Source: a virus. Taken from it: DNA of 64,000 nt. Shown here piece by piece: positions 1-64,000 of this stretch. The position numbers and the translations under genes were made by a program. How positions within the stretch are numbered: position 1 is the stretch's first letter; each line of letters begins with the position of its first letter. The notes under the pieces were generated by a model. The model was not told the DNA's origin. It worked only from the letters and a program-made list of their open reading frames with translations, and searched no databases. The stretch spans positions 5 through 64,004 of IMG/VR virus record IMGVR_UViG_3300032265_002475; one strand, given 5' to 3'.

Positions 1-110
1 CCTTTATCTATGATAGTTATTAATTTACCAGGATAACCATTATCTACTAATTTTGTTGCAGCATTAATACCTGCTACTCCTGCTCCAACTATAACTATTT
101 TTTTATTCAT
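1..110 (-). CDS. FAD/NAD(P)-binding oxidoreductase, N-terminal fragment (continues past window start)
   Basis: ATG at 108-110 (rc); translation MNKKIVIVGAGVAGINAATKLVDNGYPGK has Rossmann GxGxxG motif; promoter-like element just upstream. Confidence 0.5.
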   Translation of the reverse strand, partial: MNKKIVIVGAGVAGINAATKLVDNGYPGKLITIIDK

Positions 111-127
111 ATTATTTTAATTCTTTT

Positions 128-160
128 ATAAAGATAAAAAGGAATTTTTGAAAAGCCAAG
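128..160 (-). promoter_or_regulatory. copy of the recurrent promoter element (ataaagata...gaaaagccaa; rc TTGGCTTTTC...TATCTTTAT)
   Basis: same motif as the 18 early-region promoters; sits upstream (minus strand) of the ATG at 110. Confidence 0.4.
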
Positions 161-164
161 AAAG

Positions 165-190
165 AAGGCCCAACTTTTTTAGTTGAGCCG
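165..190 (-). terminator. hairpin terminator after the 795-aa gene
   Basis: ggcccaact-tttttt-agttgagcc imperfect 9-bp stem directly 3' of the stop at 213, followed on the minus strand by a T/C-rich tract. Confidence 0.4.
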
Positions 191-212
191 TTATTTCTAA
201 TTTATATTTATA

Positions 213-2600
213 TTATTGTAATGTTTTTTTATATTTTTTATCTAAAATATCTTTATATTGTGTTGACATATTAGCAGCTAAAGCTATAGCACTTTTTAAA
301 ACTTGTACTCCATTTTTTGTTCTAAATTTAGGATTAATATATGGTAAAATACTATAAATTATAAATTGAGTAAATTCTGTTATATTATTTATTTTTCTTA
401 ATTCATTTCTAAGAATTGAACTTCTTCCTATGTGAGTATAAGCAGTTTTAACATCTGGGAATTTTGTGAATATTTGTTGTACGTTTGCTTCTGTTAAATT
501 ATTAGGAATTGTGTTATTTAAAGTAAATAAAGCACTTCTTACTTTACCTGTATTATCTGCAAATGTTTGATCTGGTGGAAATATAGAGTCACCTTTGGTA
601 TCTCTATAAAGAAATAAAGCTAAAATAAAATTAGCTAATTCATCTTTATTATCTATTCTGTTTAAATATGATTTAAAAGTAGTATCTCCATTTATAGCTT
701 GAGTTACTCTAGTTACATCAGGTTGAATTTTAGTTTTAGTTTTATCAAAACTAGATGTTGGTTGTTTTCCTGGTTCTTGTTTTTGGTCTTTAGATTTTTC
801 ATTTGGAATCTTTTTTCCAACTTTTGAAGCAATTACAGGATATTTTCTTTCAAATATATTCCAACCTGTTTTATATTGATCATTTATAGATACATAATCT
901 ATAGCTCCATTGTCAGGAGCACCCCATGTATAACAATATATTGGAACTAATATTCCTATATTTCCTTTAGCTTTAACTTCATTATATCCAGGAAGACTGA
1001 CAAAATTTGATACAGATGCTTCGGTTAATAAAGAATTATGAATATTAATTAAAGATATTTCTCCTAATTTATTAGTTTCTCCGGGTGATTGAGGACCGGG
1101 GAACGGAATAGAAGTAGGTTCAGAGCCAAGAGTATTAGTTGCTTTTTCTGCCTTTCCAGGTAAAAATCCTCCACTAGGTTGTCCTAATGTAGGAATTTTA
1201 GGATCTAAACTATTTATAAATACTCCAATAGATTTACTATCTCTATCAACAGCAACAGCCCACTTTAAAATATTTTTAAAATCACTTTCTTCTTTTGATT
1301 CTTTTATTTTTTTCTCTAAGTAATCTCTAGTAATAAAAGTATCTTTATTAGCATTTTTAGCATCTTTATTTAACGTAGAAGTAAGTTCTGAAAAGAAAGT
1401 ATTATATGTTGTATCATCAGTAATTAAAGGTAATATATGACCTAAAATGGTATAAAGTTTATTTCCATCAGGTTGAACTACTCTTGGATTTCTTAAATAC
1501 CCAACATCTTCAGGACTTGAAGGTGCTTTAACTGGTGTTTTTTCGTCTGTTTGTAAATTTTTTATAGAAAAAGAAGATGCTTGGTTCTTTTTAGCAGCAT
1601 CAGAATCTTTAGCTACTTCATCTCCAGGATTATCAACATTAGTTCCATCATCTACTATCTTAACTTCAGCTCCTGGGGATTGTGTTTTTATAAGACTACT
1701 TACTTTTTGAGCTAAATTTTTACCTGCTTCTAATCTATCATCACCTAATCCTTTTTCACCAGGACCATTTGGATCATCATCTCCAGTTCCCGGTGTGTTA
1801 GAAATTAATCCTTTAACACTTAATGTTAAAGATTTAATATTTTTACCTCCAGCTTGTTTTATAATTTGATCTGCTATTTTTTTAGCTGTTCCATCTTCAT
1901 CTGATACTTTAAATTCACCTGTATCAAATCCTACTTTAATAGTTTTTCCACTATCTTCAATACTTACAGTATTTGTTGGTATAGTACTTTTTAACAAATC
2001 ACCTGTTAATTTAATATTTTTTTCACTTCCACCAAGATCACTTATTACATTAGAAGCATCACTTACTTTTTCTATTTTAGGAATATCATTACCATTAACA
2101 GCTTGTTTAACTTGATTGTATATTCCAGGATTAGTTGAGTTAATTAATATAGCTAATTTAGCGGCAAGAAGAAGAGTTGAAATTGATTTACTTAAAACAT
2201 TAGCCTCTCCAGTTTTTTTATTTCTAAAAATATCTAATATACCTTCATCTATAGATTCTTTATTAAGTTTAGTATTAAGATAATTATTTATAGATTCTAA
2301 ATCTTTAGGACCATCATAGTTTTCTATAGTGTTAAGAAATAATTCATATTCTTTAGGTTTAAGAATATCTTTAATTGAACTAAAAAGAGAAGCTAATAAT
2401 CCTCCTGTAGGAGAAAGATTGAGTTTTTTTACTTTATTTTTTAATTTTTCTATAAATCCTTCAGATAAATTTTCTTTTAGGATACCTTTAGAATAATAAT
2501 TAGTATGTAAATAATATTCAACTATAGTTTCAACTATTAAATCATTAACATTGTTATTAGATAACCCTGCTAATTCTTGCATTCTGGTAAATTGATTCAT
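213..2600 (-). CDS. large hypothetical protein (795 aa), N-terminal FTRMQELAGL motif, Gly/Pro/Asp-rich centre
   Basis: long ORF; N-terminus MNQFTRMQELAGL matches the motif shared with the three upstream genes. Confidence 0.65.
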   Translation of the reverse strand: MNQFTRMQELAGLSNNNVNDLIVETIVEYYLHTNYYSKGILKENLSEGFIEKLKNKVKKLNLSPTGGLLASLFSSIKDILKPKEYELFLNTIENYDGPKDLESINNYLNTKLNKESIDEGILDIFRNKKTGEANVLSKSISTLLLAAKLAILINSTNPGIYNQVKQAVNGNDIPKIEKVSDASNVISDLGGSEKNIKLTGDLLKSTIPTNTVSIEDSGKTIKVGFDTGEFKVSDEDGTAKKIADQIIKQAGGKNIKSLTLSVKGLISNTPGTGDDDPNGPGEKGLGDDRLEAGKNLAQKVSSLIKTQSPGAEVKIVDDGTNVDNPGDEVAKDSDAAKKNQASSFSIKNLQTDEKTPVKAPSSPEDVGYLRNPRVVQPDGNKLYTILGHILPLITDDTTYNTFFSELTSTLNKDAKNANKDTFITRDYLEKKIKESKEESDFKNILKWAVAVDRDSKSIGVFINSLDPKIPTLGQPSGGFLPGKAEKATNTLGSEPTSIPFPGPQSPGETNKLGEISLINIHNSLLTEASVSNFVSLPGYNEVKAKGNIGILVPIYCYTWGAPDNGAIDYVSINDQYKTGWNIFERKYPVIASKVGKKIPNEKSKDQKQEPGKQPTSSFDKTKTKIQPDVTRVTQAINGDTTFKSYLNRIDNKDELANFILALFLYRDTKGDSIFPPDQTFADNTGKVRSALFTLNNTIPNNLTEANVQQIFTKFPDVKTAYTHIGRSSILRNELRKINNITEFTQFIIYSILPYINPKFRTKNGVQVLKSAIALAANMSTQYKDILDKKYKKTLQ

Positions 2601-2617
2601 TAATTTTTAATTAATTT

Positions 2618-3214
2618 TTAGAAAAACTCAACTACTACTTTATTGTTCTTCATAGTCATAGCCGCTTGTTGACCGTTTACAGTAACATTTAGTCTTTCTT
2701 TATTTTTTATATAATCTACTATTTCTGGGTCTATTTTTTTTAATGAATATTCATAAGTTATATGATCTTCTTCTTCTCCTGGATTATGATTGGATTTTAT
2801 AAAATTTTTAGCTTTATTAATTATATTTGGATCTACCATGTCTTTCATTTCTTTTAATGATTTAGACATTTCTTTTCTTTTATCTGAAATAATTTTAGTA
2901 AGAGCTGCTATTATTTCATTATCTGTTAAAGACTTTTTATTAGTAGTTTGGATTAAATTTATTAAATCTTTTATTAATTCTGCAAATTCAGGAGTGGTGT
3001 CATTAGCTGCTAATTGAGATACTAAAGGTTTTATTTTGTTTATAATAGCAGTAATATTAAAATCTTTTCCTGGTGTTGCTCCTGGAGGGGTATTAGGCTT
3101 AGTATTAGAAAATTGTAATGCTGTATCAGTTGCTTTTTGATCATAAGATTCAGTAATTATACCTGCTAATTTTTGCATACGAATAAATGATTCATTTAAT
3201 GGTTGTTTTTTCAT
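2618..3214 (-). CDS. hypothetical protein with N-terminal ESFIRMQKLAGIITE motif and C-terminal SLKEMKDMVDP module
   Basis: ORF; motif at residues 9-23; C-terminal module repeated in the next gene at protein and DNA level. Confidence 0.6.
   Translation of the reverse strand: MKKQPLNESFIRMQKLAGIITESYDQKATDTALQFSNTKPNTPPGATPGKDFNITAIINKIKPLVSQLAANDTTPEFAELIKDLINLIQTTNKKSLTDNEIIAALTKIISDKRKEMSKSLKEMKDMVDPNIINKAKNFIKSNHNPGEEEDHITYEYSLKKIDPEIVDYIKNKERLNVTVNGQQAAMTMKNNKVVVEFF
2829..2872 (-). repeat. 44-bp DNA repeat (copy 1) encoding SLKEMKDMVDP; second copy at 3808-3851
   Basis: ggatctaccatgtctttcatttcttytaatgattyagacatttc about 90% identical. Confidence 0.7.
3151..3201 (-). repeat. ~50-bp DNA repeat encoding FTRMQKLAGIITE; further copies at 3565-3615 and 4333-4368
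   Basis: cagtaattatacctgctaatttttgcatacgagtaaatgattcatttaatg. Confidence 0.7.
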
Positions 3215-3274
3215 GATTTTGTTTGTTTTATTTACTTCTTTTTTGCTTGATATGACATTATATTAATCGGAGTC

Positions 3275-3994
3275 TTAAATGTTAAATTTAACTTTAATAT
3301 TAGGACCATATTCTTCTCTTGCTGCTTTTGTAAGATCTTCACGGTATTTTTTCGTTCCTTCAGAAGTAATATCTCCATCATCTAACCAACCTGGAAATTC
3401 AGTATCCATATAATCCGCAAAAGCATCATCATCCATGTATTCTATGAATGTATTACTTAAAGGTTCAAATTCACCAAATTCTTTAATATCCCAATCCCAT
3501 ACATTACTTGGAAATACTTCATTTATTTTTTGTTTATAAGATTTTTTTTCTTTATATTCACTTTCAGTAATTATACCTGCTAATTTTTGCATACGAGTAA
3601 ATGATTCATTTAATGATTCGTTTGAAGAATCTAATGCTTCATCAGTAATAGTTGCTTCCATATCGCTTGCTTCTTCAGTATTTTCACTGTCAGTTACAAT
3701 TTCTTTTTTCTTACCTTTATTAGCTTTTTTATCTTTGATTTTTTCAAATTTAGCTTTAGCTTTTTGTAAATCTTTGATTTCTTTTTTTAATTCATTAATT
3801 TTACCTGGATCTACCATGTCTTTCATTTCTTCTAATGATTCAGACATTTCTATTTTCTTTTCGCGTAATGCAATTGCTTCTTCGCATTTTGCAATTTTAG
3901 CGTCCATTGCTGCTGTATCTCCCGCTTCATCAATTTCTTTGATATAATCATGAATTGATTCTTTAATAATCGTTTTGAATATTTTTATGTTCAT
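3275..3994 (-). CDS. hypothetical protein with internal ESFTRMQKLAGIITE motif and acidic C-terminal domain
   Basis: ORF; SLEEMKDMVDP module at the N-terminal part; motif at about residue 150. Confidence 0.6.
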   Translation of the reverse strand: MNIKIFKTIIKESIHDYIKEIDEAGDTAAMDAKIAKCEEAIALREKKIEMSESLEEMKDMVDPGKINELKKEIKDLQKAKAKFEKIKDKKANKGKKKEIVTDSENTEEASDMEATITDEALDSSNESLNESFTRMQKLAGIITESEYKEKKSYKQKINEVFPSNVWDWDIKEFGEFEPLSNTFIEYMDDDAFADYMDTEFPGWLDDGDITSEGTKKYREDLTKAAREEYGPNIKVKFNI

Positions 3995-4039
3995 TTTTGT
4001 TTTATTTTATGTATATAAATATGTTGAAATTTTATTTAA

Positions 4040-5371
4040 TTAATATTCTAATTCTAATTTAATTTTTTTACCATATTTTTTAAATAATTTATACTCTAAA
4101 GTAGCGTATGCATCATCTTGAATTTCTGCAAATAAACCATTATCTTTATCATCATTATCATTATATGTATGACCGTAATTAATTTTAAATATTTCTCCCC
4201 ATGCATCACCCATTTCATCAAAATCAACTACATATGTATCTTCTACTAATTCACCTGTTTTTAATAATTTATCTAATATTTTTTGAATAAGATTATATTT
4301 ATTAGATGAGATAGGTTCTTTTTCAGATATAACTCCTGCTAATTTTTGCATACGAGTAAATTGTTCATCTAAACCTGTCAATCCAGTATCATCTTTAGTT
4401 AAATCACTTTGAATAGAATCCATAGCGTCATTAACCCATTTTATTTGACTAGATGTTAATTTGTTTTTAATTAAATTTTCTATAAATGATTTAAATTCAG
4501 GAGTTTCTAATTTATAAATTTCAGTAAATAAGTATTCTTTAATTCTTTGGTCTGTGTATTTACTTTCTACAAATAATTTATTAATAGCATCATATATAAA
4601 TTTACCAAAACGTAAATCATCTGGTTCATTTTCTAATTTATCAACTTTATCTACTATTTGTTGATTTTTTTCTTTATCAGTTCCAAAACCATGTAATGAA
4701 ATTATTTCATATAATCCTTTAATAATTTCATGAACTAAAAAAGCAAAATTTAAACCCCAAGCTTTAATTACTAATTGATCAGTTTCCTCATCATATCCAC
4801 CTTCAGATTCACCACCTTCTAATTTTTGTTGTTGAGCTAACATTGCTAATAACATAGCTATAGCTTGTTCATCATCATAAATTCCAAAAGCAGCATTTAA
4901 TAATTCATTATATTTTTGTAATAAAGAATCATCAATTGCTTCTAAATAATCTCCAAATAAATTAACAGCATATGCTCCACGAATAGAACTACCTTGAGTA
5001 ATACCATTAATAATACGACGTTTTTCGTCTTCAGGCATTTCTACATCAGAAACTGGTTTGAGTTTACAATTTTTACATCCCATTTCTGAAGGTTTTCCTC
5101 CTATCTTAGCAATAATCTTAATATTTTGATCTTGTATGATAGGGTAAGCTTCTTCTACTAATTGTACAGCTAATGACTCTAATTCAGGTATATAATTACT
5201 TTCAATTTCAGAAATTTCTCCAAGTAAATTTCCAGTTTTTAACATTACTTGTATTAATTGTTCACTTCCTAATAATTTTTTTCTACTTTCAGCAGATTTA
5301 GATTTAAGTATATCAACTACTTCAGATGGAAAAAATTTATCATATTGAGCTTCTTGTAATAGTTTACTCAT
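4040..5371 (-). CDS. hypothetical protein (443 aa) with internal EQFTRMQKLAGVISE motif
   Basis: ORF; motif at about residue 330 followed by an acidic ~95-aa tail resembling that of 3275-3994. Confidence 0.6.
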   Translation of the reverse strand: MSKLLQEAQYDKFFPSEVVDILKSKSAESRKKLLGSEQLIQVMLKTGNLLGEISEIESNYIPELESLAVQLVEEAYPIIQDQNIKIIAKIGGKPSEMGCKNCKLKPVSDVEMPEDEKRRIINGITQGSSIRGAYAVNLFGDYLEAIDDSLLQKYNELLNAAFGIYDDEQAIAMLLAMLAQQQKLEGGESEGGYDEETDQLVIKAWGLNFAFLVHEIIKGLYEIISLHGFGTDKEKNQQIVDKVDKLENEPDDLRFGKFIYDAINKLFVESKYTDQRIKEYLFTEIYKLETPEFKSFIENLIKNKLTSSQIKWVNDAMDSIQSDLTKDDTGLTGLDEQFTRMQKLAGVISEKEPISSNKYNLIQKILDKLLKTGELVEDTYVVDFDEMGDAWGEIFKINYGHTYNDNDDKDNGLFAEIQDDAYATLEYKLFKKYGKKIKLELEY

Positions 5372-5625
5372 TATTTTAATTTTTTATATTTTTGTACAAT
5401 TTTTTTAATAACATCCATTTCATTTTCACGAACAGCTTTAGGTTTTCTTTCAGGAACTATATTAGGATTAGGTGGAGTTAATGTGCGTCTTTTTGGTTCT
5501 ACTGGTGGTTTTCCAGGAATTGTAACAGGTTCACGTGATGGTGATGGTTTTGTTGAAGGTGAATTCATTTTTAATGTTTTACGAATTTCCTCTTTAACCA
5601 TATTTTTAAATTCTGATTGTTTCAT
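5371..5625 (-). CDS. small Pro/Lys-rich hypothetical protein
   Basis: ORF coupled (1-nt overlap) to the downstream gene; N-terminus MKQSEFKNMVKEEI resembles the MKK leader family. Confidence 0.45.
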   Translation of the reverse strand: MKQSEFKNMVKEEIRKTLKMNSPSTKPSPSREPVTIPGKPPVEPKRRTLTPPNPNIVPERKPKAVRENEMDVIKKIVQKYKKLK

Positions 5626-5652
5626 TTGTTTGTTTATTATAAATATGTAATT

Positions 5653-7539
5653 TTAATTAATTATACCTGCTAAATATTTAAATTTATGTTGGTTAGATTT
5701 AAATTCTTGTATATGTTCTTTTAAACCTTGTGATATTTGAGCAGGAGTAAGTTCTATTGTATTATCATAATCATCAACTTTATTAAATGTTAAAGTGTCA
5801 AAATCATTTTCTGTAAAAAACATAGAATTTGAATTTGATGGATAATATCCTGATAAAGAATATTCTTTAACATCTTCACCATTTTTAAGTAAGTCAATAG
5901 TAATAGGATCTATATTTTTGTATAATATTCTTCCAGTTTCATCCATTAAACAGTATGAAGAATCATCATCATATTTTTCATAAGTTATAAAATAATATTT
6001 TCCATTTATAAGTAAAGTAATAGGAATCCCCATTGCTGTAGCTAAGTATTTTTCAGCATTTTTTTTATTTTTACTTATTTGTTTTACAATAGATAAAAAT
6101 TGTTGTTTTTGTTTACTGTCAAATTTATTAAAAGTTTCTGCTGAAATTGGAGATATTACAATTTGTTTTGTTGTTGCTTGTTTAGAAGTTTCATCATTTC
6201 CAAATTCAAATTTACTGTCTGTTGTAAATAATGAGTAAGCTTCATATAACTGTCTTTGTTTACTATCCATGTATCTCGTAGCCTCTTCAGGTAAATATCC
6301 CATTATTTTAATATTATCACTAATATATTGTTTTAATGTATTTTCACCTAAATTATCTTTAATTAAATCATATGTTAATTTATTTTTAAAACTATCATAA
6401 TATTTTAATTTTAAATTTTCAGGTAAAAATTTTAAAAATGGAGTAGGAATAGCTACATCAGGATAACGAGTATATCTATAAATCGGATATCGTTTTAATA
6501 ACGATTGACTATTTTTTAATTCTTCATATGAACATTCTCTATCGTTATTAATTGCTAAATTTTTTAATTCTGTATCTAAAAGTAAGAAAATATCAGTAGG
6601 TATAGTTTTAGCATTATTCTGAACATATAATGTTTTAGTATTATATGATAATGCTTGAAATTGTTCTGGGCTTAAACGTTTTCCTTTTAATGCTTGTAAT
6701 TCTATTTCTTCTGCTTTTGGTTTTACATATGCTATTTTACTTTCTAAAGATTTTAAAGTATTAATTATATCATCAGGTTTATATGATGAATATGTTTTAT
6801 TCATATATGAAAGTAAATTTGAAAAACTAACAGAAGTATTAGGTTCATCATTAGGATCATTATTAGCATTTGTCATTTTATATTTATTATTTTCAAATAC
6901 ATGAATAACAATAGCATGTAATGGATCTTTAAAGCCACCATTTACTTTTTCATCTGAACGATTTCTATCAAATACAAAATAAAACATTCGTGATGCTCCT
7001 TCTCTAAAACGATACGACATGTACATATTTTGAGTATCGGATGCTCTAGATATGCACCAGTTATAATATTCTGGTTTTTCTTTAGCACCATATTTTACAC
7101 AACTATGTTGTTCATCTCCTAAATATACTTCTATACCATTTTGATTATATATTAATTTACCATCAGTATTAACTGAGTTTAATATTTTTGATTGAGCTAG
7201 TTTTTGTTGTTTTTTAGATGAAGGAAAAACATCAATTAGACTTTCAAGATCATTAAATCTATCCCAAAGATAGATATCCATGAATTTATTTTTTTCTTGA
7301 ATATTTCTTGGAATTAAATTTTTAATTTTTTCGTAGTTAGCTAATTTTAATTCATCAGTATCTCCTTCATTTTTTTCAAACATATTTTTGATCTTTGATT
7401 TTAGATCTTCAAATCGTTTTATGTAACTTCTAATAGTGTCTGATTCTAAATTAGGTTGTTGAGATTTATAATGAGCTATTCTATCATTATAAACTTTTTC
7501 ACTATATTCTTTAAGTAATAAATCTGTTAATTTTATCAT
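5653..7539 (-). CDS. MIKL-leader family protein (628 aa); C-terminus ...KFKYLAGIIN
   Basis: N-terminus MIKLTDLLLKEYSEK; C-terminal YLAGII resembles the FTRMQKLAGII motif of the downstream genes. Confidence 0.6.
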   Translation of the reverse strand: MIKLTDLLLKEYSEKVYNDRIAHYKSQQPNLESDTIRSYIKRFEDLKSKIKNMFEKNEGDTDELKLANYEKIKNLIPRNIQEKNKFMDIYLWDRFNDLESLIDVFPSSKKQQKLAQSKILNSVNTDGKLIYNQNGIEVYLGDEQHSCVKYGAKEKPEYYNWCISRASDTQNMYMSYRFREGASRMFYFVFDRNRSDEKVNGGFKDPLHAIVIHVFENNKYKMTNANNDPNDEPNTSVSFSNLLSYMNKTYSSYKPDDIINTLKSLESKIAYVKPKAEEIELQALKGKRLSPEQFQALSYNTKTLYVQNNAKTIPTDIFLLLDTELKNLAINNDRECSYEELKNSQSLLKRYPIYRYTRYPDVAIPTPFLKFLPENLKLKYYDSFKNKLTYDLIKDNLGENTLKQYISDNIKIMGYLPEEATRYMDSKQRQLYEAYSLFTTDSKFEFGNDETSKQATTKQIVISPISAETFNKFDSKQKQQFLSIVKQISKNKKNAEKYLATAMGIPITLLINGKYYFITYEKYDDDSSYCLMDETGRILYKNIDPITIDLLKNGEDVKEYSLSGYYPSNSNSMFFTENDFDTLTFNKVDDYDNTIELTPAQISQGLKEHIQEFKSNQHKFKYLAGIIN

Positions 7540-8207
7540 TTAACTAGTGTATATTTATTATTTATTTTTTTAATTAAATTTTCTATATCACCATATTCTA
7601 CACTTCCTATATTTGCTATTGTAGCATTATTCTTTTTAAATTGATCAAACCCAAATTCATTATTATCTAATGAATTACTTTGATTTAAATAGTTAGCAAA
7701 TTGAACTGCTATTTCCTGTTCTGGGGTTAATTTGTTTACCACATTTTCAATTTTATGTTGTCCTTCAGGTGTTTTTGCTTCAGCAGGTTTAAGTGAACCT
7801 ACTGCTAATAAAGTAGCAGCTACTATTGATCTTAATTTATTATTTTCACTAATAACTACATTTTGATTTACTAAAAAATCTTTAACTTCTTCAATATCAT
7901 CTTTTGCAGTTGCAATATGATCAGAAGCCCAATCATGTCCTTTTGATAATATGTTATCTACTGCTTTTTCATCTAATTGTAACATCTCATCAATTGCATC
8001 TTTAATAGTTTTAAGATTTTGAAAAAACATATAATGAGCACTTTCTTCAGTTAATGATTTTTTAAGATCTTTAACATATTTTTCTTTTTCTTTATTTTGT
8101 TTTTTTGTTAAATGAGTATGTTTAGCTCCTTTAGGAGTTTCAGGTTTACCATATTTAGCTAAATTAGTAGCTAAGGCATACATTAGATTAGTTTTATTTT
8201 TTGACAT
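7536..8207 (-). CDS. hypothetical protein
   Basis: ORF with 4-nt overlap to neighbour. Confidence 0.55.
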   Translation of the reverse strand: MSKNKTNLMYALATNLAKYGKPETPKGAKHTHLTKKQNKEKEKYVKDLKKSLTEESAHYMFFQNLKTIKDAIDEMLQLDEKAVDNILSKGHDWASDHIATAKDDIEEVKDFLVNQNVVISENNKLRSIVAATLLAVGSLKPAEAKTPEGQHKIENVVNKLTPEQEIAVQFANYLNQSNSLDNNEFGFDQFKKNNATIANIGSVEYGDIENLIKKINNKYTLVK

Positions 8208-8209
8208 TT

Positions 8210-9820
8210 TTATTTATTTTTTAATAATACTATATTTCTAGCTATTTCGTCACTAGCTTTATTTCTTTCTTCTTTTGAAGTTTTTAAGTTAGATTTACGC
8301 GCTGAGTTATATCCTCCTCCAAGACTTCCTGTTTTTGCTATATTTAATTTTTTCCAATTCATTTTTTTATCATTTAAATATCCATTTAATATTTCACTTT
8401 CTTTATCAGCAGCTTCATAAGCATTCATAAAGTCAGTTTTTATTATATAATTAATTTGTTCAGAAGTTATTTCAGGATGTTCTTTTAAGAATTTACTAAC
8501 TGCTGTTAATTTATTTTTTTCTTTTTTTAGAATTTCAGGATTTTCTCTAGCTTTAATTGTTTCTTCTTGTTTAATTATTTTTTCTTGATTTTCAATATCT
8601 ACTTTAAAATCATTTAAACTTGATTTATAACTACCTATTTTTATATGTTCTCCATATCGCCTATTAGGATCATTTGTTAAACCTACATAAACTCGATTAT
8701 CTCCATCAACTCCATTTATATTTATAAATTCATAAGCATAAATTAGTTTTTCACTTTGAGGAACGTATTGCATTCCAATATCATTCCAAAAATTTCTTCT
8801 TTGAACATTATTAAAATTTTGTTTTCTCATATATCCTGATATACCGTGATATAACTTTAATGAATAGTCTAATAATTCGTAGATATAATTATTTTTTTCA
8901 AATTCAGGATATACTAATTTAAGTTGTTTTATATGTTCTTTAAAATCTTCTTTAGTATATTTACTCCAATATATTTGAGATTTAAGACCTAGTTTATGCC
9001 AGTTTTGATAATCTTCTCCATCCATTAATGGAAAAATATTTGCTTTAATATAATTGTAAAGAGTATTATCTCCACCTTTTTCTATAGGATCTCTGCTTAA
9101 ATTGGTAGGGTTAGGTTCTTTATCAGGATTTTTTAATTTCCATTTTTTTCTCCAAATTTCAACTGCTTCTTTAGCTTTCTTTATGTCAGTTCCAATAGTT
9201 TTAGAGTATATATTTTCCTCTCTTCCGACAGGAAAACCAAATTTACCCCATTTTAAAAAATCTTCTCCATCCATTAATGGAAAAATATTTGCTTTAATAT
9301 ATTTCCAAAGAGTATTATCTCCACCTTTTTCTTTACTATCACTTTCTAAATTACTAGAAAAAGGTTCTTTTTTATCAGGATTAAATTTTTTCCATTTTTT
9401 TCTCCAAATTTCAACTGCTTCTTTAGCTTTTTCTATGTCAGTTCCAATAGTTTTAGAGTATATATTTTTCTCTCTTACGACAGGAAAACCAAAATCACTC
9501 CACGTTGCTTTTCCGTTATTAATAAAATTTGTTTTAATATATGTCCAAAGAACATTGTTTCCACCTTTTTCTGCAAGATCACTTTTTAAATTACTAGAAG
9601 TAGGTTCTTCTTCTTCATCAGGATTTTTTGATTTCCATTCTGCTCTCCAAGTTTCAATTGCTTCTTTAGCTTTTTCTTCATCAGTCCCGATATAATCATA
9701 TTTTCCTTCATCTAACATACTCTCAATTTCATTAATCTTACGTTCAGCAAGTAATTCAAAATTAGCTGTATTTTTAGAAACAGTAAATAATTCGCGTAGT
9801 AAATTTGTTAACTTAATCAT
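8210..9820 (-). CDS. MIKL-leader protein with three ~85-aa tandem repeats and a C-terminal GIY-YIG-like segment
   Basis: N-terminus MIKLTNLLRELF; three copies of TDxxKAKEAVEIWRKKWK...KGGDNTLWKYIKAN; LIYAYEFININ...NRVYVGLTNDPNRRYGEH resembles GIY...YIG...R...E/H. Confidence 0.55.
   Translation of the reverse strand: MIKLTNLLRELFTVSKNTANFELLAERKINEIESMLDEGKYDYIGTDEEKAKEAIETWRAEWKSKNPDEEEEPTSSNLKSDLAEKGGNNVLWTYIKTNFINNGKATWSDFGFPVVREKNIYSKTIGTDIEKAKEAVEIWRKKWKKFNPDKKEPFSSNLESDSKEKGGDNTLWKYIKANIFPLMDGEDFLKWGKFGFPVGREENIYSKTIGTDIKKAKEAVEIWRKKWKLKNPDKEPNPTNLSRDPIEKGGDNTLYNYIKANIFPLMDGEDYQNWHKLGLKSQIYWSKYTKEDFKEHIKQLKLVYPEFEKNNYIYELLDYSLKLYHGISGYMRKQNFNNVQRRNFWNDIGMQYVPQSEKLIYAYEFININGVDGDNRVYVGLTNDPNRRYGEHIKIGSYKSSLNDFKVDIENQEKIIKQEETIKARENPEILKKEKNKLTAVSKFLKEHPEITSEQINYIIKTDFMNAYEAADKESEILNGYLNDKKMNWKKLNIAKTGSLGGGYNSARKSNLKTSKEERNKASDEIARNIVLLKNK
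9000..9720 (-). repeat. ~255-bp tandem DNA repeats (three copies) inside gene 8210-9820
   Basis: near-identical blocks at about 9128-9300, 9380-9505 and 9610-9700; mirrored by the repeated antisense ORF 9102-9695. Confidence 0.7.
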
Positions 9821-10281
9821 TATAATTTATTGATTTTTAAACGTAAAGTACCATTACCTTTAATAAGACGATGCCAATGGTGCTTTTGTATAAATATTGG
9901 AGTATTTAGTGATGTTGGTAATTCTTCATCGAGTTGTATTTTCCAATCTGTTTTTCCTATAATTTCTACAATGCGGGATTCATTATCCAGATGCCAAAGA
10001 AGTTCAATTGGATCTATATTTTCGTTAAATTCACGAATAATATATTTGTTTGTAACTTCTATGTCTTTATATGGTCTTTTGCTAGTTAAATTTTCAGACG
10101 TAGATGACTTTTTTTCTTTTAATCTAGTAACTTTAACATATGACATTCCATCTTTTGATGCAAATGGAGTACCAAATGTAGTATTATATTCACTTTTAGG
10201 ATATGTACTAGAATACCAACGTATTTTATTTTGTAATTGAAGTGAAGTGTCTGCTTTTAATATAAAAGTTATTGAATCCAT
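9820..10281 (-). CDS. hypothetical protein
   Basis: ORF, 1-nt overlap with upstream gene. Confidence 0.5.
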   Translation of the reverse strand: MDSITFILKADTSLQLQNKIRWYSSTYPKSEYNTTFGTPFASKDGMSYVKVTRLKEKKSSTSENLTSKRPYKDIEVTNKYIIREFNENIDPIELLWHLDNESRIVEIIGKTDWKIQLDEELPTSLNTPIFIQKHHWHRLIKGNGTLRLKINKL

Positions 10282-10297
10282 AGTTTAGATTTTATTA

Positions 10298-11131
10298 TTA
10301 TAAGTTAACTCCTAATCTTTTTACAAATCTTTTATACAAAGTTGGTTTAGTTGACCACATTTTCATCTTCATTAACTCACTCTCATATTCTTGTTCTATC
10401 TTTGGATAATTTTCGGAGGTCCATTCTGCATTAGAAAAAAACCAAGGCATTTGTTCATATTTTTTATCTGCTAATATGTTCTTTATATCTTTAGATTTTA
10501 TATCTGAAAGAAGATTATTTAATAGATTTCTGTAATTAGGATGTTTTTTTATGTTGGTAGTTACTTTGTTAACTAGTGGTGCTGTAAATGCATCAAACTC
10601 CCAAGGTGATTTTATATATTTTTCAAAATTTTTATCAAACTCTGATTTGATAGCTCCTAAATTTGATTTATCTATAGAACGTGCAAATTTATTTCCTAAT
10701 GGTTCTACTCCTTTCTTAGCTATACGTTGATAAACATTATTATTTCTTAATTTAGGATCCATAGCATGAACTAATTCATGTTCTATTGTTTCTTTAAAGT
10801 CTTCATATTCTATAGGATAAGCTAAATTAATTAAAAAAATATCTGCTTGTGTATCCATACGAGCAACACCAGCATCTTTTGGATCATTATAAAATCCTAT
10901 AGTTACTAATAGGTCTTGGTTTTTAAGATCTTTTAATTTAAGATAATTTTTAAATTTAGGATCAATATATGGGTGATTATAATCTAATCCATTTGATTCT
11001 GATTTTAATTTTTCTAAATTTTTAGAAATATAATTATATATCTCTTTAGATTTTGATAAAACTTCCTGAGGAACTTTTACTATATCTTCATTGATATGAA
11101 TTTTTTTTAATATGTCTATAAGTTTAATCAT
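10298..11131 (-). CDS. MIKL-leader protein with HExxH (zinc-metallopeptidase-like) motif
   Basis: start moved to internal ATG at 11129-11131 giving MIKLIDILKK, right after the stop of the upstream gene at 11133; IEHELVHAMDP motif. Confidence 0.5.
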   Translation of the reverse strand: MIKLIDILKKIHINEDIVKVPQEVLSKSKEIYNYISKNLEKLKSESNGLDYNHPYIDPKFKNYLKLKDLKNQDLLVTIGFYNDPKDAGVARMDTQADIFLINLAYPIEYEDFKETIEHELVHAMDPKLRNNNVYQRIAKKGVEPLGNKFARSIDKSNLGAIKSEFDKNFEKYIKSPWEFDAFTAPLVNKVTTNIKKHPNYRNLLNNLLSDIKSKDIKNILADKKYEQMPWFFSNAEWTSENYPKIEQEYESELMKMKMWSTKPTLYKRFVKRLGVNL

Positions 11132-11132
11132 A

Positions 11133-11378
11133 TTATTTATCTTTTTTAGGCATAAACCAGTTTGAACACCATTTTGAAGGATCTTTAATTTGATTGCCTT
11201 CATTGTCTACTAATTCAGCAGTACCCATGTATTTTTGATATTGTTTATTAGAACACATGTGTTTTTCATCTTTCATATAATGAAATTTACAAACATGACA
11301 ACCAAAGCCTATTGGTGAGTACATATAAGGAACATATTGTTCCTCTTTTTTTTCATTTAATAAATCTATTAATTTCAT
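11133..11378 (-). CDS. small Cys/His-rich protein (MKLIDLL leader variant)
   Basis: listed ORF 11133-11507 overlaps the upstream gene by 128 nt; internal Met gives MKLIDLLNEKKEE... starting 2 nt after the upstream stop; CHVCKFH...HMC cluster. Confidence 0.45.
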   Translation of the reverse strand: MKLIDLLNEKKEEQYVPYMYSPIGFGCHVCKFHYMKDEKHMCSNKQYQKYMGTAELVDNEGNQIKDPSKWCSNWFMPKKDK

Positions 11379-11379
11379 A

Positions 11380-11760
11380 TTATTTAGTTTTACCCCATTT
11401 TTTACCTTTACCGGGTGTTTTACATTGTGTTGGTGTAGGACGACATGATGGATATTTAGAGCGTATTTCACCTTTTTTTCTACCACATGCTTTACATTTA
11501 CCATCATGGCATGTATTACAATCTACCCAACCACCTTCTTTACCAGGTGCTCCTTTACGTTTAAACCAAGTACGAAGTGTTTCTTTAGTTTTTTCTTTAA
11601 TTAATTCGTCTTCTTTTAATCCTTTCCAAATATTACCTTTACGGCATCTAACAATAGCACCTGATTTATAAGCAGATGGTTTATCATATTTGCGATCTGC
11701 TATACGCTTACAGCGATCTTCTAATAATATTTGTTTTAATATATTTGTAAGTTTAATCAT
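11380..11760 (-). CDS. MIKL-leader basic Cys-rich protein (possible zinc-binding)
   Basis: MIKLTNILKQIL; CxxC/CxxxC clusters; Lys/Arg/Gly-rich tail. Confidence 0.55.
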   Translation of the reverse strand: MIKLTNILKQILLEDRCKRIADRKYDKPSAYKSGAIVRCRKGNIWKGLKEDELIKEKTKETLRTWFKRKGAPGKEGGWVDCNTCHDGKCKACGRKKGEIRSKYPSCRPTPTQCKTPGKGKKWGKTK

Positions 11761-11778
11761 TTAATACTATTTAATTTA

Positions 11779-12276
11779 TTACCAATAATATGTAATACCA
11801 CTACCAGGTTGAAATTTATTCCATCTAATACGATAATGTTTATGTTTTTTTGGATTATATCTTGTACTTGGTCTTACATCACCAGGTTTATTATTGTAAG
11901 CATCTCTAGTTTTAATTTTATCATATGTATAATATTTTTGAATTTCACATGATTGTAAAAATATTGAACTTGCTATTATTAATGTAATAATATTTAATAT
12001 AGAACCATTAATTTTAAATTTAAATTTATCCCAGAATTCAATTAAGAATTTATTGAATTTACTAATTTCTAATTCTTTAATATTGTTATTAATAGTTTCA
12101 ATTTTTTGTTGTTCTGTCATTGAATTAATTTTCTTTTCTATTTCTTTTAAATCTTCATTATTTAAAGTAGATTTTAATTTATTCCAATATTCTGTTAATT
12201 TATTAATAATTAAATTTTCATTTAATTGTTGATTTTCAAAATAAATATCTTCTATAAGTGTTGTTAATTTAATCAT
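11779..12276 (-). CDS. MIKL-leader protein with one predicted transmembrane segment
   Basis: MIKLTTLIEDIYF; hydrophobic ILNIITLIIASSIFL stretch. Confidence 0.55.
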   Translation of the reverse strand: MIKLTTLIEDIYFENQQLNENLIINKLTEYWNKLKSTLNNEDLKEIEKKINSMTEQQKIETINNNIKELEISKFNKFLIEFWDKFKFKINGSILNIITLIIASSIFLQSCEIQKYYTYDKIKTRDAYNNKPGDVRPSTRYNPKKHKHYRIRWNKFQPGSGITYYW

Positions 12277-12668
12277 TTTTGGTATTGTTTATTATGTTCA
12301 ATATATTTATCTATATCTTCTTGTGTATACCCTAATAATTTTCCTATTTGTCTAGAATCTTCTTCAGTAGCATCCCATGCTAAATATCCACCATATTTTT
12401 CAGCTATATCTTTCAATTTATTAGCTTCTGATTCTGCTCCTTTTCTAAAATAAATGTATGCTTCTGATGGATTACCGTTAACTTTTAATGTTTCTAATTT
12501 ATGTTTACGAATAGTATTCCAAAATATATCTTCAGGTATAGTTGAACTTTTTAAAACCATCCATCCCAAATTTCTTTTACCATCTATAACGGTTTGTAAA
12601 GCACTTTCATCTCTATAAGCTTCATAATCTCTGATTTCTTCTTTTAATAAATCTATAAGTTTAATCAT
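12273..12668 (-). CDS. MIKL-leader hypothetical protein
   Basis: MIKLIDLLKEEIRDYEAY; start/stop coupled. Confidence 0.55.
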   Translation of the reverse strand: MIKLIDLLKEEIRDYEAYRDESALQTVIDGKRNLGWMVLKSSTIPEDIFWNTIRKHKLETLKVNGNPSEAYIYFRKGAESEANKLKDIAEKYGGYLAWDATEEDSRQIGKLLGYTQEDIDKYIEHNKQYQK

Positions 12669-13039
12669 TATATTGTAATTTTTTCTGCTTTAGCGGCTGC
12701 TTTAAACATTCTTACACCTTTAATTTTTTTAATATCTGCTATAAGTTCTTCAACTTGAGGTTGACCAAATCCTCCTTTTCCAATAAATGGATGTGGATCT
12801 ATTTTTACAGTTAAATAAATATAATAATTTTTATTTTGATACATTTTTTCATCAGAAACATATTCTGTTGCTTTTACAATTGTTACTCCAGGTAATGAAC
12901 GAATATCTGATAAAATATCTGCTTGATTTCTTTCAGTTAAATCTGTAATTAAAATGCCTTTTAGTTTATAATTTATACTGCTTTCTTTAATTAAAGCAGT
13001 AATTAATTTTTCTGTTAAGTTATTTATTAAATGTTTCAT
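12668..13039 (-). CDS. hypothetical protein (MKHLINNL leader variant)
   Basis: ORF, coupled. Confidence 0.5.
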   Translation of the reverse strand: MKHLINNLTEKLITALIKESSINYKLKGILITDLTERNQADILSDIRSLPGVTIVKATEYVSDEKMYQNKNYYIYLTVKIDPHPFIGKGGFGQPQVEELIADIKKIKGVRMFKAAAKAEKITI

Positions 13040-13353
13040 TTTACGTTATACTCGGTATTTTCTATTTTTAATTTACTAATAGTATTTAAGTTTACAGCTC
13101 TATATTTTTTCTTTTGAACATCAAATAATATTATCAACCCATAATCACTTGGATTATAAGGCAATTCTCCACCTTTTAAATATGATTTAACTCCTAAACG
13201 AGCATTCATTACTCTTGTAGTACCATCTTTTTTAATAAATGTAACTGTAAAAAATTTACCTTTAGTAGCTTTTATCATTTTTTCAGCGTCTGCTTTTGAA
13301 ATGGTAGTAACTTGTTCTAATAGTATATTTTTAAGTATTGATAGTAATTTCAT
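13036..13353 (-). CDS. hypothetical protein (MKLLSILKNIL leader variant)
   Basis: ORF, coupled. Confidence 0.5.
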   Translation of the reverse strand: MKLLSILKNILLEQVTTISKADAEKMIKATKGKFFTVTFIKKDGTTRVMNARLGVKSYLKGGELPYNPSDYGLIILFDVQKKKYRAVNLNTISKLKIENTEYNVK

Positions 13354-13364
13354 GTTAATAAATA

Positions 13365-14117
13365 TTAAGAACCCATAGATTCATATTTACTTTGTGAAAC
13401 TGTATGGTATTTACCGCAGTCAACACATTGTAATTGTATTCTATATGTTCCTATAGCTGAAATACGTTTCTTTGAAAATTTCATATTATTTAAACCACAT
13501 TCTGGGCAGGAACAATCTTCACCTCCATTTATTACACCATGATGAGTTTTTGCTGGGATATGTGTTGATAATTCATTATATACTCTTTCTAAGATATTAA
13601 CATCTTCTTTACAGTATTTAACCATATGTTCTAATGATTTTTTATCTTTATCAAGTACTATTTTTTTCCATAAATCATAACCAGTATGGATTTTTTTACC
13701 TAAACCTAAAAATTGAGCAATATAATCTAATTTATTACTGTTAAATCTAAATTTAGAACGAGCATATTTTAAAGTATCTATTGTTCCATAATTTGGAAAC
13801 ATTGATATTCTATGGAATAAACATCTTGTTCTAATCCAAGCTAAATCAAATTTATCTCCATTATGTCCTACTAATTCATCAGCTTCATTTGCTATTTTTA
13901 CAAATGATTCTAACATTTTTTTATCATTTTGATTAGCATCCCATGCTAAAAAGTGAGTTGTTTTTTCATCAGCCCACTTATATGCTATGCATATAATTGC
14001 TCTTTCTCTAATAATGCTTTCAGGACTGATTGTTTGTTTATAACCAGCAGACCAAAAAAGCCCTATATTTGGACTAGTTTCAATGTCAAAGAATAATCTT
14101 TTTACTTTTTTACCCAT
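13365..14117 (-). CDS. DEDDy-type 3'-5' exonuclease with C-terminal zinc ribbon
   Basis: Exo I FFDIETSP, Exo II VGHNGDKFD, Exo III YCKED; C-terminal CSCPEC...CVDCGKYH. Confidence 0.55.
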   Translation of the reverse strand: MGKKVKRLFFDIETSPNIGLFWSAGYKQTISPESIIRERAIICIAYKWADEKTTHFLAWDANQNDKKMLESFVKIANEADELVGHNGDKFDLAWIRTRCLFHRISMFPNYGTIDTLKYARSKFRFNSNKLDYIAQFLGLGKKIHTGYDLWKKIVLDKDKKSLEHMVKYCKEDVNILERVYNELSTHIPAKTHHGVINGGEDCSCPECGLNNMKFSKKRISAIGTYRIQLQCVDCGKYHTVSQSKYESMGS

Positions 14118-14160
14118 AAATGTTTTTTTTTAATTTAAAATTAGAGATAAGGTTCTCTTA

Positions 14161-15006
14161 TTACCAATATCCTGAAAATGAACCTTTGAGACCTAAAAGT
14201 TTAGAGAAGCGAGGTAATCTACATGCCCAATAACGTGCTGTTGTTTTATCTTTTGCATCTGCGCATCTTTGTCTTTTTGCAAATGCTTGACGCGCTTTAG
14301 GATTATTTATTTTTGCTTTTAAGCCTGTTGTGTCACCAAAACTTACTTTTTTAATTTTTTTAGTTTTTGGATTACGAACATAAACATAAAATTTCTTAGA
14401 ACCTCCACGATGTGGTTTATTTAATGGAGGATGTTTTTTATCTTTTGCTTCATTTAATTCTTTACCTATAATAGAATCATAATCATCCATTGTAAGTGTT
14501 TCACCTTCAGTACTTAATTTTGTTATTTTTTCAGTTACTGTATGTAAATCCATATCTGTTTTAGCATCTTCACGAGCATATTCTAATAAACGAATAAATA
14601 AAGGAATATCCATAGATATTGTATCTATTGGATTTTCTTCTTCCATTGGATAATCTAATGGGACTTGTTGGCCTTCATAAATTCCAAATTCACCTGTATT
14701 TAAATCACGTAATAATTCCTCATCATCACCTTTTACATTTAAAACATTTCTAGAATATAAACTTCTAGCTTCTCTTAATAATGAGAAATACTTTTCTGAA
14801 CCTGCTCTATAAACAGACTCATGTAATGGTAATTTATTATTTAAATGATATTGTAAACCTTCAGATAATATAGGTTTAACTAATAAAGATTCATTTAAAC
14901 TTATTTTAGGTTTTGAATGACATGTATTACATCCACAATCACATGACTTTTTAGGAATGTATCCGTTTAATTTTTCCTTTATAATATTTTGTATATTTTT
15001 ATTCAT
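14161..15006 (-). CDS. hypothetical protein with N-terminal Cys cluster and basic C-terminus
   Basis: CDCGCNTCH; KKHPPLNKPHRGGSKKFYVYVRNPKTKK. Confidence 0.5.
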   Translation of the reverse strand: MNKNIQNIIKEKLNGYIPKKSCDCGCNTCHSKPKISLNESLLVKPILSEGLQYHLNNKLPLHESVYRAGSEKYFSLLREARSLYSRNVLNVKGDDEELLRDLNTGEFGIYEGQQVPLDYPMEEENPIDTISMDIPLFIRLLEYAREDAKTDMDLHTVTEKITKLSTEGETLTMDDYDSIIGKELNEAKDKKHPPLNKPHRGGSKKFYVYVRNPKTKKIKKVSFGDTTGLKAKINNPKARQAFAKRQRCADAKDKTTARYWACRLPRFSKLLGLKGSFSGYW

Positions 15007-15515
15007 TATGCTGTTGGTTCTTCAGGTGTTGTTTCTTCAGGTGGTGTAGTTGTTGGATTTTCGTTTGATGCTATTTCAGCTGGAGATAAAGGTTCTGGTT
15101 CTGTTGATTTTGGAGTAGTAGAATTAGGTAATTCTTGATACCCATATCTTAATATTCTTGCTATTGCTTTTATTGCTCTTTCTTCTTCAGGAATATTTAA
15201 TAAATAAAATTTCTTACCTTCTACTTGAGCAATCCAAGTACGTTCAGTATTAATTAAAAAGAAATATTGATTATTTTTTAATGTAATTCTAAATGTAGTT
15301 GGTTTTGGAGCTACCCATAAAATATTAGATACAAATAAACCATAATCTTCAGTTAACAAATCAACTAAAACATCATGTAATTTTGGAAATGAATTAATTA
15401 TTTCAAAACCTGGTGATTCTGGTTTATTTGTAGATGTAGATTGGTCTTGATCTGTTTTTAAGACAGCATCTCGTACAATATTTTTTATTTTATCTTTTAA
15501 AATATTTGTTGCCAT
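15006..15515 (-). CDS. hypothetical protein with disordered Thr/Pro/Glu-rich C-terminus
   Basis: ORF; 1-nt overlap. Confidence 0.5.
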   Translation of the reverse strand: MATNILKDKIKNIVRDAVLKTDQDQSTSTNKPESPGFEIINSFPKLHDVLVDLLTEDYGLFVSNILWVAPKPTTFRITLKNNQYFFLINTERTWIAQVEGKKFYLLNIPEEERAIKAIARILRYGYQELPNSTTPKSTEPEPLSPAEIASNENPTTTPPEETTPEEPTA

Positions 15516-15525
15516 AATTATCTAA

Positions 15526-15894
15526 TTAATTAGATACTGATTTTGGACCTGATGGTTTAGCTGTTTGTGCTATATATGTTCTACTAAAGAATGTTAATGT
15601 ATTACCAATTTGGTCAATTAATTTTTCATCTCCTAATTGTTTAGCAGCTTCATGTGCATCTAGTAATAATTTTTCAATTTTATTAAGATTATCATCTCCA
15701 AAATTACTATTAGATGTAGTATCTAAATTCATTTTAGGTTCAGGAGTATTAGTATCAGGCATATCCATTTCTATATCTGTATCAGGCGTGTCTAATTCAG
15801 GTGTTTCATCCTTAGATTTTTTCTTTTTAAGTTTTTTCTTTTCAAGTAATGGATTATTATATAAAAATCCTTTTAAATCAAAATTATCTATCAT
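15526..15894 (-). CDS. small acidic hypothetical protein
   Basis: ORF; Asp/Glu-rich. Confidence 0.45.
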   Translation of the reverse strand: MIDNFDLKGFLYNNPLLEKKKLKKKKSKDETPELDTPDTDIEMDMPDTNTPEPKMNLDTTSNSNFGDDNLNKIEKLLLDAHEAAKQLGDEKLIDQIGNTLTFFSRTYIAQTAKPSGPKSVSN

Positions 15895-16520
15895 TTTTTT
15901 ATAATGTTTGTATATAAATATGTGTTAAGTATAGTTCCTATAGCTGACGCTTTATTTTGTAAATATTTAATTTCTATATCTGTTAAAGTTTTTTCACTTT
16001 TGCAAAATTCAATACCTAATGTGCCTAAAAATTGTTCTTGTAAATTATATAATGAAAATACATAACTTGATTTAGTTTTAAATTCACTACAGTAATTTTC
16101 TAAACCAAATGTATTTAAATTAGAATCATTATATGTTGGTATTTTAATAATACGGTTATCATATAATTCAGCTAATGGTTTAACAAATAATGAAGTTGGA
16201 ATATTAGAGAATGTTTCTTTTATAGTTTCTGTATTAGGTGTAACATGTTCATAGAATATTGAAAATTTCTGTATTGACTTACCTGTTGGATAAAAGTTAC
16301 CACCATTATGGAATTGTGATATCCAGACTCTGTCAGCTTCTACTTCATTTAAAATAATATCTAACTGATCATCTACTTGCTTATTAACTTCTAATGATTC
16401 AAAAATAGGATCAGTTTTAACAGGTTTATGAATTTTTTTTCTAAAAAATTCTATTAATGCAGGACCAAATACTGATGTTATTAATGCTACAATTATTGGG
16501 AGGGTATATTGACTGTTCAT
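15891..16520 (-). CDS. membrane-anchored hypothetical protein
   Basis: N-terminal hydrophobic helix LPIIVALITSVFGPALIEFF. Confidence 0.5.
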   Translation of the reverse strand: MNSQYTLPIIVALITSVFGPALIEFFRKKIHKPVKTDPIFESLEVNKQVDDQLDIILNEVEADRVWISQFHNGGNFYPTGKSIQKFSIFYEHVTPNTETIKETFSNIPTSLFVKPLAELYDNRIIKIPTYNDSNLNTFGLENYCSEFKTKSSYVFSLYNLQEQFLGTLGIEFCKSEKTLTDIEIKYLQNKASAIGTILNTYLYTNIIKK

Positions 16521-17089
16521 CTTTTTAAACTTTCTAAATATTTAATTGATTCTTGTAAATTTTTTTTTATTTGTTCTTCATTTAATCCACCATTCCAATT
16601 TTCAATTTCTCCATTTTCTGTAATAAATGATTTATTTTTTGTTTTAATTTCACTAACTGTCCACTCGGTAAATTCTTTTATTAGATTGTCTATTTCTTGA
16701 TTGTGTACTGATTTTTCATATTCTTCCCATTTACCTTCTATTTTAAGTTTTGTTTCAAATTCAGTAACACAATTTAAACACATTTTATGTACATTAAAAA
16801 AAGGTTTATCTATATGTGTTTTCATTAATCTAGAACATTTAGGACATAATAATGGTAAAACATGTAATTTTTTAATTTCATCAAACTTAGTAATATTTTG
16901 TTTTATACCATTTTTAATTGTCCAATTACGACCATTTTCTTCCCAAATATCTCCTTCAGTATGATTTTCATATTTTTTATTATACCCTACACCTACAGTT
17001 GTTTTAGCACCATATTTACCGGTTACTAAATTACGTAGACGTTCAACATCTCTTTTTTCAAATTGTTTATTCAAAACATTATTTCCCAT
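16517..17089 (-). CDS. zinc-ribbon hypothetical protein
   Basis: CPKCSRL...CLNC. Confidence 0.5.
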   Translation of the reverse strand: MGNNVLNKQFEKRDVERLRNLVTGKYGAKTTVGVGYNKKYENHTEGDIWEENGRNWTIKNGIKQNITKFDEIKKLHVLPLLCPKCSRLMKTHIDKPFFNVHKMCLNCVTEFETKLKIEGKWEEYEKSVHNQEIDNLIKEFTEWTVSEIKTKNKSFITENGEIENWNGGLNEEQIKKNLQESIKYLESLKR

Positions 17090-17486
17090 AAACTATATCT
17101 TTGTATATTTTTAATAACTTAGTTTCCTTTATAGATTTTTTAGTTTGAGCTACACGTATACTCATTTTATTACCTGTAAAGTTTTTTATTTTATTGAATA
17201 CGTTTTTTTCTTCATCCCCACCAACTAAAACAATCATTTCATTACTTTCTAATCCTGGGATTAATTTAATGTATGCTAGTGCTTTTTCTTTATTTGATGG
17301 TGAGTATAAGTAAGCAACGTCAATTTCTTTTTCACCTTGAATAGTTTTTAATGATTCTTTTTTCATTGAAACTATTGCTTTTTCTATACCTTTATTATTG
17401 TTTGAATTAGCAAGAAAATTGTTTTTAATATTATCTACAATTTTATTTAATTCTTCTTTTGAATCAGCTGTAATTAGTCCTTTCAT
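17079..17486 (-). CDS. hypothetical protein
   Basis: ORF. Confidence 0.5.
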   Translation of the reverse strand: MKGLITADSKEELNKIVDNIKNNFLANSNNNKGIEKAIVSMKKESLKTIQGEKEIDVAYLYSPSNKEKALAYIKLIPGLESNEMIVLVGGDEEKNVFNKIKNFTGNKMSIRVAQTKKSIKETKLLKIYKDIVYGK

Positions 17487-17872
17487 TATTTTTTATTTTT
17501 TATTGAATCTTCCCAATTTCTAAACATTATGTTACCTTTTAAATATGCTTCTTCTTCTAATTTTTTCAAATTATCATCTTCATTAGTATTTGTAGTATTA
17601 ATATTTGTTAATCTACCTTGATTATCTTGTTCACGGTGAACCATTTCATGGGTAAATGAACGTAAAATATCTTTTGGGTGTCTTCCTAACGTATATAAAG
17701 TTATTGAAGTATCTTCAGGATTATAATATGCTGTTTTACCTAAAATTCTACCAGCATTGTCAATATCATCATCTATTATTTTTACTTTAGGTAAAGGTTT
17801 AATATCCATTCCATGTTCTAATATGTACTTAGTTAATAACGTTATTGCTTCTTTAAAATCCATATTTTTCAT
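17486..17872 (-). CDS. HExxH-motif protein (putative metallopeptidase-like)
   Basis: FTHEMVHREQD. Confidence 0.4.
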   Translation of the reverse strand: MKNMDFKEAITLLTKYILEHGMDIKPLPKVKIIDDDIDNAGRILGKTAYYNPEDTSITLYTLGRHPKDILRSFTHEMVHREQDNQGRLTNINTTNTNEDDNLKKLEEEAYLKGNIMFRNWEDSIKNKK

Positions 17873-17890
17873 ATGTATAAATATTGTAAA

Positions 17891-18679
17891 CTAATCTTTT
17901 AATTGAAGAGTCATTGGAAAACTATTCAACATTGGTTCAGGATTAGGATTTTCAAGTTTAAAGATATCATAAACTTTCTTGAATAATTCAAAATTTTCAT
18001 TAATATTTCTAGGTGATTCATATAATTCCCACCCTTTACCTTGAATTTTTCCACCTTTTTTATCTTCACCACGTTTAGATGATTTTAACCATAAAATCCC
18101 TACTTTATCAATTTTTTCTTCATATAATTCATCCCAAGCTTTAGCGTACGCTGCTAACTGTAAATCATAACTAGTGTGTAGTGAATTTGAAGTTTTCATG
18201 TCAATTATCCATTTTTCACTATTCATTTCTACTATTAAATCACTTGTACCTGCAAATTTATATTTGTCTGAGAATAAATGTATTTCAGATTCTATTAATG
18301 TTGGTTTACATTTTGTCCAAAATTCATCAAATTTTAAAACCATTTTCCAAACTTCAAACGGACATTTAATATGTCCATTTTCATCTATAAATGTTAATTT
18401 TTCGCCTTTTAAATAACGTTCAATTAAATCATGTGTTTGTGTGCCTTCATCAGCTGCTTTTGCTACAATTATATCTGCGTTGTGTCCTACATCTTTTAAC
18501 CATGATTCAAAAAATTTACCTTTAGGCATAGCTTGTAATATACTTGTTACTGATGGGTAATATTCTCCATTTCTTTTATAAAACCTATGATCTAAAAAGT
18601 CAATTCGTTGAAGTTTTTCATCTATTTGTAATAAACGTTTAACATATTTTTTATTAATATTTTGTCCTTTTTCTAACAT
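17891..18679 (-). CDS. PD-(D/E)xK-family nuclease (phage exonuclease / Cas4-RecB-like fold, no Fe-S cysteines)
   Basis: YYPSVTSIL motif I-like; GTSDLIVE and IIDMKTS resemble hhhD and D/E-x-K. Confidence 0.45.
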   Translation of the reverse strand: MLEKGQNINKKYVKRLLQIDEKLQRIDFLDHRFYKRNGEYYPSVTSILQAMPKGKFFESWLKDVGHNADIIVAKAADEGTQTHDLIERYLKGEKLTFIDENGHIKCPFEVWKMVLKFDEFWTKCKPTLIESEIHLFSDKYKFAGTSDLIVEMNSEKWIIDMKTSNSLHTSYDLQLAAYAKAWDELYEEKIDKVGILWLKSSKRGEDKKGGKIQGKGWELYESPRNINENFELFKKVYDIFKLENPNPEPMLNSFPMTLQLKD

Positions 18680-19611
18680 AATTCTAATTTTTTAGCTATT
18701 AGAGTTGAATACTCTAATTTTTTTGTTTTTTGTATAATTTTAGTAAATTCCTCAAATCCAATTTCTGATGGGTCTTTACCATTTAATTCAACCATGTAAA
18801 TTTCTTTACCTTGAGACATTAAATATTCACAATGTTTATATGCTTCAGTTTTTGCATCATCATCTAAAGCAATGTAAATCTTTTTTACAGAAGATAAAAC
18901 TAATTTTTTTAATAAAGCTGGTTGTAATATTTTTCCTAATAATGGAATTGCATTTCTTTTTATTGCCATGGCGTCAAATATTCCTTCACATAATATAATT
19001 GGAGAATTCCAATTAATATTTAATTCAAACGGTATAATATCTCTAGATATTTTAGGATTTTTATATTTTGCAAATGCGTCTTTTTCAAATGATCTTGTTA
19101 TAAAGTAATTTAACTTACCATTTTTATCGTATGATGGTATAACTATTCTATTTTGATACTCACCATAATCACAATATCCTATATTATATCTTTTAATATC
19201 ATTTTGTGTTATATTACGTGATTTTAAATATTTTAAAGCATGTTTTAATGTTAAATTATTACTCACAGTATCTAACGATTTAAATTCTTTAGGTAATTCT
19301 ACAGTTGGCAACGCATTTAACTTAATAGTAGTTACGTTGTCTTTTGTGGATTTTACGATTTCTCTTAATTCATTAAGCCTATTGTGATCTACATCTATCG
19401 TTTTAAATAACGTGGTTAAACGCTTACCTTTAATACCACAAACCCAACATTGATATGATTGAAAAAATGGAGAATTTTCATCACAGTTAATTTCTAATTT
19501 TAATTTATGATGTCTACATTTAGGACAATGGTATGCATAATTACCCTTAGAAGTAGATTTACCTACTCCTAATTGTGTATTAAGAAGATTTATAAGTATT
19601 TGATTTACCAT
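18673..19611 (-). CDS. DNA primase (zinc-ribbon plus TOPRIM)
   Basis: CPKC...CWVC zinc finger; CEGIFDAMA and ALDDDAKTE TOPRIM motifs. Confidence 0.6.
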   Translation of the reverse strand: MVNQILINLLNTQLGVGKSTSKGNYAYHCPKCRHHKLKLEINCDENSPFFQSYQCWVCGIKGKRLTTLFKTIDVDHNRLNELREIVKSTKDNVTTIKLNALPTVELPKEFKSLDTVSNNLTLKHALKYLKSRNITQNDIKRYNIGYCDYGEYQNRIVIPSYDKNGKLNYFITRSFEKDAFAKYKNPKISRDIIPFELNINWNSPIILCEGIFDAMAIKRNAIPLLGKILQPALLKKLVLSSVKKIYIALDDDAKTEAYKHCEYLMSQGKEIYMVELNGKDPSEIGFEEFTKIIQKTKKLEYSTLIAKKLELC

Positions 19612-19613
19612 TT

Positions 19614-19648
19614 TTATAAAGGTAAAAAAGAATTTTTAAGAAGCCAAA
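19614..19648 (-). promoter_or_regulatory. weak copy of the recurrent promoter element upstream of primase
   Basis: ataaaggtaaaaaagaatttttaagaagccaaa. Confidence 0.3.
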
Positions 19649-20076
19649 TCTTTTCTAAAATATCTTGCTTGTATATTTTCGTTAAGTGCTTTAGGGTTAC
19701 GTAACACTTCTAATTTAAATTGATATTCTGCTTCTAAAAAATTTAATTGTTTTGAATTAAAAGCAAATTCTAATATCTCACGTTTAAAAACATCTTCACC
19801 TTGTTCTTTAACCATTTTATGAATAATTTCAGATGAAGACCAATATGTTAACCAATTACTTTCTTCATAACTTACTTCTTTAGTTTTTTTACGACCTCTG
19901 CCTTCTTGTAATGCTTGAACTTTTTTACCAAGTTTTTTAGTTTTTTTAGTCTGTAGGTTTTTACGTCCAATATAAAATTGGCCTGTTTTTAAATGTGTAA
20001 TTTTATAAATAAAACCAAAACAATTTTTAGGGAAATCTTCTAAATTTTTTATAACTGTATTTTTATATAACCACAT
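19636..20076 (-). CDS. GIY-YIG homing-endonuclease-like protein
   Basis: GFIYKITHLKTGQFYIGRK. Confidence 0.65.
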   Translation of the reverse strand: MWLYKNTVIKNLEDFPKNCFGFIYKITHLKTGQFYIGRKNLQTKKTKKLGKKVQALQEGRGRKKTKEVSYEESNWLTYWSSSEIIHKMVKEQGEDVFKREILEFAFNSKQLNFLEAEYQFKLEVLRNPKALNENIQARYFRKDLAS

Positions 20077-20086
20077 ATTATTTTAA

Positions 20087-20446
20087 TTATTTTATTACAT
20101 TACATTCTTTAAAAAATTCTATTAAAGAATTAACTCTATTATTTAAATTGCTTTCTCCAGTCCACCACATATCTTCTAATGAACCATAGTGTGATGTATT
20201 TTTAAAAGCATTTTTAACATCTTTTTTTGTAAATCTTTTTTTTGTACCTCTAGTAATAATATCTAAAAGAACTAAAGCATTTGCTGTATCTTCATCATAA
20301 TCATCTACCCAATAATTAAAAGAAACTTCGGATTTTAGTTCTTTTAATGCCCAAGGTTGACATTCATAGACTGGATTAGCAGAAACTGGTTCTAACTCAT
20401 TTAAAATTTGTTCTCTTATTATTTGCTTTAATTGAGATTTTTTCAT
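20087..20446 (-). CDS. MKK-leader family protein (leader plus ~95-aa cargo)
   Basis: MKKSQLKQIIREQILNELEPV. Confidence 0.55.
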   Translation of the reverse strand: MKKSQLKQIIREQILNELEPVSANPVYECQPWALKELKSEVSFNYWVDDYDEDTANALVLLDIITRGTKKRFTKKDVKNAFKNTSHYGSLEDMWWTGESNLNNRVNSLIEFFKECNVIK

Positions 20447-20447
20447 T

Positions 20448-21323
20448 TTATGTTAAATCAAGATTAATTATAATATTCATATCAGTGACATGAGATGAGG
20501 GTAATGGTTGTGACATTTTTCCTATAGCTAAAAGTTCTTTATTATTATTGTATAATCCTATAGTTGTAATATATGGTGCAAAATCTGATCCAGTAGCATA
20601 ACTATATATGGTACCATCATTAGTACTTATTAAAGTAGGATTTAATGATAAGTTAAATTCATTTTCTCTAATATTACATTTATATTGTGTTTCATAAATT
20701 GTATATGAACTTGAAAATGAACAAGTTACATAAGAACCAGTTATTCCGTCTATAAAACTTCCTGTTGTTAATACTAATAAACCATGTGAATATACAACAT
20801 TTCCTAATATATTACTACCTGAAATTAAATTACCCTCCCCATCATCTATTATATTTACACTTCCGCTATTAATTAATATGCTATTTGGTTGAATTCTATC
20901 ACCATATAATTTTTTAGGTATAGATAATACTCCAATTGTTGAATTAGAACTAGTTGGAAATATTCTTGGGAATGTTAAAGTTGTTTGAAGATAATTATCA
21001 AATGTTGGTTGGTGGGTATTTTCAGAAAGTATTAATCCATTATCTATAATAGTTAAAGGAGCATTGTCTCCATAACTTGAAGTTAAATAGTTACTATAAT
21101 ATAATTCTTTTATTGAGTTATAAATCAAACGTTTATATTCTATATTATTATCACCTGTAGTAGAATCACTTGAAGAATTAAATAATCCTGTTATATTTTG
21201 CCCTACAAATCTATCAATACCAGAACCAGTCATCATAGCTGCTCCAGCATAAGTAAACCCCTTAGTTAATTCTAAAGGGGTTACTATTATATCTTGCGAT
21301 ACAAATTGTTTAAATGTACTCAT
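20448..21323 (-). CDS. tail-fibre/structural paralogue A (Ser/Thr/Gly/Asn-rich)
   Basis: composition; C-terminal TTIGLYNNNKELLAIGKMSQPLP shared with next gene. Confidence 0.45.
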   Translation of the reverse strand: MSTFKQFVSQDIIVTPLELTKGFTYAGAAMMTGSGIDRFVGQNITGLFNSSSDSTTGDNNIEYKRLIYNSIKELYYSNYLTSSYGDNAPLTIIDNGLILSENTHQPTFDNYLQTTLTFPRIFPTSSNSTIGVLSIPKKLYGDRIQPNSILINSGSVNIIDDGEGNLISGSNILGNVVYSHGLLVLTTGSFIDGITGSYVTCSFSSSYTIYETQYKCNIRENEFNLSLNPTLISTNDGTIYSYATGSDFAPYITTIGLYNNNKELLAIGKMSQPLPSSHVTDMNIIINLDLT

Positions 21324-21334
21324 TTATGTTTTAT

Positions 21335-22354
21335 TTAAAAATCTAACTTAACACGTACTAATGCTTCTTTAGTAAAATCCTTTCTTAATGGTCTTGATAA
21401 TTTAGCTACTGCTAATAAATTATTATTATCATTATACAAACCTACAGTTGTAATGTAAACTTGTGGATTATTAATAAAATCATCATATAATACAGTTCCA
21501 GTTGAACCTGAAATAAAACTTGGATTTTCTGAGTAGTTATATTCTGCACTGCGTGGTCTTACGAATATATAATCTGATGTTATAGTTTCTTGTGAATTAA
21601 GAGTAAATGTAGATGAACCACTTATTGCTTTATAAAGTTTTTGAATATTTTGACCATCAGAATTTGAACTTCTACTTACATTTAAACTAATACCTCCTCC
21701 TGCTACACTTGCAGATAATGCTAAAGGATTTAATAATAAAGTTCCAATATCAGGTAAAAACCAACCATATGAACCTGAATTAACACTCCACCCATTTGAA
21801 GTTAATGTTGTATTAACTGTTCCTGCTGAACCACTAATTAAATTAAAAACTCGACCTGAATCTTTAAATGTAATTGTAGACGCATATTTAGAATCATCTG
21901 TTAATGAAATTGTTCCTAATGAGCCAGTTAATGTTAATGTTAATGAACCTGGAAATAATGATTCTTTATATCTATTACGTCCAATTGAAATTGCCCAAAA
22001 ATCCGAAGCTGTTATATTTCCAAATACAAAATCAGCATTTTCATCTCCTAAAACTAAACTTCTATATTGTCCATAAATTGTTTTAGTAGGTGAAACTCCA
22101 GTTACATTTGGATTATACCAAGCACTCCCACTACCATTTTTATTACCATAAGCTATATCAAACTGTACTTCAGCTCCTGTTATAGTAGATGCTGTTTGAA
22201 AAACGCTTAAATAATAATTTCCTGCTGAGCTTGCTTCTTGTACTGAAGAGGTATAAATATCTGCTAAATTTGGGACATATCCTGTCCAAACTGTAGCTGT
22301 AATTGAATCTGCTGAAACTACGAAATCTGATGTATCAAGTCTTGTGAATGACAT
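21335..22354 (-). CDS. tail-fibre/structural paralogue B
   Basis: C-terminal TTVGLYNDNNNLLAVAKLSRPL homologous to 20448-21323. Confidence 0.45.
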   Translation of the reverse strand: MSFTRLDTSDFVVSADSITATVWTGYVPNLADIYTSSVQEASSAGNYYLSVFQTASTITGAEVQFDIAYGNKNGSGSAWYNPNVTGVSPTKTIYGQYRSLVLGDENADFVFGNITASDFWAISIGRNRYKESLFPGSLTLTLTGSLGTISLTDDSKYASTITFKDSGRVFNLISGSAGTVNTTLTSNGWSVNSGSYGWFLPDIGTLLLNPLALSASVAGGGISLNVSRSSNSDGQNIQKLYKAISGSSTFTLNSQETITSDYIFVRPRSAEYNYSENPSFISGSTGTVLYDDFINNPQVYITTVGLYNDNNNLLAVAKLSRPLRKDFTKEALVRVKLDF

Positions 22355-22364
22355 ATTTTAATTA

Positions 22365-23021
22365 TTATATTTTATTTATAGTTACTGGAATTGTTAATCT
22401 TGCTCCTGAATCTAAACCTACAACTGTTAAAGTAGCTTGTAATTGAGTATTTGTTGTACCAAATAAAGTATTAATTGTTGTAGCTGTTAAATTAATTGTT
22501 GTACCAACTACTGTTTTAGAAACATTAGTTCCTATTGTTGTTGTATTATTTGCCGTAGTAGCCGCTGGTGTGTTTATACCTACACCTGTAAATGTATTTA
22601 ATAATCTAACATCTGAAATTGTGGCTGAATATCCTGAAGATTCAAATGTTTGATTTCCACTTAAATAATTTAATGTTTGTGGAGTTAATGCTAATGATGA
22701 ACCTTGTTTTAATACAATAGCAGCATAACCTAAATCTAAAACAGGTAATTTAGCTGTTCCTCTTGGTAATGTTACTAATTTATATTTCATAATTTGAGTT
22801 TCATCAGGAAACGCTTCTAATAAAGGCATATTTTCAATAGCTTCACCATAATATGCTGAACCTGAAGGATGATTTGGATTGTATAATGTATAATCAATTT
22901 CATCATCTGCTAATGAAAATTGTGTAATTTTAAAACTTCCATCACTTTTTGCTAAAAGTTCTCTACCTTTTTTAGTAAGAATCGCGTCTATTGTTACTAC
23001 CGAATTATTTAAATAGCCCAT
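22365..23021 (-). CDS. structural protein, Thr-rich C-terminus
   Basis: composition, position in fibre cluster. Confidence 0.45.
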   Translation of the reverse strand: MGYLNNSVVTIDAILTKKGRELLAKSDGSFKITQFSLADDEIDYTLYNPNHPSGSAYYGEAIENMPLLEAFPDETQIMKYKLVTLPRGTAKLPVLDLGYAAIVLKQGSSLALTPQTLNYLSGNQTFESSGYSATISDVRLLNTFTGVGINTPAATTANNTTTIGTNVSKTVVGTTINLTATTINTLFGTTNTQLQATLTVVGLDSGARLTIPVTINKI

Positions 23022-23065
23022 TTGTAAATTTTATTTTATTATAAATATTTAATTATTTTGTTTTT

Positions 23066-26000
23066 TTATTGAAATCCTGCTTTTTTTAATATAGATAAAT
23101 AATCTAATGTTGGATTATAATCACTTGGTAAAATTATACCTAAACCATTGTATTCACTATTTAAAAAAGTTTTAACATTTATTGTTGGTGATTTATATGG
23201 TCTATAAAAATTAGTAACTTTAGTACCAACAATATCTAAATATCCTGAAGGCATATTCCATTTTAAAGTTATATCTATATTAGGAGCTGTACTTGTACTA
23301 CCTGTATTACTTATATCTGCAATTACTCCATAAACAGATATAGATAAATATGTAGTCTTTACTGTATCTCCAGGTTTAATAGGTAATAAAGTATCTTTAA
23401 AATAATAATAAGTACCTGAATTCTCTCCATATATTACATCAGATATAGGAGTATAATAAAAATTTAAACCTCCTTGAGGATCTAAAAATGATGAATTTAA
23501 AATAGATTGACCATAATCTATTGAATATGTTGGGTTAGTTAAATATTTTCCTAAATGATCCGCAGTACCTCCACCACCTACACTTCCAGTAACAAATCTT
23601 CCAGCATTAAATATACCAGAGGAACCACTTAAAACTGGATGGCCTGCTGATAAGTAATTATAGTATATTGTGTCAGGTATTATTTGATCATTTATAACAA
23701 AATAATTAATAGAACCACTATTTAAACCTAAAATGTATTGATATCTATTACCAGCATCATTAATTGTAGGATTAAAGTTTTTTCCATTTGATGATGAATT
23801 AAATAATATAATTTTAGCTTTATCTTGAGGTTTAAATAATTGACCTAAGTCAATACTGTCTGGTTTTATAGTATTTCCATTAGAATCAAGTAAAACATTT
23901 AATGAAATATTTTGACTATTTGGGTAATAAAAATAATCATTATTAACATCTGGAGTTAAAGATGAATGGACATAATTAAATACTCCAAAAAAATCTGAAT
24001 ATCTTTCAACATTTGCTCCTGGTACTGCTGAACCTGATATTTTTTTACCTGTTAAAAAACTACCTGTAATTCCATTATCATATATTGATTGTGCTTTAGT
24101 GTTAATATTTGTTGCTGTTGTACGAATACCTTGATAACGAGGTGCTGTTTGTCTTCTTAAATTATAATAATAATCTTTTACTGCTGCTTTTATAGCTGTA
24201 TTTTGTATAATTTGATTATAATTTGTGGGGGTAGTTATTCCTGTTTTATAACTTACTTCTTCAAAATATTGGCTTAAAGGATATGAATCTTCGTCACCAT
24301 AGATAGGATTACAATCAGATAGTTCAAATTTAGCATCTTCTATCTGAGGTTCAATAATTGTTAAATCTGAAATTATTGTTTGTGGTGATTGTGATTGATT
24401 TATATTAATATCAATTGTACTCCAACTCCAATCTAAATCCGATGGATCCGATGGATCATTAGATATAAATGGCATTACTTGATATGTATAATTACTAGCG
24501 GCATAATTACTTATACTTCCACTCCATGTAATATTCCCGTAAACTACGCTTCCTGAAGATGTTGATGATGTTGTAAAAGTTAAATTTTTATTTCCTATAA
24601 TTTTATTACTTCCTGATTCTACAATTCCAATTCCTAGATTCATAAAATAATAATTATTTGCTAAAGGTAAAGTTATACTCCAATTTATTGAGGCTGTATA
24701 TGTTATTAAAGCATTTGGAAGTCGAGTTATAGGTCTTTTTAAACCATTAAAATAAGTAATAGTACTTACAGGAACATTTCCTCCACTATTATCAGAAGAA
24801 GAATAAACATAATTTAAAATTTCATTGTCCGTAGATGAGATAGTATTAACATAAGGTATAGTATATAAATAATATGTAGGATATTCTGTTATATTACTTA
24901 CAGGATAACTTACTTTTCCTACATCATTATATTTAACTCTTATATTTGTTGCTTGTTGAAGTCTTACAGTTTGATCAATTCCATTAGCGTCAATTCTTGG
25001 AATTTTTATATATCTAACTCCTTGATTTTTAAATCCTAAATAAAAAATTCCACTATTGTAATAATGATAAGAATATGGCTCACCTGGATTATACCACAAT
25101 GACATTGACCCTTGTTGAGGAGCATTATTAGAACTTAAATATGTTGATTCATTTGTAATAAATTGAACTGATGATGAATCAATAACTCCTGTTAAGCTAT
25201 TAATGTTGTAAGATCCGCTGTATGCTCTATATAGAATAGGTCCCCAATTCATAGATGTTAAATCAGCATGTAAATATTTTTCACAGTCTGGGTCTAGTAA
25301 ACTTTGTTTTGAAACTCGAATATTAGAGCCACTAAATTCACCATTAAAAAATTCATCTAAATTATTATGTACTCTACTATATATTCCATATGGTGCTTGA
25401 AATGATTCTGACCAACTTTGACTTATAATAATAGGAGTTTGAGGTATAATTGATGCTGTTGTGTTATATAAATTAAATGTTGAACCTCCTGTTCCTCCAT
25501 TAAATTCTCCTACTTGTATTGAACCAGTATATTCATATTGTTCAGCATATGTAGGTGGTAATTTATATCTATTTCTTTCTAACATATGTTGTTTAATAAC
25601 AATACCTGACGCTAAACTTGTTCTTGCAGGAACAAAATCTTTAATCATTTTAAATAATGAATTATCAAAGTATTTTATTAAACGAATATAATCAAATAAA
25701 TTGTAATTTGATTTATTTCCTAAAGTATATTTTTTAAAATAGTTATCTCTTAAAATATTTAAATCAGGATAATAATTTAAAGATTGAGATAATTGACTAG
25801 GATCTCCTATATAATCTCCAATGTTAAAATACCCTAATTGAGAAACTATATCATCATTTATTTCATTTTGAGGTGAAAATGCTACTTCTAAATAATTTAA
25901 ATTATGAGTATAACTATTACTTACTGGATAATTTTGTTGTATTGAAATATAAGGTGATAAATTTTTATTATCTTCAGTAATAATTGAATTGCTAAGAGGT

Positions 26001-28678
26001 AAACTAATATTTTCTAATTTTATTTTATTAGAAACTCTATTTTTTATTCCAGATTGAACTGAATCTTGGAATATTATTTCGTAATTTGGTTGAAATGTCC
26101 ATCCTGTTGAACTTGTTGCATATGATATTGAACTATTATTAGGATAAAATGAATTAGTTATAGGATAAGTAGATATTGCAGGATGTGATGATGAAATAAC
26201 TTGACTTGTTGATGTGTATCTTTTTAAATCTGTTCCTAAAGGAACTCTAAGCATTAAAGTATTTAAAGCTGATTGAGAATCATTATTATTTCCTTCTATA
26301 GAATAAGGATTCATTACAAAATCATTAAAAATACTTTCACTTAAAACATTATTATATGCTCTTAATTCTTGATATGAACCTGTAAATCTTGAATATATAT
26401 TTCCTAATATTGGCAAATTACCTACAGAACCACCCATTACAAATGCTATACTATCATTTATAGAATTTTTATTAACCCATGAATTTGAAGCTTGCATTGA
26501 ACTTGAAGCTTGAAATCCTATTTTATGACCATCCTCTCCTTGATATATTTTATTTTTAACATATAATGTTATTAAATTAGATGGATCTTGAGTTACCATT
26601 ACTGACCACCAACCTCCATCAAAAAATGGTAAATATACACTTGCGGATGCACTACCTGAAATGTATTTTAAAGTTCCATATTTGTAATATGGGTTATAGA
26701 TTCCCCCATTATATGAAGAAGTAGTTGTCCAAGATCCAGTATATTCTAAAACTAAATCTGAATTATGGTATGAAGATGTTCCTATAGAAATTAAAGATTG
26801 TTTACTAACAGGTTGTAAATTAGTAGGTGATTTAAATCTAAATTCATAAGTTTGAGGAATTGGATTTGATGGAAATCCACTAGCGGTCCAATTAAAACTT
26901 ATATACCCATTTCCTGAACCTGAACCTGAAGGTGACCAAGCATAATTAAAAATATCATACCAATAATCATATGATTCATTTAATTTACTTTTACCTCCAA
27001 ATTCACTAATACGTAAAATAGTATCAGGAATACCATAAACATTAATTAATGCTCTTAATCCTTCAGTTGTACCTTTTTTCTTTAATAAGTAAGGTAAATT
27101 GTGGTAAATTCTTTTATAAATTTCTTTATTAACATCATCTAAAGGAATTAAAGATCCTGTAGCTGACGCTGTTATAAATGTATTAATTATTTCACTTCCT
27201 GTGTAAGGTAATAAACTTCCTTGAGGTGTTATTCCTAAAAATGCAGAATATAAATCATTTGTTGAAAAATTATTTTGATATAATTTAACTCCAAAATCTC
27301 TAATAGCATCAGCAACAATATCTTTCGAAATTCCATAATCTAAACGATTATCTGCATTATATTTATTTGTTACATCTTTATAATAAACCCAAACATTATC
27401 AAACTGTTGAGCTACCATATCAATGAATAATTCATATGGTTTATTTTGAGTATCATCTCTTAAATAAGATGGAATTGTATTTAATAAATTATTATCATTT
27501 TGTAAGTCAAAATTAGAAGCACTTACAGATTGAGCAACAAACCAAGTTGTACCTAATGTTGATGTTGTGTTAGTATTTATATATGGTGGTGTAGTATTTA
27601 ACTTAGGCCATGCTTTACTTCCTGATTCAAAATATAAATAATACTCATATCCATCAAAATTAGTTATAATATCATTTATTTTATTTTGCCAAATGTTAAT
27701 ACTTGAACTTGAATAATAATTTGATGTAGAAATAGATGAAGTTATACTTTGAGATGTATATGTTTCTATTAAAGATAATTTATAATAAAAATTTTCTAAT
27801 CTAGTATTAACAGATGAAAAATGAATAAAATTTGAATAATCTGAATAATCAATATTTATTTCTAAACCCTTTTCAGCCATTAAACTATTTAACTGATAAT
27901 ATAAACTATTTGAACCTGTTAAATTAGATGTATTTTGTAATTGATTTAATGTATAATAATCTGTAGAATTATTGATAGTATCTTTAATAGGAATATTAAA
28001 ATTTGGTCCTTGTAATATAACACTATTTGAACTATTATTAAATATAGTAATTAATTCTATAGAATATGCTAATGGTTCAGCTGTTTTTTCTACAACCCAC
28101 AATTCAGTTTTTAAAACAATTTCATTAGGTAAAGGTTCATATAATTTTATTAATACAGTTGAACCATCTAATAAAATATTATTTGCTATGATAAGATTAT
28201 TATTACCAAAATTTAGATAAAAATCAGGATAATATTGTAAAATTGCTTTTTGAGCTAAATATTCATTTACTCCATTTTGGATAGCTAAATCATCTAAAAT
28301 ATTAGAACTTAATCTAAGTTCAGTTCTATCTGCTGAAATTTCACTTATATAATATTTATTATCTTGTGAAGAATTTAATATTTTAGTAAAAAAATTATAT
28401 AATGTATTATATTGACCTTCTTCAAAACCTGCTTGTTGAATATCATTTTGAGGATCTATTACAATGTTATTATCATTAATACTATAATTTATATAATTTT
28501 GATTAGGATATAATATATTTTTATTTAAATCAAAAATAAAATATTCAATATAATCTTTATTTTTATCAAAAGTATCATTTACAGTAAAATTAGATATCAA
28601 AGCTATGTCTTGAGTATTATATTCTTGAGACATAAAAGTTTGAGGATCTATATTAACTATATTAATTGTATTAGCCAT
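23066..28678 (-). CDS. giant fibre/adhesin-like structural protein (1870 aa)
   Basis: single ORF; Ser/Thr/Asn/Tyr-rich, low-complexity beta-rich; next to baseplate genes. Confidence 0.6.
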   Translation of the reverse strand: MANTINIVNIDPQTFMSQEYNTQDIALISNFTVNDTFDKNKDYIEYFIFDLNKNILYPNQNYINYSINDNNIVIDPQNDIQQAGFEEGQYNTLYNFFTKILNSSQDNKYYISEISADRTELRLSSNILDDLAIQNGVNEYLAQKAILQYYPDFYLNFGNNNLIIANNILLDGSTVLIKLYEPLPNEIVLKTELWVVEKTAEPLAYSIELITIFNNSSNSVILQGPNFNIPIKDTINNSTDYYTLNQLQNTSNLTGSNSLYYQLNSLMAEKGLEINIDYSDYSNFIHFSSVNTRLENFYYKLSLIETYTSQSITSSISTSNYYSSSSINIWQNKINDIITNFDGYEYYLYFESGSKAWPKLNTTPPYINTNTTSTLGTTWFVAQSVSASNFDLQNDNNLLNTIPSYLRDDTQNKPYELFIDMVAQQFDNVWVYYKDVTNKYNADNRLDYGISKDIVADAIRDFGVKLYQNNFSTNDLYSAFLGITPQGSLLPYTGSEIINTFITASATGSLIPLDDVNKEIYKRIYHNLPYLLKKKGTTEGLRALINVYGIPDTILRISEFGGKSKLNESYDYWYDIFNYAWSPSGSGSGNGYISFNWTASGFPSNPIPQTYEFRFKSPTNLQPVSKQSLISIGTSSYHNSDLVLEYTGSWTTTSSYNGGIYNPYYKYGTLKYISGSASASVYLPFFDGGWWSVMVTQDPSNLITLYVKNKIYQGEDGHKIGFQASSSMQASNSWVNKNSINDSIAFVMGGSVGNLPILGNIYSRFTGSYQELRAYNNVLSESIFNDFVMNPYSIEGNNNDSQSALNTLMLRVPLGTDLKRYTSTSQVISSSHPAISTYPITNSFYPNNSSISYATSSTGWTFQPNYEIIFQDSVQSGIKNRVSNKIKLENISLPLSNSIITEDNKNLSPYISIQQNYPVSNSYTHNLNYLEVAFSPQNEINDDIVSQLGYFNIGDYIGDPSQLSQSLNYYPDLNILRDNYFKKYTLGNKSNYNLFDYIRLIKYFDNSLFKMIKDFVPARTSLASGIVIKQHMLERNRYKLPPTYAEQYEYTGSIQVGEFNGGTGGSTFNLYNTTASIIPQTPIIISQSWSESFQAPYGIYSRVHNNLDEFFNGEFSGSNIRVSKQSLLDPDCEKYLHADLTSMNWGPILYRAYSGSYNINSLTGVIDSSSVQFITNESTYLSSNNAPQQGSMSLWYNPGEPYSYHYYNSGIFYLGFKNQGVRYIKIPRIDANGIDQTVRLQQATNIRVKYNDVGKVSYPVSNITEYPTYYLYTIPYVNTISSTDNEILNYVYSSSDNSGGNVPVSTITYFNGLKRPITRLPNALITYTASINWSITLPLANNYYFMNLGIGIVESGSNKIIGNKNLTFTTSSTSSGSVVYGNITWSGSISNYAASNYTYQVMPFISNDPSDPSDLDWSWSTIDININQSQSPQTIISDLTIIEPQIEDAKFELSDCNPIYGDEDSYPLSQYFEEVSYKTGITTPTNYNQIIQNTAIKAAVKDYYYNLRRQTAPRYQGIRTTATNINTKAQSIYDNGITGSFLTGKKISGSAVPGANVERYSDFFGVFNYVHSSLTPDVNNDYFYYPNSQNISLNVLLDSNGNTIKPDSIDLGQLFKPQDKAKIILFNSSSNGKNFNPTINDAGNRYQYILGLNSGSINYFVINDQIIPDTIYYNYLSAGHPVLSGSSGIFNAGRFVTGSVGGGGTADHLGKYLTNPTYSIDYGQSILNSSFLDPQGGLNFYYTPISDVIYGENSGTYYYFKDTLLPIKPGDTVKTTYLSISVYGVIADISNTGSTSTAPNIDITLKWNMPSGYLDIVGTKVTNFYRPYKSPTINVKTFLNSEYNGLGIILPSDYNPTLDYLSILKKAGFQ

Positions 28679-29012
28679 TTTTAGTATTATTGATTAGCTG
28701 TTGATTTAATGATAAATTTTCAGCTTGTAAATTATTTATTTCGTTTAATAATGCTTGTATTGTATCATCTGTTGGTTGATAACCAATATATTCACTACTT
28801 TTTTTAATTAAATATTCATGAGAATTAGTCATTCCAGTTTTAGGAATAATATAAAATAATTGTTCATATAAATTAAAAAAATCTGTTACTGTAGGTAATG
28901 AAGATGTTTGTTGTTGAGTAGTTTGAGAAATCAATTGTTTAAAAGAAGTATCTATTGTTCTTTCATATTGGTTTTTTTCAAATACTGTTTTATTTAAAGA
29001 TACTATATTCAT
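28671..29012 (-). CDS. small protein with C-terminal coiled-coil (possible fibre chaperone/assembly)
   Basis: IQALLNEINNLQAENLSLNQQL heptads. Confidence 0.4.
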   Translation of the reverse strand: MNIVSLNKTVFEKNQYERTIDTSFKQLISQTTQQQTSSLPTVTDFFNLYEQLFYIIPKTGMTNSHEYLIKKSSEYIGYQPTDDTIQALLNEINNLQAENLSLNQQLINNTKNG

Positions 29013-30154
29013 TATCCATTAATTATTTTAAAATAATAGTCATTATCAAGTACTAAAGTAGAACCATTTAAAATAGTTTTAATTAAAATTTTATAATATC
29101 TTTCAGGTTCTAAACCATTCATATAAAGTGTGAAATAATTACATTGACCATCAGCATTTAATTTTGTGTATGTTGTGTCAAAATCTATTACATATTCATT
29201 AGTATCTAAATCTTTTACTGCATAACATGATGCTGTTGGTAAATAATAATTAGTCAAATATTCTGATGCTGTTTGATAAACACGAGGTGGGTATTTAGGT
29301 CTTACATTTAAATTAAACCTATTAATACTATCTGGATAATAAACTCCTGGATTTTCTTCTAAAGAAATATATAATTGATTATTATTAATTATAGTTTGTG
29401 TTGATGAACCTGTATTCCAATAAAAATCATTCCATTTTATTTCTAATTGAGGTGGATATATTGTATGTGTATCTACTGAAAAGTATTTTAGATTAGGTTC
29501 CGCTGAAGCACTAGAGTTAAATTCTAAATTTGGGTCTAATCTAACAATAAATCCATAATTCGAAATTGAACTACTATTCCATAATTTAACAATATCTGTT
29601 ACATTTATATTTAAATCCTTAATACTAGTTGTATTAAGTGATTGAGTTACTTGTATATTAGATGAAGTAACTGATGTATTTGAAGAACCTGTATACCATG
29701 TTCCTCCTCCTGGGTTTGATGATTGAAATGATGCTGTTATATAAGGTCCATAATTTGATGAGGTCCAAGCTGAACCACTTAAATATGTTCTCCATTTCCA
29801 ACTAACTCCATTTGTTGTAGGAGGCGAATCAGAATAAGTTCCTGTTCCATTATTCCAATCTTGAGCTAATGGATTTACAAATATATCAGTATTAGATGTA
29901 ATTCCACTTCCATTTGCTAAGTAACATTTTAAATTAGCTTGCCATTGAGAGTTACTAACATTATTATTAATAACATTATTAATTTGATTTTGATCAAATG
30001 CTGTTAAAAATCTAACAACAGAAGCATTAGTTAAAGCTCCTCCAATAGTATTAGTATTAGAAAGTTCAGTTATTTGATCTAGACCAGTATTAATATCAGG
30101 AGTTCCTGAATATAATGTTGCATCTTTTACAGGAAATAATTTATAAACAGCCAT
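29012..30154 (-). CDS. fibre-like structural protein (380 aa)
   Basis: Ser/Thr/Asn-rich; position. Confidence 0.45.
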   Translation of the reverse strand: MAVYKLFPVKDATLYSGTPDINTGLDQITELSNTNTIGGALTNASVVRFLTAFDQNQINNVINNNVSNSQWQANLKCYLANGSGITSNTDIFVNPLAQDWNNGTGTYSDSPPTTNGVSWKWRTYLSGSAWTSSNYGPYITASFQSSNPGGGTWYTGSSNTSVTSSNIQVTQSLNTTSIKDLNINVTDIVKLWNSSSISNYGFIVRLDPNLEFNSSASAEPNLKYFSVDTHTIYPPQLEIKWNDFYWNTGSSTQTIINNNQLYISLEENPGVYYPDSINRFNLNVRPKYPPRVYQTASEYLTNYYLPTASCYAVKDLDTNEYVIDFDTTYTKLNADGQCNYFTLYMNGLEPERYYKILIKTILNGSTLVLDNDYYFKIING

Positions 30155-30184
30155 TTTTTATATATAAATATTGAAATCTAAAAT

Positions 30185-32038
30185 TTATAAAGGAGAAATT
30201 TTACCACGAATATCATTATTTAGATATTTTACTTCAAATATGCTTGGATCTAAAGAAGGATAAATGATATTATTATTAGTTGCTCCTACTATGTTATAAG
30301 AATATTGTGAATATCCATTATTAACTCCACTTTTATTTGAGATTGTTATACTTTTAACAGTTTGAACACCGTTAATTTGATCTAATAAAATATATAAATC
30401 TCTTAACATTATTGGTTGGTTAATTTGCCAATTATCTATATTAAAATAATTTTGTAAAGTATTTATACAATTAGTTAATACATCATTATTATTATAATTA
30501 GGATAAACTATAATTTCAAAATCAACACCAATATTAATAATAAAAGCATCTTTTATATTTACACTATCATTTATTATTCGATATTGTGATAAATATGTTG
30601 ATAAATTTTGTTTTAAACTATTAGAAGCTACTGCTAAGTTTTTATTTAAATCAAAAGTTAAAACATATAAATCTAAAATAGATTTACTTTCCCCAGAAGA
30701 TAAAGTATTAATTTTAACAGGTTCAATATATGCTTTTGAAATAGTTCCATATTTAGGATCCATACTTAATGCTCTAACTAAATAATCATCTGATGTTACA
30801 TTTCTTAATTGAGTATTATAATTAGCTATAGAATTTTGTCTTATATTTTCTACTGTATCTCCATTACTACCTCCAGAAGCAGCATTTGGATTTGTAACAG
30901 CTAATGAACTTATTACTGAATTTGCTATTCCTGTTGTTAAATTATTATTTAAAAATGTAATATTACCATTTATTTGAGTTAAAGTATTAGAAGAAACATT
31001 TGTATTTACTCCACCGCCTGTTAAATATCTAATAGTTAAAGTAGTATTAGATGGAGCTATACCATAAGTTCCAGTAAACATAAAATTAGCTGGACTGTAC
31101 GCTACTCCCATTTTACTTATTCTTGAAGGTAAACCTATACCTACATTATCTGAATTAGGTACTATTTCTTCGTCGCTATCAGTTGCTGAACCTGCTCCAA
31201 ATTGTAATTGTAAATTAGTACTATTTAAAAATCTAGTTACAAAACGTCTTTGTACTTTTTTTAATTTTAAAAGATATGGAGTATCACCACCATTTAAAGT
31301 ATTATTAGGATCATTAATGTTAGTATTTTTAACATCACCATAAACCATTTCTTGAGCTAAATACGGTACTTCATACCATAAATTTCCATCACTATCAGTT
31401 ATATCTAATATACCAATTATATTATTATCATTGATATTTACTGTATTAAAGCGTTGAGGGCTTCCAAAAGTAAATGTTGTAGTATTAATAGCAGAAGAAA
31501 TAGCTTGTCTTGTCTTTTTTAATAAATAATAAGATGGATTATTACCTGATAATTGATAAACAGTTACTGTTGTAGGATCACTTGAACTTGAAATTGAAAA
31601 ATCAACAGTATCTTGTATTAAAAATGAAACTGGTGATGTAGTATTAGTATTAATAGCAGCATTTGGTGCTATGTATAAAGCATAATTAAAATCAGGAATA
31701 TAATTTACCCCTACTGAAGGGACAATTTGATAAATATCAATATCAGTTATAGCTACTCCTGTTACTTTAGGTTTATACCCAAACATATACGCTAATTCAA
31801 ACAAATTATTTGTTTGTCTCGCATATTGTAAAAAATTTTCTTGAAATTGATTATCTAAATAAAAAGATAAAACATCACCTACATAAGCAGCCATTTCCAT
31901 AAACATCATACCTGGACTTTCTTCACTAAAATCTGTGTATGTTGTTGGAAAATATGTTTGAGCATAATTTATAAGATTTGCTCTGAACTCACTAAAATCT
32001 TTATTTATATATTTTATTTGTCTGTTTGTAGTTGCCAT
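30185..32038 (-). CDS. baseplate wedge protein, gp6 / baseplate-J-like
   Basis: N-terminal FRANLINYAQTYFPTTYTDFSEESPGMMFMEMAAYVGDVLSFYLD pattern typical of baseplate J family; directly after gp25-like gene. Confidence 0.55.
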   Translation of the reverse strand: MATTNRQIKYINKDFSEFRANLINYAQTYFPTTYTDFSEESPGMMFMEMAAYVGDVLSFYLDNQFQENFLQYARQTNNLFELAYMFGYKPKVTGVAITDIDIYQIVPSVGVNYIPDFNYALYIAPNAAINTNTTSPVSFLIQDTVDFSISSSSDPTTVTVYQLSGNNPSYYLLKKTRQAISSAINTTTFTFGSPQRFNTVNINDNNIIGILDITDSDGNLWYEVPYLAQEMVYGDVKNTNINDPNNTLNGGDTPYLLKLKKVQRRFVTRFLNSTNLQLQFGAGSATDSDEEIVPNSDNVGIGLPSRISKMGVAYSPANFMFTGTYGIAPSNTTLTIRYLTGGGVNTNVSSNTLTQINGNITFLNNNLTTGIANSVISSLAVTNPNAASGGSNGDTVENIRQNSIANYNTQLRNVTSDDYLVRALSMDPKYGTISKAYIEPVKINTLSSGESKSILDLYVLTFDLNKNLAVASNSLKQNLSTYLSQYRIINDSVNIKDAFIINIGVDFEIIVYPNYNNNDVLTNCINTLQNYFNIDNWQINQPIMLRDLYILLDQINGVQTVKSITISNKSGVNNGYSQYSYNIVGATNNNIIYPSLDPSIFEVKYLNNDIRGKISPL

Positions 32039-32442
32039 TAAAATGTTATTATTAAGTTATTTTGTAAACCTGTATTAGCTATAGAATAACTTAGTTCTAT
32101 AAAAATTTGGTTATTATCTGGATCTTGTAAAATATTTAGCTCATTTATTTTTACATTTGGAAATCGTCCTGTTATTTGAGATTGAATATTTTCTTTTAAA
32201 AAATCTAAATTATTATTTGTTATTTGTTCAAATATAAAAGCTCTAAGATTACCACCAAAATTTGGGTTTAAAAATCTTTCAGATTCATTTGTTAGTAAAA
32301 AATTTATAAGATTATTTTTTACAGCATCTACCGTATTATATGTAGAAATAAATACATTATTAGTATTAAAAGGAATACTAACACCTAATGCTACATTAGG
32401 TCTAGTATCTGAAGGAAATATTTTAATAGGATTATATGCCAT
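32038..32442 (-). CDS. baseplate wedge protein, gp25 / GPW-like
   Basis: 134 aa; TNESERFLNPNFGGNLRAFIFE vs T4 gp25 TRKGSRPFDPEFGCDLSDQLFE; RFPNV vs EPRI. Confidence 0.7.
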   Translation of the reverse strand: MAYNPIKIFPSDTRPNVALGVSIPFNTNNVFISTYNTVDAVKNNLINFLLTNESERFLNPNFGGNLRAFIFEQITNNNLDFLKENIQSQITGRFPNVKINELNILQDPDNNQIFIELSYSIANTGLQNNLIITF

Positions 32443-32789
32443 TATTTATTTAATAAACTTGCTATTTGACTTAAATCTAATTCTCCTGGAGGTAAAGCTG
32501 AACCTTCAGCTGCTGTATTTACAGCAGTAGGTCTAAATGTTCCACTATTAAATGACATTGTATCTCCTTTTAAAGAAGCATCCATACCACCTAAAATATC
32601 CATATATGCTTTTCTTTTATCCATATATGTTATTTCAGATTCAGGTTCTGGTTTAGGGGCATTTATATAATTTTCAGAAATTTGTTTTTTAGAACCTTTA
32701 ATACTTTCTAATAAAATTTCTTTTAATTCTTCTTGAATTGCCTCTTTTACAGCTGCTTTAATAAATTTTTTAAATTCTATTGCTTTCAT
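32442..32789 (-). CDS. hypothetical protein (MK leader variant)
   Basis: MKAIEFKKFIKAAVKEAIQEELKEIL. Confidence 0.5.
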   Translation of the reverse strand: MKAIEFKKFIKAAVKEAIQEELKEILLESIKGSKKQISENYINAPKPEPESEITYMDKRKAYMDILGGMDASLKGDTMSFNSGTFRPTAVNTAAEGSALPPGELDLSQIASLLNK

Positions 32790-32805
32790 ATATATAAATA
32801 TTTAA

Positions 32806-33738
32806 TTAATAAGCTTTTAAATTATTTTTATCAATATACAATTGAAGTTCATCTATAAGAACTTGTGGATTTGTAGTAAATGATAGTGAAGTTTCAATTA
32901 ATGGTATTCCTTGTATATTATAACCAACTGCTTTTCTTCTTAAAATTTTGTCATTATAAGGTACCTCTACTATTTTTATTGTAAATCCTTTATATTGATA
33001 TGTTTGAGTTATTGAATTTGATTGATTAGTTTGATTGTTATTTTGTGTTAATATAATTAAATTATTATTTATTGGTAATAATTTTGTATTAGGTAAACAT
33101 TTAATTATTAATAAATCTAAAATATTTAATAAGTTTAAAATTGTAGTGATAGCAGCTGTAAAAACATCTATAGCTCCTGAAATATTTTCTATTTGATTTT
33201 TTAATTCTGGTAATTTAGCAGTCCCATCTGATTTAAAAAGTAAAAACATTCTTACATCTTCTAAATCACTTAATGCTGATGTTATCACTCCTGGTACTCC
33301 CGGAGGTGATGGTATAAGTTTACTTCCTAAAGATATTGCTGATTTAACTGTTGAAATTATTTCTGGTATAGTTAATGCTAATTCTAAAATTGTAGATGCT
33401 TTTGTTACTGTTCCTGTTACTATATTTAATGTATCGTTAATTTTATTAATAGAATCAGTTATTCCATTTCTAATTATAATAATTTCGTTTAAAATTTCTA
33501 AAGGTGGACATATATCTGGAATATCTGCTACTGTAGGTGGAATACTAGTAATGTTTATTCCTGCTTTTTGCATGTTTGTTAATAATACAGTTAAAATTTT
33601 ATCTTTTAAATCTTGTACTTTGCTTAATAATAAAGTTTTTAAAGACATTAAACCTGATGTATTAGTATTTTTTAATATACTAGATGTATCTATTTTTTGA
33701 TAAGTTAATTTAGCTTTATTTATATTATCTAATGACAT
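32806..33738 (-). CDS. probable baseplate component
   Basis: position between spike-like and gp25-like genes. Confidence 0.4.
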   Translation of the reverse strand: MSLDNINKAKLTYQKIDTSSILKNTNTSGLMSLKTLLLSKVQDLKDKILTVLLTNMQKAGINITSIPPTVADIPDICPPLEILNEIIIIRNGITDSINKINDTLNIVTGTVTKASTILELALTIPEIISTVKSAISLGSKLIPSPPGVPGVITSALSDLEDVRMFLLFKSDGTAKLPELKNQIENISGAIDVFTAAITTILNLLNILDLLIIKCLPNTKLLPINNNLIILTQNNNQTNQSNSITQTYQYKGFTIKIVEVPYNDKILRRKAVGYNIQGIPLIETSLSFTTNPQVLIDELQLYIDKNNLKAY

Positions 33739-34967
33739 TATATTGTATATGACACATTTGATTTAATTGTTTCTAATTGACTGCTAATTGTAGTTAAAAC
33801 TAAATTTAATTGAAAAGCAGCTGTATTTATAGGAGCTAAATTTTCTCCTATTTTAGGAAAAGTAAATGCTAGTACTTCTGAAAATTTTTGTAAATTTTCA
33901 ACTAAATCTTTTAATAATTGATACGTTGATTCTCCTAATAATAAAGGCTCAGTTGCATCTTTAGATCCTAAATAAATTTTATTAGAATTTACAATAGTTT
34001 TTGGAGAATCTATATTTACACTTTCTACAGAATTTAAATTAACTGATTTAGCTGAGCTTAATAAAATATGATCTTTTTTACTATTAAGTACTACTCTATC
34101 AGAATTAATTATTATTTGTTTATCATTAAATAAATCAAGTTGTATAGGTGCATTATTATAGCTTTTATAATTTTTACTAGTTGCTGATAAAGGAATTTTT
34201 TGAGTACTTGTTAAATAAATAGAAGAATCATCATTATTAATATTTTCAGTAATAGGTAACCAACCTTCTTCATTTTGTTGTCCTTGACCATTTTTAATAA
34301 TTAAAATAGGATCACCATTATTACCAGATGTTGACCAGTTATTATTTCTATCTTTAACTGTAGAACCAAATCTTATACTATTACCCCATCTACCTTCATA
34401 AATTATATCTCCTTCAAATGCTTGTAAAGGATGAATATTAGTTTTTTCTTTAAATGTTTGTCCTAATAAGATTTCTGTAGATTTATCTAGAACTCTTCTA
34501 ACACTTCCTGCTGAAGTTTGTTCATAATCTTTTTGTTGAGATTCTGGTAAATTTGTAGGATTAATTGGATAAGCATTATGGTGTGGGTGGTTCCATAATC
34601 CTACTATATTAATATAATATATATTAGTAGAAGTTGGGTTTGAACCTATTTCTGTATTAGGTAATGTTAATAAATAAACAATTTCATTTATTAAAGGATA
34701 ATTTTTAATATTAGGAAATAAAGGTTTAGCTAAACCAAAATTACTTAAAGATGTTCCTGGGTTATTTACTGATGTAAATTGTATAGTTCCTATACTATTC
34801 CATTCTCCATATCCTTTAAATAAAGGATGTGTATCATCTAAAATAATAGATTGTACTCTTCCTTCAGTAATTAAATTATTTAATTTTTCATCAGATGAAA
34901 ATCTATTATCTTTTTGATTTAATCTATTATTTAATCCACCAAAACCATAAACATTATTAACACTCAT
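33738..34967 (-). CDS. baseplate central spike-like protein (gpV/gp5-like)
   Basis: C-terminal periodic IIINSDRVVLNSKKDHILLSSAKSVNLNSVESVNIDSPKTIV beta-helix-like repeats; position. Confidence 0.4.
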   Translation of the reverse strand: MSVNNVYGFGGLNNRLNQKDNRFSSDEKLNNLITEGRVQSIILDDTHPLFKGYGEWNSIGTIQFTSVNNPGTSLSNFGLAKPLFPNIKNYPLINEIVYLLTLPNTEIGSNPTSTNIYYINIVGLWNHPHHNAYPINPTNLPESQQKDYEQTSAGSVRRVLDKSTEILLGQTFKEKTNIHPLQAFEGDIIYEGRWGNSIRFGSTVKDRNNNWSTSGNNGDPILIIKNGQGQQNEEGWLPITENINNDDSSIYLTSTQKIPLSATSKNYKSYNNAPIQLDLFNDKQIIINSDRVVLNSKKDHILLSSAKSVNLNSVESVNIDSPKTIVNSNKIYLGSKDATEPLLLGESTYQLLKDLVENLQKFSEVLAFTFPKIGENLAPINTAAFQLNLVLTTISSQLETIKSNVSYTI

Positions 34968-35302
34968 TATTTAGCATTCAATTTATTAATTTCAGCCATA
35001 ATTTGTTCTTTTTCAGAATCACTAATCCCAAATCCTTCGTCTGTTTTCACATTATTAGCAGTAATACGTTGAATAATAGTAGCTAATTTAATTAATTGAT
35101 CATCATTTTTAACATCGATTTCAAGATATTCTTTAATTAAAGGTACTATTAATGTAGCATCACCAATATCTTCAATTAATGGTTTTAATTCAGCAATTAA
35201 AGCTCCTATTTGTTGAGATTTTTTCTTTTGATTATTATAAATTTCCTCTAATAATGTTGAAAATTTTTTATTTTTAAAAATTTCAAAATCTAAATTACCC
35301 AT
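34967..35302 (-). CDS. hypothetical protein
   Basis: ORF. Confidence 0.45.
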   Translation of the reverse strand: MGNLDFEIFKNKKFSTLLEEIYNNQKKKSQQIGALIAELKPLIEDIGDATLIVPLIKEYLEIDVKNDDQLIKLATIIQRITANNVKTDEGFGISDSEKEQIMAEINKLNAK

Positions 35303-35331
35303 AATACTTTTTAATATAAATATTTATATTA

Positions 35332-36075
35332 CTAAAATTTAATAACACCTTTATCTAAATAATAAGAATAACTGTTTTTAAATATATCTTTTAAAGAATT
35401 AGAAATTTTAGTTATTTTAATAGTTTTAACATCTATTATTTCTCTTATATAAATATATAATGCTTTTTTATTAAAAACATCTATATTTTCACGTTTACGA
35501 AATAATTCTAAAATAGCATCAGCAATTTTAGCGTCACTTTTATTTGGAAATAATTCATAAATATTTTCTGAGCAGTGTTTTACATATAATTCTATAAAAT
35601 TAGATAATTTATCAGGATTATTATCTTTATCTAATTCATATGAATAATTAATATCTTCATATAAAGGTTCTATTTCTGTTCTATTTTGCTGAATTTTATA
35701 ATTTTTATCATTATTAAGAATTAACCAACGTTTAACTATAGTTCCAAAATATGAATATGCTTTTGCTCCTTTTGATGCATCAAATAAATGAATTTTACTT
35801 AAAAGAAAAATAATAATTTCATGTTGTAAATCTTTTATATTATCTGTTTCTGTATAATAAAACTTATATGTATGGATAATATTTTCAGTTAATTTGAAAA
35901 AAGCATAATGTATTTTATCTTGATAAATTTTACTTTTTATTTTTTCATCTTGAGTACTATTATATAATACTATTGCATCATCTGTTTCTTGTGTAAAATA
36001 CACATTAGATTTTTTCTTTCTCGGCATTTGTTTCAATTTTGAATTGATTAATAATAGTTTGAATTTCTTTAACAT
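35332..36075 (-). CDS. sigma-70-family (ECF-like) sigma factor, phage-encoded
   Basis: FDASKGAKAYSYFGTIVKRWLI resembles region 2.3/2.4; alternative start at 36027 (MPRKKK) reduces overlap with upstream gene. Confidence 0.45.
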   Translation of the reverse strand: MLKKFKLLLINSKLKQMPRKKKSNVYFTQETDDAIVLYNSTQDEKIKSKIYQDKIHYAFFKLTENIIHTYKFYYTETDNIKDLQHEIIIFLLSKIHLFDASKGAKAYSYFGTIVKRWLILNNDKNYKIQQNRTEIEPLYEDINYSYELDKDNNPDKLSNFIELYVKHCSENIYELFPNKSDAKIADAILELFRKRENIDVFNKKALYIYIREIIDVKTIKITKISNSLKDIFKNSYSYYLDKGVIKF

Positions 36076-36301
36076 TATTAAAGAAAAATCCTATTTCATC
36101 ATCGCTTTTAAATATTTCTTTACTATCTAATTCTTTTAATTTTAAATCAGTTTGTTCTATAATAGCTGAAATGTTAGAAACATACATATTTTGTTTAATA
36201 GCAATATCTTCTAATTTTTCAGTTTTAGTTAAAAGATTATAAGTGATATAAGATAAAACTATTATCACTATTATAAGCAATATTATTAATACTATTTCCA
36301 T
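36005..36301 (-). CDS. small membrane protein
   Basis: N-terminal TM helix MEIVLIILLIIVIIVLSYI. Confidence 0.4.
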   Translation of the reverse strand: MEIVLIILLIIVIIVLSYITYNLLTKTEKLEDIAIKQNMYVSNISAIIEQTDLKLKELDSKEIFKSDDEIGFFFNNVKEIQTIINQFKIETNAEKEKI

Positions 36302-36302
36302 A

Positions 36303-37076
36303 TTATAAATTATCTAACATATTTTTTAAATTGGTACTTTTAATGCTTCCTAAAGCTTTAGTTTTAATTGGTGTTTTTCTTTCAATAGAAGCTGAAACTA
36401 TATTAGTTCCCATTAATTTATTAACGTTAGTTTTAAATTTAGGTAACCATATTTTTTCCCATTCAATTCTAGAAGCCATTAAATCTGCTTGATGGATAAT
36501 AAAAGGTAAAGCAGTTCTTGGTTTTTGTTCAGCCATAAATGTACTTAAATATTTTTTATTTGCTTCATCATATAAACCATCATGTATTTTTATAGCAATC
36601 ATTTCATTTAATGAATACTGAATGTTATTTTCTTGAAGTAAAAATAAACTACGATCAGGTACAGATACAAAATCTAACTTATCATTGAACATATAATCTT
36701 CACCTAATTTTTCTTTACGCCATTGATCAGTCTGAGGTATATAAGATTCATTTTGTTCATCACCTATTTTACCTAAATCATGATTAATTGCTGAAAATAT
36801 TAATTCTTCTAATGTGTAAGTTGAAGTGTCAGTTCCCATTTCTTCCCATACTTTATGTAATTTAAGAGCACAATCTACTACTCTTAATACGTGATCTACA
36901 TAACCGCCTGGAAATGCATTATGATATTCTTTTTTATGTGATGCTGGCATCATCATAATACGTTCTTGATGTCTGGTATAGAATTTTTCTATATTTGTTC
37001 TACGTGGTTCGGGGAATTGTTCAAAATGTTTAAACAATTTTTCCCAATTTTCTGCTATTGTTTCTGCTGTAATCAT
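36303..37076 (-). CDS. HD-domain phosphohydrolase
   Basis: VDHVLRV...INHDLGKIG...IHDGLYD (H...HD...D). Confidence 0.6.
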   Translation of the reverse strand: MITAETIAENWEKLFKHFEQFPEPRRTNIEKFYTRHQERIMMMPASHKKEYHNAFPGGYVDHVLRVVDCALKLHKVWEEMGTDTSTYTLEELIFSAINHDLGKIGDEQNESYIPQTDQWRKEKLGEDYMFNDKLDFVSVPDRSLFLLQENNIQYSLNEMIAIKIHDGLYDEANKKYLSTFMAEQKPRTALPFIIHQADLMASRIEWEKIWLPKFKTNVNKLMGTNIVSASIERKTPIKTKALGSIKSTNLKNMLDNL

Positions 37077-37273
37077 TAGAATCTATTTATTTCGTCAGGA
37101 CTTAAATCTTCTCTATCAATCACGGCTTGTAATTCTTGAATCAATTCTTCTGATTCTGAGATTACTTGATTATAAGTTGCTAACGGTTCATTACGTGATG
37201 TAATGAATTTTAAAGTTTTCATTTTGTTTTCTAACAGCTCTAATTTAGCTGTAATTAAATTACGATTTCTCAT
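37076..37273 (-). CDS. small hypothetical protein
   Basis: ORF, coupled. Confidence 0.4.
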   Translation of the reverse strand: MRNRNLITAKLELLENKMKTLKFITSRNEPLATYNQVISESEELIQELQAVIDREDLSPDEINRF

Positions 37274-37279
37274 TTATAT

Positions 37280-37400
37280 TGTTTTTATTTAGTTACTGTT
37301 TTACCGTGTGCTACGTGTCACGTTTCTTTATTCTACGTGTTTTTATTACTCTACCCGTAATATGAATATAATAATAAATTTTTAAAAAGCCAAGCCTTTT
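37280..37400 (-). promoter_or_regulatory. intergenic control region with ACGTG-T-CACGT palindrome and CTACGTGT direct repeats plus weak promoter element
   Basis: gtgctacgtgtcacgtttctttattctacgtgt; aaaaagccaagcc. Confidence 0.35.
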
Positions 37401-37402
37401 AA

Positions 37403-37816
37403 TTAAGAGGTTTTTAAAACGTCAGATATATTTTTTAATGTAATACATTTTTCATATTCTTCATAACTTTCAAAAAATAAAAGTAGTGAAGTGACAAATT
37501 CTATAAAATCAGTTTTTTCTAAACTGTATGTTTTTAATATGTCAGTTTGTTCATAATTTGTTAAGTCTAATTTAGATAAATATTCCCAACATCTAACATA
37601 AATTACATAATTACCAGCTTTCTTAACGTCATCCATGTCTAATTTAGGTTGCACGTTAGAAAATATATTTATTACTTTTTCACTAAAAATATTATGTTTA
37701 TAATATAATTTGTGTGCAAGAGCAATCCAATATAAAGGATGCTCTTTAAATTTAATAACTTCATTACCATCTTCAGATTGATCTGAAAATAGTTCAAAAA
37801 TTTTATTTATATCCAT
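37403..37816 (-). CDS. hypothetical protein
   Basis: ORF. Confidence 0.5.
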   Translation of the reverse strand: MDINKIFELFSDQSEDGNEVIKFKEHPLYWIALAHKLYYKHNIFSEKVINIFSNVQPKLDMDDVKKAGNYVIYVRCWEYLSKLDLTNYEQTDILKTYSLEKTDFIEFVTSLLLFFESYEEYEKCITLKNISDVLKTS

Positions 37817-37869
37817 TTTTATATTTTAAAATAAAAATAAAAAAGAAAATTCAAAAAACCAAATTTTTA

Positions 37870-38526
37870 TTAAAATTTAAGATATTCATAATATTTTAGG
37901 GTCTTTGCTTTTCTATCATCTAAACCTATTGGTGTGGATGGTGAATTTGGATTTCCTAAATTTATAGCTTTAGATAATTTTAATATTGAAGTGTCATCCA
38001 CAATATTGCACAAATCCCACAAATGATTTCTATCAAAGAAAAATAGAGCAGATTCAAAAACAAAATCTGTTGCAACTAAATCTGGGTTAGTCATGATTTC
38101 AGGTTTGTGTAAATACTCTGAGAACGCTTTATAATTATCTTTACCAGTTAATTGTAAAGCTCCTCTACCTCTAAAATTCCAACCATCTCTCGAAGCTTCA
38201 TTGCCATTACCCATTCTATTACCATATACTCTTGAAGCAATTTTTTCAGGTTGCATTTTATATAAATCAGCCATATTTCCAGGAAAATAACTTGGGAATA
38301 TTTTTTTTAATCCATAAAATCCATCAGCTGTATAGTTTAAATTTTCAGTTAAAAGAACAAACCCACCTGTTTCGTGTGCTGTTTGACCAAAGAAATGTGC
38401 AGCTTTTTCAGGTGTCATTTTATAGAATTTAGCAGCTGCTTTTAATGTTGTTGGACCAAAAGCTCCATCTTGTTGATCAGGTGTTAAACCAATTTTTGCT
38501 TGAAAATTTTTTAAAGTAGTATTCAT
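37870..38526 (-). CDS. endolysin: peptidoglycan-binding domain plus GH19-family (chitinase-like) lysozyme
   Basis: LKNFQAKIGLTPDQQDGAFGPTTLKAA PG-binding repeat; AHFFGQTAHETGGF catalytic motif of GH19. Confidence 0.7.
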   Translation of the reverse strand: MNTTLKNFQAKIGLTPDQQDGAFGPTTLKAAAKFYKMTPEKAAHFFGQTAHETGGFVLLTENLNYTADGFYGLKKIFPSYFPGNMADLYKMQPEKIASRVYGNRMGNGNEASRDGWNFRGRGALQLTGKDNYKAFSEYLHKPEIMTNPDLVATDFVFESALFFFDRNHLWDLCNIVDDTSILKLSKAINLGNPNSPSTPIGLDDRKAKTLKYYEYLKF

Positions 38527-38738
38527 GATTTTTTATATTTGTGAAATAAGAAAGATAATCCAAAAAAGAATCCCGCTAAACAATATAATACGCAATTTGC
38601 ACCCCATAAACTTCCTGTAAGATGAATCAGGCCATATTGAACTATATCGAATCCAAAAGGGTTGAAAAACATAGCTAATCCTAAACAAATAGTTGATAAA
38701 TTTTTTTTCAATATTGTTTGCCAAGTAGTCACTGTCAT
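38523..38738 (-). CDS. holin-like small membrane protein
   Basis: 71 aa, two hydrophobic segments, 4-nt overlap with endolysin start. Confidence 0.4.
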   Translation of the reverse strand: MTVTTWQTILKKNLSTICLGLAMFFNPFGFDIVQYGLIHLTGSLWGANCVLYCLAGFFFGLSFLFHKYKKS

Positions 38739-38792
38739 TCATATAAATTTAATTTTATTAATAATTATATCATGTATAAATATGTATAAATA

Positions 38793-39212
38793 CTATTCAT
38801 CATCTGGAAATAACTTATGAGGTATTTTCTTATTAAACTTCATTATTTTTTTAACTTCCTTAGGCTCGTCTATAACATAATATAAAGCTTCTTTACTTTC
38901 TTCCATTGCTTTTGTAGTACGATGATTACCATCTATTAAAAGTAACTCAGATAAATCTGTTTCTGGATTTTTAAAGGCAACAACTATACCAATAGGCTTA
39001 GAATAATCCATTTTAAGATTTTTAATCTTTTCAGGATCTACACTAGTAAATAATGAACTTGTTAAACGTATTTTACTTGGATTTAATTTATAGATTTTAT
39101 ATTTTATACCATCTGATTTAATTAAATCGTATGCTTTATCTACGTCAAAAATATAACGACCATGGTAAGCTTTAAAAATTTCTTCTTTAAGTATATTTAT
39201 TAATTTTATCAT
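38793..39212 (-). CDS. MIKL-leader protein with ParB/Srx-like nuclease domain
   Basis: MIKLINILKEEI; LLIDGNHRTTKA resembles the ParB DGHHR motif. Confidence 0.5.
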   Translation of the reverse strand: MIKLINILKEEIFKAYHGRYIFDVDKAYDLIKSDGIKYKIYKLNPSKIRLTSSLFTSVDPEKIKNLKMDYSKPIGIVVAFKNPETDLSELLLIDGNHRTTKAMEESKEALYYVIDEPKEVKKIMKFNKKIPHKLFPDDE

Positions 39213-40210
39213 TTGATTAATTCAGTTTTATCTTTATCATAATATAATTTTTTTAGCTTAAGACATTTAGAAATGTCTAAACTAATTAATTGATTACGTT
39301 CACAATTTAAACGTTCTAAATTAGGACATTTTGAAATGTCTAAAGTAGTTAATTGGTTATTAGCACAATATAATGTTTCTAAATTAGGACAATTAGAAAC
39401 ATCTAAAGTAGTTAATTGATTAGAATAACAGTATAATTCTTCTAAATTAGGTAAACGACCCAATCTAAGAGTAGTTAATTTATTACCACAACACCATATT
39501 TTTTCTACTCTAGGGTCATTAACTACTAAAGTTTTTAAATTTTTATCACTACAATATAATTTATTATTTTCATCTAACTTAAATTTAATTCTTTCACCAT
39601 CTACCGTAATACCGTAAATTGATTGATTAGTGGAAATAGGTTCCAATTCAGTTAATATAGTTTCTTTAATTAATTGGATTTTATCTTTATCGTAATTTAA
39701 ATATTCTAAATTAGAACAGTTTGAAACGTCTAAACTAGTTAATTGGTTATTAGCACACTTTAATATTTGTAAATTAGGACATTTAGAAATGTCTAAACTA
39801 GTTAATTTATTAGAATAACAGTCTAAATAATATAAATTGGGTAATATACCTAATTTTAGAGTAGTTAACTGATTTCTCCAACAAGATAATTTTACTAAAT
39901 TAGGCAAATTACCTAATTTTAGAGTAGTTAATTGATTATTTTCACAATTTAAAGCTTCTAAATTAGGCAAATTACCTAATTTTAGAGTAGTTAATTGATT
40001 TCCAAAGCAATTTATTTTTGTTACTCGTAAGTCATTAACTACTAGAGTTTTTAAATTTTTAAACTCACATTCTAAATTATTATATTTATTTAATTTAAAT
40101 TTAATCTTTTCACCATCTACCGTAATACCGTAAATTTGACTAGACAAGGCATATTCATACTCAGCTAAAATTTGTTCTCTAATAAGTTGTTTTAGTTCGT
40201 GTTTTTTCAT
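39209..40210 (-). CDS. MKK-leader leucine-rich-repeat protein (two fused leader-LRR cassettes)
   Basis: MKKHELKQLIREQIL; repeats NQLTTLKLGNLPNL.L.C..N; internal second leader IKETILTELEPISTNQSIYGITVDG. Confidence 0.7.
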   Translation of the reverse strand: MKKHELKQLIREQILAEYEYALSSQIYGITVDGEKIKFKLNKYNNLECEFKNLKTLVVNDLRVTKINCFGNQLTTLKLGNLPNLEALNCENNQLTTLKLGNLPNLVKLSCWRNQLTTLKLGILPNLYYLDCYSNKLTSLDISKCPNLQILKCANNQLTSLDVSNCSNLEYLNYDKDKIQLIKETILTELEPISTNQSIYGITVDGERIKFKLDENNKLYCSDKNLKTLVVNDPRVEKIWCCGNKLTTLRLGRLPNLEELYCYSNQLTTLDVSNCPNLETLYCANNQLTTLDISKCPNLERLNCERNQLISLDISKCLKLKKLYYDKDKTELIK

Positions 40211-40605
40211 TTTAAAGTAATTCGTCTATAAATATGAGGAGTGAATTTATCTGCCAATGCCCTGGCTTCCACTTCATAAAGATTGTCTTTATATCCATAT
40301 ATATTAGTTAGTTGATCATAATGCTTGTCTTTAGACAAATGTGTAAACTGCATAAAATGAACATACTCATGTATAGTAAATTTTACTAATTCTTTTTTAG
40401 TGTTAATACGCTTAGGATAAAGCGTTATTTTAGACGCTCTATACGCTAATCTTCGCCAGTCTGCGTAATGGGTATCAATACTGTAATTAATATAAAGCTT
40501 GGGTAAATTTGCGCGATAAAGTGGAAATCCTAAATAATGAGGGCACCAGTTTAAAATTTGCTTGGCTAGCTGTTTAAATTGGTGTTTATTTAAACCACGT
40601 ATCAT
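40207..40605 (-). CDS. SprT-like HExxH zinc-metallopeptidase-like protein
   Basis: TIHEYVHFMQFTH. Confidence 0.45.
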   Translation of the reverse strand: MIRGLNKHQFKQLAKQILNWCPHYLGFPLYRANLPKLYINYSIDTHYADWRRLAYRASKITLYPKRINTKKELVKFTIHEYVHFMQFTHLSKDKHYDQLTNIYGYKDNLYEVEARALADKFTPHIYRRITLK

Positions 40606-41042
40606 TTTATAAAACCTTTCTTTTGTAGTTCTTCTCTGTCTAATTTAAATGCAATATAGCCATTATTTATTCTAAAGTTATGCATTGTAAATTTGCTTTT
40701 ATATATGTTTATTAATATTTGAGCTGCAAAATCAAAATCTGCTTTTTTAACTAAACCACGTAAATCTTGTTTTATAAATTGAGGAATGTCTTTTGGTTTT
40801 AATTTTGCTAAAGTATTATTATATTCATCAGAATGTATTGATGTAAAATCTAATGGAATATCAAAATAAAAATATTTACTATCATAATCTATAGGAAATG
40901 CATCTGCATCTTTACTATTACCATACCACCAACCTTTTCCACTTATGTAATTTATACTCCATGGTCTTTTAGCACCAGAAACTGGTTCTAATTCTGTCAG
41001 AATTTGTTCTTTTATAAGCTGTTTTAATTCGGATTGTTTCAT
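40602..41042 (-). CDS. MKK-leader protein, unknown cargo
   Basis: MKQSELKQLIKEQILTELEPVSG. Confidence 0.55.
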   Translation of the reverse strand: MKQSELKQLIKEQILTELEPVSGAKRPWSINYISGKGWWYGNSKDADAFPIDYDSKYFYFDIPLDFTSIHSDEYNNTLAKLKPKDIPQFIKQDLRGLVKKADFDFAAQILINIYKSKFTMHNFRINNGYIAFKLDREELQKKGFIK

Positions 41043-41626
41043 TAGTAAAATGCTTGATATATTGTTTGACCTCTATAATTTAATTTATTAATTTCAAATC
41101 TATATACTGTACTATCAATTGGATTAACACTTAAATACAATCTGTCATCTTCATTATCATCTAACATTATTTCATCACCTATATTATAATTTGTACCTAT
41201 ATATAATTCTGATTTAGTCCAACCCTTTCTTACATAATTCCAGTTTGGGTCATTTGTATGTGGTCCTATAGCTTGTAAAGATAAATTAATTAAATCTTGT
41301 TTAACTTTAGGATCTCTTTCCATAAGTTTTGCAAGAGCAGCATTATTAGGAATACGCATAGCAGCAACAGGTTCTAATTCAATTAGAGGCTCACCTAGTG
41401 GTAAACGATTAGTTTTATTTATTATGTGAGCAGTTAATTTTTTATAAAACGCAGGATCTGTTTGTTTTTTATCTTTTACAGCAGTGTATAAGTGTTTATT
41501 ATGTTTTAATTTAGTTAAATTTGGATATAAAGTAACAAGATTTAACATTTCATCATTAGTAAATGTTCTTTGAACTTCAGCTAGAATTTGTTCTTTTATA
41601 ATTTGTTTTAATTCGTGTTTTTTCAT
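41042..41626 (-). CDS. MKK-leader protein, unknown cargo
   Basis: MKKHELKQIIKEQILAEVQ. Confidence 0.55.
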   Translation of the reverse strand: MKKHELKQIIKEQILAEVQRTFTNDEMLNLVTLYPNLTKLKHNKHLYTAVKDKKQTDPAFYKKLTAHIINKTNRLPLGEPLIELEPVAAMRIPNNAALAKLMERDPKVKQDLINLSLQAIGPHTNDPNWNYVRKGWTKSELYIGTNYNIGDEIMLDDNEDDRLYLSVNPIDSTVYRFEINKLNYRGQTIYQAFY

Positions 41627-42165
41627 CTGATTAGTTGAGTTTTGTCTTTATCGTAAGTTAAAAGATTTAAATTAGGACATTTAGAAATATCTAAAGTAGT
41701 TAATTGATTATTAGCACAATTTAAAGATAATAATTTAGGACATTTAGAAATGTCTAAAGTAGTTAATTGGTTATTAGCACACTTTAATATTTGTAAATTA
41801 GGACATTTTAAACTAGTTAAACTAGTTAATTGATTACTATCACAATTTAAATATTCTAATTTAGGTAATATACCTAATTTTAGAGTAGTTAACTGATTTC
41901 CAAAGCAATCTATTTTTGTTACTCGTGGATCATTAACTACTAGAGTTTTTAAATTTCCAGCCCGTTCAGGTAATTCATCTTCAGGATCATCTTCATCTTC
42001 ATACCACCACTCATCAAATGAGCAAAGTAATACACCATCTTTATCTAACTCTAATTTAATCTTTTCACCATCTACAGTAATACCGTAAATTTGTTTAGGT
42101 GTAGTAGCTTCTAACTCAGCCAAAATGGTTTCTTTTATAAGTTGTTTTAATTCGTGTTTTTTCAT
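41623..42165 (-). CDS. MKK-leader leucine-rich-repeat protein
   Basis: leader + IYGITVDGEKIKLEL + NQLTTLDISKCPxL repeats + YDKDKTQLIR end. Confidence 0.7.
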   Translation of the reverse strand: MKKHELKQLIKETILAELEATTPKQIYGITVDGEKIKLELDKDGVLLCSFDEWWYEDEDDPEDELPERAGNLKTLVVNDPRVTKIDCFGNQLTTLKLGILPKLEYLNCDSNQLTSLTSLKCPNLQILKCANNQLTTLDISKCPKLLSLNCANNQLTTLDISKCPNLNLLTYDKDKTQLIR

Positions 42166-42776
42166 CTGATTAATTGGGTTTTATCTTTATCATAATCTAA
42201 TTTTTGTAAATTAGGACATTTAGAAACATCTAGAGTAGTTAATTGATTATCATTGCACCATAATTGTTCTAAATTAGGACAATTAGAAACATCTAAATTA
42301 GTTAGATTATTACCATTACAATATAACCAAATTAAATTAGGACATTTAGAGACGTCTAAACTAGTTAAATTATTATCAATACAAGTTAAATAGTTTAAAC
42401 TAGAACATTTAGAGACGTTTAAACTAGTTAAATTATTATAACTACAATATAAATGTTCTAACTTAGGGCACCCAGAAACGTTTAAATTAGTTAAATTGTT
42501 ATTCATACAATTTAAATATCTTAAATTAGGTAAACGACCCAATTTAAGAGTAGTTAATTGCTTATTATCCAACTCAATTGTTTTTACCCTTGGATCATTT
42601 ATTATTAAAGTAATTAAATTGTTATGAGAATACTCTAATATACCACTTTTACTTAATTTTAATTTAACTTTTTTATCATCAACCGTAATACCGTAAATTT
42701 GTTGATTAACAGCAACAGGTTCTAACTCAGCTAGAATTTGCTCTTTGATAAGCTGTTTTAATTCGGATTTTTTCAT
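42162..42776 (-). CDS. MKK-leader leucine-rich-repeat protein
   Basis: leader + NNLTSLNVSKCSSL-type repeats. Confidence 0.7.
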   Translation of the reverse strand: MKKSELKQLIKEQILAELEPVAVNQQIYGITVDDKKVKLKLSKSGILEYSHNNLITLIINDPRVKTIELDNKQLTTLKLGRLPNLRYLNCMNNNLTNLNVSGCPKLEHLYCSYNNLTSLNVSKCSSLNYLTCIDNNLTSLDVSKCPNLIWLYCNGNNLTNLDVSNCPNLEQLWCNDNQLTTLDVSKCPNLQKLDYDKDKTQLIR

Positions 42777-43159
42777 TATTTTATATTATGGAACATTAAA
42801 AATAGAATATCATCATCATGCGTGTAATAATATAATGAATATGCTTTAGGAAAATTACCCCAATCAGTACCTACACCTTCATGAATACTCATAGTATAAA
42901 TTTGATTAGTATTTTCTAATTTAAAAAATAATTTAGCAGCTTCTAATTGTCTTTTATCCCAATTCATTTCATCACCATATTCTTTTTGAGCTTTATACCA
43001 CTCTTCAAAATTACCCCAACCTACTAAACCTGATAATGAGATTTTATCATTAAATATCATGCCAAGCATTTCCTTAGGACTTACTGGAGAATTAGAAGTG
43101 TATTCGTATTCTAATAAAACTTCTTCTTTTATAATTTGTTTTAATTCTGATTTTTTCAT
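42776..43159 (-). CDS. MKK-leader protein, unknown cargo
   Basis: MKKSELKQIIKEEVLLEYEY. Confidence 0.55.
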   Translation of the reverse strand: MKKSELKQIIKEEVLLEYEYTSNSPVSPKEMLGMIFNDKISLSGLVGWGNFEEWYKAQKEYGDEMNWDKRQLEAAKLFFKLENTNQIYTMSIHEGVGTDWGNFPKAYSLYYYTHDDDILFLMFHNIK

Positions 43160-43160
43160 T

Positions 43161-44510
43161 TTATATTATTTCTATTCCTAAATTTTCAAGAGCTTTTTCT
43201 AAATCATTAACATAGGAATTACCTAGTCTTTCTATCTGTTTTACATATGGTCCTTCACCATCCATAGCTTTTAGTATATCGTATCCATTTGCTATATTTA
43301 ATCCATATACTTTAAGAGCTAATTGTAGTAAAAATAACCATTCTTCTGTACCTGTTTCTATTTCACCATCTTCTATAATTTCTGGATATTCTTCTCTAAT
43401 CGCTTGTTCTATTTGGTGAGATTTATCTCTATTAGAAATTGGTTGTAATTCTGTCAAAGGTTTACTAAATTTTTGTTTTTTATAATCTGAAATTATACTT
43501 ATAATTTTATTAATAAGAAGTTCTACATTAATCCCTACAGAATGTTCATCTCCAGGATTTTTAGGATTTTCTCTCCTATCTATATCTAAAAATTCATTAA
43601 AATCATCTCCTGGTACTCCTGGCTTACCTTTTAATTCATTATCAAAAATAGGATCATAAAGGCAATCTACTAAATCATCATCCCAATGATGATCAAATTC
43701 GGTCCAATTATAATTAGGTCTATCTTCCTCAGGATCACCTAATAAATCTGCATTTTCGTCAATTATGTAAAAATACTTTTCATTAGGTATTCTTTTTAAA
43801 AGCATTTTAAAACTATTACGAGGAACTGCTTGTAACTCAGCTAAAATTTGTTCTTTGATGAGTTGGGTTTTATCTTTGTTATAAATAATACTTTTTGGTT
43901 CTAAATTAGGACATTTAGAAACGTCTAAACTAGTTAACTGATTATTAACACAATTTAACCAAACTAATTTAGGACATTTTGAAAGATCTAAACTAGTTAA
44001 TTGATTATTTTTACAATTTAATGTTTTTAAATTAGGGCATTTTGAAATGTCTAAACTAGTTAATTTATTAACTTGACAATCTAAAAGTGTTAAATTAGGA
44101 CATTTTGAAATATTTAAACTCTTTAATTGATTATTAGCACAATTTAACTCTTTTAAATTAGGACATTTAGAAACGTCTAAACTAGTTAACTGATTATCAT
44201 GACACCATAAATATTCTAAATTAGGTAGACTACCTAGTTTAAGAGTAGTTAATTGGTTGTGATAACAATATATTCCTTTTACTTGTGGATTATTTACTAT
44301 TAAAGTTTTTAACTCTCCAACCCATTCAGATAATTTATCTTCATCCTGATATAAATCATATGTGTAATTTAATATACCATCTTCATCTAACTCTAATTTA
44401 ATCTTTTCACCATTTACAGTAATACCGTAAATTTGTTTATTAACAGCAACAGGTTCTAACTCAGCTAAAATTTGTTCTTTTATAAGTTGTTTTAACTCAG
44501 ATTGTTTCAT
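43161..44510 (-). CDS. MKK-leader LRR protein fused in frame to a second leader plus C-terminal domain homologous to 44516-44866 and 48165-48404
   Basis: ...IIYNKDKTQLIKEQILAELQAVPRNSFKMLLKRIPNEKYFYIIDENADL... then YPEIIEDGEIETGTEEW. Confidence 0.65.
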   Translation of the reverse strand: MKQSELKQLIKEQILAELEPVAVNKQIYGITVNGEKIKLELDEDGILNYTYDLYQDEDKLSEWVGELKTLIVNNPQVKGIYCYHNQLTTLKLGSLPNLEYLWCHDNQLTSLDVSKCPNLKELNCANNQLKSLNISKCPNLTLLDCQVNKLTSLDISKCPNLKTLNCKNNQLTSLDLSKCPKLVWLNCVNNQLTSLDVSKCPNLEPKSIIYNKDKTQLIKEQILAELQAVPRNSFKMLLKRIPNEKYFYIIDENADLLGDPEEDRPNYNWTEFDHHWDDDLVDCLYDPIFDNELKGKPGVPGDDFNEFLDIDRRENPKNPGDEHSVGINVELLINKIISIISDYKKQKFSKPLTELQPISNRDKSHQIEQAIREEYPEIIEDGEIETGTEEWLFLLQLALKVYGLNIANGYDILKAMDGEGPYVKQIERLGNSYVNDLEKALENLGIEII

Positions 44511-44515
44511 TTAAT

Positions 44516-44866
44516 TTATTTTTTATAATCTGAAATTATTTGTTTAATTTTATTAACAAGAAGCATTTCATTTTTTCCAGTACCTTTTTTTGTAGGATTT
44601 TCTATTCTATCCATTTCTTGGAACTCTTGATAATCATCTCCTAGTACCCCAGGCTTGCCTTTTAATTCATTGTTAAAAATAGGATCATAAAAGTAATCTA
44701 CTAAATCACTATCATCTAAATCTAAATCTGCATTTTCGTCAATTATGTAAAAATACTTTTCATTAGGTATTCTTTTTAAAAGTGCTTCAAAACTATCATT
44801 AGAAATTGGCTGTAATTCGGCCAAAATAGTTTCTTTTATAAGTTGTTTTAATTCGTGTTTTTTCAT
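44516..44866 (-). CDS. MKK-leader protein (start corrected to internal ATG 44864-44866)
   Basis: listed ORF has a spurious 46-codon 5' extension; MKKHELKQLIKETILAELQPISNDSFEALLKRIPNEKYFYIIDENADL. Confidence 0.55.
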   Translation of the reverse strand: MKKHELKQLIKETILAELQPISNDSFEALLKRIPNEKYFYIIDENADLDLDDSDLVDYFYDPIFNNELKGKPGVLGDDYQEFQEMDRIENPTKKGTGKNEMLLVNKIKQIISDYKK

Positions 44867-44869
44867 TTT

Positions 44870-45245
44870 TATTTTTGTTTTATTATAAATATGTATATAG
44901 TTTGTTCGATATGAAAAGAGTTGTAAAAAGAAGATTTTTGATTTTATGAAAGAGAGCGCAAAATGGGTAAAGCGGAATTGCGCATTTGTGTTATGGACGT
45001 GCAACGTTAGGTGTTATATAAGTATATAGGCCATCGATGTGAGGAGATGTGGGAGGGCTGAAAATACATCACATTCACACCCATGTACAGCCCAGATATG
45101 TATGGAAAACGACGCATATGGGATTCTACATATACGTACCGCGTATTATTATTCCTTCGTATATCGTACATAGTACATACGGAATAAAAAGCAGAAAAAA
45201 AGAGAACATTTCTGTTCCCTTTAATTCTGTTTTTTCATCTTAAAT
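44870..45245. other. GC-richer noncoding island between early and cassette regions (candidate regulatory region / origin / ncRNA)
   Basis: no credible ORF; gcgcaa...ttgcgc inverted repeat, GTAC-rich repeats, ggagatgtgggaggg G-tract. Confidence 0.4.
45186..45220 (-). terminator. rho-independent terminator after the AT-hook gene
   Basis: minus strand GGGAACAGAAATGTTCTC hairpin followed by TTTTTTTCTGCTTTTT. Confidence 0.5.
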
Positions 45246-45246
45246 T

Positions 45247-45669
45247 TTAAGCTACATTTTCAGATGTAACAGTTTGTGTTGTAACAACTTCAGGTGCTGG
45301 TTTTGTCATTTTTGGTCTACCTCTTTTAGGTACATACCCATTTGCAATTTTAGCTGCATATTCAGCTTCTCTAAGTTGTTTTTTACTTCCGGGTACAATT
45401 GGTCTACCTAATCTAAATGTACCGCTTGCTTTTCTTTCTGTACGTGCAGCTTCTCTAATTTGTCTTGCACTTCCTGGTACAATTGGTCTACCTAATTGTT
45501 TTTGAGGTGTTGCAACTGTATTACCTACTGTTACTTCACTTACATTTACTACTGTTGTTTCAGGTACAGTTACTTCAGGTGTAATTGTTTCAGGTGTAGT
45601 TACTTCAGGGTTAACTACTTCATTTGTGTTAACTAATGCTTTGTTTGTTTTTTGTTTTTTGTTTGACAT
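45247..45669 (-). CDS. AT-hook DNA-binding protein with internal LGRPIVPGS repeats
   Basis: KRGRPKM AT-hook; two LGRPIVPGSxxQxREA repeats. Confidence 0.45.
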   Translation of the reverse strand: MSNKKQKTNKALVNTNEVVNPEVTTPETITPEVTVPETTVVNVSEVTVGNTVATPQKQLGRPIVPGSARQIREAARTERKASGTFRLGRPIVPGSKKQLREAEYAAKIANGYVPKRGRPKMTKPAPEVVTTQTVTSENVA

Positions 45670-45715
45670 GATGTTTTGTTTTTGTTTGTTAATTTATTTT
45701 GTTATTTATTTATTT

Positions 45716-45756
45716 TAATGACATAAAGATAAGTTAAAATTTATGAATGGCCAAAC
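45716..45756 (-). promoter_or_regulatory. early promoter element (family A/B)
   Basis: ttaatgacataaagata...gccaaa. Confidence 0.55.
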
Positions 45757-45794
45757 TATACTTTTATTTATTATTTTATTGTTATTATTACTTA

Positions 45795-45835
45795 TTAATG
45801 ACATAAAGATAATTATGAATAAATGAATAGCCAAA
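45795..45835 (-). promoter_or_regulatory. early promoter element (tandem second copy)
   Basis: ttaatgacataaagataattatgaataaatgaatagccaaa. Confidence 0.5.
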
Positions 45836-45840
45836 CCATT

Positions 45841-46125
45841 TTAATCTTCTTTAGCTGTTTCTAAAGCGGCTGTATATGCACCTTTATTTATATTATCCAT
45901 TCCCATCCCTTCATATTTTAACAATGCATTACAAATATATTTATGGATTCCATTAATGTTTTTTATTTCTGCAATTGCTTTAACAATACTATTTTTGTCA
46001 GTATCATTAATGTTTTTATCATTAACAAAATCCGTAATGTATTTTTTTGCTACATTTACATCCTTCATTTTAAATACCCCATTACTGATCTGTTCAAAGA
46101 TTGATTTTAAATACTTTTGTTTCAT
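45841..46125 (-). CDS. small hypothetical protein
   Basis: ORF behind promoter element. Confidence 0.5.
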   Translation of the reverse strand: MKQKYLKSIFEQISNGVFKMKDVNVAKKYITDFVNDKNINDTDKNSIVKAIAEIKNINGIHKYICNALLKYEGMGMDNINKGAYTAALETAKED

Positions 46126-46150
46126 TTTTTATGTTGTTATTTTTAATAAT

Positions 46151-46191
46151 TTAATGACATAAAGATAATTATGAAATTATGAATTGCCAAA
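46151..46191 (-). promoter_or_regulatory. early promoter element
   Basis: motif. Confidence 0.55.
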
Positions 46192-46197
46192 CTTACT

Positions 46198-46350
46198 TTA
46201 CCACCTTAAAACAGCATTTGGATTGTTAGTGTTATGTTTATGAAATCTTGCACATTTACCTTTATGTGTGGTAGTACATGAGGCAAATATAATAATGCAA
46301 AAACAAATACCAATAATAATAATTAAAGCGTTTAAATAATTTTGTTTCAT
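46198..46350 (-). CDS. small putative lipoprotein (50 aa), not in ORF track
   Basis: ATG 46348-46350; MKQNYLNALIIIIGICFCIIIFASC signal with lipobox-like FASC; own promoter element upstream. Confidence 0.35.
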   Translation of the reverse strand: MKQNYLNALIIIIGICFCIIIFASCTTTHKGKCARFHKHNTNNPNAVLRW

Positions 46351-46361
46351 TTTTTAATAAT

Positions 46362-46407
46362 TTAATGACATAAAGATAAAAATGAATAGCTGAATAGCCA
46401 AGCCAAA
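46362..46407 (-). promoter_or_regulatory. early promoter element
   Basis: motif. Confidence 0.5.
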
Positions 46408-46434
46408 CAAAAATGGGGAGCTTTTAACTCCCCA
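46404..46434 (-). terminator. rho-independent terminator after gene 46450-46860
   Basis: minus strand GGGGAG-TTAAAAG-CTCCCC then ATTTTTGTTTGG. Confidence 0.6.
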
Positions 46435-46449
46435 CACCATGTAACATAA

Positions 46450-46860
46450 CTAACCAATCATTTCATTTACAATCTTATCTAACATTTCACTAACATTACC
46501 GTCCGTTTCTATAGTGGCCATAATTATTTTGGTCTGAGCGTCCTGATATGATACATTATTTACATGTACTTGTATGTCAGGTGCAGTATCACTTGCTTGA
46601 GTATTCCACCAAATATTACAATTGTAACCATTTTGTTTTAATTTAAAACTCAATGTTTCTCTTAATATGTTTAATTCTGAATTGATTTTATTACTACGTT
46701 GATTTATTTTTTTCAATTCATCAATTAACTTTTTAGCTTTGTTTGTTTCATTTTGTTTAGCAATAAATACTTTAGATGCAGTTGATGCTTTCACATTAGC
46801 ACGTCTCATCACTTCTTGACTTAATACATTTAACTGTAGATTACTTAATTTTTTAGCCAT
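46450..46860 (-). CDS. hypothetical protein
   Basis: ORF. Confidence 0.5.
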   Translation of the reverse strand: MAKKLSNLQLNVLSQEVMRRANVKASTASKVFIAKQNETNKAKKLIDELKKINQRSNKINSELNILRETLSFKLKQNGYNCNIWWNTQASDTAPDIQVHVNNVSYQDAQTKIIMATIETDGNVSEMLDKIVNEMIG

Positions 46861-46881
46861 GTTTATTATTGTTTTTGTTTT

Positions 46882-46922
46882 TTAATGCCATAAAGATAAG
46901 GCTGAATTTATGAAATGCCAAA
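46882..46922 (-). promoter_or_regulatory. early promoter element
   Basis: ttaatgccataaagataaggctgaatttatgaaatgccaaa. Confidence 0.5.
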
Positions 46923-47073
46923 TCTGCTTTTTAATCTGTTTTTTAAATCCCGTTATTTAATCTGTTTTTTAGGTGTGGTTTACTGTGGTTTTGCTTGCGC
47001 TGAATTTTGGCTGCCTTAACCTAAACACATTGATTAATGCCTGAGTGGATTAGATGATTTTTGGCGCGTTTAC

Positions 47074-47265
47074 TTACCAATTTTCATCCTGTGCTTCATC
47101 GTCTGGTGATTCGAGGGCAAACTCATCAGGCACATCCTCAAATGAATCAATTAATGTTTCAATGTAATCAGCAGGATCAGGTGCTTCATAAGCTTCAATA
47201 ATAATTTCAGCTAATTGCTCTTGAGTATAGTTAAGTAAGTTTTGTTTAATAATGTTTATATTCAT
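47074..47265 (-). CDS. small highly acidic protein
   Basis: 63 aa; Asp/Glu-rich C-terminal half. Confidence 0.45.
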   Translation of the reverse strand: MNINIIKQNLLNYTQEQLAEIIIEAYEAPDPADYIETLIDSFEDVPDEFALESPDDEAQDENW

Positions 47266-47483
47266 TATAATGTTTGTTTTAATAATGGTTTAAATTGGTT
47301 TACTATTTGTTCTGATGTGTTTTTTGCTTTACGAACCATATCTTCAAAACAATATGAACCCGTTTCGGCAAATGTGGTTTTTATAGTATCGTTCCACAAC
47401 GAGTTAGAAAATTTTAATTTATTGTCTATTGAAGTTAGATCCCTTACTAATTGTTCTTTTGCTAATGTTGATTTACGTTTCAT
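47265..47483 (-). CDS. small hypothetical protein
   Basis: ORF. Confidence 0.45.
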   Translation of the reverse strand: MKRKSTLAKEQLVRDLTSIDNKLKFSNSLWNDTIKTTFAETGSYCFEDMVRKAKNTSEQIVNQFKPLLKQTL

Positions 47484-47502
47484 CTGTTTTTTAATTTTGT
47501 TA

Positions 47503-47543
47503 TTAATGCCATAAAGATAAAATATTTTTTGTGAAAAACCAAA
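47503..47543 (-). promoter_or_regulatory. early promoter element
   Basis: motif. Confidence 0.5.
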
Positions 47544-47544
47544 T

Positions 47545-47750
47545 TTTCCTAAGAAGGTATATATTTATTATATGAGGACTGGACGTGTCCGTGCTGAATG
47601 TATATGCGATCCCGCCCCTCCTACTCCACCCACTCATTTACTGTTTTCCACATACACTTTATCTTACTTTTAATTTATTACCTCCCACTCCCAATGTGTA
47701 TATAGCTCGCTACATATTTCCAACTATTACATTTATTTTATTTTGTATTT
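47545..47750. other. C-rich (plus) / G-tract-rich (minus) noncoding island
   Basis: cccgcccctcctactccacccactc ... cctcccactccc in a ~30% GC genome; no ORF. Confidence 0.4.
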
Positions 47751-48154
47751 TATGAATTACGTGCCTTTAAAGATAGTTCATATAATTTATCTAACGTTTC
47801 ATGTGTGAATGTTTGGCACCCTACCGTAATATTATCTTTGGTGATTGTTGCTTTGTAATTGCTATTTAACGTGAGTTCTTTTTTAAATTGTTCTTTACCT
47901 TTACCTTTCATATATTGGGTAAATTCTTCTAATGTTATCCATCTATATTTAGATTCTTCTTTAGATATAGAACTCATTTGTGTTATTATATCACCATCCC
48001 AACAGTAATATGGAAATTGAGGATCTATAAGTTTATTTATCATTCCTCCATAAATAGATACTTCACAGTCAATAGCGAGTTTTAGTAATTCTTTTACTTC
48101 TGTGATTGATAATTCATGGTTAATTGCTACTTTGTCTTGAAAGTTATGTGTCAT
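47750..48154 (-). CDS. hypothetical protein
   Basis: ORF. Confidence 0.5.
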   Translation of the reverse strand: MTHNFQDKVAINHELSITEVKELLKLAIDCEVSIYGGMINKLIDPQFPYYCWDGDIITQMSSISKEESKYRWITLEEFTQYMKGKGKEQFKKELTLNSNYKATITKDNITVGCQTFTHETLDKLYELSLKARNS

Positions 48155-48164
48155 TATTTTTTGT

Positions 48165-48404
48165 TTATAATGTTTCTATTGCTAATTCTCCAAGTACAGA
48201 CATTAATTCAATGTGTGCATCATCACTTAATAGTTTAGTTCCATTAAATAGGTCTTGATATGTCACAGTTACTCCATGTATTTTATTTGCTTCTATAACT
48301 AAATCAAACCATTGTTCTGTACCCATTTCAACTTCACCGTCATGAACTAATTCAGGATAATGTTTTACAATTACGTTTTTGATTTTTTGTTGTGTGTTTG
48401 CCAT
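48165..48404 (-). CDS. small protein homologous to the C-terminal domain of 43161-44510
   Basis: KHYPELVHDGEVEMGTEQWFDL vs EEYPEIIEDGEIETGTEEWLFL. Confidence 0.5.
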   Translation of the reverse strand: MANTQQKIKNVIVKHYPELVHDGEVEMGTEQWFDLVIEANKIHGVTVTYQDLFNGTKLLSDDAHIELMSVLGELAIETL

Positions 48405-48419
48405 TGTTATTTTATTTAT

Positions 48420-48460
48420 TTAATGACATAAAGATAAGGTGGAAAAAATGAATAGCCAAA
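48420..48460 (-). promoter_or_regulatory. early promoter element (identical subfamily ggtggaaaaaatgaatagccaaa)
   Basis: motif. Confidence 0.55.
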
Positions 48461-48793
48461 TTAATTTTCATTATTTAATTCAAATTGTACACGTTCATTA
48501 AATAATGATTGCACATCTTCAAACGGTTGTGTCATCATTAATTGACGTAACATTTGTTCCTCCATATTCATTTCTTTAAGTAAATGTTGTGTTTTTTCAC
48601 CTGTTATTTCAGGATTAGATGATCTACACCATTCAGCATATAATAATTCAGCTTTATCATGTGGGGTTATGCCTTTTAATTCTAAATAATCATCATATTT
48701 TAGATTATGATTAATTACATTTCCTAATTCTACCAATATTAATTTTTTAACATTAGGTTCATTTAATAATTTTTTTAATGTTATATTTTTCAT
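48461..48793 (-). CDS. hypothetical protein
   Basis: ORF. Confidence 0.5.
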   Translation of the reverse strand: MKNITLKKLLNEPNVKKLILVELGNVINHNLKYDDYLELKGITPHDKAELLYAEWCRSSNPEITGEKTQHLLKEMNMEEQMLRQLMMTQPFEDVQSLFNERVQFELNNEN

Positions 48794-48796
48794 TTT

Positions 48797-49126
48797 TTAG
48801 TTATTATTTGATGTTGTTTCTTCAGTTACGTTTTCGTCAAGTACTTCTTCAATAATTGATTCAATTTTACTCAAATCTATCGAAACATCACTAAGTACTA
48901 TTGTATTATCACGTTCTAAATCAAAACTAGCTGAATCCATATCAACTACATCATCACTATCTAATTGGTTTAGTCTATTACTAATAACATAACGTATCTC
49001 ATCCGCTAATTCTTGTGTAATGCAGCTTTCACGTTTTACTTCATTAAGTAATTTTATGATATCATCTTTAGTGAAAATTGAACTTGGTGAGTCTTGTACT
49101 GTTTGTTTTAATTCTTGTAATTTCAT
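48797..49126 (-). CDS. acidic hypothetical protein
   Basis: ORF; Asp/Glu-rich. Confidence 0.5.
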   Translation of the reverse strand: MKLQELKQTVQDSPSSIFTKDDIIKLLNEVKRESCITQELADEIRYVISNRLNQLDSDDVVDMDSASFDLERDNTIVLSDVSIDLSKIESIIEEVLDENVTEETTSNNN

Positions 49127-49147
49127 AACTTTTATTATTTTTATTAT

Positions 49148-49188
49148 TTAATGACATAAAGATAAGGTGGAAAAAATGAATAGCCAAA
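49148..49188 (-). promoter_or_regulatory. early promoter element
   Basis: motif. Confidence 0.55.
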
Positions 49189-49226
49189 TTTATTTTAAAT
49201 TCCAAATTTTTCATTTTGTTACTTAT

Positions 49227-50048
49227 TTAGTTGTTTTTAACAATGTTGTTTATGATATCCATTGTTTCCCACGAAGTAGCAGTGTTAAAGTTAATTTCTA
49301 ATCTACCTAAAGAACCATCAGGATACACTTTCCACTTCGATGATATTCCATTTGCCATTTTGATTTTAACTGCATCGATTTCGTAACCTTGTTTTTCATA
49401 TGGTTCTTTTCTCCACTCTTTTATAGCTACTACCTCTGCTCCTGGATAAAGTGCTTGCATCTTAGCTACGGTAGCTTCAACTACACTAACTTGCTTTTTA
49501 GTTGCGTTTGTTTGAGCTTCGCGTTCATCACGCACCTCTTTTATTTTCTTGTTAATAGTGTCAGCTTTTGTTATAGCTTTATTTTCATATTTATAATCCA
49601 ATCCAAGTCCTGTTAAATACATTTTCCAGCCATTGTTAGTTCCTCTTGTATCCCATTTAGAATTATATACTACCTGAACCTTCACTCTTACGGTAAAACC
49701 ACCATTTACAATGGAAGCTTCTTTTTTGGTATGTGTTTCGCGATGAGCTACTTTATAAGCTCCATTTTCATCTTTGTTACCATAATCAAACACCACTTTT
49801 TCAAATTGATTTTCTCCGATATTCAACTGCCATCCTTTACCTAACTGTTTATGATATTCTGTAGCTGCTGCTATTTGCTCATCTTGAGTTTTGATAATTT
49901 TAGCAATTTCAGCCTTACAATCTACAATACCTCTTTCGATTTGTGCTTTGTTTTTGGCTTGCTTTTCAGCTTGTGCTAAAGCTTCTTTTTCACGGTTAAT
50001 TTTAATGATTTCTAATTCTGCTGGTGTTAATTCTAAAACTTGTGTCAT
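49227..50048 (-). CDS. hypothetical protein (273 aa)
   Basis: ORF. Confidence 0.55.
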   Translation of the reverse strand: MTQVLELTPAELEIIKINREKEALAQAEKQAKNKAQIERGIVDCKAEIAKIIKTQDEQIAAATEYHKQLGKGWQLNIGENQFEKVVFDYGNKDENGAYKVAHRETHTKKEASIVNGGFTVRVKVQVVYNSKWDTRGTNNGWKMYLTGLGLDYKYENKAITKADTINKKIKEVRDEREAQTNATKKQVSVVEATVAKMQALYPGAEVVAIKEWRKEPYEKQGYEIDAVKIKMANGISSKWKVYPDGSLGRLEINFNTATSWETMDIINNIVKNN

Positions 50049-50064
50049 AACTTTTATTATTTTA

Positions 50065-50102
50065 TTAACATAAAGATAAGGTGGAAAAAATGAATAGCCA
50101 AA
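50065..50102 (-). promoter_or_regulatory. early promoter element
   Basis: motif. Confidence 0.55.
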
Positions 50103-50231
50103 TTTTATCTAAATTCCAAATTCGATTACTAAATATAAAACACACGCTACAAAAGCTAGTGCTACTATTACTAATCCTGTGTCAATTGGTGCCCAATATT
50201 GTTTCATTGTATTTTATGTTAATTAAAATAG

Positions 50232-50294
50232 TAGGCAAAGTGAGAATTGAACTCACATTATCGCAATATCACACAAGTAAGGTGCTATTTACCC
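50232..50294 (-). ncRNA. short tRNA-like element (acceptor + T-arm, lacks a canonical D-arm)
   Basis: rc GGGTAAA..GTGAG-TTCAATT-CTCAC-TTTGCCT-A: T-arm plus 7-bp acceptor with two G-U pairs; only 63 nt. Confidence 0.2.
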
Positions 50295-50492
50295 GACCGT
50301 ATAAAAAACTACATCTGCCTTCTAAATGGGATACCTTGTCTCAAAAGTGTTATCCAGTACATTAACCCAAACCACTCAAATTTTAGAACTTTGAGAACAA
50401 TAGCCCCACCTCATCACAAAGGGTACTGAATAATGTTATTACTATTATTTGTTCAGTGTTAATCAGATGTAGTTTTAAAGAACGTTTTTGTG

Positions 50493-50582
50493 AAGTTGGT
50501 GGGAGATTTGAACTCCCATCTCTCATCATACAATGAGGCGTTACTCAATTGTGGTATTCATTCCCACTTACGCCAACCAACT
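50493..50582 (-). tRNA. tRNA-like gene, ~89 nt, non-canonical core; anticodon not resolvable by eye
   Basis: rc AGTTGGT-TG-...-GGGAG-TTCAAAT-CTCCC-ACCAACT-T: perfect 7-bp acceptor and canonical T-arm; D region has A14 A15 G18 G19; candidate anticodon stem CTCAT/ATGAG encloses only 6 nt. Confidence 0.4.
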
Positions 50583-50605
50583 TACCATTTTTCATAGGTG
50601 AATGA

Positions 50606-51310
50606 TTATTTCAACTTATTTAATATTTTAATTATAGTTGCTTCATCCACTGTCCATTTATGGGCACTGTCTTCTGCTTTAGCTCCACATCCAACCCAAA
50701 CTGCAGCTTTGTCATTTTGAGCTATTACTAACGCAGCTTCCCAAAATTCTTTAGTAAACTTATATCCGGAAATGGTAGTTTTATTTTTTTCAAATTCAAC
50801 TTCATAACCTCCTATTCTAATAGTTTCTTCTTTTTCATAGGCAGGTTCAAACCAAATGTCTAAAACACCCATACTTTTAGCTTCATCAATTGCACCGTCT
50901 TGATCCATAGTGAAAAATAAATTATCATGACCTCCAACATTAAATAAAGTATCAGCCCAACTAATATGACCACGTTTTAATGCAATTTTACCTTTTTCTG
51001 TTAATTTATAACCAACTAATTTTTTATTCATGTTATTATTGTTTGTTTTTGGAGTTGGATTACTCATTTTTAAAAACTCATTCCAAGTAATTCTACACTC
51101 TTTTGAAAAACAATCAAAACTAGCTACAGTTCCGTTATAATTCCAACTTCCTGTTGATTCATCAAAACTGATGTATAATCGGGTTGGGTTGTTAATTTCG
51201 AAATAAGAAAGATGATTTTCATCTACTGTTTCACCTGATATAGTGCTAATATAATTTAACACTCGTTTAAAGTTTTTTGCGTTAGTTACGCATACATTCC
51301 ATTTATTCAT
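50606..51310 (-). CDS. hypothetical protein (234 aa)
   Basis: ORF. Confidence 0.5.
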   Translation of the reverse strand: MNKWNVCVTNAKNFKRVLNYISTISGETVDENHLSYFEINNPTRLYISFDESTGSWNYNGTVASFDCFSKECRITWNEFLKMSNPTPKTNNNNMNKKLVGYKLTEKGKIALKRGHISWADTLFNVGGHDNLFFTMDQDGAIDEAKSMGVLDIWFEPAYEKEETIRIGGYEVEFEKNKTTISGYKFTKEFWEAALVIAQNDKAAVWVGCGAKAEDSAHKWTVDEATIIKILNKLK

Positions 51311-51833
51311 GATTTTTAAATTTTACTATTGTTACTTTACAATCTTTTAATTCCTGTTGAATAATTGTTCTTACATCCCTATACAATCCTTCTTGAGGTG
51401 TATGATATTTATCCCATACACCCCCTGCTATACCACATCCAATTTGCGGAAGTCCAATATGTTTACCTCTAAATTGTACATTCATTTTACGTAAACATAA
51501 AGTTAGTGCTTCATAATCTAAATTAGCTCCTGGTTGGTATTGTGTATAAGCATTTACTACAACTATTTCAGGTTCATTAGCATTGTTTTTATATTCACTT
51601 AATAACCAATTAGTATTTTCACCTACTACAACGGTTTCAAAATCAATATTACCTAACTTTGAAAAACTAATTAAATGCTCCATTTCAAATTTATCGGTAT
51701 GAAATGTTTTAGACATTACTGCTGCTATTCCTGCCTTTTGTAAACAAAAACAATTACACCCATGAACAATCACATCAAAAGAACCTTGTAATGCTAATTG
51801 TATTAAATCTCCTTCTATTTCTTGATAATTCAT
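51303..51833 (-). CDS. macro-domain (ADP-ribose binding/processing) protein
   Basis: start at internal ATG 51831-51833 (MNYQEIEGD) just downstream of promoter element; GDLIQ...DVIVHGCN...GIAAVM and IGLPQIGCGIAGGVW resemble macro-domain motifs. Confidence 0.5.
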   Translation of the reverse strand: MNYQEIEGDLIQLALQGSFDVIVHGCNCFCLQKAGIAAVMSKTFHTDKFEMEHLISFSKLGNIDFETVVVGENTNWLLSEYKNNANEPEIVVVNAYTQYQPGANLDYEALTLCLRKMNVQFRGKHIGLPQIGCGIAGGVWDKYHTPQEGLYRDVRTIIQQELKDCKVTIVKFKNHE

Positions 51834-51841
51834 TTTATTAT

Positions 51842-51882
51842 TTAATGACATAAAGATAAAAAAGAAAACCTGAAAAGCCAAA
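51842..51882 (-). promoter_or_regulatory. early promoter element
   Basis: motif. Confidence 0.55.
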
Positions 51883-52077
51883 TTAATCTTCTACTTCGTC
51901 ATTAGTTATACCTAACTCATCCTCAACAAATTCAATAGCATTTAACGCTTCATCACTTGACATATAATTTTCTATTATAAGTTCAAGTATTTTTGCTTCA
52001 GTATATCCTAATTCTATAAGAATATTTAATTTATGATTAACTAATTGTCTATTGTTTAACATTATGTATAATTTTAT

Positions 52078-52305
52078 TTAATTATTTTCAAATCCAATAT
52101 GTTTTTGCACAATTGTATTTAATTCTTTATAAAAATTTGGGTGAATAAAACCATATTCCCATCCTTTTGGGTTTTGTTCTATATCTTTAAGTGTGGTTTC
52201 TAATGCCCAAACAATTCGTTCACGTAATAATGCTGAATTAATAGTGCCTTCTATTTCTTTAAGTAAGCTTTTTAGCATTTGTTCGTTTGTTTTTAATTTT
52301 ACCAT
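52078..52305 (-). CDS. small hypothetical protein
   Basis: ORF. Confidence 0.45.
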   Translation of the reverse strand: MVKLKTNEQMLKSLLKEIEGTINSALLRERIVWALETTLKDIEQNPKGWEYGFIHPNFYKELNTIVQKHIGFENN

Positions 52306-52322
52306 GTTGTTATTTTATTTTA

Positions 52323-52360
52323 TTACTATAAAGATAAAAATGAATTTTGGAAAAGCCAAA
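52323..52360 (-). promoter_or_regulatory. early promoter element
   Basis: motif. Confidence 0.5.
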
Positions 52361-52399
52361 TTTATTTTAAGGCCAAATTACAATTTCATAAACCATTAG

Positions 52400-52600
52400 T
52401 TATATTTCTTCAGATTCTCCAATTAGTTTTAATATTTGTTTTGTAGATTCAGTTACTTCAAAACCACCATTATTGTGTCCTGTGTGTTTTATAATAGTGA
52501 ATGTATCACTATCATCTCTATAAATAGCTTGAATGCCATTTACATTTAAAACCATTTTATGGTTTTTTAACCTACGATTAGTTACAATAATAAATCTCAT
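52400..52600 (-). CDS. small hypothetical protein
   Basis: ORF. Confidence 0.45.
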   Translation of the reverse strand: MRFIIVTNRRLKNHKMVLNVNGIQAIYRDDSDTFTIIKHTGHNNGGFEVTESTKQILKLIGESEEI

Positions 52601-52609
52601 ATTTATAAT

Positions 52610-52650
52610 TTAATGACATAAAGATAATGCGGAAAATCTGAAAAGCCAAA
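52610..52650 (-). promoter_or_regulatory. early promoter element
   Basis: motif. Confidence 0.55.
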
Positions 52651-52682
52651 GAAAAAGGTGATGTAATTTTCATACATCACCC
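52648..52682 (-). terminator. rho-independent terminator after the RecA-fold ATPase gene
   Basis: perfect 9-bp stem ggtgatgta-attttca-tacatcacc, followed on the minus strand by TTTTTCTTTGG. Confidence 0.6.
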
Positions 52683-52690
52683 GTTCTTCA

Positions 52691-53557
52691 TTAACAACAA
52701 TCAACAACATCGTTACCTATTTTTTCAGGATTTGTTACTTCCATTTCAGGTTCTATTTTTTCTTTTGTAATTTTTCCATAATAAATGCTATTATTTGTTA
52801 ATTGATAACTAAATCTAGCATTAGTATGCCCGTTTCTATTTTTAGAAAACATCATATATGTTTCATTTAATTCTTTATCAAGTTTCACTTCACATACAGC
52901 ATCAACTAAATGTTTTAGTTTATTACTACCTACAGCATCACCAGCTTTTGTTTGTTGTTGTATAAGTAAAAATGATGTAAATTTACCACCTATATTTTCA
53001 CCTGAATTATGTTTTACACATAAATCAACTAACCAAGATTCCGCTGTTTTTCGGTCCCAACGATTATCATCGCGTACACTATCTAATACTTCCGCTATTG
53101 AATCAATTAGTATTAGATCATATCCTTTATTTAATATTTGTTCTACAACATCTTTTGCGTTGTATTGAATATAATCTGTCATAAATAACGTTTCAACAAT
53201 ACCAAATTGTGGAAATCGTTGTGTATATTTAAACATTTGCTTTTTACCCATTTCACCACTTATAAATAAACATTTATATTCTTTTTTATTTTGAATACCT
53301 GCTATTAAATCTAACATTAATGTTGTTTTACCTATTCCTGGATCTCCAGGAACCATAATGTTAGTAGCACATGGTGTTCCACCTTCGTAACTAATAAGTT
53401 CATCTAATGGTAATCCACTTTTCATAGTATTTAACATTCGTGGATCAATTTCTAATTGATTTAGTTTCATTACTTCACTAAATTCAATAATTGATGGTAT
53501 TTGTGGTACCATTGGTTGGCTAAGGTGTGGTCTTCCTGGTTTACGTTGTTCTTCCAT
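52691..53557 (-). CDS. RecA-fold P-loop ATPase (Sak4 / DnaB-C-terminal-like)
   Basis: Walker A GDPGIGKTT, Walker B DLILIDSI. Confidence 0.5.
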   Translation of the reverse strand: MEEQRKPGRPHLSQPMVPQIPSIIEFSEVMKLNQLEIDPRMLNTMKSGLPLDELISYEGGTPCATNIMVPGDPGIGKTTLMLDLIAGIQNKKEYKCLFISGEMGKKQMFKYTQRFPQFGIVETLFMTDYIQYNAKDVVEQILNKGYDLILIDSIAEVLDSVRDDNRWDRKTAESWLVDLCVKHNSGENIGGKFTSFLLIQQQTKAGDAVGSNKLKHLVDAVCEVKLDKELNETYMMFSKNRNGHTNARFSYQLTNNSIYYGKITKEKIEPEMEVTNPEKIGNDVVDCC

Positions 53558-53578
53558 GTTGTTGTTTATTTTAATAAT

Positions 53579-53619
53579 TTAATAACATAAAGATAAAAAG
53601 GAAAGTCTGAAAAGCCAAA
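53579..53619 (-). promoter_or_regulatory. early promoter element
   Basis: motif. Confidence 0.55.
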
Positions 53620-53785
53620 TTATTCAAAGTAAATCATAGATACACATTCTGAATGATCAAACATACCCATATCCTCATATGTTGAGTATACTCCATCAGC
53701 GTCAGATACTTCTACTAACATGATGACTTCGTTGACAATGTCACGACCATACAAAGTGATTGCTTCTTGTATTTTTTCTTTCATA

Positions 53786-54181
53786 TTATCCATAAACTAT
53801 TTCACCATCAAATAAAACTGACTGTATTATTACATCTGCTGTTTCAGCATCGTCTTGTTCAAGAATCATGTTAAATAAATGTTGTTTTTCAGTTTTATTA
53901 ACACGTTCATATATTAACTCTAATGTTACAATATGTTCTTCATTATCTGATTCAGTATCTACAAACCATATTTTATTACCATCTCTTAATATTTGCATTA
54001 AGCAATCTTCATAACAAATAACTTTATTAGGTTTTGATTCTCGTAATTTCTTATTAGCTAATGCATAATGCATAATGTCATATTCTAAATCTAAACCATA
54101 ATTACTAATATAACCTAACCCATTACATAAAGCGTTATAAAAATATAATTCTGATTCTTCAGTTGTTAAGATAATTTGCAT
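53786..54181 (-). CDS. hypothetical protein (start at internal ATG 54179-54181)
   Basis: weak promoter variant at 54193-54222 lies inside the listed 5' extension. Confidence 0.45.
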   Translation of the reverse strand: MQIILTTEESELYFYNALCNGLGYISNYGLDLEYDIMHYALANKKLRESKPNKVICYEDCLMQILRDGNKIWFVDTESDNEEHIVTLELIYERVNKTEKQHLFNMILEQDDAETADVIIQSVLFDGEIVYG

Positions 54182-54436
54182 TTTTAATAATATTAATGGA
54201 AAATGAAAAGTCAAACTTTTTAAGAAAATCACCCGACTTTACCCCGGTGAATTTGTTATAGCAGTCATAATATATGATCTATAACGGATACCCTAAATTA
54301 GCCTAGAACATGTTAGGGGCACTCAACCTGTGTTAATTTATTGACAACCATTGATACTATCTTTGGAATACATAATAAAACCCTTACTCATGTGTAATAA
54401 GTTTTATTAAGGTAATAAATCATTGACTACGTTGGT

Positions 54437-54742
54437 TCAATTAATTAATTCTTCTGAATATGTAATATCTTTCACATCTTCTTCATTGAATTGTTGAACA
54501 TATCCACTTAACATATTTATAAAATCATATCCTAATGTCTCTAAATCATTTATAAGTAATTCCCATTCCTCGAATTTATTAGCATATGTCTTCATTGCTA
54601 AATCATTTTCAATAACAAAATGAAAAAATGCATATAAACTAACATTCATAAATTCACCATTTGATAATTTACATGTTAACCAACTATCTTCGTTTTTAGT
54701 TAAATGTTTTTCATATGATGTAACTGTTAAACTATTTTTCAT
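54437..54742 (-). CDS. hypothetical protein
   Basis: ORF. Confidence 0.45.
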   Translation of the reverse strand: MKNSLTVTSYEKHLTKNEDSWLTCKLSNGEFMNVSLYAFFHFVIENDLAMKTYANKFEEWELLINDLETLGYDFINMLSGYVQQFNEEDVKDITYSEELIN

Positions 54743-54757
54743 AAATTTAATTTCTTG

Positions 54758-54792
54758 TTATAAAGATAAAAAAGAAAATCTGAAAAGCCAAA
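54758..54792 (-). promoter_or_regulatory. early promoter element
   Basis: motif. Confidence 0.55.
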
Positions 54793-54830
54793 CTTTTAAA
54801 ATTTTTTATTTACACATTTCTTGATAAATA

Positions 54831-54868
54831 TTACAAATAAATTAAGGGGGACTGATTTAGTCCCCCTC
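54831..54868 (-). terminator. rho-independent terminator after the SPFH gene
   Basis: agggggact-gattt-agtccccct 8-bp GC stem followed on the minus strand by TAATTTATTTGT. Confidence 0.55.
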
Positions 54869-54878
54869 TATTTATAAC

Positions 54879-55715
54879 TTACTTAATTGGTAAATTAAAA
54901 TTAATACCATTACCCATCTGATATTGTGGTAATACACCATTCCACTTCTCAATTGCTATTTGTTGTAACAACATAGGTGTGATAGCTGTCTGTTTCAGTC
55001 TATATGATTCAGCTTGAGCTTTAGCTGTTGCTAACATTGCATCTGCATCACCTTGCGCTGTTGCTACTTTAATTTTAGCTTGAGCTTCTGCTGTTTTTAC
55101 TTGATTTTCAGCCATTAAAGCTGCTTGAACTGCATTATTCTTAGCTATGATTGCATTCTTAAATGATTCCGGATAGCCTAAATTAGACGTTAATTGGCTG
55201 ATTGTAAAACCTTCCTTAGTTAAATTTGAATCTAATTTAGCACGCACCTTTATCTCAAATTCTTGACGATTAGACACTAAATCTTCGGCAGTATAAGCAT
55301 TGGCAGTCATACGAAATGCATCATAAATAGTTGTTTTCATAAAACCATCCTCAATGTCTTCTAAATCTCTACGATATTTAGCAAAGATATAAGGTACTTG
55401 TTCCCTTTTAACTGAATAATTCACAATAGGTGATACATGAAATTCACTACCATCCTTTGAGTTTACTACAAATGAGTTGCCATCTTTATATTCTTTGTGT
55501 TGCATAAAAGTTGGAAATTCATAAATCTTTGTTGAGATTGGATTGTAAAATACCCACCCTGTACACTCCGTGATACCATCAATACCTTTGTTGGTTCCAT
55601 ACAAATTTACTTTAATACCTACATGACCAGCGTCAATACGCTCACACGAATTAAATACCATAATTGTAAACATAAATGCTACAATTGCTCCTAAGACTAA
55701 TTTTACTTTGTTCAT
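54879..55715 (-). CDS. SPFH / band-7 (prohibitin-stomatin-like) membrane protein
   Basis: N-terminal TM; Ala/Gln/Lys-rich C-terminal helix AEAQAKIKVATAQGDADAMLATAKAQAESYRLKQTA typical of SPFH. Confidence 0.55.
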   Translation of the reverse strand: MNKVKLVLGAIVAFMFTIMVFNSCERIDAGHVGIKVNLYGTNKGIDGITECTGWVFYNPISTKIYEFPTFMQHKEYKDGNSFVVNSKDGSEFHVSPIVNYSVKREQVPYIFAKYRRDLEDIEDGFMKTTIYDAFRMTANAYTAEDLVSNRQEFEIKVRAKLDSNLTKEGFTISQLTSNLGYPESFKNAIIAKNNAVQAALMAENQVKTAEAQAKIKVATAQGDADAMLATAKAQAESYRLKQTAITPMLLQQIAIEKWNGVLPQYQMGNGINFNLPIK

Positions 55716-55763
55716 AACTTGTTTTGTTTTTATTTTGTGTTTTAAATTGTTTTTGTTAATCTT

Positions 55764-56021
55764 TTAACCATGATAATATGTATAAGGCGTGTAACAATAT
55801 TCTACTCCTACTCTTTTACACTCTCCGTGCCCCATATACTTTTTTATCATGTATGCTTCTGCATCTTTGTATGTACTGTGTGATATCCTTTTACTTGTTA
55901 GCTCTGTGTTGTATATTTCCTCCCATCCCCATAACCAATTTTTCTTTTCAACTACAAACTCTATACGTTTCGTTGTACTGTTAGTAACATCATGCGTATA
56001 TTCTATTATTCTGAATTTCAT
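55764..56021 (-). CDS. small Cys/His-containing hypothetical protein
   Basis: ORF. Confidence 0.4.
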   Translation of the reverse strand: MKFRIIEYTHDVTNSTTKRIEFVVEKKNWLWGWEEIYNTELTSKRISHSTYKDAEAYMIKKYMGHGECKRVGVEYCYTPYTYYHG

Positions 56022-56029
56022 AATATTGT

Positions 56030-56260
56030 TTATTTGAAAAAGAATGAAAATGTTTCTTTAATAATTGTTAAATTCACTTCGTGAAATACTAACCACTTCA
56101 TCCACACTAAAGGTGATAAAAAGAAATCAAATATAGCCCAACCAACTGAATTGTGAATGTGATATCCAACCATTGCTGTTATGAGTGCAAATAACCCATA
56201 CAAGTTGAATGGTTGAAAGTGAAATGTAGTTTTTCCGTCTTTTTTTCTGTAGTTGATCAT
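56030..56260 (-). CDS. small two-TM membrane protein
   Basis: hydrophobic segments. Confidence 0.4.
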   Translation of the reverse strand: MINYRKKDGKTTFHFQPFNLYGLFALITAMVGYHIHNSVGWAIFDFFLSPLVWMKWLVFHEVNLTIIKETFSFFFK

Positions 56261-56264
56261 GTTT

Positions 56265-56483
56265 TTATTTTGTGTTTAAAACTTTAATAATTAATTTTAT
56301 CAATTCAAATTCTCCAATTCCAACAACTAACCACCACAACAGTAAACATACAACTCCTGCTAAATTTACTACTGTATCTCTTTCGTTAAGCATTTTTAAA
56401 ATGTCATCTTGACCTGCAAATCCGGAAAATATTACTGATATCATTCCAATAACCAGTAATGAAATGTAAATTATTTTTTTCAT
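56265..56483 (-). CDS. small two-TM membrane protein (start at internal MKKIIYISLL to avoid the tRNA-like gene)
   Basis: listed ORF 56265-56552 overlaps the tRNA-like gene. Confidence 0.4.
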   Translation of the reverse strand: MKKIIYISLLVIGMISVIFSGFAGQDDILKMLNERDTVVNLAGVVCLLLWWLVVGIGEFELIKLIIKVLNTK

Positions 56484-56500
56484 TTTATTTTTTATTTTTG

Positions 56501-56602
56501 TAGTCAGGACAGGATTCGAACCTGTAATGATGCGTGTCTGTCCGTACATCAACGTTAGGGTTGCGACCCCTTCTCGCGTCTTGCCAATTCCGCCACCTGA
56601 CT
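56501..56602 (-). tRNA. tRNA-like gene, 101 nt, class-II-like (Leu-type D arm); anticodon uncertain (candidate loop GUCGCAA)
   Basis: rc AGTCAGG-TG-GCGGAATTGGCAAGACGCG...ACAGG-TTCGAAT-CCTGT-CCTGACT-A: perfect acceptor, canonical T-arm, D-arm nearly identical to E. coli tRNA-Leu; too long for a standard tRNA. Confidence 0.5.
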
Positions 56603-56780
56603 ATTTTACTCTTATTCTCCTTTCTAATGAAAAATAAAAATCCCGTTATTATGGTTATGACTGCCATACTAAAGGTAGCTGTTTTTGCAGCTGAAAAAGT
56701 CATCAATTACTATTTCAGGTAAGAACTGAAATACTCTTTTTTCTTTTGTTTTTATTTTGTGTATCATCTATATTATTTAT

Positions 56781-56816
56781 AATATAAAGATAAAAAGGAA
56801 AATCTGAAAAGCCAAA
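56781..56816 (-). promoter_or_regulatory. early promoter element upstream of tRNA-like gene 56501-56602
   Basis: motif. Confidence 0.55.
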
Positions 56817-56820
56817 CTTT

Positions 56821-56952
56821 TTATTTATCTTCATCAAACATATCAGACCCATCATAATCAGGGTGTTCTTCCATCATTTTTGAAATTCCTTTTGCGTATA
56901 CAGTTGATACTATTATTGACACAACTAACACTAATAAAATTATAATTTTCAT
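56821..56952 (-). CDS. small signal/TM peptide (43 aa), not in ORF track
   Basis: MKIIILLVLVVSIIVSTVYAKG... Confidence 0.3.
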   Translation of the reverse strand: MKIIILLVLVVSIIVSTVYAKGISKMMEEHPDYDGSDMFDEDK

Positions 56953-57093
56953 TGTTTATTTATTTTTTATTAAAAATTGTTCCTAACCACATTAATAAAT
57001 AAATGTAAATCACCAGCAAACCTATAAAAGGCATTGCTAGTATATTTTTGATATAGCACCATAATGGGTACTTACATGTTTTACAAAGTGTCA

Positions 57094-57387
57094 TTACTCT
57101 TTTATTAATGTTAATCTATTATAATCATTACATTGAGTGTCATATATTTCTGTTCCATCTTTACAAACAGTTTTTAAATTAAATGTTAATTTTCCATATT
57201 TACTAACTACATCAAGGATTCTAACTTTTACATATGTTTCACCATCTTCTATTTTTTCACTTCTATTTTTAGCATAACATTGTTGATAAGCATAATCACC
57301 AGCTTGACCGCTCGGATGTCCTATTTTAGTATGAAAATGTAACCAACATAGTTCACCACCTTTAATATATTCTTTTTTTAAACTCAT
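57094..57387 (-). CDS. Cys-containing hypothetical protein
   Basis: ORF. Confidence 0.45.
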   Translation of the reverse strand: MSLKKEYIKGGELCWLHFHTKIGHPSGQAGDYAYQQCYAKNRSEKIEDGETYVKVRILDVVSKYGKLTFNLKTVCKDGTEIYDTQCNDYNRLTLIKE

Positions 57388-57609
57388 TTATTCACAATTT
57401 TATACCATATCTTGTTAATCAACCATTTAGCTGATTCCCAAAGTATGATTGTTAGTAATATTTTAATCATTTTTTACCGCATTTAGGACAATATTCTTCA
57501 TTTCTCCTATCAAACCACGAATTACAACATAATTTCCATAATTCACAATAACCACTATTCATAGATGTATCTTCTATCATTTCTTTAACCTTTTCTTCAA
57601 ACTGTGCTG

Positions 57610-57888
57610 TCATATTCTTGATTTTAATTCAGTTAATACTTCTTTTAAATGATTTAATCTTGGATTAATAATATTCACGTATAACAATTTTGGAGCATTA
57701 GGTACTTGTCTTATATCAAATATCATTGGCTCTAAAAGTTTATATTCTTCAAGTCTTGCTTCTATTTCTAAAATAGCACATTGTGTTGCAGAATAATTAC
57801 CTTCTTCTCTTGTTTTCCAATTAAAACAAGCTAAATACTTCTCAACTATTTTATCACATTTTTCTTTTATTGTCATTTTAAAATTCAA
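57610..57888 (-). CDS. hypothetical protein
   Basis: ORF in overlapping chain. Confidence 0.45.
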   Translation of the reverse strand: MNFKMTIKEKCDKIVEKYLACFNWKTREEGNYSATQCAILEIEARLEEYKLLEPMIFDIRQVPNAPKLLYVNIINPRLNHLKEVLTELKSRI

Positions 57889-58138
57889 TTTGATTAATTA
57901 CTGATGTTATAGATTCTTTGTTTATTGTCATTCTTGGTTCTAACCATAAACCAGCTGTATTTTTTAATTCAGCATTTTCAGCAGCTAATTCTAATAATTT
58001 TTCTGCAAATTCTTTCATTGCTTGTTTAAGTCTATCATATTCAGTTCCTTCAAAACCATCTCTATTATGAACTTGTTTTAATGCTTCTAATGACTTAAAA
58101 TGATTACTTTTTAATATTTCATCTACAATTATTTTCAT
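57878..58138 (-). CDS. hypothetical protein
   Basis: ORF in overlapping chain. Confidence 0.45.
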   Translation of the reverse strand: MKIIVDEILKSNHFKSLEALKQVHNRDGFEGTEYDRLKQAMKEFAEKLLELAAENAELKNTAGLWLEPRMTINKESITSVINQIEF

Positions 58139-58413
58139 AAGTTTATTTCTTTGTTTAAATATTCTTGTAATTTTTGATTATATATAGAAAAATCTCCAGT
58201 TTTCTTCCACATATTACATTGATTAAAACTATCTATTACAATAGGTTCTAATGGTTTAAGTTTAAATTGAACACTTTCTAAATAAGCTATTTTCCAAGTT
58301 AATTCATCATTATCTTTATTTAAAGATTGTTGATGTTTTAAGAACTTAATCTGAGAGGAAATCCAATCAGTTTCTATTACTGATAAATCTTTTATTTTAG
58401 TCATTGTTTTCAA
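58135..58413 (-). CDS. hypothetical protein
   Basis: ORF in overlapping chain. Confidence 0.45.
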   Translation of the reverse strand: MKTMTKIKDLSVIETDWISSQIKFLKHQQSLNKDNDELTWKIAYLESVQFKLKPLEPIVIDSFNQCNMWKKTGDFSIYNQKLQEYLNKEINL

Positions 58414-58633
58414 TAAAATTTAATAACCATTTTAAATTATTTACTTTTCTTTCTAAATCTTTTTTTGGTATTTTTGTTAAAGACGATTCTCTACTTATTA
58501 TTGTACCAAGTCTATATGTAACATAAACCCATTGTATATTTTCATATTTATTTTTATAACTATGAAATTTATAGATTTCATCTCCTTCTCCACCTACATA
58601 TACTAAATCATTTTGTTTAAATTTTTGTTTCAT
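58397..58633 (-). CDS. hypothetical protein
   Basis: ORF in overlapping chain. Confidence 0.45.
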   Translation of the reverse strand: MKQKFKQNDLVYVGGEGDEIYKFHSYKNKYENIQWVYVTYRLGTIISRESSLTKIPKKDLERKVNNLKWLLNFIENND

Positions 58634-58809
58634 TTCTTTATTGGTTTAGGTGGTTCTGCCATTTTGCTTCTTTCTTCTTTTATAGAGCAAGTTTTACCAT
58701 CATATTCACAACAGCATCTTGCACCCATTCCAAATAATGAACGCTTAATATTTTTATTAGCGCACCAAGCACCATTATCATTAAATTTACAATTTATTTT
58801 TAATATCAT
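58630..58809 (-). CDS. small Cys-rich protein (59 aa), not in ORF track
   Basis: ATG 58807-58809 overlaps upstream stop, TGA overlaps downstream ATG (ATGA coupling at both ends); seven Cys. Confidence 0.4.
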   Translation of the reverse strand: MILKINCKFNDNGAWCANKNIKRSLFGMGARCCCEYDGKTCSIKEERSKMAEPPKPIKK

Positions 58810-59240
58810 TTAATTAAATTTTTAAGACAATATTCAAAAGCAGAATTTAAAGCTTCTTGTGGATTATTAAAATAACTTTTATCACTATTTTGGATTTCTA
58901 TACTTTCTTGTTCTATATTTTTTAAAGTAGATACGTTGGCAGTAAAGTAATTTTTAAAAGAAATATTACTATAATATCCATCAATAGTAACCCAAATACC
59001 ATGTTTCTCTAACAACCAATTTTGAACACTTTGATATAATGGAATACCAATAAAATCTTCATGTAATTTTTGACTAATAATATCTTTAATAGTTAAAGTA
59101 TCATTTTCATCATCTGTACAACCAAATCTCCACATTGTATGACCATGTGGATTACCTTCTTTAAGGCAAGGTTCATCAAAACCTAATCTTTTAAGTTCTA
59201 AAGCGATTTTATAAGGAACAAAGTTATCTTTTACATTCAT
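58806..59240 (-). CDS. hypothetical protein
   Basis: ORF. Confidence 0.5.
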   Translation of the reverse strand: MNVKDNFVPYKIALELKRLGFDEPCLKEGNPHGHTMWRFGCTDDENDTLTIKDIISQKLHEDFIGIPLYQSVQNWLLEKHGIWVTIDGYYSNISFKNYFTANVSTLKNIEQESIEIQNSDKSYFNNPQEALNSAFEYCLKNLIK

Positions 59241-59292
59241 AAGTTAATATTTTTAGTTGGTTTACCATCTATCCAGATAGTTGTGTATTGTT

Positions 59293-59589
59293 TCATAGTT
59301 TATTAAATACTAAGTCTTTCATTGGATTAGCAAATTCTGTAAATATTTTATTAATATCTTTTCCTATTGATACATTATTCACAAAACATTCAATATCAGA
59401 TTCTTTAAAATATTTAACAAATGCTTGAATAATATAAGGACAAGCAGATACTAATATAGTAGTATCTTCTAATTTTAGGTTTTTAACAAATTCTACTCTT
59501 TGTTTTGGTGTCTTATTATCTTCAGGATAATAAATACTGTTTTCAATAAATTCTCTATTATCTTGGTAATGTATTTTTATTTGTTTCAT
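59293..59589 (-). CDS. hypothetical protein
   Basis: ORF. Confidence 0.45.
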   Translation of the reverse strand: MKQIKIHYQDNREFIENSIYYPEDNKTPKQRVEFVKNLKLEDTTILVSACPYIIQAFVKYFKESDIECFVNNVSIGKDINKIFTEFANPMKDLVFNKL

Positions 59590-59590
59590 T

Positions 59591-60130
59591 TTATTTGAAA
59601 AAATTAATTATTTTATCTTTAACACCGTTTTGTTTAATACCTTCCTGCGATGAAGGAGTCCAAACAAAATTAGTCAAACCCCAATCCCTATAAAATTCAC
59701 CATATGAACTATGTTTAACGTGAAGACCCATGTGTAAATCATCAACAGCAACCCAATGTGTTACTTCTGGGTGTTGCTTTAACCATTCAAGTATTTCAAG
59801 TGAACGTTGTTGCTCTAAATCAAATGTTTTATCGTATGGGTATCCTTCTTGAATTGGAACAGATGAAGGTGTATAGTCAATTGGTGACTTTTTAACATTT
59901 CTCATCTTATACAATTCCTGCATTTGATCTAGTGTAGTGTGATATTTCCAATCCGAGCTAACTACTATTTCACAATCTGTTTCTTCAATGATTTCATTTA
60001 ACACCTTGATTGCTTTATCATTGAATCTATCAAATTCACTGTCAAGTCCTTCCTTGTTTTTAAATCTACTACCCCATTCGGATGCTAAACATATAACACC
60101 ATCATGGTCTAAAAATATTATTTTTTTCAT
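59591..60130 (-). CDS. HAD-like hydrolase (putative phosphatase)
   Basis: IIFLDHDGVI resembles HAD motif I DxDx(T/V); IVVSSD motif II-like. Confidence 0.35.
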   Translation of the reverse strand: MKKIIFLDHDGVICLASEWGSRFKNKEGLDSEFDRFNDKAIKVLNEIIEETDCEIVVSSDWKYHTTLDQMQELYKMRNVKKSPIDYTPSSVPIQEGYPYDKTFDLEQQRSLEILEWLKQHPEVTHWVAVDDLHMGLHVKHSSYGEFYRDWGLTNFVWTPSSQEGIKQNGVKDKIINFFK

Positions 60131-60131
60131 G

Positions 60132-60166
60132 TTATAAAAATAAAAAAGAAAGCCTGAAAAGCCAAA
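60132..60166 (-). promoter_or_regulatory. early promoter element
   Basis: motif. Confidence 0.5.
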
Positions 60167-60174
60167 CTTTTAAA

Positions 60175-60846
60175 TTAATTTAATCCAAATGAAATCGGTT
60201 TATGAGCATAATTGTATTGTTCATTTAATGAAGAAGCGTTGATGAAGATAGTGTTGATGTTGTGCATAATATTAGGACTATCTACAAACCCATATCCAGT
60301 ATGGATGTGACCACAGCAATGTATTTTTGGTCGTACTCTCATAATTGCGTTATACAAATCAACACAACCTAAATGATCTCCTCTACGACTATCTACATCA
60401 TCTAATATTCCAAATACTGGACCGTGAGTTAAGAGTATATCTAATCCGGTAGGAATTTTATTCCAATGTTGTTGTATGTCTTCACCTGGATCAGCATTGA
60501 ATGCCCAATCGTTAAATCTAGGTTGCCAAGGTGAACCATAAATCTTCAATCCATCAAGTTCAATAAATGAATCTTGTATATAGGTTATGTTTGGAAATGC
60601 ACTTAAAATTTCTTTTATTTCATTGGGTCTTTCTTGAAATCCAAAGTCGTGATTACCAGCTATGAATACTTTGTGAGCGAAGTTGTCAAGACTATTAAAC
60701 CACTTACAAAATTCTTTTATTTCGTGATTGTATCCCATAGATGAAATGTCTCCAGCATGAAATAAAAAATCACCACCATGATCTAAATCTCTAGTTAGTT
60801 GTCTATGTTTGTTGTGTGTGTCTGATATAAATGTTAGTTGTTTCAT
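60175..60846 (-). CDS. calcineurin-like metallophosphoesterase
   Basis: ISDTH, HAGDIS, AGNHDFG, LLTHGP, CCGHIHTGYG. Confidence 0.7.
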   Translation of the reverse strand: MKQLTFISDTHNKHRQLTRDLDHGGDFLFHAGDISSMGYNHEIKEFCKWFNSLDNFAHKVFIAGNHDFGFQERPNEIKEILSAFPNITYIQDSFIELDGLKIYGSPWQPRFNDWAFNADPGEDIQQHWNKIPTGLDILLTHGPVFGILDDVDSRRGDHLGCVDLYNAIMRVRPKIHCCGHIHTGYGFVDSPNIMHNINTIFINASSLNEQYNYAHKPISFGLN

Positions 60847-60851
60847 AATTG

Positions 60852-61085
60852 TTAAATTTCGTTATCTAAATAAATAGTCGGTGGATCAAATGATACTATA
60901 GCTGAATAATAAACATCATTCATTAGTAAATCTACTTTTTTAAGTAGAGGCTCTAATTCAGAAATATCATTTATCTCTATAGAATAAGCACCTGGTTCAC
61001 CTTTCCACATATCTTCCCATTTAGCACCTATTTCTTTTAAAACTTTATCGTTTACCCTTTGATTAAAATCTATTTGAAATTTCAT
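60852..61085 (-). CDS. small hypothetical protein
   Basis: ORF. Confidence 0.45.
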   Translation of the reverse strand: MKFQIDFNQRVNDKVLKEIGAKWEDMWKGEPGAYSIEINDISELEPLLKKVDLLMNDVYYSAIVSFDPPTIYLDNEI

Positions 61086-61087
61086 AA

Positions 61088-61318
61088 TTATTTAAATTTT
61101 AATGTATCACCAATTTTATAATTACCTATTGGCATCCTAAATTCTACATCACTTTTATTAAAACCTGCTTTATCAATATAATCTAAAGAAAATAAAGCAG
61201 TTTTAGTATTCACATCATAATCACTAATATTAATAATTACAAAAGGATATTTAGGATTAACTTGATTACAAGCTGCAAATACAATAGCTATTAAAGCTAA
61301 TAATGTTAATTTTTTCAT
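61088..61318 (-). CDS. small lipoprotein
   Basis: MKKLTLLALIAIVFAAC lipobox. Confidence 0.5.
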   Translation of the reverse strand: MKKLTLLALIAIVFAACNQVNPKYPFVIINISDYDVNTKTALFSLDYIDKAGFNKSDVEFRMPIGNYKIGDTLKFK

Positions 61319-61587
61319 ATTTCTATTAATGTATCTTTTAATAATGTTATTGTTTTTACTTGATTAGCTATTGTTCCTGAACAAAATACTTGACCATCTT
61401 CTTCTAATTTAGGTGTACACCAATTTTGTCCTGTTATAGTATCTGTAGTATTATCATAATATTTCACTTTAATAGTCCACTTATGAGTGTAATTCTTTTC
61501 ATGTATATCTGGACCACAACTACCAAATATAAATAATAGTAAAATAGGTGTATATTTAAACCAATTTAATAATTTAGTATTTTTCAT
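61315..61587 (-). CDS. small lipoprotein
   Basis: signal peptide + FGSC lipobox. Confidence 0.5.
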   Translation of the reverse strand: MKNTKLLNWFKYTPILLLFIFGSCGPDIHEKNYTHKWTIKVKYYDNTTDTITGQNWCTPKLEEDGQVFCSGTIANQVKTITLLKDTLIEI

Positions 61588-61880
61588 TGTTTTTTGTTTA
61601 AAAAGTTTTCTGCTTTGGTGATTGTTTCTTCATTGTCTTGTGCATCGTCGGGGGCTAAAACATAATCATCGGTAATGCTTTTTACCCTTTCAGTTAATTC
61701 TCTAATCAACTCCACCGCTTCTTGCTGATGAATCTTTTTTACAATGTCGGAGTTTGCACCAAAGTTTATTGCTGAAATAATATCGTGTCTGCAATACTCA
61801 TTATCATTTGTTGCAGGACATCTATAAGGTTCAGCGTAATTTTTGATAGCTTCTTCCAATTCTTGTTCAAGGTTGTTCAT
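61584..61880 (-). CDS. hypothetical protein
   Basis: ORF. Confidence 0.45.
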   Translation of the reverse strand: MNNLEQELEEAIKNYAEPYRCPATNDNEYCRHDIISAINFGANSDIVKKIHQQEAVELIRELTERVKSITDDYVLAPDDAQDNEETITKAENFLNKKQ

Positions 61881-61881
61881 G

Positions 61882-62475
61882 TTATTGTAATTTTAAAAAT
61901 TTATGCAATTCTGATAATAAAAACATTGCCCTGTCTTTATCTAATATTATTTTAGTTTCTTGATAAGTCCCAGCACCATAAATTGTTATCCTATCTTCTT
62001 CTATCTTTGAAGGAATTATATTAACCTTTTTTTCTTCCTTCGGCAGCCATTTGATTTGCAAAATGTTGTTGACCATCCAATAGTCTATACCATTTGTATT
62101 GGTACTTATATCAAACTTCGGCAACTCCTTCCATTTATTCCAATAATCCACAAACTCTTTCACTCTTTCTTCTGAAAAATAGCAGTTAGGTGTGATTGTT
62201 GGGGAGTTAGTGGTGATTACTTTTTTAAGATATTTTCCACTTGTTGTAAAGTCTTCTAACAAAAAACATATAGAATTATTTCTAACATCAAACATGGGTT
62301 CTCCTTTATTTACTATTAAAAATTCTTCATCGCTGCAAAGAACGAGTAGTTTGTTTTGATAAAATCCTGTGTTAATTTTAGCAGTTTCTTCGCAATAAAG
62401 TAGATTTTCTATACCCTTGTCTAATCTAATATTACTTGGCTCGTTGGTGTCTATAAGTTTTAAAAATGCGTTCAT
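61882..62475 (-). CDS. hypothetical protein
   Basis: ORF. Confidence 0.5.
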   Translation of the reverse strand: MNAFLKLIDTNEPSNIRLDKGIENLLYCEETAKINTGFYQNKLLVLCSDEEFLIVNKGEPMFDVRNNSICFLLEDFTTSGKYLKKVITTNSPTITPNCYFSEERVKEFVDYWNKWKELPKFDISTNTNGIDYWMVNNILQIKWLPKEEKKVNIIPSKIEEDRITIYGAGTYQETKIILDKDRAMFLLSELHKFLKLQ

Positions 62476-63110
62476 TGTTGTTTGTTTTTTTTATTTAATT
62501 CGTGATGATCAATTGGTAAAGTTAATTTAGCTATTGGTTGATTGTTCATAATGCTCAATATCTCTTGCAAATCAATTGGTTTTAAGTTATTACCTTCACA
62601 ACCAACATCCATTGATTTACCTCCATGTAATCTTTGGTCAGGCATTAAGTGTACGTGTCCATGTAAGTGGATTACACCATTATTCATTCCATTCCAACTT
62701 GCAATTGGATAGTGCATACAAACAAATCTTTGTTTTTCAACACTTGTTTTATTGTGTTCTATACGGACATCTAAATACAAATATTCGTTAATTGATTTAA
62801 ACAAGGATTGAATATTTTCTTTGTTGTTTTGTATGTGGTGATCGTGATTACCTAATACTAAATGTATGTTTTTACAAACTAACCGTTCTCTGAATTCTCT
62901 TATTTTATTAAAACCACCAAACGACCAATCACCTAAATGAATTAATATATCATCTTCTTTAACACAATCGTTTAAATTTTCTACCAATGTGTTATTCATA
63001 GTTTCTAACGAGTCAAACTGCCTTGTTAGTCTTTCGGCATTAGTCCATTTAGTAGTTGTTGAACAAATGTTGCTATGAGAATAATGTGTTAAGTATCCGA
63101 GGTAAACCAT
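62472..63110 (-). CDS. calcineurin-like metallophosphoesterase (second copy)
   Basis: LIHLGDWSFGG, VLGNHDHH, HGHVH. Confidence 0.6.
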   Translation of the reverse strand: MVYLGYLTHYSHSNICSTTTKWTNAERLTRQFDSLETMNNTLVENLNDCVKEDDILIHLGDWSFGGFNKIREFRERLVCKNIHLVLGNHDHHIQNNKENIQSLFKSINEYLYLDVRIEHNKTSVEKQRFVCMHYPIASWNGMNNGVIHLHGHVHLMPDQRLHGGKSMDVGCEGNNLKPIDLQEILSIMNNQPIAKLTLPIDHHELNKKNKQQ

Positions 63111-63160
63111 AATCTGGTATCCTCGGATAAATTTATTTTAAGTGTTGACATTTTATTATT

Positions 63161-63201
63161 TTAATAATATAAAGATAAAAAGAAAAATCTGAAAAGCCAA
63201 A
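63161..63201 (-). promoter_or_regulatory. early promoter element
   Basis: motif. Confidence 0.55.
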
Positions 63202-63216
63202 TTATCTTTTAAAATA

Positions 63217-64000
63217 TCAATGTGAATCACCTACATCGTGTTTTTCACCATAGATTAAGTATTCGGGGTTAATACACTTTGCAATTTTATTTCTTTCACC
63301 TGAAAAATGTTTAATAACGATTCCTTCATGAGGTACTTTTGTACCTTCAATAAAATTGTTGAATGTGTACTTATCTTGAATTTCTTGAGACCAATTACCT
63401 TCAAACAGTATTGGTACGTAAGGTAACTCTAACATATAAATAATTAAAGTTTGAGCCATAGGAGAACCTTTATACACACCATTAATTGAAATATCAAATG
63501 CTGCAAATTCTATATCCTTTAAACCATAATCATAATTCTTTTGAATACCTGCTCCATAAATTTCTCCATATAACACTACACCTGAACCAACTTCTTCTGG
63601 GGTATATCCTTCACGCAACATATTCCATAAACGCTCTTTGATATTATATTTAGCATCAATTTCATACCAAACATTTGTATCATAATAACCTTGAGAATCA
63701 GAACCTTTTTCAACATTGTGAGATCCAACTACAAACTCATACTCAACAAATTCATCGGCAAAGTTGAAGAACATTTTAATTCTATCCCAAACAGATAATT
63801 TATTTTTCTTTACAATTCCAAATCGAGCATTGGTACCATGTAACTTTCTAGTTATTTCAACTACATCATCTTCTGTAAAGATTCCAGGAACATTTTTAAT
63901 GTTTGGAAACTTATAGTAAATGTGAAAGTTAGGATTGTCTTGCCATCTAATCTTACGACCTGACGCTAATTGAACTTGTTTAACTGGTGGTTCATATTTA
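63217..64000 (-). CDS. RNA ligase, Rnl2-like nucleotidyltransferase (5' end beyond window)
   Basis: reading frame stays open to the window edge; motif I RKLHGTN upstream of the listed Met, LYGEIYG (III), PHEGIVIK (IV), NKIAKCINPE (V). Confidence 0.55.
   Translation of the reverse strand, partial: KYEPPVKQVQLASGRKIRWQDNPNFHIYYKFPNIKNVPGIFTEDDVVEITRKLHGTNARFGIVKKNKLSVWDRIKMFFNFADEFVEYEFVVGSHNVEKGSDSQGYYDTNVWYEIDAKYNIKERLWNMLREGYTPEEVGSGVVLYGEIYGAGIQKNYDYGLKDIEFAAFDISINGVYKGSPMAQTLIIYMLELPYVPILFEGNWSQEIQDKYTFNNFIEGTKVPHEGIVIKHFSGERNKIAKCINPEYLIYGEKHDVGDSH

Follow-up and report, generated by a model that had tools for sequence, protein, structure and literature searches.

A peptide that recurs in five genes of this viral genome is most probably a head-targeting tag, a reading to which a probability of roughly 60% is assigned from the sequence comparisons below. 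The tag would have been borrowed from the C-terminal capsid-binding peptide of the phage scaffold and would be removed by the prohead protease. As a portable head address it is predicted to span about 14–22 residues, composed of (L/I)xE, then x-F-x-R-M-Q-K-L-A-G-I-I, and then either T-E or the end of the chain. In related T4-like phages from water the tag ends the scaffold, and it also sits on the ends of unrelated proteins; its most likely role is therefore to bring proteins into the head, after which it would be cleaved away.

The tagged genes of the window

The five genes lie between positions 213 and 7539 of the window, the 64,000-nt stretch analysed here, and all are encoded on the minus strand. 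A sequence-only reading had placed one motif in four consecutive proteins and at the end of a fifth, and this was borne out by a degenerate DNA pattern for F-x-R-M-Q-x-L-A-G, which occurs four times within 213–5371 with 0.00 occurrences expected (100 shuffles). A profile search of the window with an HMM built from the tag returned the identical four strong matches, and the fifth copy (...YLAGIIN*) is weaker. A six-frame search of the whole window found no further copies in the 64 kb, and no curated family in Pfam or PHROGs is common to the five proteins.

The first gene (213–2600) encodes a putative cargo protein of 795 amino acids that belongs to no Pfam or PHROG family and carries the tag at its N-terminus (2562–2600, MNQFTRMQELAGL). 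Its family consists of 23 proteins, some of which have a second tag and some of which are fused to the family of the 443-aa protein described below. The orthologues retain the N-terminal tag down to 32% body identity, and the family has no I-T-E immediately after it, a point against the head-targeting reading. The next gene (2618–3214) encodes a 198-aa protein composed of tag and body that begins MKKQPLNESFIRMQKLAGIITE. Its N-terminal tag (3149–3199, LNESFIRMQKLAGIITE) lies between L-N-E and I-T-E and matches the consensus of the N-terminal class. In the related locus L125 the body is part of one 320-aa protein and makes up its C-terminal half, with aa 4–198 being 92.8% identical to aa 126–320 of that protein.

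The third gene (3275–3994) encodes a 239-aa protein made up of an N-module (aa 1–127), an internal tag at aa 128–144 (SLNESFTRMQKLAGIITE; 3563–3613, LNESFTRMQKLAGIITE) and a 95-aa acidic domain (nt 3278–3562) that is missing in L125 and in a second relative, L123. Homologues of the N-module carry the tag at their end in L047 and internally in L114 and L123_647. The fourth gene (4040–5371) encodes a 443-aa protein with a conserved 333-aa core, an internal tag at aa 334–350 (GLDEQFTRMQKLAGVISE; 4322–4372, LDEQFTRMQKLAGVISE) and a 93-aa acidic domain (nt 4043–4321). The core is abundant, with more than 1267 homologues, and the closest of these stop at the tag without the acidic domain; one protein, P0022, is 96% identical to the core over the aligned part, but its tag is followed by another domain. 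The acidic tails of about 95 residues described in the sequence-only reading are thus present after both internal copies, but no relationship between the two is detectable when they are compared without the tag (E = 0.26).

The last gene (5653–7539) encodes a 628-aa protein that starts with the leader MIKLTDLLLKE and has a degenerate tag at its extreme C-terminus (5656–5688, HKFKYLAGIIN*). Its relatives (29–50% identical) mostly end ...(L/I)xE...[KR]x[KQ]x[LA][AS]G[IL][IL][KR]*, and the family keeps the C-terminal tag down to about 30% identity. The conserved C-termini of the orthologues support this degenerate copy. Structure prediction around the motif, proposed earlier as a check, gave a divided answer: AF2 models the end of the 628-aa protein as a helix (599–623) followed by the 5-residue coil AGIIN, and its model of the 443-aa protein has low confidence at the tag (pLDDT below 50).

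The tag is encoded by DNA repeats, as had been claimed. A 76-nt direct repeat at 3134–3209 encodes the tag of the 198-aa protein, and its partner at 3548–3623 (86% identical) encodes that of the 239-aa protein; it is 62% identical to 4307–4382. A 26-nt core of the tag-coding repeat is identical in three copies, and three window copies agree in their synonymous codons, among them CGT, a rarer choice for Arg. An 80-nt repeat (2805–2884 and 3783–3862, 84% identical) encodes the SL(K/E)EMKDMVDP module, confirming it as common to the 198-aa and 239-aa proteins. Three window copies end I-(T/S)-E on direct reading, in agreement with the suggested prohead-protease site of the (L/I)-x-E type.

Position of the tag and the scaffold

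The search of related phages that had been suggested extended the tag to at least 120 loci in a scan of viral contigs, nearly all with a GC content of 0.25–0.40. The only cultured carriers are Flavobacterium phage immuto and Microcystis phage Mel-JY01. The tag strings do not occur in a collection of 8 million papers. An HMM search of 1.16 Mb of related DNA identified 161 copies, of which 83 begin their protein, 67 end it and 11 are internal. The position of the tag is therefore bimodal, at the extreme chain ends of over a hundred unrelated proteins. Most N-terminal copies have a Met 2–9 residues before the F and stop codons just upstream, and this class comprises 59 distinct unrelated bodies, mostly small, with the consensus MKKQIL(N/S)EEFxRMQKLAG(I/L)ITE. 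Three proteins (P0130, P0124 and P0057) carry two tags. The tag is not part of a known conserved domain, as no Pfam or PHROG family covering it is common to 57 tagged and nine fusion proteins, and its spread over these loci and its retention in diverged orthologues set it apart from a very recent duplication. It is more than a quirk of local paralogues. Across 116 copies, Arg is encoded by five different codons, Leu by five, Ala by four and Gly by four; the synonymous codons vary freely, and selection therefore acts on the peptide.

The C-terminal class consists mainly of an acidic protein whose gene lies in the scaffold position, with a gp21-type (S77) prohead protease on one side and a gp23-type capsid protein on the other. 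The genes of immuto run in the order TerL, gp20 portal, S77 protease (8.9e-35 against PF03420), two small genes, the tagged protein and the gp23 capsid protein. In IMG/VR, 56 loci have a gp23 homologue next to the gene of the tagged protein, and 40 have the protease. The ending ...F-x-R-M-Q-K-L-A-G-I-I-(K)* is found on 57 distinct gp22-position proteins. The identification of these proteins as scaffolds is based on synteny and composition, without a family match: two of them gave no match to Pfam T4_CASP (PF25623) at E ≤ 1, with T4 gp22 as control scoring 6.8e-89. Alignment to T4 gp22 with hhalign was weak (probability 5%), the sole local match being KNLTESQKVKV to KDLTESQKEKV, and T4 gp22 itself ends ...VYAKVASRF. 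The scaffolds of L033 and Mel-JY01 terminate in variants of the tag. Mel-JY01 has the tag on its scaffold only, with no tagged cargo, and the scaffold copy is therefore argued to be the primary one.

Tagged genes also lie close to head genes. Genes with an N-terminal tag are found between the protease and scaffold genes in L001 and L033. In L123, TerL and a portal gene of T4 type follow the cluster of tagged genes 4–8 kb downstream, a layout shared by many IMG/VR loci. The window, which is essentially the whole 64,004-bp contig, contains no portal, protease, scaffold or capsid gene, and we therefore infer the scaffold tag of this phage by bracketing from relatives, for which portal identity is 65–72% between L123 and the IMG/VR loci and about 60% for immuto.

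The tag is bordered on both sides by (L/I)xE sites that match the specificity of the S77/gp21-type protease in these phages. Among the 59 N-terminal copies, E is found at +12 (I-T-E) in 43, and [LIVM]xE occurs within eight residues after the tag in 51, relative to a proteome background for [LI]xE of 1.6% per position. Of the 57 scaffold-type copies, 49 have an (L/I)xE site three to four residues upstream of the tag; a cut there would free a terminal peptide of about 16 residues, S-N-D-A-F-x-R-M-Q-K-L-A-G-I-I-K. The suggestion that the motif serves in docking or processing of virion proteins gains support from the scaffold C-terminus, the protease and these bracketing sites, though docking itself is still conjectural.

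Proposed head targeting and its alternatives

The tag would have its original home at the extreme C-terminus of the gp22-position scaffold of low-GC, T4-like aquatic myoviruses, a large and mostly uncultured group. By analogy with phage 80alpha, the scaffold tag would most likely form a short helix with an I-I-K hook, and the gp23-type capsid protein would be bound by it from the inside. Accessory proteins with the tag at either terminus would co-assemble into the prohead, where the S77/gp21-type protease would cut the flanking (L/I)xE sites, removing the tag and leaving mature cargo in the capsid. The cargo would presumably be ejected into the host with the DNA, and in fusions with an internal copy, cuts before and after the tag would separate the parts.

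The nearest parallel for cargo is the capsid-targeting sequence (CTS) found on the T4 internal proteins IPI, IPII, IPIII and Alt, which is removed by the gp21 prohead protease with L/I-x-E specificity (PMC9026906, PMC3012670). Like the CTS, the tag is a short conserved terminal peptide that ends (L/I)-x-E on unrelated, fast-evolving accessory proteins, encoded in variable regions of T4-like phages, whose portal is of gp20 type, whose capsid protein is of gp23 type and whose protease belongs to S77. The 83 N-terminal copies place it as a leader on unrelated proteins and the site frequencies given above place (L/I)-x-E at its end; a gp21-family protease, which a CTS phage should encode together with a scaffold core, is seen in the relatives (immuto and 40 IMG/VR loci), the window having no head genes. 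The tag differs from the 10-residue CTS in its unrelated and longer sequence, in its protease sites on both sides, in its far greater number of carriers per genome and in being known from sequence alone. It is also found at C-termini, identical to the scaffold's own C-terminus, whereas the T4 CTS is N-terminal only. The CTS reads MKTYQEFIAE, and FxRMQKLAGIITE has no evident likeness to it. Two further leaders at N-termini of the window, MIKLTDLLKE and MKKSELKQLIKE, look closer to the CTS than the tag does.

For the scaffold end, the closest parallel is the 16-residue C-terminal helix-and-hook with RIIK that is common to the 80alpha scaffold and SaPI1 CpmB and binds the capsid protein (PDB 6B0X and 6B23; PMC5644958). 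Here too the last ~16 residues of the scaffold may form a short helix with an I-I-K hook, located at the extreme C-terminus in the 57 gp22-position proteins, and the same peptide is found on other, unrelated proteins; in the 80alpha system this sharing gives CpmB access to the scaffold's own binding site on the capsid. The length, the I-I-K end and the helix and coil modelled for the 628-aa protein fit a shape of an ~11-residue amphipathic helix and ~5-residue hook, but the helical hydrophobic moment of the tag does not exceed that of shuffled sequences and is not significant. When the scaffold tail was searched with phmmer against every PDB chain, nothing matched at E ≤ 10, 80alpha SP and CpmB included, and the resemblance is a functional analogy only. 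The distance from Ala to I-I is not the same in the two. Moreover, 80alpha belongs to the siphoviruses and has an HK97-like head, CpmB serves a parasite as a scaffold that redirects capsid size and is not cargo, and the tag here is also found on N-termini, followed by a protease site.

Two further systems are more distant. The C-terminal end of the P22 scaffolding protein is its coat-binding element (bioRxiv 10.1101/2022.12.13.520362). This domain differs from the tag in being a helix-turn-helix, a two-helix fold of about 30 residues, with no proteolytic removal. Cargo fused to the C-terminal domain of the P22 scaffold loads P22 shells, though we know of no natural cargo family that borrows it. 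Encapsulins receive diverse cargo inside an HK97-fold shell through short C- or N-terminal loading peptides (PMC8346489, PMC11866011), but are cellular compartments without DNA, scaffold or protease and use other consensus sequences; no encapsulin gene is present here.

Targeting to the prohead might instead depend on self-association of the tag or on its binding to the core (tag, scaffold body, portal or protease), with cargo co-polymerising with the core, as proposed for the CTS and gp22 of T4. This is a lesser possibility: the internal proteins of T4 are recovered together with gp22, and the CTS has been described as having core affinity (PMC9026906), and a tag common to scaffold and cargo fits homotypic pairing as well as competition for one site. 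The proteins with two tags also favour it. The extreme C-terminal position, the length of ~16 residues that the predicted cut would leave and the final ...IIK match the 80alpha SP/CpmB helix-and-hook and speak for capsid binding, and Mel-JY01 keeps the scaffold tag without tagged cargo, which argues for a tag function within scaffold and capsid assembly itself.

It is improbable that the tag docks on a partner outside the head, such as a chaperone, a replication factor, a site on a membrane or, as a degron, an AAA+ protease of the host or phage, with the neighbouring capsid gene incidental. Degrons and adaptor-binding tags are typically terminal peptides that work at either end, as the tag would, and immuto's gene for a tagged 131-aa protein, at NC_055915 25061–25456, lies outside the head module among metabolic or early-looking genes. 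Against such a partner stand the scaffold-position proteins that end in the tag, the insertion of tagged genes between protease and scaffold genes, the clusters that closely precede TerL and the portal gene, and flanking sites that match the specificity of these phages' own protease family. Furthermore, the tag has zero copies in 185,579 bacterial and archaeal genomes, and is therefore no mimic of a common cellular motif.

Recombination at the tag

L125 and L123 share ~90% DNA identity with the window (L123 is also given as a 77% relative), and differ from it by insertions or replacements with breakpoints inside the tag. Colinearity with L125 begins at 3204 in the gene of the 198-aa protein; it ends at 3563 (L125) and 3562 (L123) in the tag of the 239-aa protein, and at 4332 (L125) and 4334 (L123) in that of the 443-aa protein. 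Otherwise separate protein families are fused with the tag as their junction. Together, these breakpoints and fusions uphold the earlier suggestion of a linker that enables domain shuffling. The internal copies in the window are best read as fusion scars, and a crossover between the 76-nt repeats would produce a single 320-aa gene as in L125. Conserved peptides and DNA are also found at the border of exchanged C-terminal modules in polymorphic toxins, such as VENN in CdiA. The tag likewise borders variable modules swapped by recombination, but VENN-type motifs are on secreted bacterial toxins, whereas the tag also stands alone at chain ends and on a phage scaffold.

That the tag is solely a DNA site for recombination or cassette exchange, or a product of very recent paralogue duplication, with no function as a peptide, is very unlikely: the breakpoints, the codons shared by three window copies and the direct repeats would agree with it, but it is contradicted by amino acids that are fixed with synonymous sites free across the 116 copies, by a tag held at exact chain ends, and by its persistence in orthologues with bodies at 30–40% identity and in phages with portal proteins only about 60% identical. 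Tag-coding DNA is common to neighbouring genes, and recombination between tags therefore fuses, splits and swaps modules. This recombination is a consequence of the shared tag and not its reason for existing. The docking or processing reading and the domain-shuffling reading are two sides of one thing.

Tag copies in the window and in related phages

The window has a GC content of 25% and carries all of its genes on the minus strand; the phage is of the myovirus type, based on the presence of a baseplate wedge protein, a primase and LRR proteins. A short peptide around F-x-R-M-Q-x-L-A-G, referred to here as the tag, is found where the sequence-only reading had placed it: at the N-terminus of the 795-aa (213–2600) and 198-aa (2618–3214) proteins, internally in the 239-aa (3275–3994, residues 128–144) and 443-aa (4040–5371, residues 334–350) proteins, and as the C-terminal ...KFKYLAGIIN of the 628-aa protein (5653–7539). 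The DNA pattern for F-x-R-M-Q-x-L-A-G gives four matches against 0.00 expected, and a search of the remaining window returned no further copy in the 64 kb. The left-end ORF (1–109, minus strand; MNKKIVIVGAGVAGINAATKL...), which runs off the end, encodes a Rossmann-type FAD/NAD oxidoreductase and resembles the Pyr_redox_2 gene that comes after the tag cluster in the related viral locus L123. An LAGI match at 56–76 was rejected as a tag, being part of the Rossmann GxGxxG motif in this next gene.

The tag was also said to be encoded by near-identical DNA repeats, and such repeats exist: in the genes for the 198-aa and 239-aa proteins, the copies share 76 nt at 86% identity, and a 26-nt core is identical across three copies. 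These two proteins also have in common the SL(K/E)EMKDMVDP module attributed to them. Acidic tails of about 95 aa do follow both internal copies, but they have no detectable mutual relatedness once the tag is removed; their homology was ruled out, as the similarity stemmed from the tag itself. The three canonical window copies are bracketed as L-N-E / tag / I-T-E in two cases and L-D-E / tag / I-S-E in one. Window positions 1–8000 matched none of 50,697 phage genomes by BLASTN, Pfam and PHROGs searches of the five tag proteins and three neighbours gave nothing meaningful, no relatives emerged when the 628-aa protein and the 443-aa protein were each scanned singly against IMG/VR, and no record was retrieved for the exact 795-aa sequence. 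There is no enrichment of the T4 late-promoter motif TATAAATA in the window (42 against 34 ± 6), and none of its copies is located upstream of a gene in the tag cluster.

A degenerate-pattern scan of IMG/VR identified at least 120 loci with the motif, nearly all with a GC content of 0.25–0.40, and among the loci listed its position is strikingly bimodal. Among the matches listed, 59 distinct proteins of 25–357 aa carry the tag at the extreme N-terminus (consensus M-K-K-Q-I-L-(N/S)-E-E-F-x-R-M-Q-K-L-A-G-(I/L)-I-T-E), and in 57 others it forms the last residues (...K-Q-P-I-(I/V)-E-(S/V)-N-(D/E)-A-F-x-R-M-Q-K-L-A-G-I-I-(K), then stop). An HMM of the tag core found 161 copies on 1.16 Mb of related DNA: 83 N-terminal, 67 C-terminal and 11 internal. 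Over 116 copies, the fixed Arg is encoded by AGA (67), CGT (33), CGC (10), AGG (4) and CGA (2), the fixed Leu by five codons, and Ala and Gly by four each; selection acts on the peptide and not on the DNA. The 795-aa family retains its N-terminal tag down to 32% body identity. The 628-aa family retains a C-terminal ...[LA][AS]G[IL][IL][KR] with an (L/I)xE site before it to approximately 30% identity, and this conservation validates the weak fifth window copy.

The tagged proteins have no Pfam or PHROG family in common, which argues against the tag being part of a known conserved domain. A text search for the tag peptide strings found no occurrence among about 8 million papers. A cellular origin or prophage reservoir was rejected, since a specific version of the pattern gave zero matches in 185,579 bacterial and archaeal genomes. 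Among the 50,697 deposited phage genomes, N-terminal copies occur only in Flavobacterium phage vB_FspM_immuto (NC_055915), with one tagged protein encoded at 25061–25456 and one more copy besides. The distribution of the tag, its link to the scaffold and the recombination described below are held with high confidence.

The protein at the scaffold position

The C-terminally tagged proteins begin M-x-x-N-R-x-L-L-K-E-A-I-A-D-A-K and contain a strongly acidic middle and a conserved NLLNAKLLYTNKIFK box. In the cultured phage immuto, the gene order is TerL, gp20 portal, three genes, prohead protease (Peptidase_S77, 8.9e-35), two small genes, the gene of this class and the gp23 major capsid protein (Pfam Gp23, 6e-84), which places the tagged-class gene at the position of gene 22 in T4. 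TBLASTN on the IMG/VR loci listed found a gp23 homologue adjoining the tagged gene in 56 and the protease directly before it in 40. On the basis of gene position and composition, this protein is called the scaffold. The scaffold-type proteins have no match in PHROGs or Pfam, and a match to the T4 gp22 profile was not obtained. A statistically weak local match pairs KAKNLTESQKVKVL of the scaffold alignment with STKDLTESQKEKVSA of T4 gp22 (L128:8118–8927), approximately 75 residues from the C-terminus in both, and the gp22 end ...AKVASRF bears a loose likeness to ...QKLAGIIK. The immuto gene (NC_055915, 125626–126867; L121:8095–9336) is annotated as a "DNA polymerase phi-like protein", which is probably an artefact of the acidic low-complexity region; a gp23-type capsid protein is encoded at L121:9365–10975. 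Within the head module of L001, an inserted HNH-type endonuclease-like ORF (10754–11356) separates the N-terminally tagged genes from that of the scaffold.

Scaffold variants that escape the strict pattern end in ...AFARMRELAGLKK (L033), ...VSRWQKLAGIIK (immuto) and ...VVERMKKLAGIVK (Microcystis phage Mel-JY01), each followed by the stop codon; the immuto variant has W in place of M. The scaffold is the sole tag carrier in the whole 190-kb genome of Mel-JY01, and the scaffold copy therefore looks primary, with those on other proteins derived.

The window, essentially the whole 64,004-bp contig, holds no head genes. In L123, TerL and a T4-type portal gene are located 4–8 kb beyond the tag cluster and the Pyr_redox gene, an arrangement shared by many IMG/VR loci with N-terminal tags; in L001 and L033 the tagged genes lie between the protease and scaffold genes. 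The L123 portal is 65–72% identical to those of tagged-scaffold loci and approximately 60% identical to that of immuto. By bracketing from these relatives, a tagged scaffold is very probable in the window phage as well.

Recombination at the tag

Close relatives of the window are L125/L126 and L123, with 87% and 77% protein identity in the core of the 443-aa protein and approximately 90% and 78% in DNA. The breaks in DNA colinearity with these loci fall within tags or on their borders (window positions 4332, 3563 and 3204). A 320-aa protein of L125 consists of residues 1–145 of the 239-aa protein and residues 4–198 of the 198-aa protein with one tag between them; in place of this single gene the window carries two, with the tag duplicated (as the 76-nt direct repeats) and an acidic domain in addition. 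In all of its closest relatives the core of the 443-aa protein ends with the tag and then a stop, and one protein that is 96% identical over the aligned part carries a different domain past the tag. The 443-aa family is very abundant (>1267 matches), and its distant members end ...DDTGLxGL(DE) or run on past L-D-E into various unrelated domains, one of which is also found as a stand-alone N-terminally tagged protein. Among metagenomic proteins, P0135 joins a 443-family core, a tag and a 795-family body, and P0163 and P0174 fuse the core to a 628-family body; several of P0135, P0163, P0174, P0130, P0124 and P0057 have two tags.

Given these breakpoints and tag-joined fusions, the internal tags are best read as scars left where a gene with a C-terminal tag fused to one with an N-terminal tag. 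The proposal that the motif is a linker enabling domain shuffling thus finds support, as colinearity breaks at tags and families are fused through them. As Rosetta-stone fusions, the joined proteins suggest that the 443, 628 and 795 families act in the same place. Past the L-D-E of the core, the 443-family proteins P0063 and P0071/P0072/P0079 have an apparent complete signal-peptide or lipoprotein-like start (...INMKKIIGTAALAAGLAGSPNMAQAQ...), suggestive of read-through fusion to a gene for a secreted protein that lies downstream.

Proposed head targeting and its possible implications

The T4 protease gp21 cleaves after L/I-x-E and strips the N-terminal capsid targeting sequence (CTS) from internal proteins (PMC9026906). 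Comparable sites flank the tag: in the 59 N-terminal copies listed, E is at +12 (I-T-E) in 43, some [LIVM]xE lies within eight residues past the tag in 51, and an L-x-E also ends two residues ahead of F in 35. The site is three to four residues upstream in 49 of the 57 scaffold-type copies listed, where cutting would free a terminal peptide of approximately 16 residues. As background, [LI]xE occurs in the proteins of the window at 1.6% per position.

The earlier alternative of a docking or processing motif is thus favoured by the sequences as well, the tag both ending the scaffold-position protein and being flanked by (L/I)xE sites. By analogy, the tag would be the capsid-binding peptide of the scaffold; accessory proteins bearing it would be co-assembled into the prohead, and the S77 protease would then cut it off, as for the T4 CTS. 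We infer binding, packaging, cleavage and ejection alike, and give this head-targeting mechanism a probability of roughly 60%. Alternatively, the partner of the tag could be the scaffold core or the portal instead of the capsid protein.

The closest structural precedent for head targeting is the helix-and-hook of the phage 80alpha scaffold; the satellite (SaPI1) protein CpmB has it too and uses the same site (PMC5644958). The tail left by the predicted cut, S-N-D-A-F-x-R-M-Q-K-L-A-G-I-I-K (16-mer form SNDAFLRMQKLAGIIK), has the same length and the same I-I-K end as in 80alpha, with no sequence homology between the two. At its C-terminus, the AF2 model of the 628-aa protein shows a long helix and then a five-residue coil, A-G-I-I-N, and the hydrophobic moment of the tag as an amphipathic helix is not significant. 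Structure prediction and fold search of the 443-aa and 628-aa proteins provided nothing informative: the 443-aa model is mediocre (pLDDT 62) with low confidence at the tag, and Foldseek searches of BFVD and PDB added no information. The proposed way of working would resemble that of the T4 CTS and of scaffold C-terminal mimicry. Unlike these, the tag has another sequence, occurs at both N- and C-termini, is the same peptide as the tail of the scaffold and also serves as a junction for shuffling. In the literature surveyed, capsid-targeting peptides are documented on a handful of proteins, and only for T4 and its close relatives.

Pfam and PHROGs recognised a function in almost none of the cargo bodies. 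A 187-aa 2H phosphoesterase (L059:4266–4826) starts MENQEFKRMQKLAGLIVEE, with I-V-E after its N-terminal tag, and scores 29.1 bits against Acb1, a family of anti-CBASS phosphodiesterases (Pfam threshold 27). It is a candidate for virion delivery and hints that the proteins delivered may include anti-defence enzymes.

Two further leaders were observed. The second, M-I-K-L-(T/I)-(D/N)-(I/L)-L-K-E (for example MIKLTDLLKE), has 10 residues and an L-x-E end, and is similar to the scaffold N-terminus MSNNRDLLKE and, in form, to the T4 CTS. It is present on at least seven unrelated proteins of the window, among them those of 628 and 536 aa (gene starts 7539, 9820, 11760, 12276, 12668 and 39212; at an internal Met in 10298–11203), and on 46 proteins of related loci (L002, L015, L048, L123, L125 and immuto L122). 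The 536-aa protein (8210–9820), with the leader MIKLTNLLRE, contains three internal repeats of approximately 85 aa (...IGTDIEKAKEAVEIWRKKWK...GGDNTLW.YIKAN...) and a weak GIY-YIG-like segment (phrog_5123, E = 0.004). The third leader, M-K-K-(S/H)-E-L-K-Q-(L/I)-I-K-E-Q-I-L-A-E-L-E-P (form MKKSELKQLIKE), holds I-K-E and L-A-E sites and heads a tandem gene array that includes two LRR proteins (gene starts 20446, 40210, 41042, 41626, 42165, 42776, 43159, 44510 and 44866; weaker at 5625); it is also found in L080, L088, L103, L119 and L125.

A broader reading is tentative, and we consider it rather less probable than head targeting itself. Abundant and almost wholly uncultured T4-like aquatic phages may use the capsid-binding peptide of their scaffold as a universal cargo label, placed at either end of dozens of fast-shuffling effectors that would be packed into heads in advance, trimmed by the prohead protease and then injected along with the DNA, possibly with anti-defence enzymes such as the L059 protein among them. 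The label would be a phage counterpart of the encapsulin cargo-loading peptide. Counting the two other classes of leader in the window as well, virions would deliver a considerable share of the accessory genome. The tag is defined by sequence, occurs at either terminus, is common to the scaffold and is present on more than 100 unrelated proteins of an environmentally abundant phage group, and the cultured immuto makes the head-targeting hypothesis directly testable. If correct, the reading would provide a compact tag to load foreign proteins into T4-like capsids, and it would suggest that anti-defence enzymes can arrive ready-made. It would also explain how new internal proteins are recruited, by gaining the tail of the scaffold, and why they shuffle rapidly, and the injected protein arsenal of uncultured phages would be readable directly from metagenomes.

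Follow-up and report, generated by a model that had tools for sequence, protein, structure and literature searches.

A ten-residue N-terminal leader on unrelated proteins of T4-related phages resembles T4 capsid-targeting propeptides

A 64,000-nucleotide stretch of viral DNA (IMG/VR record IMGVR_UViG_3300032265_002475), hereafter the window, carries nine minus-strand genes whose products begin with MIKL(T/I)(N/D)(L/I)L(K/R)E-like peptides. Eight of them lie at 5653-13353 and one at 38793-39212, which agrees with an earlier note on this DNA that described a run of at least eight genes with this start and the same leader on the protein at 38793. The genes were located by scanning open reading frame (ORF) starts for M[IK][KL][LI] and by inspecting the codons (Table 1). 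The run is tightly packed, since the spacing between successive genes is only -4 to +18 nt. The degenerate DNA pattern for M-I-K-L-[TI]-[ND]-x-L matched the window six times, against 0.13 matches expected from shuffles, and six or more matches were reached in none of 100 shuffles. No tRNAs were found in the 64-kb window.

Table 1. Leader-bearing genes of the window and their neighbors. MIKL-type leaders were read by ORF-start scan and codon view; each begins at the upper coordinate of its gene.
Position	Strand	Product (aa)	N-terminus	Remarks
13036..13353	-	105	MKLLSILKNILLE (variant leader)	First leader gene of the run; WYL_2 cargo
12668..13039	-	123	MKHLINNLTEKLITALIKE (degenerate leader)
12273..12668	-	131	MIKLIDLLKE (canonical leader)	Acidic cargo
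11779..12276	-	165	MIKLTTLIED	One hydrophobic membrane-type segment in cargo
11380..11760	-	126	MIKLTNILKQILLE	Cys-rich basic DUF5872 cargo
11133..11378	-	81	MKLIDLLNE	4-Cys cargo; restart inside ORF 11133-11507
10298..11131	-	277	MIKLIDILKK..INE	HELVH motif in cargo; restart inside ORF 10298-11203
9820..10281	-	153	No canonical leader	Within the run
8210..9820	-	536	MIKLTNLLRE	Three 84-aa repeats and a putative GIY-YIG-like stretch
7536..8207	-	223	No leader	Within the run
5653..7539	-	628	MIKLTDLLLKE
38793..39212	-	139	MIKLINILKE	Last gene of the MKKSELKQ operon; DGNHR motif in cargo
39209..44866	-		MKK(S/H)ELKQLIKEQILAELEPV (class-2 leader)	Operon of eight genes with this start and one leaderless gene (40207-40605)
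20087..20446	-	119	MKKSQLKQIIRE (class-2 leader)	Isolated gene; adjoins structural genes

Two of the genes take their leader from a Met inside a longer ORF, and these proposed restarts were backed by homologs and, independently, by public gene calls. The calls on identical contigs, at 81 and 277 aa, match both restarts, and an 85-aa homolog of the 81-aa protein (locus L009) begins at the MIKL Met (MIKLTDLLKE). Starts at the upstream ATGs would create overlaps of 128 and 71 nt with the genes before them. Synonymous codons vary between the leader copies (ATT/ATA, AAA/AAG, CTT/TTA/CTA, and AAA/CGC at the Lys/Arg position), so the constraint lies at the protein level. Conservation also extends to codon 10-14, beyond the Lys/AAA-rich bias of gene starts. 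The earlier note took the sequence aagtttaatcat for a DNA repeat in front of every start. It is instead the opposite-strand reading (reverse complement) of ATG ATT AAA CTT, leader codons 1-4 (MIKL), and it was rejected as a regulatory repeat upstream of starts.

Behind the leader the proteins have little in common. No pair among the nine window leader proteins showed cargo similarity at E<0.01, so the view of a leader-tagged set with heterogeneous cargo was upheld and a paralog family was rejected. The mature cargos are basic (pI >= 8.4) in seven of the nine. Searched against Pfam, PHROGs and PDB, the cargos of the window matched DUF5872 and WYL_2 and nothing beyond these two. The WYL_2 (Sm-like SH3) match in the 105-aa protein covers residues 24-91 (PF10902, E 3.4e-8), and the DUF5872 match in the 126-aa protein starts at residue 13 (PF19197, E 2e-9; eight Cys, pI 9.9); Pfam domains behind the leader begin at residues 12-24. 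Across 32 DUF5872 orthologs, L4 and E14 never vary, and differences in length set in directly behind E14. Indels at exactly this place mark the leader/cargo junction. Among the cargo labels first given, the tandem repeats (252 bp x 2.7 at 9009-9677, within the 536-aa gene), the HExxH motif, the Cys-rich basic protein and the hydrophobic segment held, and GIY-YIG and ParB went no further than motifs. Similarity of the GIY-YIG-like stretch of the 536-aa protein to T4 SegD was not significant, and the ParB/Srx-like label of the 139-aa cargo amounts to DGNHR only, with no significant database match. The C-terminal 86 aa of the 153-aa protein form a small domain present in 23 related loci among those listed.

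Five of the nine leaders have L4, L/I7, L8 and E10 together. In the remaining four, Glu10 is substituted (K, Q, N or D) and a further L/I-x-E occurs within the first 15 residues. Of the 102 window genes, 20 have the underlying core, Phi-x-x-Phi-Phi-x-E, among their first 15 residues, where its internal frequency predicts 2.5; for its strict form the figures are 15 and 0.4. The class-2 leader MKKSELKQLIKE of the MKKSELKQ operon, whose members are partly paralogs of one another, has the same core (LKQLIKE vs LTNLLKE), and a homolog of the degenerate-leader 123-aa protein in locus L066 begins MKRSRLIQIIKEE, which is of the class-2 type. Because the core is common to both, the MIKL leaders are probably not a targeting class apart from the MKKSELKQ class. 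Of the earlier suggestion of a different virion-targeting class, virion targeting survives as the best-supported reading, and the separateness probably does not.

The leader was found in at least 120 IMG/VR stretches. The 124 leader proteins among the listed IMG/VR matches fall into 46 cargo sequence clusters. One of the cargos is a Zeta_toxin-type kinase (E 1e-17), and others match alpha/beta-hydrolase, 2H/Acb1-like and NT5C proteins more weakly. All 130 occurrences of the 9-mer IKL[TIVS][NDE][LI]LKE in the fetched loci directly follow the start codon (128 Met, 2 GTG). Bacterial and archaeal genomes totalling 596 Gb yielded the leader in 11 stretches, five of which also fit a stricter peptide pattern; two of these five resemble real leader-cargo ORFs and lie on contigs of 2.9 and 8.3 kb binned into MAGs. 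The leader is phage-specific, and cellular genomes are essentially without it, on which ground a host-type sorting signal was rejected. Nor does the leader fit a Sec, Tat or lipoprotein signal peptide, as it is ten residues long with K/D/E interspersed and has no hydrophobic core, AxA or lipobox. Searched by tblastn, 50,697 records of cultured phages gave no match to two of the leader proteins, and a DNA search of the 5653-13353 region gave only two short weak matches.

Judged by their genes, the phages that carry the leader are T4-related myoviruses close to Flavobacterium phage immuto; their portal is of the gp20 type and their prohead protease (Peptidase_S77) of the gp21 type. One locus (L005) encodes Terminase_6N, Portal_T4 (E 3.6e-69) and Peptidase_S77 (E 3.1e-28). 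A gp21 homolog occurs in 18 of the 120 listed loci, the full-length matches being 29-36% identical to T4 gp21, and in 94 of the 120, genes other than leader genes have homologs in the window or in immuto. Identities between window genes and their counterparts in the listed leader loci run at 40-75% in many cases. The gp21-type protease was seen in these relatives (L005, the 18 listed loci and immuto); the head module falls outside the 64-kb window, and the only contig found for this genome extends 0.85 kb past it. Immuto, which is cultured, carries the same leaders (immuto26A_40, for one, begins MIKLIDLLTE) and a third class, MENFDLKKFLVE. It also encodes GroES/GroEL. No proteomics was found in the literature for Immutovirus or Mel-JY01. 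Hosts are probably Flavobacteria-like aquatic bacteria.

The closest known counterparts of the leader are propeptides of T4 head proteins, which are 10-20 residues long; within the T4 capsid targeting sequence (CTS), targeting depends on residues 4 and 7 and processing on residues 8 and 10 (PMC9026906, PMC5694885). Like the gp21-processed CTS of IPI, IPII, IPIII and Alt, the leader is an N-terminal peptide of about ten residues on unrelated, mostly basic proteins, with hydrophobic residues at 4, 7 and 8 and Glu at 10 (MKTYQEFIAE vs MIKLTNLLKE) (PMC9026906, PMC3012670). In both cases the tagged genes sit in variable cassette-like loci of a lineage with a gp21-type Peptidase_S77 and a gp20-type portal. 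In T4 (NC_000866), IPII and IPIII begin MKTYQEFIAE|A, IPI begins MKTFKEF and gp24 begins MAKINELLRE|S. The window leaders resemble the IP sequences in pattern only, with at most four identities in ten. The best direct match is the gp24 propeptide, which gp21 removes in T4 and which has equal length and the same L-L-(K/R)-E ending; MIKLTNLLRE of the 536-aa protein is identical to it at six of ten positions, and other window N-termini mostly at one to three. Gp24, the capsid vertex protein, is however a shell protein and paralog of the major capsid protein, whereas the window proteins are unrelated to capsid proteins, and the clade's own major capsid protein does not begin with MIKL. The clade gp21 homologs begin MK(S/N)LLIE-T, compared with MNEPQLLIE-T in T4, and its scaffold homologs begin MA(S/N)SKLLKE-A. 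On these N-termini, the specificity of the prohead protease looks conserved.

Taken with the clade's gp21-type protease, the strict N-terminal position and the absence from cellular genomes, the resemblance to T4 CTS and gp24 makes virion targeting the best-supported reading. We consider it probable, though by a cautious reckoning, that MIKL(T/I)(N/D)(L/I)L(K/R)E is a T4-type capsid-targeting propeptide, cut after Glu by the prohead protease and marking virion-delivered proteins. The leader would form a short N-terminal amphipathic helix, hydrophobic at positions 4, 7 and 8, that docks the attached protein on the scaffolding core during prohead assembly. The gp21-type prohead serine protease (Peptidase_S77), cutting after Glu in (L/I)-x-E, would then remove the leader after Glu10. 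The four leaders with another residue in place of Glu10 would need a later cut, at the L-x-E that follows. What is left of the protein, in most cases a basic cargo, would remain in the head and enter the host together with the DNA, and the run at 5653-13353 would encode internal or ejected proteins as an array of cassettes, analogous to the T4 IP loci and much larger. Several points count against this, the Glu10 replacements among them. About 20% of window genes carry the core, far above T4's handful of CTS proteins; a kinase and a nucleotidase are among the cargos of cytoplasmic appearance, and other cargos have a membrane segment; the residue following the putative cut is unconstrained; and the identity to T4 propeptides is confined to ten residues.

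Some of these points would suit a generic, uncleaved amphipathic docking helix, unrelated to the capsid, that brings many phage proteins to one shared partner during infection. That partner could be a hub protein of phage or host, a chaperonin, a membrane, or a complex for replication or metabolism. The hydrophobic spacing is heptad-like, and the AlphaFold2 model of the DUF5872 protein, built on the 32-sequence alignment, has a helix at residues 4-13, at an uninformative pLDDT of 44. The high share of tagged genes, enzymes expected in the cytoplasm (Zeta_toxin-type kinase, NT5C-like) and the chaperonin genes of immuto are also in keeping with such a helix. It would nevertheless leave unexplained the near-invariant closing Glu, the indel junction right after it, the strictly N-terminal position, and the similarity to the T4 gp24 and IP propeptides and to the N-termini of the clade's protease and scaffold. 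We therefore regard a docking helix as rather unlikely.

Much less probable is an effect on expression, in which start-proximal coding sequence or the nascent peptide boosts initiation or early elongation in an AT-rich host making poor use of Shine-Dalgarno sequences. Upstream regions are A/T-rich with no obvious Shine-Dalgarno sequence, Lys/Ile-rich codons 2-4 are common in window genes, and the genes are tightly coupled. Yet it is amino acids that are constrained, as far as residue 10-14, in a pattern of periodic hydrophobic residues closed by Glu, while Leu is written CTT, TTA or CTA and Lys/Arg AAA, AAG or CGC at the same positions; both features speak against a start-proximal codon or translation-enhancer bias. 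Most genes of the same genome are moreover without the leader, as are cellular genomes, candidate host groups included. Least probable of all is that the shared N-termini are a functionless by-product of gene-cassette turnover (recombination joints, or remnants of a single ancestral gene with replaced 3' parts), for although the layout is array-like with content that varies between relatives, fusions and shuffles exist (in locus L039 a homolog of the 131-aa cargo is fused behind a DUF5872 N-part, and in two orthologs a fusion has left the leader internal) and class-2 operon members are partly paralogs, the 30-nt leader DNA is no more identical than the peptide demands, synonymous sites vary, joints need be neither exactly N-terminal nor Glu-closed, and retention of the peptide across the 46 listed cargo clusters and in a cultured 35% GC phage points to purifying selection on it.

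Two further systems load proteins into heads. In the giant phages phiKZ, 201phi2-1 and SPN3US, propeptides of ejection and inner-body proteins are cut by gp21-like proteases at (S/A/G)-x-E (PMC5694885). The likeness to the capsid-targeting propeptide proposed here lies in many head-internal proteins processed after Glu by a diverged gp21 homolog, in paralog families with conserved N-termini, and in some ejection proteins with a transmembrane segment, such as SPN3US gp47 (PMC5694885). Their propeptides are mostly longer than 100 residues and end in A/S/G-x-E, whereas the present leaders have 10-14 residues and L/I-x-E, as in T4. No homology was seen between the window leader proteins and the Dar (defence against restriction) proteins of phage P1. 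The likeness is that anti-host proteins are packed in the head and delivered with the DNA (PMC9024508, PMC12810830). Loading in P1, for its part, relies on a protein hierarchy (Hdf/DarA) and is not known to use a short shared cleavable leader.

Leaders of the CTS kind are already known; this leader family, its clade and its scale appear to be undescribed, and no paper containing the leader strings was found in the literature. Compared with the handful of CTS proteins in T4, the repertoire here is far larger, with about 20% of the genes in the window and, among relatives, 46 or more cargo clusters. Three leader classes (MIKL, MKKSELKQLIKE and immuto's MENFDLKKFLVE) are built on one core, and the hosts are probably different. 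The enzymes that this phage group may send into its host together with the DNA would form an unusually large set. As a bolder and distinctly tentative proposal, a large, globally distributed, uncultured aquatic T4-like clade could reserve about one fifth of its genes for proteins delivered from the capsid. This arsenal would span dozens of enzyme families (zeta-toxin-type kinases, 2H/Acb1-like phosphoesterases, nucleases and metalloproteases among them), and three or more interchangeable kinds of leader, all on the Phi-x-x-Phi-Phi-x-E core, would address its members. Leader class might then set copy number or head position, and among T4-sized phages no known programmable cargo system would be more elaborate. 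Should the leader prove to be a capsid-targeting propeptide, the hypothetical proteins that an abundant, uncultured phage group injects could be recognized from their N-termini alone, and new anti-defence and host-takeover effectors could be sought there directly. The T4 CTS principle would then be ancient and massively scalable, and a ready-made 10-residue packaging tag would be at hand for engineering Flavobacterium-type phages. Capsid targeting can be tested in culture, since the cultured phage immuto carries the same leaders.

The motif (C/A)ATATTTATA was not found in the window's small-ORF, early-like region. It stands ahead of structural genes and of several leader-type genes (44866, the head of the class-2 operon; 40210; 5625; 3994), a sharing that counts in favor of capsid targeting, and the promoter-like ATATTTATA lies 26 nt upstream of the first ATG of the class-2 operon. 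The 628-aa protein ends in KFKYLAGIIN, like the RMQKLAGII motif.

Nine minus-strand genes, named here by start coordinate (13353, 12668, 12276, 11760, 11378, 11131, 9820, 7539 and 39212), were found to begin with the MIKL leader, an N-terminal peptide of about ten residues marked by L4, L/I7, L8 and E10, with E10 substituted in four of the nine copies. Eight of them form a run with intergenic spacings of -4 to +18 nt, and the ninth, 39212, sits 26 kb apart. A degenerate DNA pattern for leader residues 1-8 occurs six times in the window versus 0.13 expected, a count attained in 0 of 100 shuffles, which confirms the leader-tagged gene set described from sequence in an earlier note. Internal restarts proposed there for two genes are also borne out: public annotations of identical metagenomic contigs call proteins of 81 and 277 residues, homologs elsewhere start at the MIKL Met, and the longer ORFs would run 128 and 71 nt into the genes before them. 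The reported "DNA repeat" before each start, in contrast, is the leader itself, since the string aagtttaatcat is the reverse complement of the codons ATG-ATT-AAA-CTT. Leader copies vary in synonymous codons (ATT/ATA, AAA/AAG, CTT/TTA/CTA) and also between Lys AAA and Arg CGC; the constraint, which extends to residue 10-14, therefore acts on the peptide and not on the DNA.

Pairwise comparison detected no similarity among the nine window cargos (the protein remainders behind the leader), so the claim of heterogeneous cargo behind one leader holds. The mature parts are basic in seven of nine, and some cargos resemble cytoplasmic or membrane-associated proteins. Verified features were DUF5872, WYL_2, an HELVH (HExxH) motif and a tandem repeat at 9009-9677 (252-bp unit, 2.7 copies, 81% matches) that encodes three 84-aa repeats within a 536-aa leader protein; the GIY-YIG and ParB labels of the earlier note are motif-level guesses. 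The C-terminal 86 aa of protein 9820-10281 form a small conserved domain (PYTDIEVTDKYIIREFNENIDPIELLWHRDDE...HEWHRVIKGTGTLKLKI), which is a free-standing 86-aa protein in 23 related loci (L004, L012, L023 and others) and is also listed at 101829-102086 of the cultured Flavobacterium phage immuto; the window copy bears a 67-aa N-terminal extension. In one related locus (L039, 622-1383) the DUF5872 N-part is joined to a 131-aa cargo domain, and in P0065, P0093 and similar proteins an occasional in-frame fusion with the upstream ORF has made the leader internal (...NISEVKLTDILKQLLLEKKAD-RC...), so cargo modules get shuffled.

IMG/VR was scanned with the back-translated pattern M-I-K-L-[TI]-[ND]-x-L-K-E, and at least 120 stretches matched. 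Among the matches listed, GC was 25-36%, the match was nearly always located at an ORF start, and 124 leader proteins fell into 46 cargo clusters, including a Zeta_toxin-type kinase (E 1e-17) and weaker matches to alpha/beta-hydrolase, 2H/Acb1-like and NT5C-like proteins. The 9-mer IKL[TIVS][NDE][LI]LKE occurred 130 times in the fetched loci, each time right behind a start codon. The leader pattern matched just 11 times in bacterial and archaeal genomes totalling 596 Gb; five matches fit a stricter peptide pattern, and only two of these (L129 and L131) were genuine-looking leader-cargo ORFs. They lie on a 2.9-kb contig of a Methanobacterium MAG bin and an 8.3-kb contig of a Chitinophagaceae MAG bin, respectively, and have cargos matching IMG/VR phage families; both contigs are likely of phage origin and mis-binned. 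The MIKL leader is thus a widespread, strictly N-terminal, phage-only module. The peptide string was found in no paper of the literature searched.

The window (25% GC, no tRNAs, all credible genes on the minus strand) is a portion of a contractile-tailed phage genome. Pfam and PHROG searches gave no match for most window proteins. Among cultured phages, Microcystis phage Mel-JY01 and immuto come closest; the latter, vB_FspM_immuto in full, has Flavobacterium sp. LMO8 as its host. Among the matches listed, 94 of 120 loci, which reach only about 7 kb to either side of the match, carry non-leader homologs in common with the window or immuto, and 18 contain a homolog of the prohead protease gp21. 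Numerous window genes are 40-75% identical to counterparts in MIKL loci, and in one locus (L005) a T4-type terminase, a gp20 portal (E 3.6e-69) and a Peptidase_S77 of gp21 type (E 3.1e-28) are arranged in T4 order, with the gp21 homolog at 6326-6919. Judged from these homologies, the window phage is therefore a member of a T4-related, immuto-like clade. The head module of this phage falls beyond the 64-kb window, and the gp21-type protease is demonstrated in relatives only. In many relatives (L005, at 2123-2560, and 20 or more further IMG/VR loci) a 145-aa MIKL-tagged protein lies between large terminase and portal, with an acidic N-half and a basic C-half (...KKFKVYVKNPKTGK...ARYWSCRKW). A homolog of its C-terminal domain forms the C-terminus of a 281-aa window protein (14161-15006), which has the leader-like start MNKNIQNIIKE.

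In T4, propeptides of 10-20 residues on gp24 and the internal proteins (IPs) function as capsid targeting sequences (CTS), in which targeting is governed by residues 4 and 7, processing by residues 8 and 10 (PMC9026906, PMC5694885). The gp24 propeptide shares six of ten residues with the window leader MIKLTNLLRE, versus mostly one to three for other window N-termini. The gp21 homologs of the clade begin MK(S/N)LLIE-T, like T4 gp21, and scaffold homologs begin MA(S/N)SKLLKE-A, which suggests that the (L/I)-x-E protease specificity is kept. Across 32 DUF5872 orthologs, L4 and E14 never change and differences in length start exactly behind E14, placing the leader-cargo junction at the Glu.

Feature coordinates, with N-termini of T4 proteins from NC_000866 (slash, gp21 cleavage site, known for most proteins)
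Feature	Position	Strand	N-terminus	Remark
DnaG-type primase	window 18673-19611	minus		
3'-5' exonuclease	window 13365-14117	minus		
gp6-like baseplate wedge protein	window 30185-32038	minus		
Peptidoglycan-binding lysin				by eye, from N-terminal sequence
M(E/A)(D)NF(D/N)LKKFLVENKLT class	immuto 1803-2318, 103806-104354, 117631-118632, 118632-118931			
F(T/I/R)RMQ(K/E)LAG(I/V/L)I, window	gene starts 2600, 3214; inside 4040-5371; C-terminus of 5653-7539			
F(T/I/R)RMQ(K/E)LAG(I/V/L)I, relatives	C-terminus of L066 3758-4186; immuto 111675-112139			
T4 IPII, IPIII			MKTYQEFIAE/A	
T4 IPI			MKTFKEF...ITE/A	
T4 gp24			MAKINELLRE/S	
T4 gp21			MNEPQLLIE/T	LIE-9 site presumed
T4 gp22			MLKEQLIAE/A	

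A core, Phi-x-x-Phi-Phi-x-E, is common to the MIKL leader, a second class (MKKSELKQLIKE; eight genes of the operon 39209-44866 plus 20087-20446) and a third class in immuto (MENFDLKKFLVE). Within residues 1-15 it occurs in 20 of 102 window genes versus 2.5 expected from its internal frequency (one more if the 81-aa gene, omitted by an overlap filter, is included), and a strict form in 15 versus 0.4. The complete immuto genome has 18 genes with an N-terminal core versus 4.3 expected; among them, immuto 24569-24994 starts exactly MIKLIDLLTE, and a MKKSQIVKAVQEVLEE gene is placed between portal and protease, the T4 position of core proteins gp67 and gp68. The second class, nine minus-strand genes, is spelled MKK(S/H)ELKQLIKEQILAELEPV and has the core LxxLIKE, as in the MIKL leader. 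Its members 44866, 44510, 42776, 42165 and 40210 are paralogs with a common cargo module, Cys-rich in four of five, and 42776, 42165 and 40210 end in YDKDKT(E/Q)LI(K/R). A further core-bearing class, M(E/A)(D)NF(D/N)LKKFLVENKLT, comprises four immuto proteins, and window gene 15894 (15526-15894) begins with a degenerate copy (MIDNFDLKGFLYNN). The annotated 5'-nucleotidase (NT5C) of immuto, 109856-110455, is extended at its N-terminus by 17 residues, MKKVMGNLADLLLEE, in front of YQIYCDMDG, which by eye looks like the start of the catalytic domain, so this nucleotide-metabolism enzyme appears to be leader-tagged.

On balance, we favor the reading that the leader is a T4-type capsid-targeting propeptide. 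The prohead protease would take it off after the Glu, and 5653-13353 would be a cassette array, comparable to the T4 IP loci, for proteins delivered in the virion. Against this weigh the unprecedented fraction of tagged genes in the window, the cytoplasmic or membrane-associated look of some cargos, the E10 substitutions, a protease demonstrated only in relatives and a structure model of a leader protein that was uninformative. Tagged heterogeneous cargo with probable virion targeting survives from the earlier note; the separate targeting class probably does not, since the MIKL and MKKSELKQLIKE leaders have a common core, and one pathway is likely to serve both classes. A docking helix with a non-capsid partner is an unlikely alternative. 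A translation-level element is highly improbable, contradicted by both the synonymous variation and the length of the conserved stretch, and we give slightly less credence still to a by-product of recombination or ancestry. Capsid targeting by CTS is a known kind of system; the leader family, its scale and its spread through the whole clade seem not to have been described before.

At a distance of 12-28 nt upstream of the ATG, structural genes 35302, 32789, 30154 and 23021, leader-type genes 44866 (head of the second-class operon), 40210, 5625 and 3994, and genes 17872 and 15894 have the promoter-like motif (C/A)ATATTTATA; for the lysis-region gene 38738 the distance is 45 nt. No exact copy stands directly upstream of 13353, the head of the MIKL run, and none is present in the small-ORF region at 45-64 kb. 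There GTCATTAAAT recurs, and between 45 and 53 kb it precedes small ORFs by 17-53 nt. ATATTTATA has 20 matches in the whole window versus 11.5 expected. The two motifs may represent late and early promoter classes, respectively. The presence of (C/A)ATATTTATA before structural and several leader-type genes would fit leader genes being expressed together with those of the virion. Another conserved peptide, F(T/I/R)RMQ(K/E)LAG(I/V/L)I, is variable in location, unlike the position-bound leaders, with N-terminal (MNQFTRMQELAGL, MKKQPLNESFIRMQKLAGII), internal (DEQFTRMQKLAGVI) and C-terminal (...NESFIRMQKIAGIIK-stop, ...KFKYLAGIIN-stop) forms.

Follow-up and report, generated by a model that had tools for sequence, protein, structure and literature searches.

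The Array and Its Genes

The window, a 64,000-nucleotide stretch of the viral record IMGVR_UViG_3300032265_002475, holds at positions 38793-44866 ten consecutive minus-strand genes, eight of which open with the leader MKK[HS]ELKQ[LI]IKEQILAE (ATGs at 44866, 44510, 43159, 42776, 42165, 41626, 41042 and 40210). The initial annotation had counted nine consecutive leader genes; eight of ten is the corrected figure, since the HExxH gene within the array has no leader and the last gene (38793-39212) has the shorter MIKLINILKEE, while the further copy it had placed at 20087-20446 was confirmed. Cassette 1 (44516-44866, 116 aa) couples the leader MKKHELKQLIKETILAELQPI to a cargo domain B, which recurs in cassette 2 and in the sister-phage gene L171_7338; the TTG at 45004 given as its start in the ORF listing is an over-extension, the real start being the ATG at 44866. 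Cassette 2 (43161-44510, 449 aa) is a fused three-module protein, in which the leader is followed by a leucine-rich repeat (LRR) domain (LRR_4, E 5.9e-25), a full internal leader copy (43824-43874), domain B, the half-leader LTELQPI (43437-43457) and domain C; B-C shares 79% identity with L171_7338-8057, a leader-tagged gene that stands alone in the sister phage. Cassette 3 (42776-43159, 127 aa) carries behind its leader MKKSELKQIIKEEVLLEYEY a cargo that matches no family, and has an ortholog in the sister phage (L171_8540, 43% identity). Cassettes 4 (42162-42776, 204 aa; LRR_4 6.5e-17) and 5 (41623-42165, 180 aa; LRR_4 1.1e-13) each pair the leader with an LRR domain, that of cassette 4 being a Cys-ladder with a 21-aa period, both Internalin-J-like and SlrP/SspH2-like. 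Cassette 6 (41042-41626, 194 aa) consists of leader, module Y, the half-leader LIELEPV (41366-41386) and module Z; module Y sits fused behind an LRR in L171_8914, as does Y-Z in P0020. Cassette 7 (40602-41042, 146 aa) joins the leader to module X, which matches the fused sister protein L171_8914-10011 (LRR-Y-X) at residues 228-362 with 76% identity. In cassette 8 (39209-40210, 333 aa; LRR_4 1.7e-31) two LRR domains flank a full internal leader copy (39635-39685), and in the population variant L180 (93.7% nucleotide identity) the second of these stands alone as a gene headed by a full leader.

Five LRR domains are thus distributed over four genes, with LRR_4 scores of 51-108 bits against a Pfam cut-off of 27, and the "at least five" LRR genes of the initial annotation become four. 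Its Cys-containing repeats stand; their period, put at 22 residues, is 63 nt (repeat family D1), that is, 21 residues with a conserved Cys.

Two minus-strand genes of the locus depart from this plan. The 132 aa HExxH protein (40207-40605) is a leaderless anchor of the array conserved in all three sister lineages, its HEYVH being invariant in five homologs, and these homologs comprise just four clusters in 5.8 billion proteins, all from sister phages. It had been called SprT-like, which we do not retain: sequence searches of Pfam, NCBIfam and PDB gave no family match, the AlphaFold model (pLDDT 43) is unusable, and what is seen is the invariant HExxH. The constancy of this gene might suggest that its product removes the leader, so that tagging and processing would form a closed system of their own, apart from the head. 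We regard this as highly improbable given the narrow distribution of the homologs and the presence of the leader on hundreds of contigs that lack the HExxH gene. Moreover, glutamate-specific cleavage after (I/L)-x-E, to which the leader motifs described below would correspond, is typical of S77 proteases, and to our knowledge it is not a habit of small zincins.

The last gene of the locus (38793-39212, 139 aa) encodes the short leader variant MIKLINILKEE followed by a domain with an invariant DGNHR motif. Its AlphaFold model (pLDDT 81) leaves residues 1-9 disordered, with the short leader outside the fold, and the 26 best PDB matches of a Foldseek search without exception belong to Srx, ParB-N, SbnI or Noc (probability up to 1.0, TM 0.45-0.64). 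The earlier "ParB-like" label therefore holds at the level of the fold, where the model supports a ParB/sulfiredoxin fold with a DGxHR-type motif, and not at that of sequence families, as Pfam (ParBc profile included) and NCBIfam returned no match. Orthologs of the L174 lineage start with MKLSQIKQLIKEEL, a leader-type N-terminus.

Away from the array, a solitary minus-strand leader gene at 20087-20446 (119 aa; MKKSQLKQIIREQILNELEPV plus cargo) is flanked by tail-fibre-region genes and a homing-endonuclease-like gene, and a divergent one at 5371-5625 (minus strand, 84 aa) opens with the weaker form MKQSEFKNMVKEEIRKTLK (leader HMM 10.5 bits) and has the 9-mer ATATTTATA 12 nt upstream.

A Late-Promoter-Like Motif

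The same ATATTTATA lies on the minus strand at 44884-44892, 17 nt ahead of the ATG that opens the array (44866), and again at 40227-40235, inside the 3' end of the HExxH gene and 16 nt before the ATG at 40210. In the window this late-promoter-like 9-mer precedes baseplate, lysis and head-proximal genes, at 3-32 nt from their ATGs, and is absent from the coding strand of the early region; the genes above 45247 have Bacteroidetes-type early promoters. In Flavobacterium phage immuto the coding strand holds 16 copies and the other strand one, and the motif precedes the genes for TerL, sheath, tube, hub and tail spike.

Conservation of the Leader

At the DNA level the leader is a direct repeat (family D2) of nine copies, 61-83% identical over 76 nt, in line with the nucleotide-level repeat noted initially. 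A degenerate leader pattern gave seven matches where shuffled sequences predicted 0.00. The abrupt divergence behind the leader is equally evident, as nine leader positions have a mean pairwise amino acid identity of 1.0 and the value drops to about 0.1 past codon 21. Invariant in the nine leaders of the window are M1, K2, L6, K7, Q8, I10, E12, L15 and E17, so that I10-K-E12 and L15-A-E17 form two invariant (I/L)-x-E motifs, the consensus at which gp21 cleaves. Such a motif carries little information in a sequence rich in K, E, L and I, a point that we count against capsid targeting. The leader is covered by no family in Pfam, PHROG or NCBIfam and is in this respect not the N-terminal helix of a single well-known family, the outcome named initially as a refutation.

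Comparison of the window with L171, L180 and P0020 shows cassettes fusing and splitting exactly at the leader. Together with the nine-copy repeat, and with the resemblance of the LRR C-terminal tail KTQLI[KR] to leader LKQLIK, which offers microhomology for in-frame joins, this invites a reading in which the leader serves recombination alone, or is left over from duplication: cassettes would multiply and swap through unequal recombination between the 60-76 nt repeats, and the encoded peptide would have no targeting role. The recombination handle suggested by the initial annotation is in this sense directly visible between sister phages, but the peptide is conserved as protein: it persists, with synonymous codon variation at invariant positions, between phages that share no more than 25-60% identity in their core proteins, and it starts at residue 1 in 45 of the 51 top hits among 1.84 billion representatives and in 238 of 244 cases in metagenome loci. 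Nor does a mere handle explain that the half-leader junctions of fused cassettes keep the distal half of the leader alone. These half-leaders, which occur at each of the domain junctions in fused cassettes, co-vary with the leader by lineage, ILAELEPV occurring with LIELEPV or LTELQPI, ILAEVEAV with LNEVEAV, and ILKEIRVQPP with LNEIKVEPP, LYEIKVEPP or LKEIKVET. We therefore judge recombination as the sole role of the leader to be quite unlikely; a recombination-handle role is compatible with capsid targeting and not exclusive of it. The half-leaders at the junctions could themselves be recombination scars, which is counted against capsid targeting.

Distribution among Related Phages

Of the window ORFs, 27 match immuto collinearly at 31-78% identity, the baseplate wedge at 46.6% (E 3e-165), and by this gene content the contig is from a relative of immuto, an Immutovirus-like myophage with a T4-type head. 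The 64-kb contig has no protease, scaffold or capsid gene of its own, the head genes of the phage lying outside it, which we count against capsid targeting. Immuto encodes a gp20-like portal, a gp23-like capsid protein and a Peptidase_S77 protease, and a gp21-family protease and a gp22-like scaffold are present in immuto and leader-bearing relatives (PF03420 8.9e-35, 3.3e-29 and 3.9e-19).

The leader was found on over 130 related contigs, where its arrays reach ten genes at most. We surveyed 134 leader loci, 14 from IMG/VR and 120 from metagenomes; homologs of immuto-, Mel-JY01- or window-type genes accompany the leader in 14 of 14 and 83 of 120, respectively. Among the distinct metagenome leader proteins, 222 of 225 have [ILVM]10-x-E12, and 184 of 225 have a second [ILVM]-x-E within residues 13-24, a motif outside the search pattern used to collect them and seen, by comparison, in 16% of 12-residue cargo windows. 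The 217 cargos of the wider leader set make up 175 families. Aquatic phages commonly carry the tag, and a scan of 596 Gb of cellular genomes gave two leader hits, both in MAGs.

Head genes occur in 29 of the 134 loci against 11.8 expected (P about 5e-6): leader genes or arrays directly follow the protease in L054, L093, L116, L118, L157 and L163, lie upstream of scaffold and capsid genes in L002, L125 and L168, and follow the capsid gene in L161. Counted against capsid targeting are the 105 of 134 loci without a head gene within the DNA covered, and the several loci that adjoin thyA or replication genes. That most leader loci do not adjoin head genes also speaks for a second reading, in which the leader would act as a docking or oligomerisation helix in another machine (phage GroEL/ES, a tail or baseplate assembly factor, or self-association) with no head targeting. 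Immuto-type phages do encode GroES and GroEL, and a conserved baseplate-module protein (32442-32789) has the loosely similar N-terminus MKAIEFKKFIKAAVKEAIQEELKE; yet such a helix leaves unexplained the two conserved (I/L)-x-E motifs, the half-leaders at the junctions and the enrichment beside protease, scaffold and capsid genes, and we consider it unlikely. The hydrophobic moment of the leader, 0.10, is below the shuffle mean, so that by this measure it forms no amphipathic helix, a result also counted against capsid targeting.

Some relatives have a hydrophobic segment directly after the leader (L171_8085, L057, L096, L105), as if the leader routed its proteins to the membrane of the host or out of the cell, where they would act unpackaged as host-takeover or surface proteins. 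This reading appears very improbable to us, as the leader is highly charged, has neither hydrophobic core nor signal-peptidase site, and shows the low hydrophobic moment just given; the late promoter class also counts against it, and ejection proteins with transmembrane segments exist, for instance SPN3US gp47 (PMC5694885).

Proposed Role of the Leader

On a narrow balance of probability we favor a reading in which the leader acts as a capsid-targeting propeptide, in the manner of the capsid-targeting sequence (CTS) of T4 internal proteins, and marks a variable repertoire of packaged proteins. The clade with its T4-type head and S77 protease, the two (I/L)-x-E motifs, the late motif shared with structural genes, the enrichment of leader genes in head modules of relatives, the half-leaders at fused-cassette junctions, the virtual absence of the tag from cellular genomes, the disorder of the short leader outside the ParB/Srx-like fold and a gene architecture like that of T4 ipII and ipIII all argue for it. 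The capsid-targeting, protease-cut leader put forward initially is partly supported, each indirect test applied having come out in its favor, and is still unproven. In such a scheme the new protein would dock onto the prohead scaffolding core through the N-terminal half (MKKSELKQ[LI]IKE), and the distal half, (I/L)-x-E and then L-E-P-V in the window phage, would provide the cut site or sites of the gp21-family (Peptidase_S77) prohead protease; the cut would release the cargo within the head, for delivery along with the DNA. The array would then encode an enlarged, quickly reshuffled set of head proteins, internal or ejected ones, late-expressed with the structural genes; the fused cassettes would be small polyproteins whose modules are parted at half-leader junctions, and the LRR cargos protein-binding modules directed at host factors. 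The tag and its conservation as protein, the motifs, the clade with its protease, the promoter class, the distribution, the enrichment in head modules and the fusions and fissions are observed; docking, cleavage, packaging, ejection and any host target of the cassette proteins are what we infer. Cys-rich LRR solenoids of 180-450 aa are an unusual cargo for tail ejection, which we count against the capsid-targeting reading.

The tag may be a previously undescribed one of an abundant aquatic clade with T4-type heads. That this clade uses its own tag to load its heads with large, fast-changing sets of unrelated effectors, some as polyproteins cut by the prohead protease at half-tags, and in the sub-lineage of the window injects Cys-ladder LRR binders against host defence proteins, is conceivable, if on balance somewhat doubtful. 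If the tag is capsid-targeting, M-K-K-S-E-L-K-Q-[LI]-I-K-E at residue 1 becomes a rule for finding packaged, probably injected proteins in hundreds of uncultured aquatic phage genomes, where nearly all such genes are now "hypothetical". Phages of Bacteroidetes-type hosts would join the T-even and phiKZ-like phages, from which most of the evidence for the T4 internal-protein paradigm has come to date, and would add a polyprotein version of it; the LRR binders would be a new class of candidate injected anti-defence proteins; and foreign proteins could be brought into the capsids of this clade by means of the tag, as with the T4 CTS. As immuto, whose leader proteins are gp072, gp080, gp094 and gp095, is in culture, the packaging prediction is directly testable.

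Comparison with Known Systems

The LRR cargos resemble the Cys-ladder of internalin J and the LRRs of the type III effectors IpaH, SspH and SlrP in their 21-residue Cys repeat, and their best NCBIfam matches are InlJ (8.6e-33), SlrP and SspH2, although at 113 versus 1700 bits they stay far under the family cut-offs. LRRs of the internalin J and IpaH type are domains by which bacteria bind host proteins. The window proteins have no LPXTG anchor, NEL ligase or secretion signal and have the repeat type alone in common with them. We know of no LRR cargo among T-even internal proteins.

Large, variable families of head-internal proteins, with propeptides conserved among diverged paralogs, are present in phiKZ, 201phi2-1 and SPN3US; these propeptides have multiple post-Glu cleavage sites for a gp21-like protease, and some of the ejection proteins have transmembrane segments (PMC5694885). 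The window likewise has a large, variable set of proteins with a conserved candidate propeptide. Unlike the window leader, the propeptides of these phages mostly exceed 100 residues and have the cleavage motif S/A/G-x-E, and their cargos are homologous paralogs where those of the window are unrelated modules.

Closer in size are the propeptides of T4 gp24, gp21, gp67 and gp68, N-terminal stretches of 10-20 residues ending in L-x-E (gp24 MAKINELLRE, gp21 MNEPQLLIE). The second motif family of the window, MIKLTNLLRE or MIKLINILKEE, resembles the gp24 propeptide, and leader genes of relatives lie between portal and protease or just after the protease, like T4 genes 67 and 68; this is a likeness at the level of pattern alone.

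The nearest parallel is offered by T4 IPI, IPII and IPIII with their CTS (PMC3012670, PMC9026906, PMC5694885), where a short N-terminal tag likewise heads otherwise unrelated small proteins from adjacent genes. T4 ipII and ipIII have MKTYQEFIAE in common on unrelated bodies and adjoin the lysozyme gene, and both this tag and the window tag, MKKSELKQLIKE...LAE, end in (I/L)-x-E. A T4-type head with gp21-family protease (in the clade), cargo that is hypervariable among related phages, and genes beside a lysis gene are further common traits. The window tag differs in being longer (17-21 aa) with two candidate sites, in forming arrays of 8-10 genes versus 2-3 in T4, and in its multi-module fusions with internal half-tags. 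In Pfam and PHROG searches neither tag nor cargo showed homology to the CTS or the internal proteins of T4, and the two tags have only M-K...I-x-E in common. By analogy, then, the window proteins are ones that work like the CTS-bearing internal proteins of T4, rather than members of that group.

Array and Leader in the Window

The array at 38793–44866 and its shared N-terminal leader are a real, non-trivial feature of the window, which has a G+C content of 26.6% and bears every real gene on its minus strand. Ten genes, tightly packed and with many ATGA stop/start overlaps, make up the array, and eight of these (ATGs at 44866, 44510, 43159, 42776, 42165, 41626, 41042 and 40210, minus strand) begin with the leader MKK[HS]ELKQ[LI]I[KR]E.[IV]L.E. 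As the initial annotation had it, a further gene far from the array, at 20087–20446, starts with the same pattern. Its count of nine consecutive leader genes comes down to these eight, the HExxH gene (40207–40605) being devoid of leader and the last gene (38793–39212) having the shorter MIKLINILKEE. Its claims that the leader is kept at the DNA level as a direct repeat and that identity breaks off sharply after about codon 21 both hold: the nine copies share 61–83% identity across 76 nt, and mean pairwise amino acid identity drops from 1.0 at the invariant leader positions to about 0.1 beyond codon 21. A degenerate DNA pattern of the leader gives 7 matches in the window versus none in shuffles. 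The positions invariant among the nine copies are M1, K2, L6, K7, Q8, I10, E12, L15 and E17, and since the codons of invariant residues (for example L15 and E17) differ between copies, selection acts on the peptide and not on the DNA alone. The leader was also considered as an amphipathic helix and rejected as such, its hydrophobic moment of 0.10 being below the shuffle mean.

Phage Identity

By megablast the array has no DNA-level match among INPHARED phages, tblastn with a 70-aa leader-plus-N-cap query returned nothing, and PHROGs and Pfam searches with the large ORFs of 213–34967 returned almost nothing; the phage type was assigned by tblastn, not by PHROGs or Pfam. The baseplate wedge protein shares 46.6% identity along its full length with its counterpart in Flavobacterium phage vB_FspM_immuto (160 kb; hereafter immuto) and 45.7% with the one in Microcystis phage Mel-JY01, and 27 window ORFs match immuto collinearly at immuto positions 77–116 kb. 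The immuto head module is of the T4 type: the portal is gp20-like, the capsid protein gp23-like and the scaffold acidic, and there is a "prohead core protein serine protease"; Pfam Peptidase_S77 (S77, the T4 gp21 family) is matched by this protease and by its homologs in leader-bearing relatives. The window is essentially the whole 64,004-bp contig, on which neither head genes nor a protease gene are present, and the phage's own head genes thus lie outside the available sequence. No tRNA genes were found in the window.

Modularity and Junctions

Sister phages, L171 and L174 among them, were located via the HExxH protein, with homologs that are 89% and 65% identical. The sisters share one locus order (early genes, array, HExxH gene, ParB/Srx-like gene, holin, endolysin) and differ in their cassettes, which may be fused in one and split in another. 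The leucine-rich repeat (LRR) and cargo modules Y and X are separate genes in the window and one fused 365-aa protein in L171, LRR-B-C is fused in the window and B-C is a stand-alone gene in L171, a further variant (P0020) has the architecture LRR-Y-Z, and a population variant with 93.7% nucleotide identity carries the window's double-LRR gene as two genes. The alternative, raised at the outset, that the leader is a recombination handle is clearly true as an account of how cassettes shuffle in this way; it leaves the deep peptide-level conservation of the leader unexplained.

Every internal junction in the fused proteins has the distal leader half only, and this half co-varies with the N-terminal leader, lineage by lineage. 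In the window the leader ILAELEPV is accompanied by junctions LIELEPV, LTELQPI, LAELQAV and LTELEPI, in L171 ILAEVEAV by LNEVEAV (twice), and in L174 ILKEIRVQPP by LNEIKVEPP, LYEIKVEPP and LKEIKVET. Such distal-only, co-varying junctions are expected if the proximal half serves targeting, for which one N-terminal copy would suffice, and the distal half is the recognition site of a lineage-specific factor, for instance the protease. The junction half-leaders could also be recombination scars.

Distribution of the Leader

The leader is widespread and phage-specific. A search of IMG/VR with degenerate DNA for ELKQ[LI]I[KR]E..IL, in which no start codon was required, returned 14 contigs, all 14 from immuto-like phages, and in 13 the match comes after M-K-[KR]-x at an ORF start. 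A similar pattern occurs on at least 120 metagenome contigs; among the matches listed, genes homologous to those of immuto, Mel-JY01 or the window are present on 83 of 120 contigs, and tandem leader arrays reach up to ten genes. A leader HMM run on the listed metagenome contigs identified 244 leader ORFs, 238 of them beginning at Met, and bacterial and archaeal genomes totalling 596 Gb contained two leader matches only, both in MAGs. Searching 1.84 billion representative proteins with a profile yielded 51 matches at E ≤0.001, 45 of which start at residue 1, in proteins 41–364 residues long; hit P0023 of this search was discarded as a false positive, being an unrelated tandem-repeat protein. 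A synthetic tandem-leader query against a 5.8-billion-protein index produced 3 candidates, none significant. The extended leader ...ILxEL[EQ][PA] has 0 matches in metagenome contigs and is therefore specific to the window's sub-lineage, and the array is absent at the syntenic position in 26 more distant relatives.

Promoters and Expression Class

Upstream of the genes from 45247 up (45247–63110, about 15 small genes) lies the Bacteroidetes-type, promoter-like motif TTTGGC...TATCTTTATG, which marks a block of early genes and suggests that the host belongs to the Bacteroidetes. The motif is highly regular, TTTGGC(T/A)(A/T)TTCA-N-TTATCTTTATG, of the Bacteroidetes −33/−7 type, and is also present in L171. 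A different element, ATATTTATA, is found at −17 of the array's first ATG, before ATG 40210 within the array, and, on the window's coding strand, 3–32 nt ahead of the ATG start codons of baseplate, lysis and head-proximal genes; no copy falls on that strand within the early region. Immuto has 16 copies on the coding strand versus 1 on the other, preceding terminase, sheath, tube, hub and tail spike genes, L174 has it before three array genes, and L171 has a one-mismatch version. As found in the window and in immuto, 3–32 nt before starts of structural and lysis genes, ATATTTATA(A/T) is a candidate for the late promoter in Immutovirus-like phages.

The stretch 44867–45246, which separates the array from the terminator of the last early gene, contains about 330 nt of G+C-richer non-coding sequence, conserved with L171 and partly with L174, that folds more stably than shuffles (z −2.8) and matches no Rfam family. 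ORFs listed here are probably spurious; the stretch might serve in regulation where early genes give way to late ones, or be a non-coding RNA. The non-coding stretch before the L174 array (4069–4460) comprises a string of N as well as TACCACTTGTGC-like short tandem repeats. Elsewhere in the window, 35332–36075 encodes a 247-aa protein, kept in all relatives and adjoining a phosphohydrolase gene, which by eye resembles T4 gp55-type late sigma factors and has no profile match.

Cargo Proteins

Cys-containing LRRs, initially reported as 22-residue repeats in at least five genes, are present in four array genes as five domains with a period of 63 nt, or 21 residues. Their best matches are internalin J and SlrP/SspH2 repeats, at scores far under the family cut-offs, and for the 204-aa LRR protein no identical sequence is on record. 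No LRRs occur in the metagenome leader proteins among the matches listed, and LRR cargo is hence a speciality of the window's sub-lineage. An immuto-like IMG/VR contig (L001, 780–3570 and 7298–7936) has five tandem paralogs with BspA-like LRRs (MKLKYEKVG...TSVTIPN), a type differing from the window's; they have no leader and adjoin a single leader gene. Cargos at large are diverse: among the matches listed, 217 sequences (median 105 aa) fall into 175 families, 151 of them singletons. A DUF7935 match (E 0.038), aligned at non-terminal positions of the profile, was put down to chance.

The designation "SprT-like" for the HExxH protein found no support, with Pfam, NCBIfam and PDB sequence searches empty and an AlphaFold pLDDT of 43. 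"ParB-like", for the last gene of the array locus, stands at the level of the fold: with a model of pLDDT 81, each of the 26 best PDB hits in Foldseek is a sulfiredoxin, ParB-N, SbnI or Noc structure, and the DGNHR motif does not vary. Its short leader (residues 1–9) is disordered in the model.

Candidate Cleavage Motifs and Head-Gene Context

The leader contains two invariant hydrophobic-x-Glu triplets, I10-K-E12 and L15-A-E17, both of which fit (L/I)-x-E, the consensus after which T4 gp21 cuts; examples in the T4 genome are MKTYQEFIAE (ipII, ipIII), MAKINELLRE (gp24) and MNEPQLLIE (gp21). Window peptides with candidate cleavage sites are MKKSELKQLIKEQILAELEPVAV and, at junctions, PLIELEPVAAM and PLTELQPISN. 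In the wider family, among the matches listed, [ILVM]10-x-E12 is found in 222 of 225 leaders, and a second [ILVM]-x-E within residues 13–24, which lay outside the search pattern, in 184 of 225, versus 16% of equal-length cargo windows.

Leader genes are enriched at head modules and not confined to them. They directly follow an S77 protease gene on six contigs; eight flank the protease gene in L155, seven form an array upstream of scaffold and capsid genes in L168, three lie upstream of scaffold and capsid genes in L002, and three come after the capsid gene in L161. Among the matches listed, 29 of 134 leader loci have a head-module gene versus 11.8 expected (rough binomial P ~5e-6, the loci not being fully independent).

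A second shared N-terminus, MIKL[TI][ND][LI]L[KR]E, is carried by unrelated proteins of 126–628 aa (ATGs at 12668, 11760, 11131, 9820, 7539 and 39212, minus strand). T4 gp24 has a similar propeptide, MAKINELLRE. Two genes of this kind are present in Mel-JY01, and the window region concerned corresponds in immuto to the stretch that immediately precedes the head module; the MIKL-type proteins may be further prohead-protease substrates. From the same region come acidic proteins with recurring N-terminal motifs NF[DN]LK.FL.EN and F.RMQ[KE]LAG[IL] (window 15526–15894, 2618–3214 and 213–2600; immuto gp076 and gp077). A baseplate-module protein at 32442–32789, with orthologs across relatives, has the loosely leader-like N-terminus MKAIEFKKFIKAAVKEAIQEELKEILLE.

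Interpretation and Comparison with Known Systems

From these sequence features we lean toward the leader being, as the best-supported model, a T4-like capsid-targeting propeptide on variable, late-expressed proteins that would be packaged and probably ejected, the fused cassettes then acting as small polyproteins. This reading has its weak points: (I/L)-x-E is low-information, the leader is not amphipathic, the protease gene is absent from the contig, and most leader loci do not lie beside head genes in the sequence examined. The array's own HExxH protein is unlikely to be the leader peptidase, because it is limited to a small sub-lineage whereas the leader occurs throughout the clade, and comparison of its homologs with the leader contigs eliminates it as a general one. 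Immuto, the leader proteins of which include gp072, gp080, gp094 and gp095, is in culture on Flavobacterium sp. LMO8, and the propeptide reading is directly testable there.

In the literature searched we found no paper on the tag and none joining capsid targeting to LRR proteins. The architecture of the window's array is the same as that of T-even internal-protein genes with their capsid targeting sequence, and the paralog families of phiKZ-like phages, which bear propeptides, are similar too. Neither the window's tag nor its cargo is homologous to those of either system, so that the tag system would be their functional analogue and not a further member. What is new is the tag itself and its wide spread in uncultured aquatic phages, together with arrays of up to ten genes, LRR cargo and putative polyprotein fusions with half-tag junctions.
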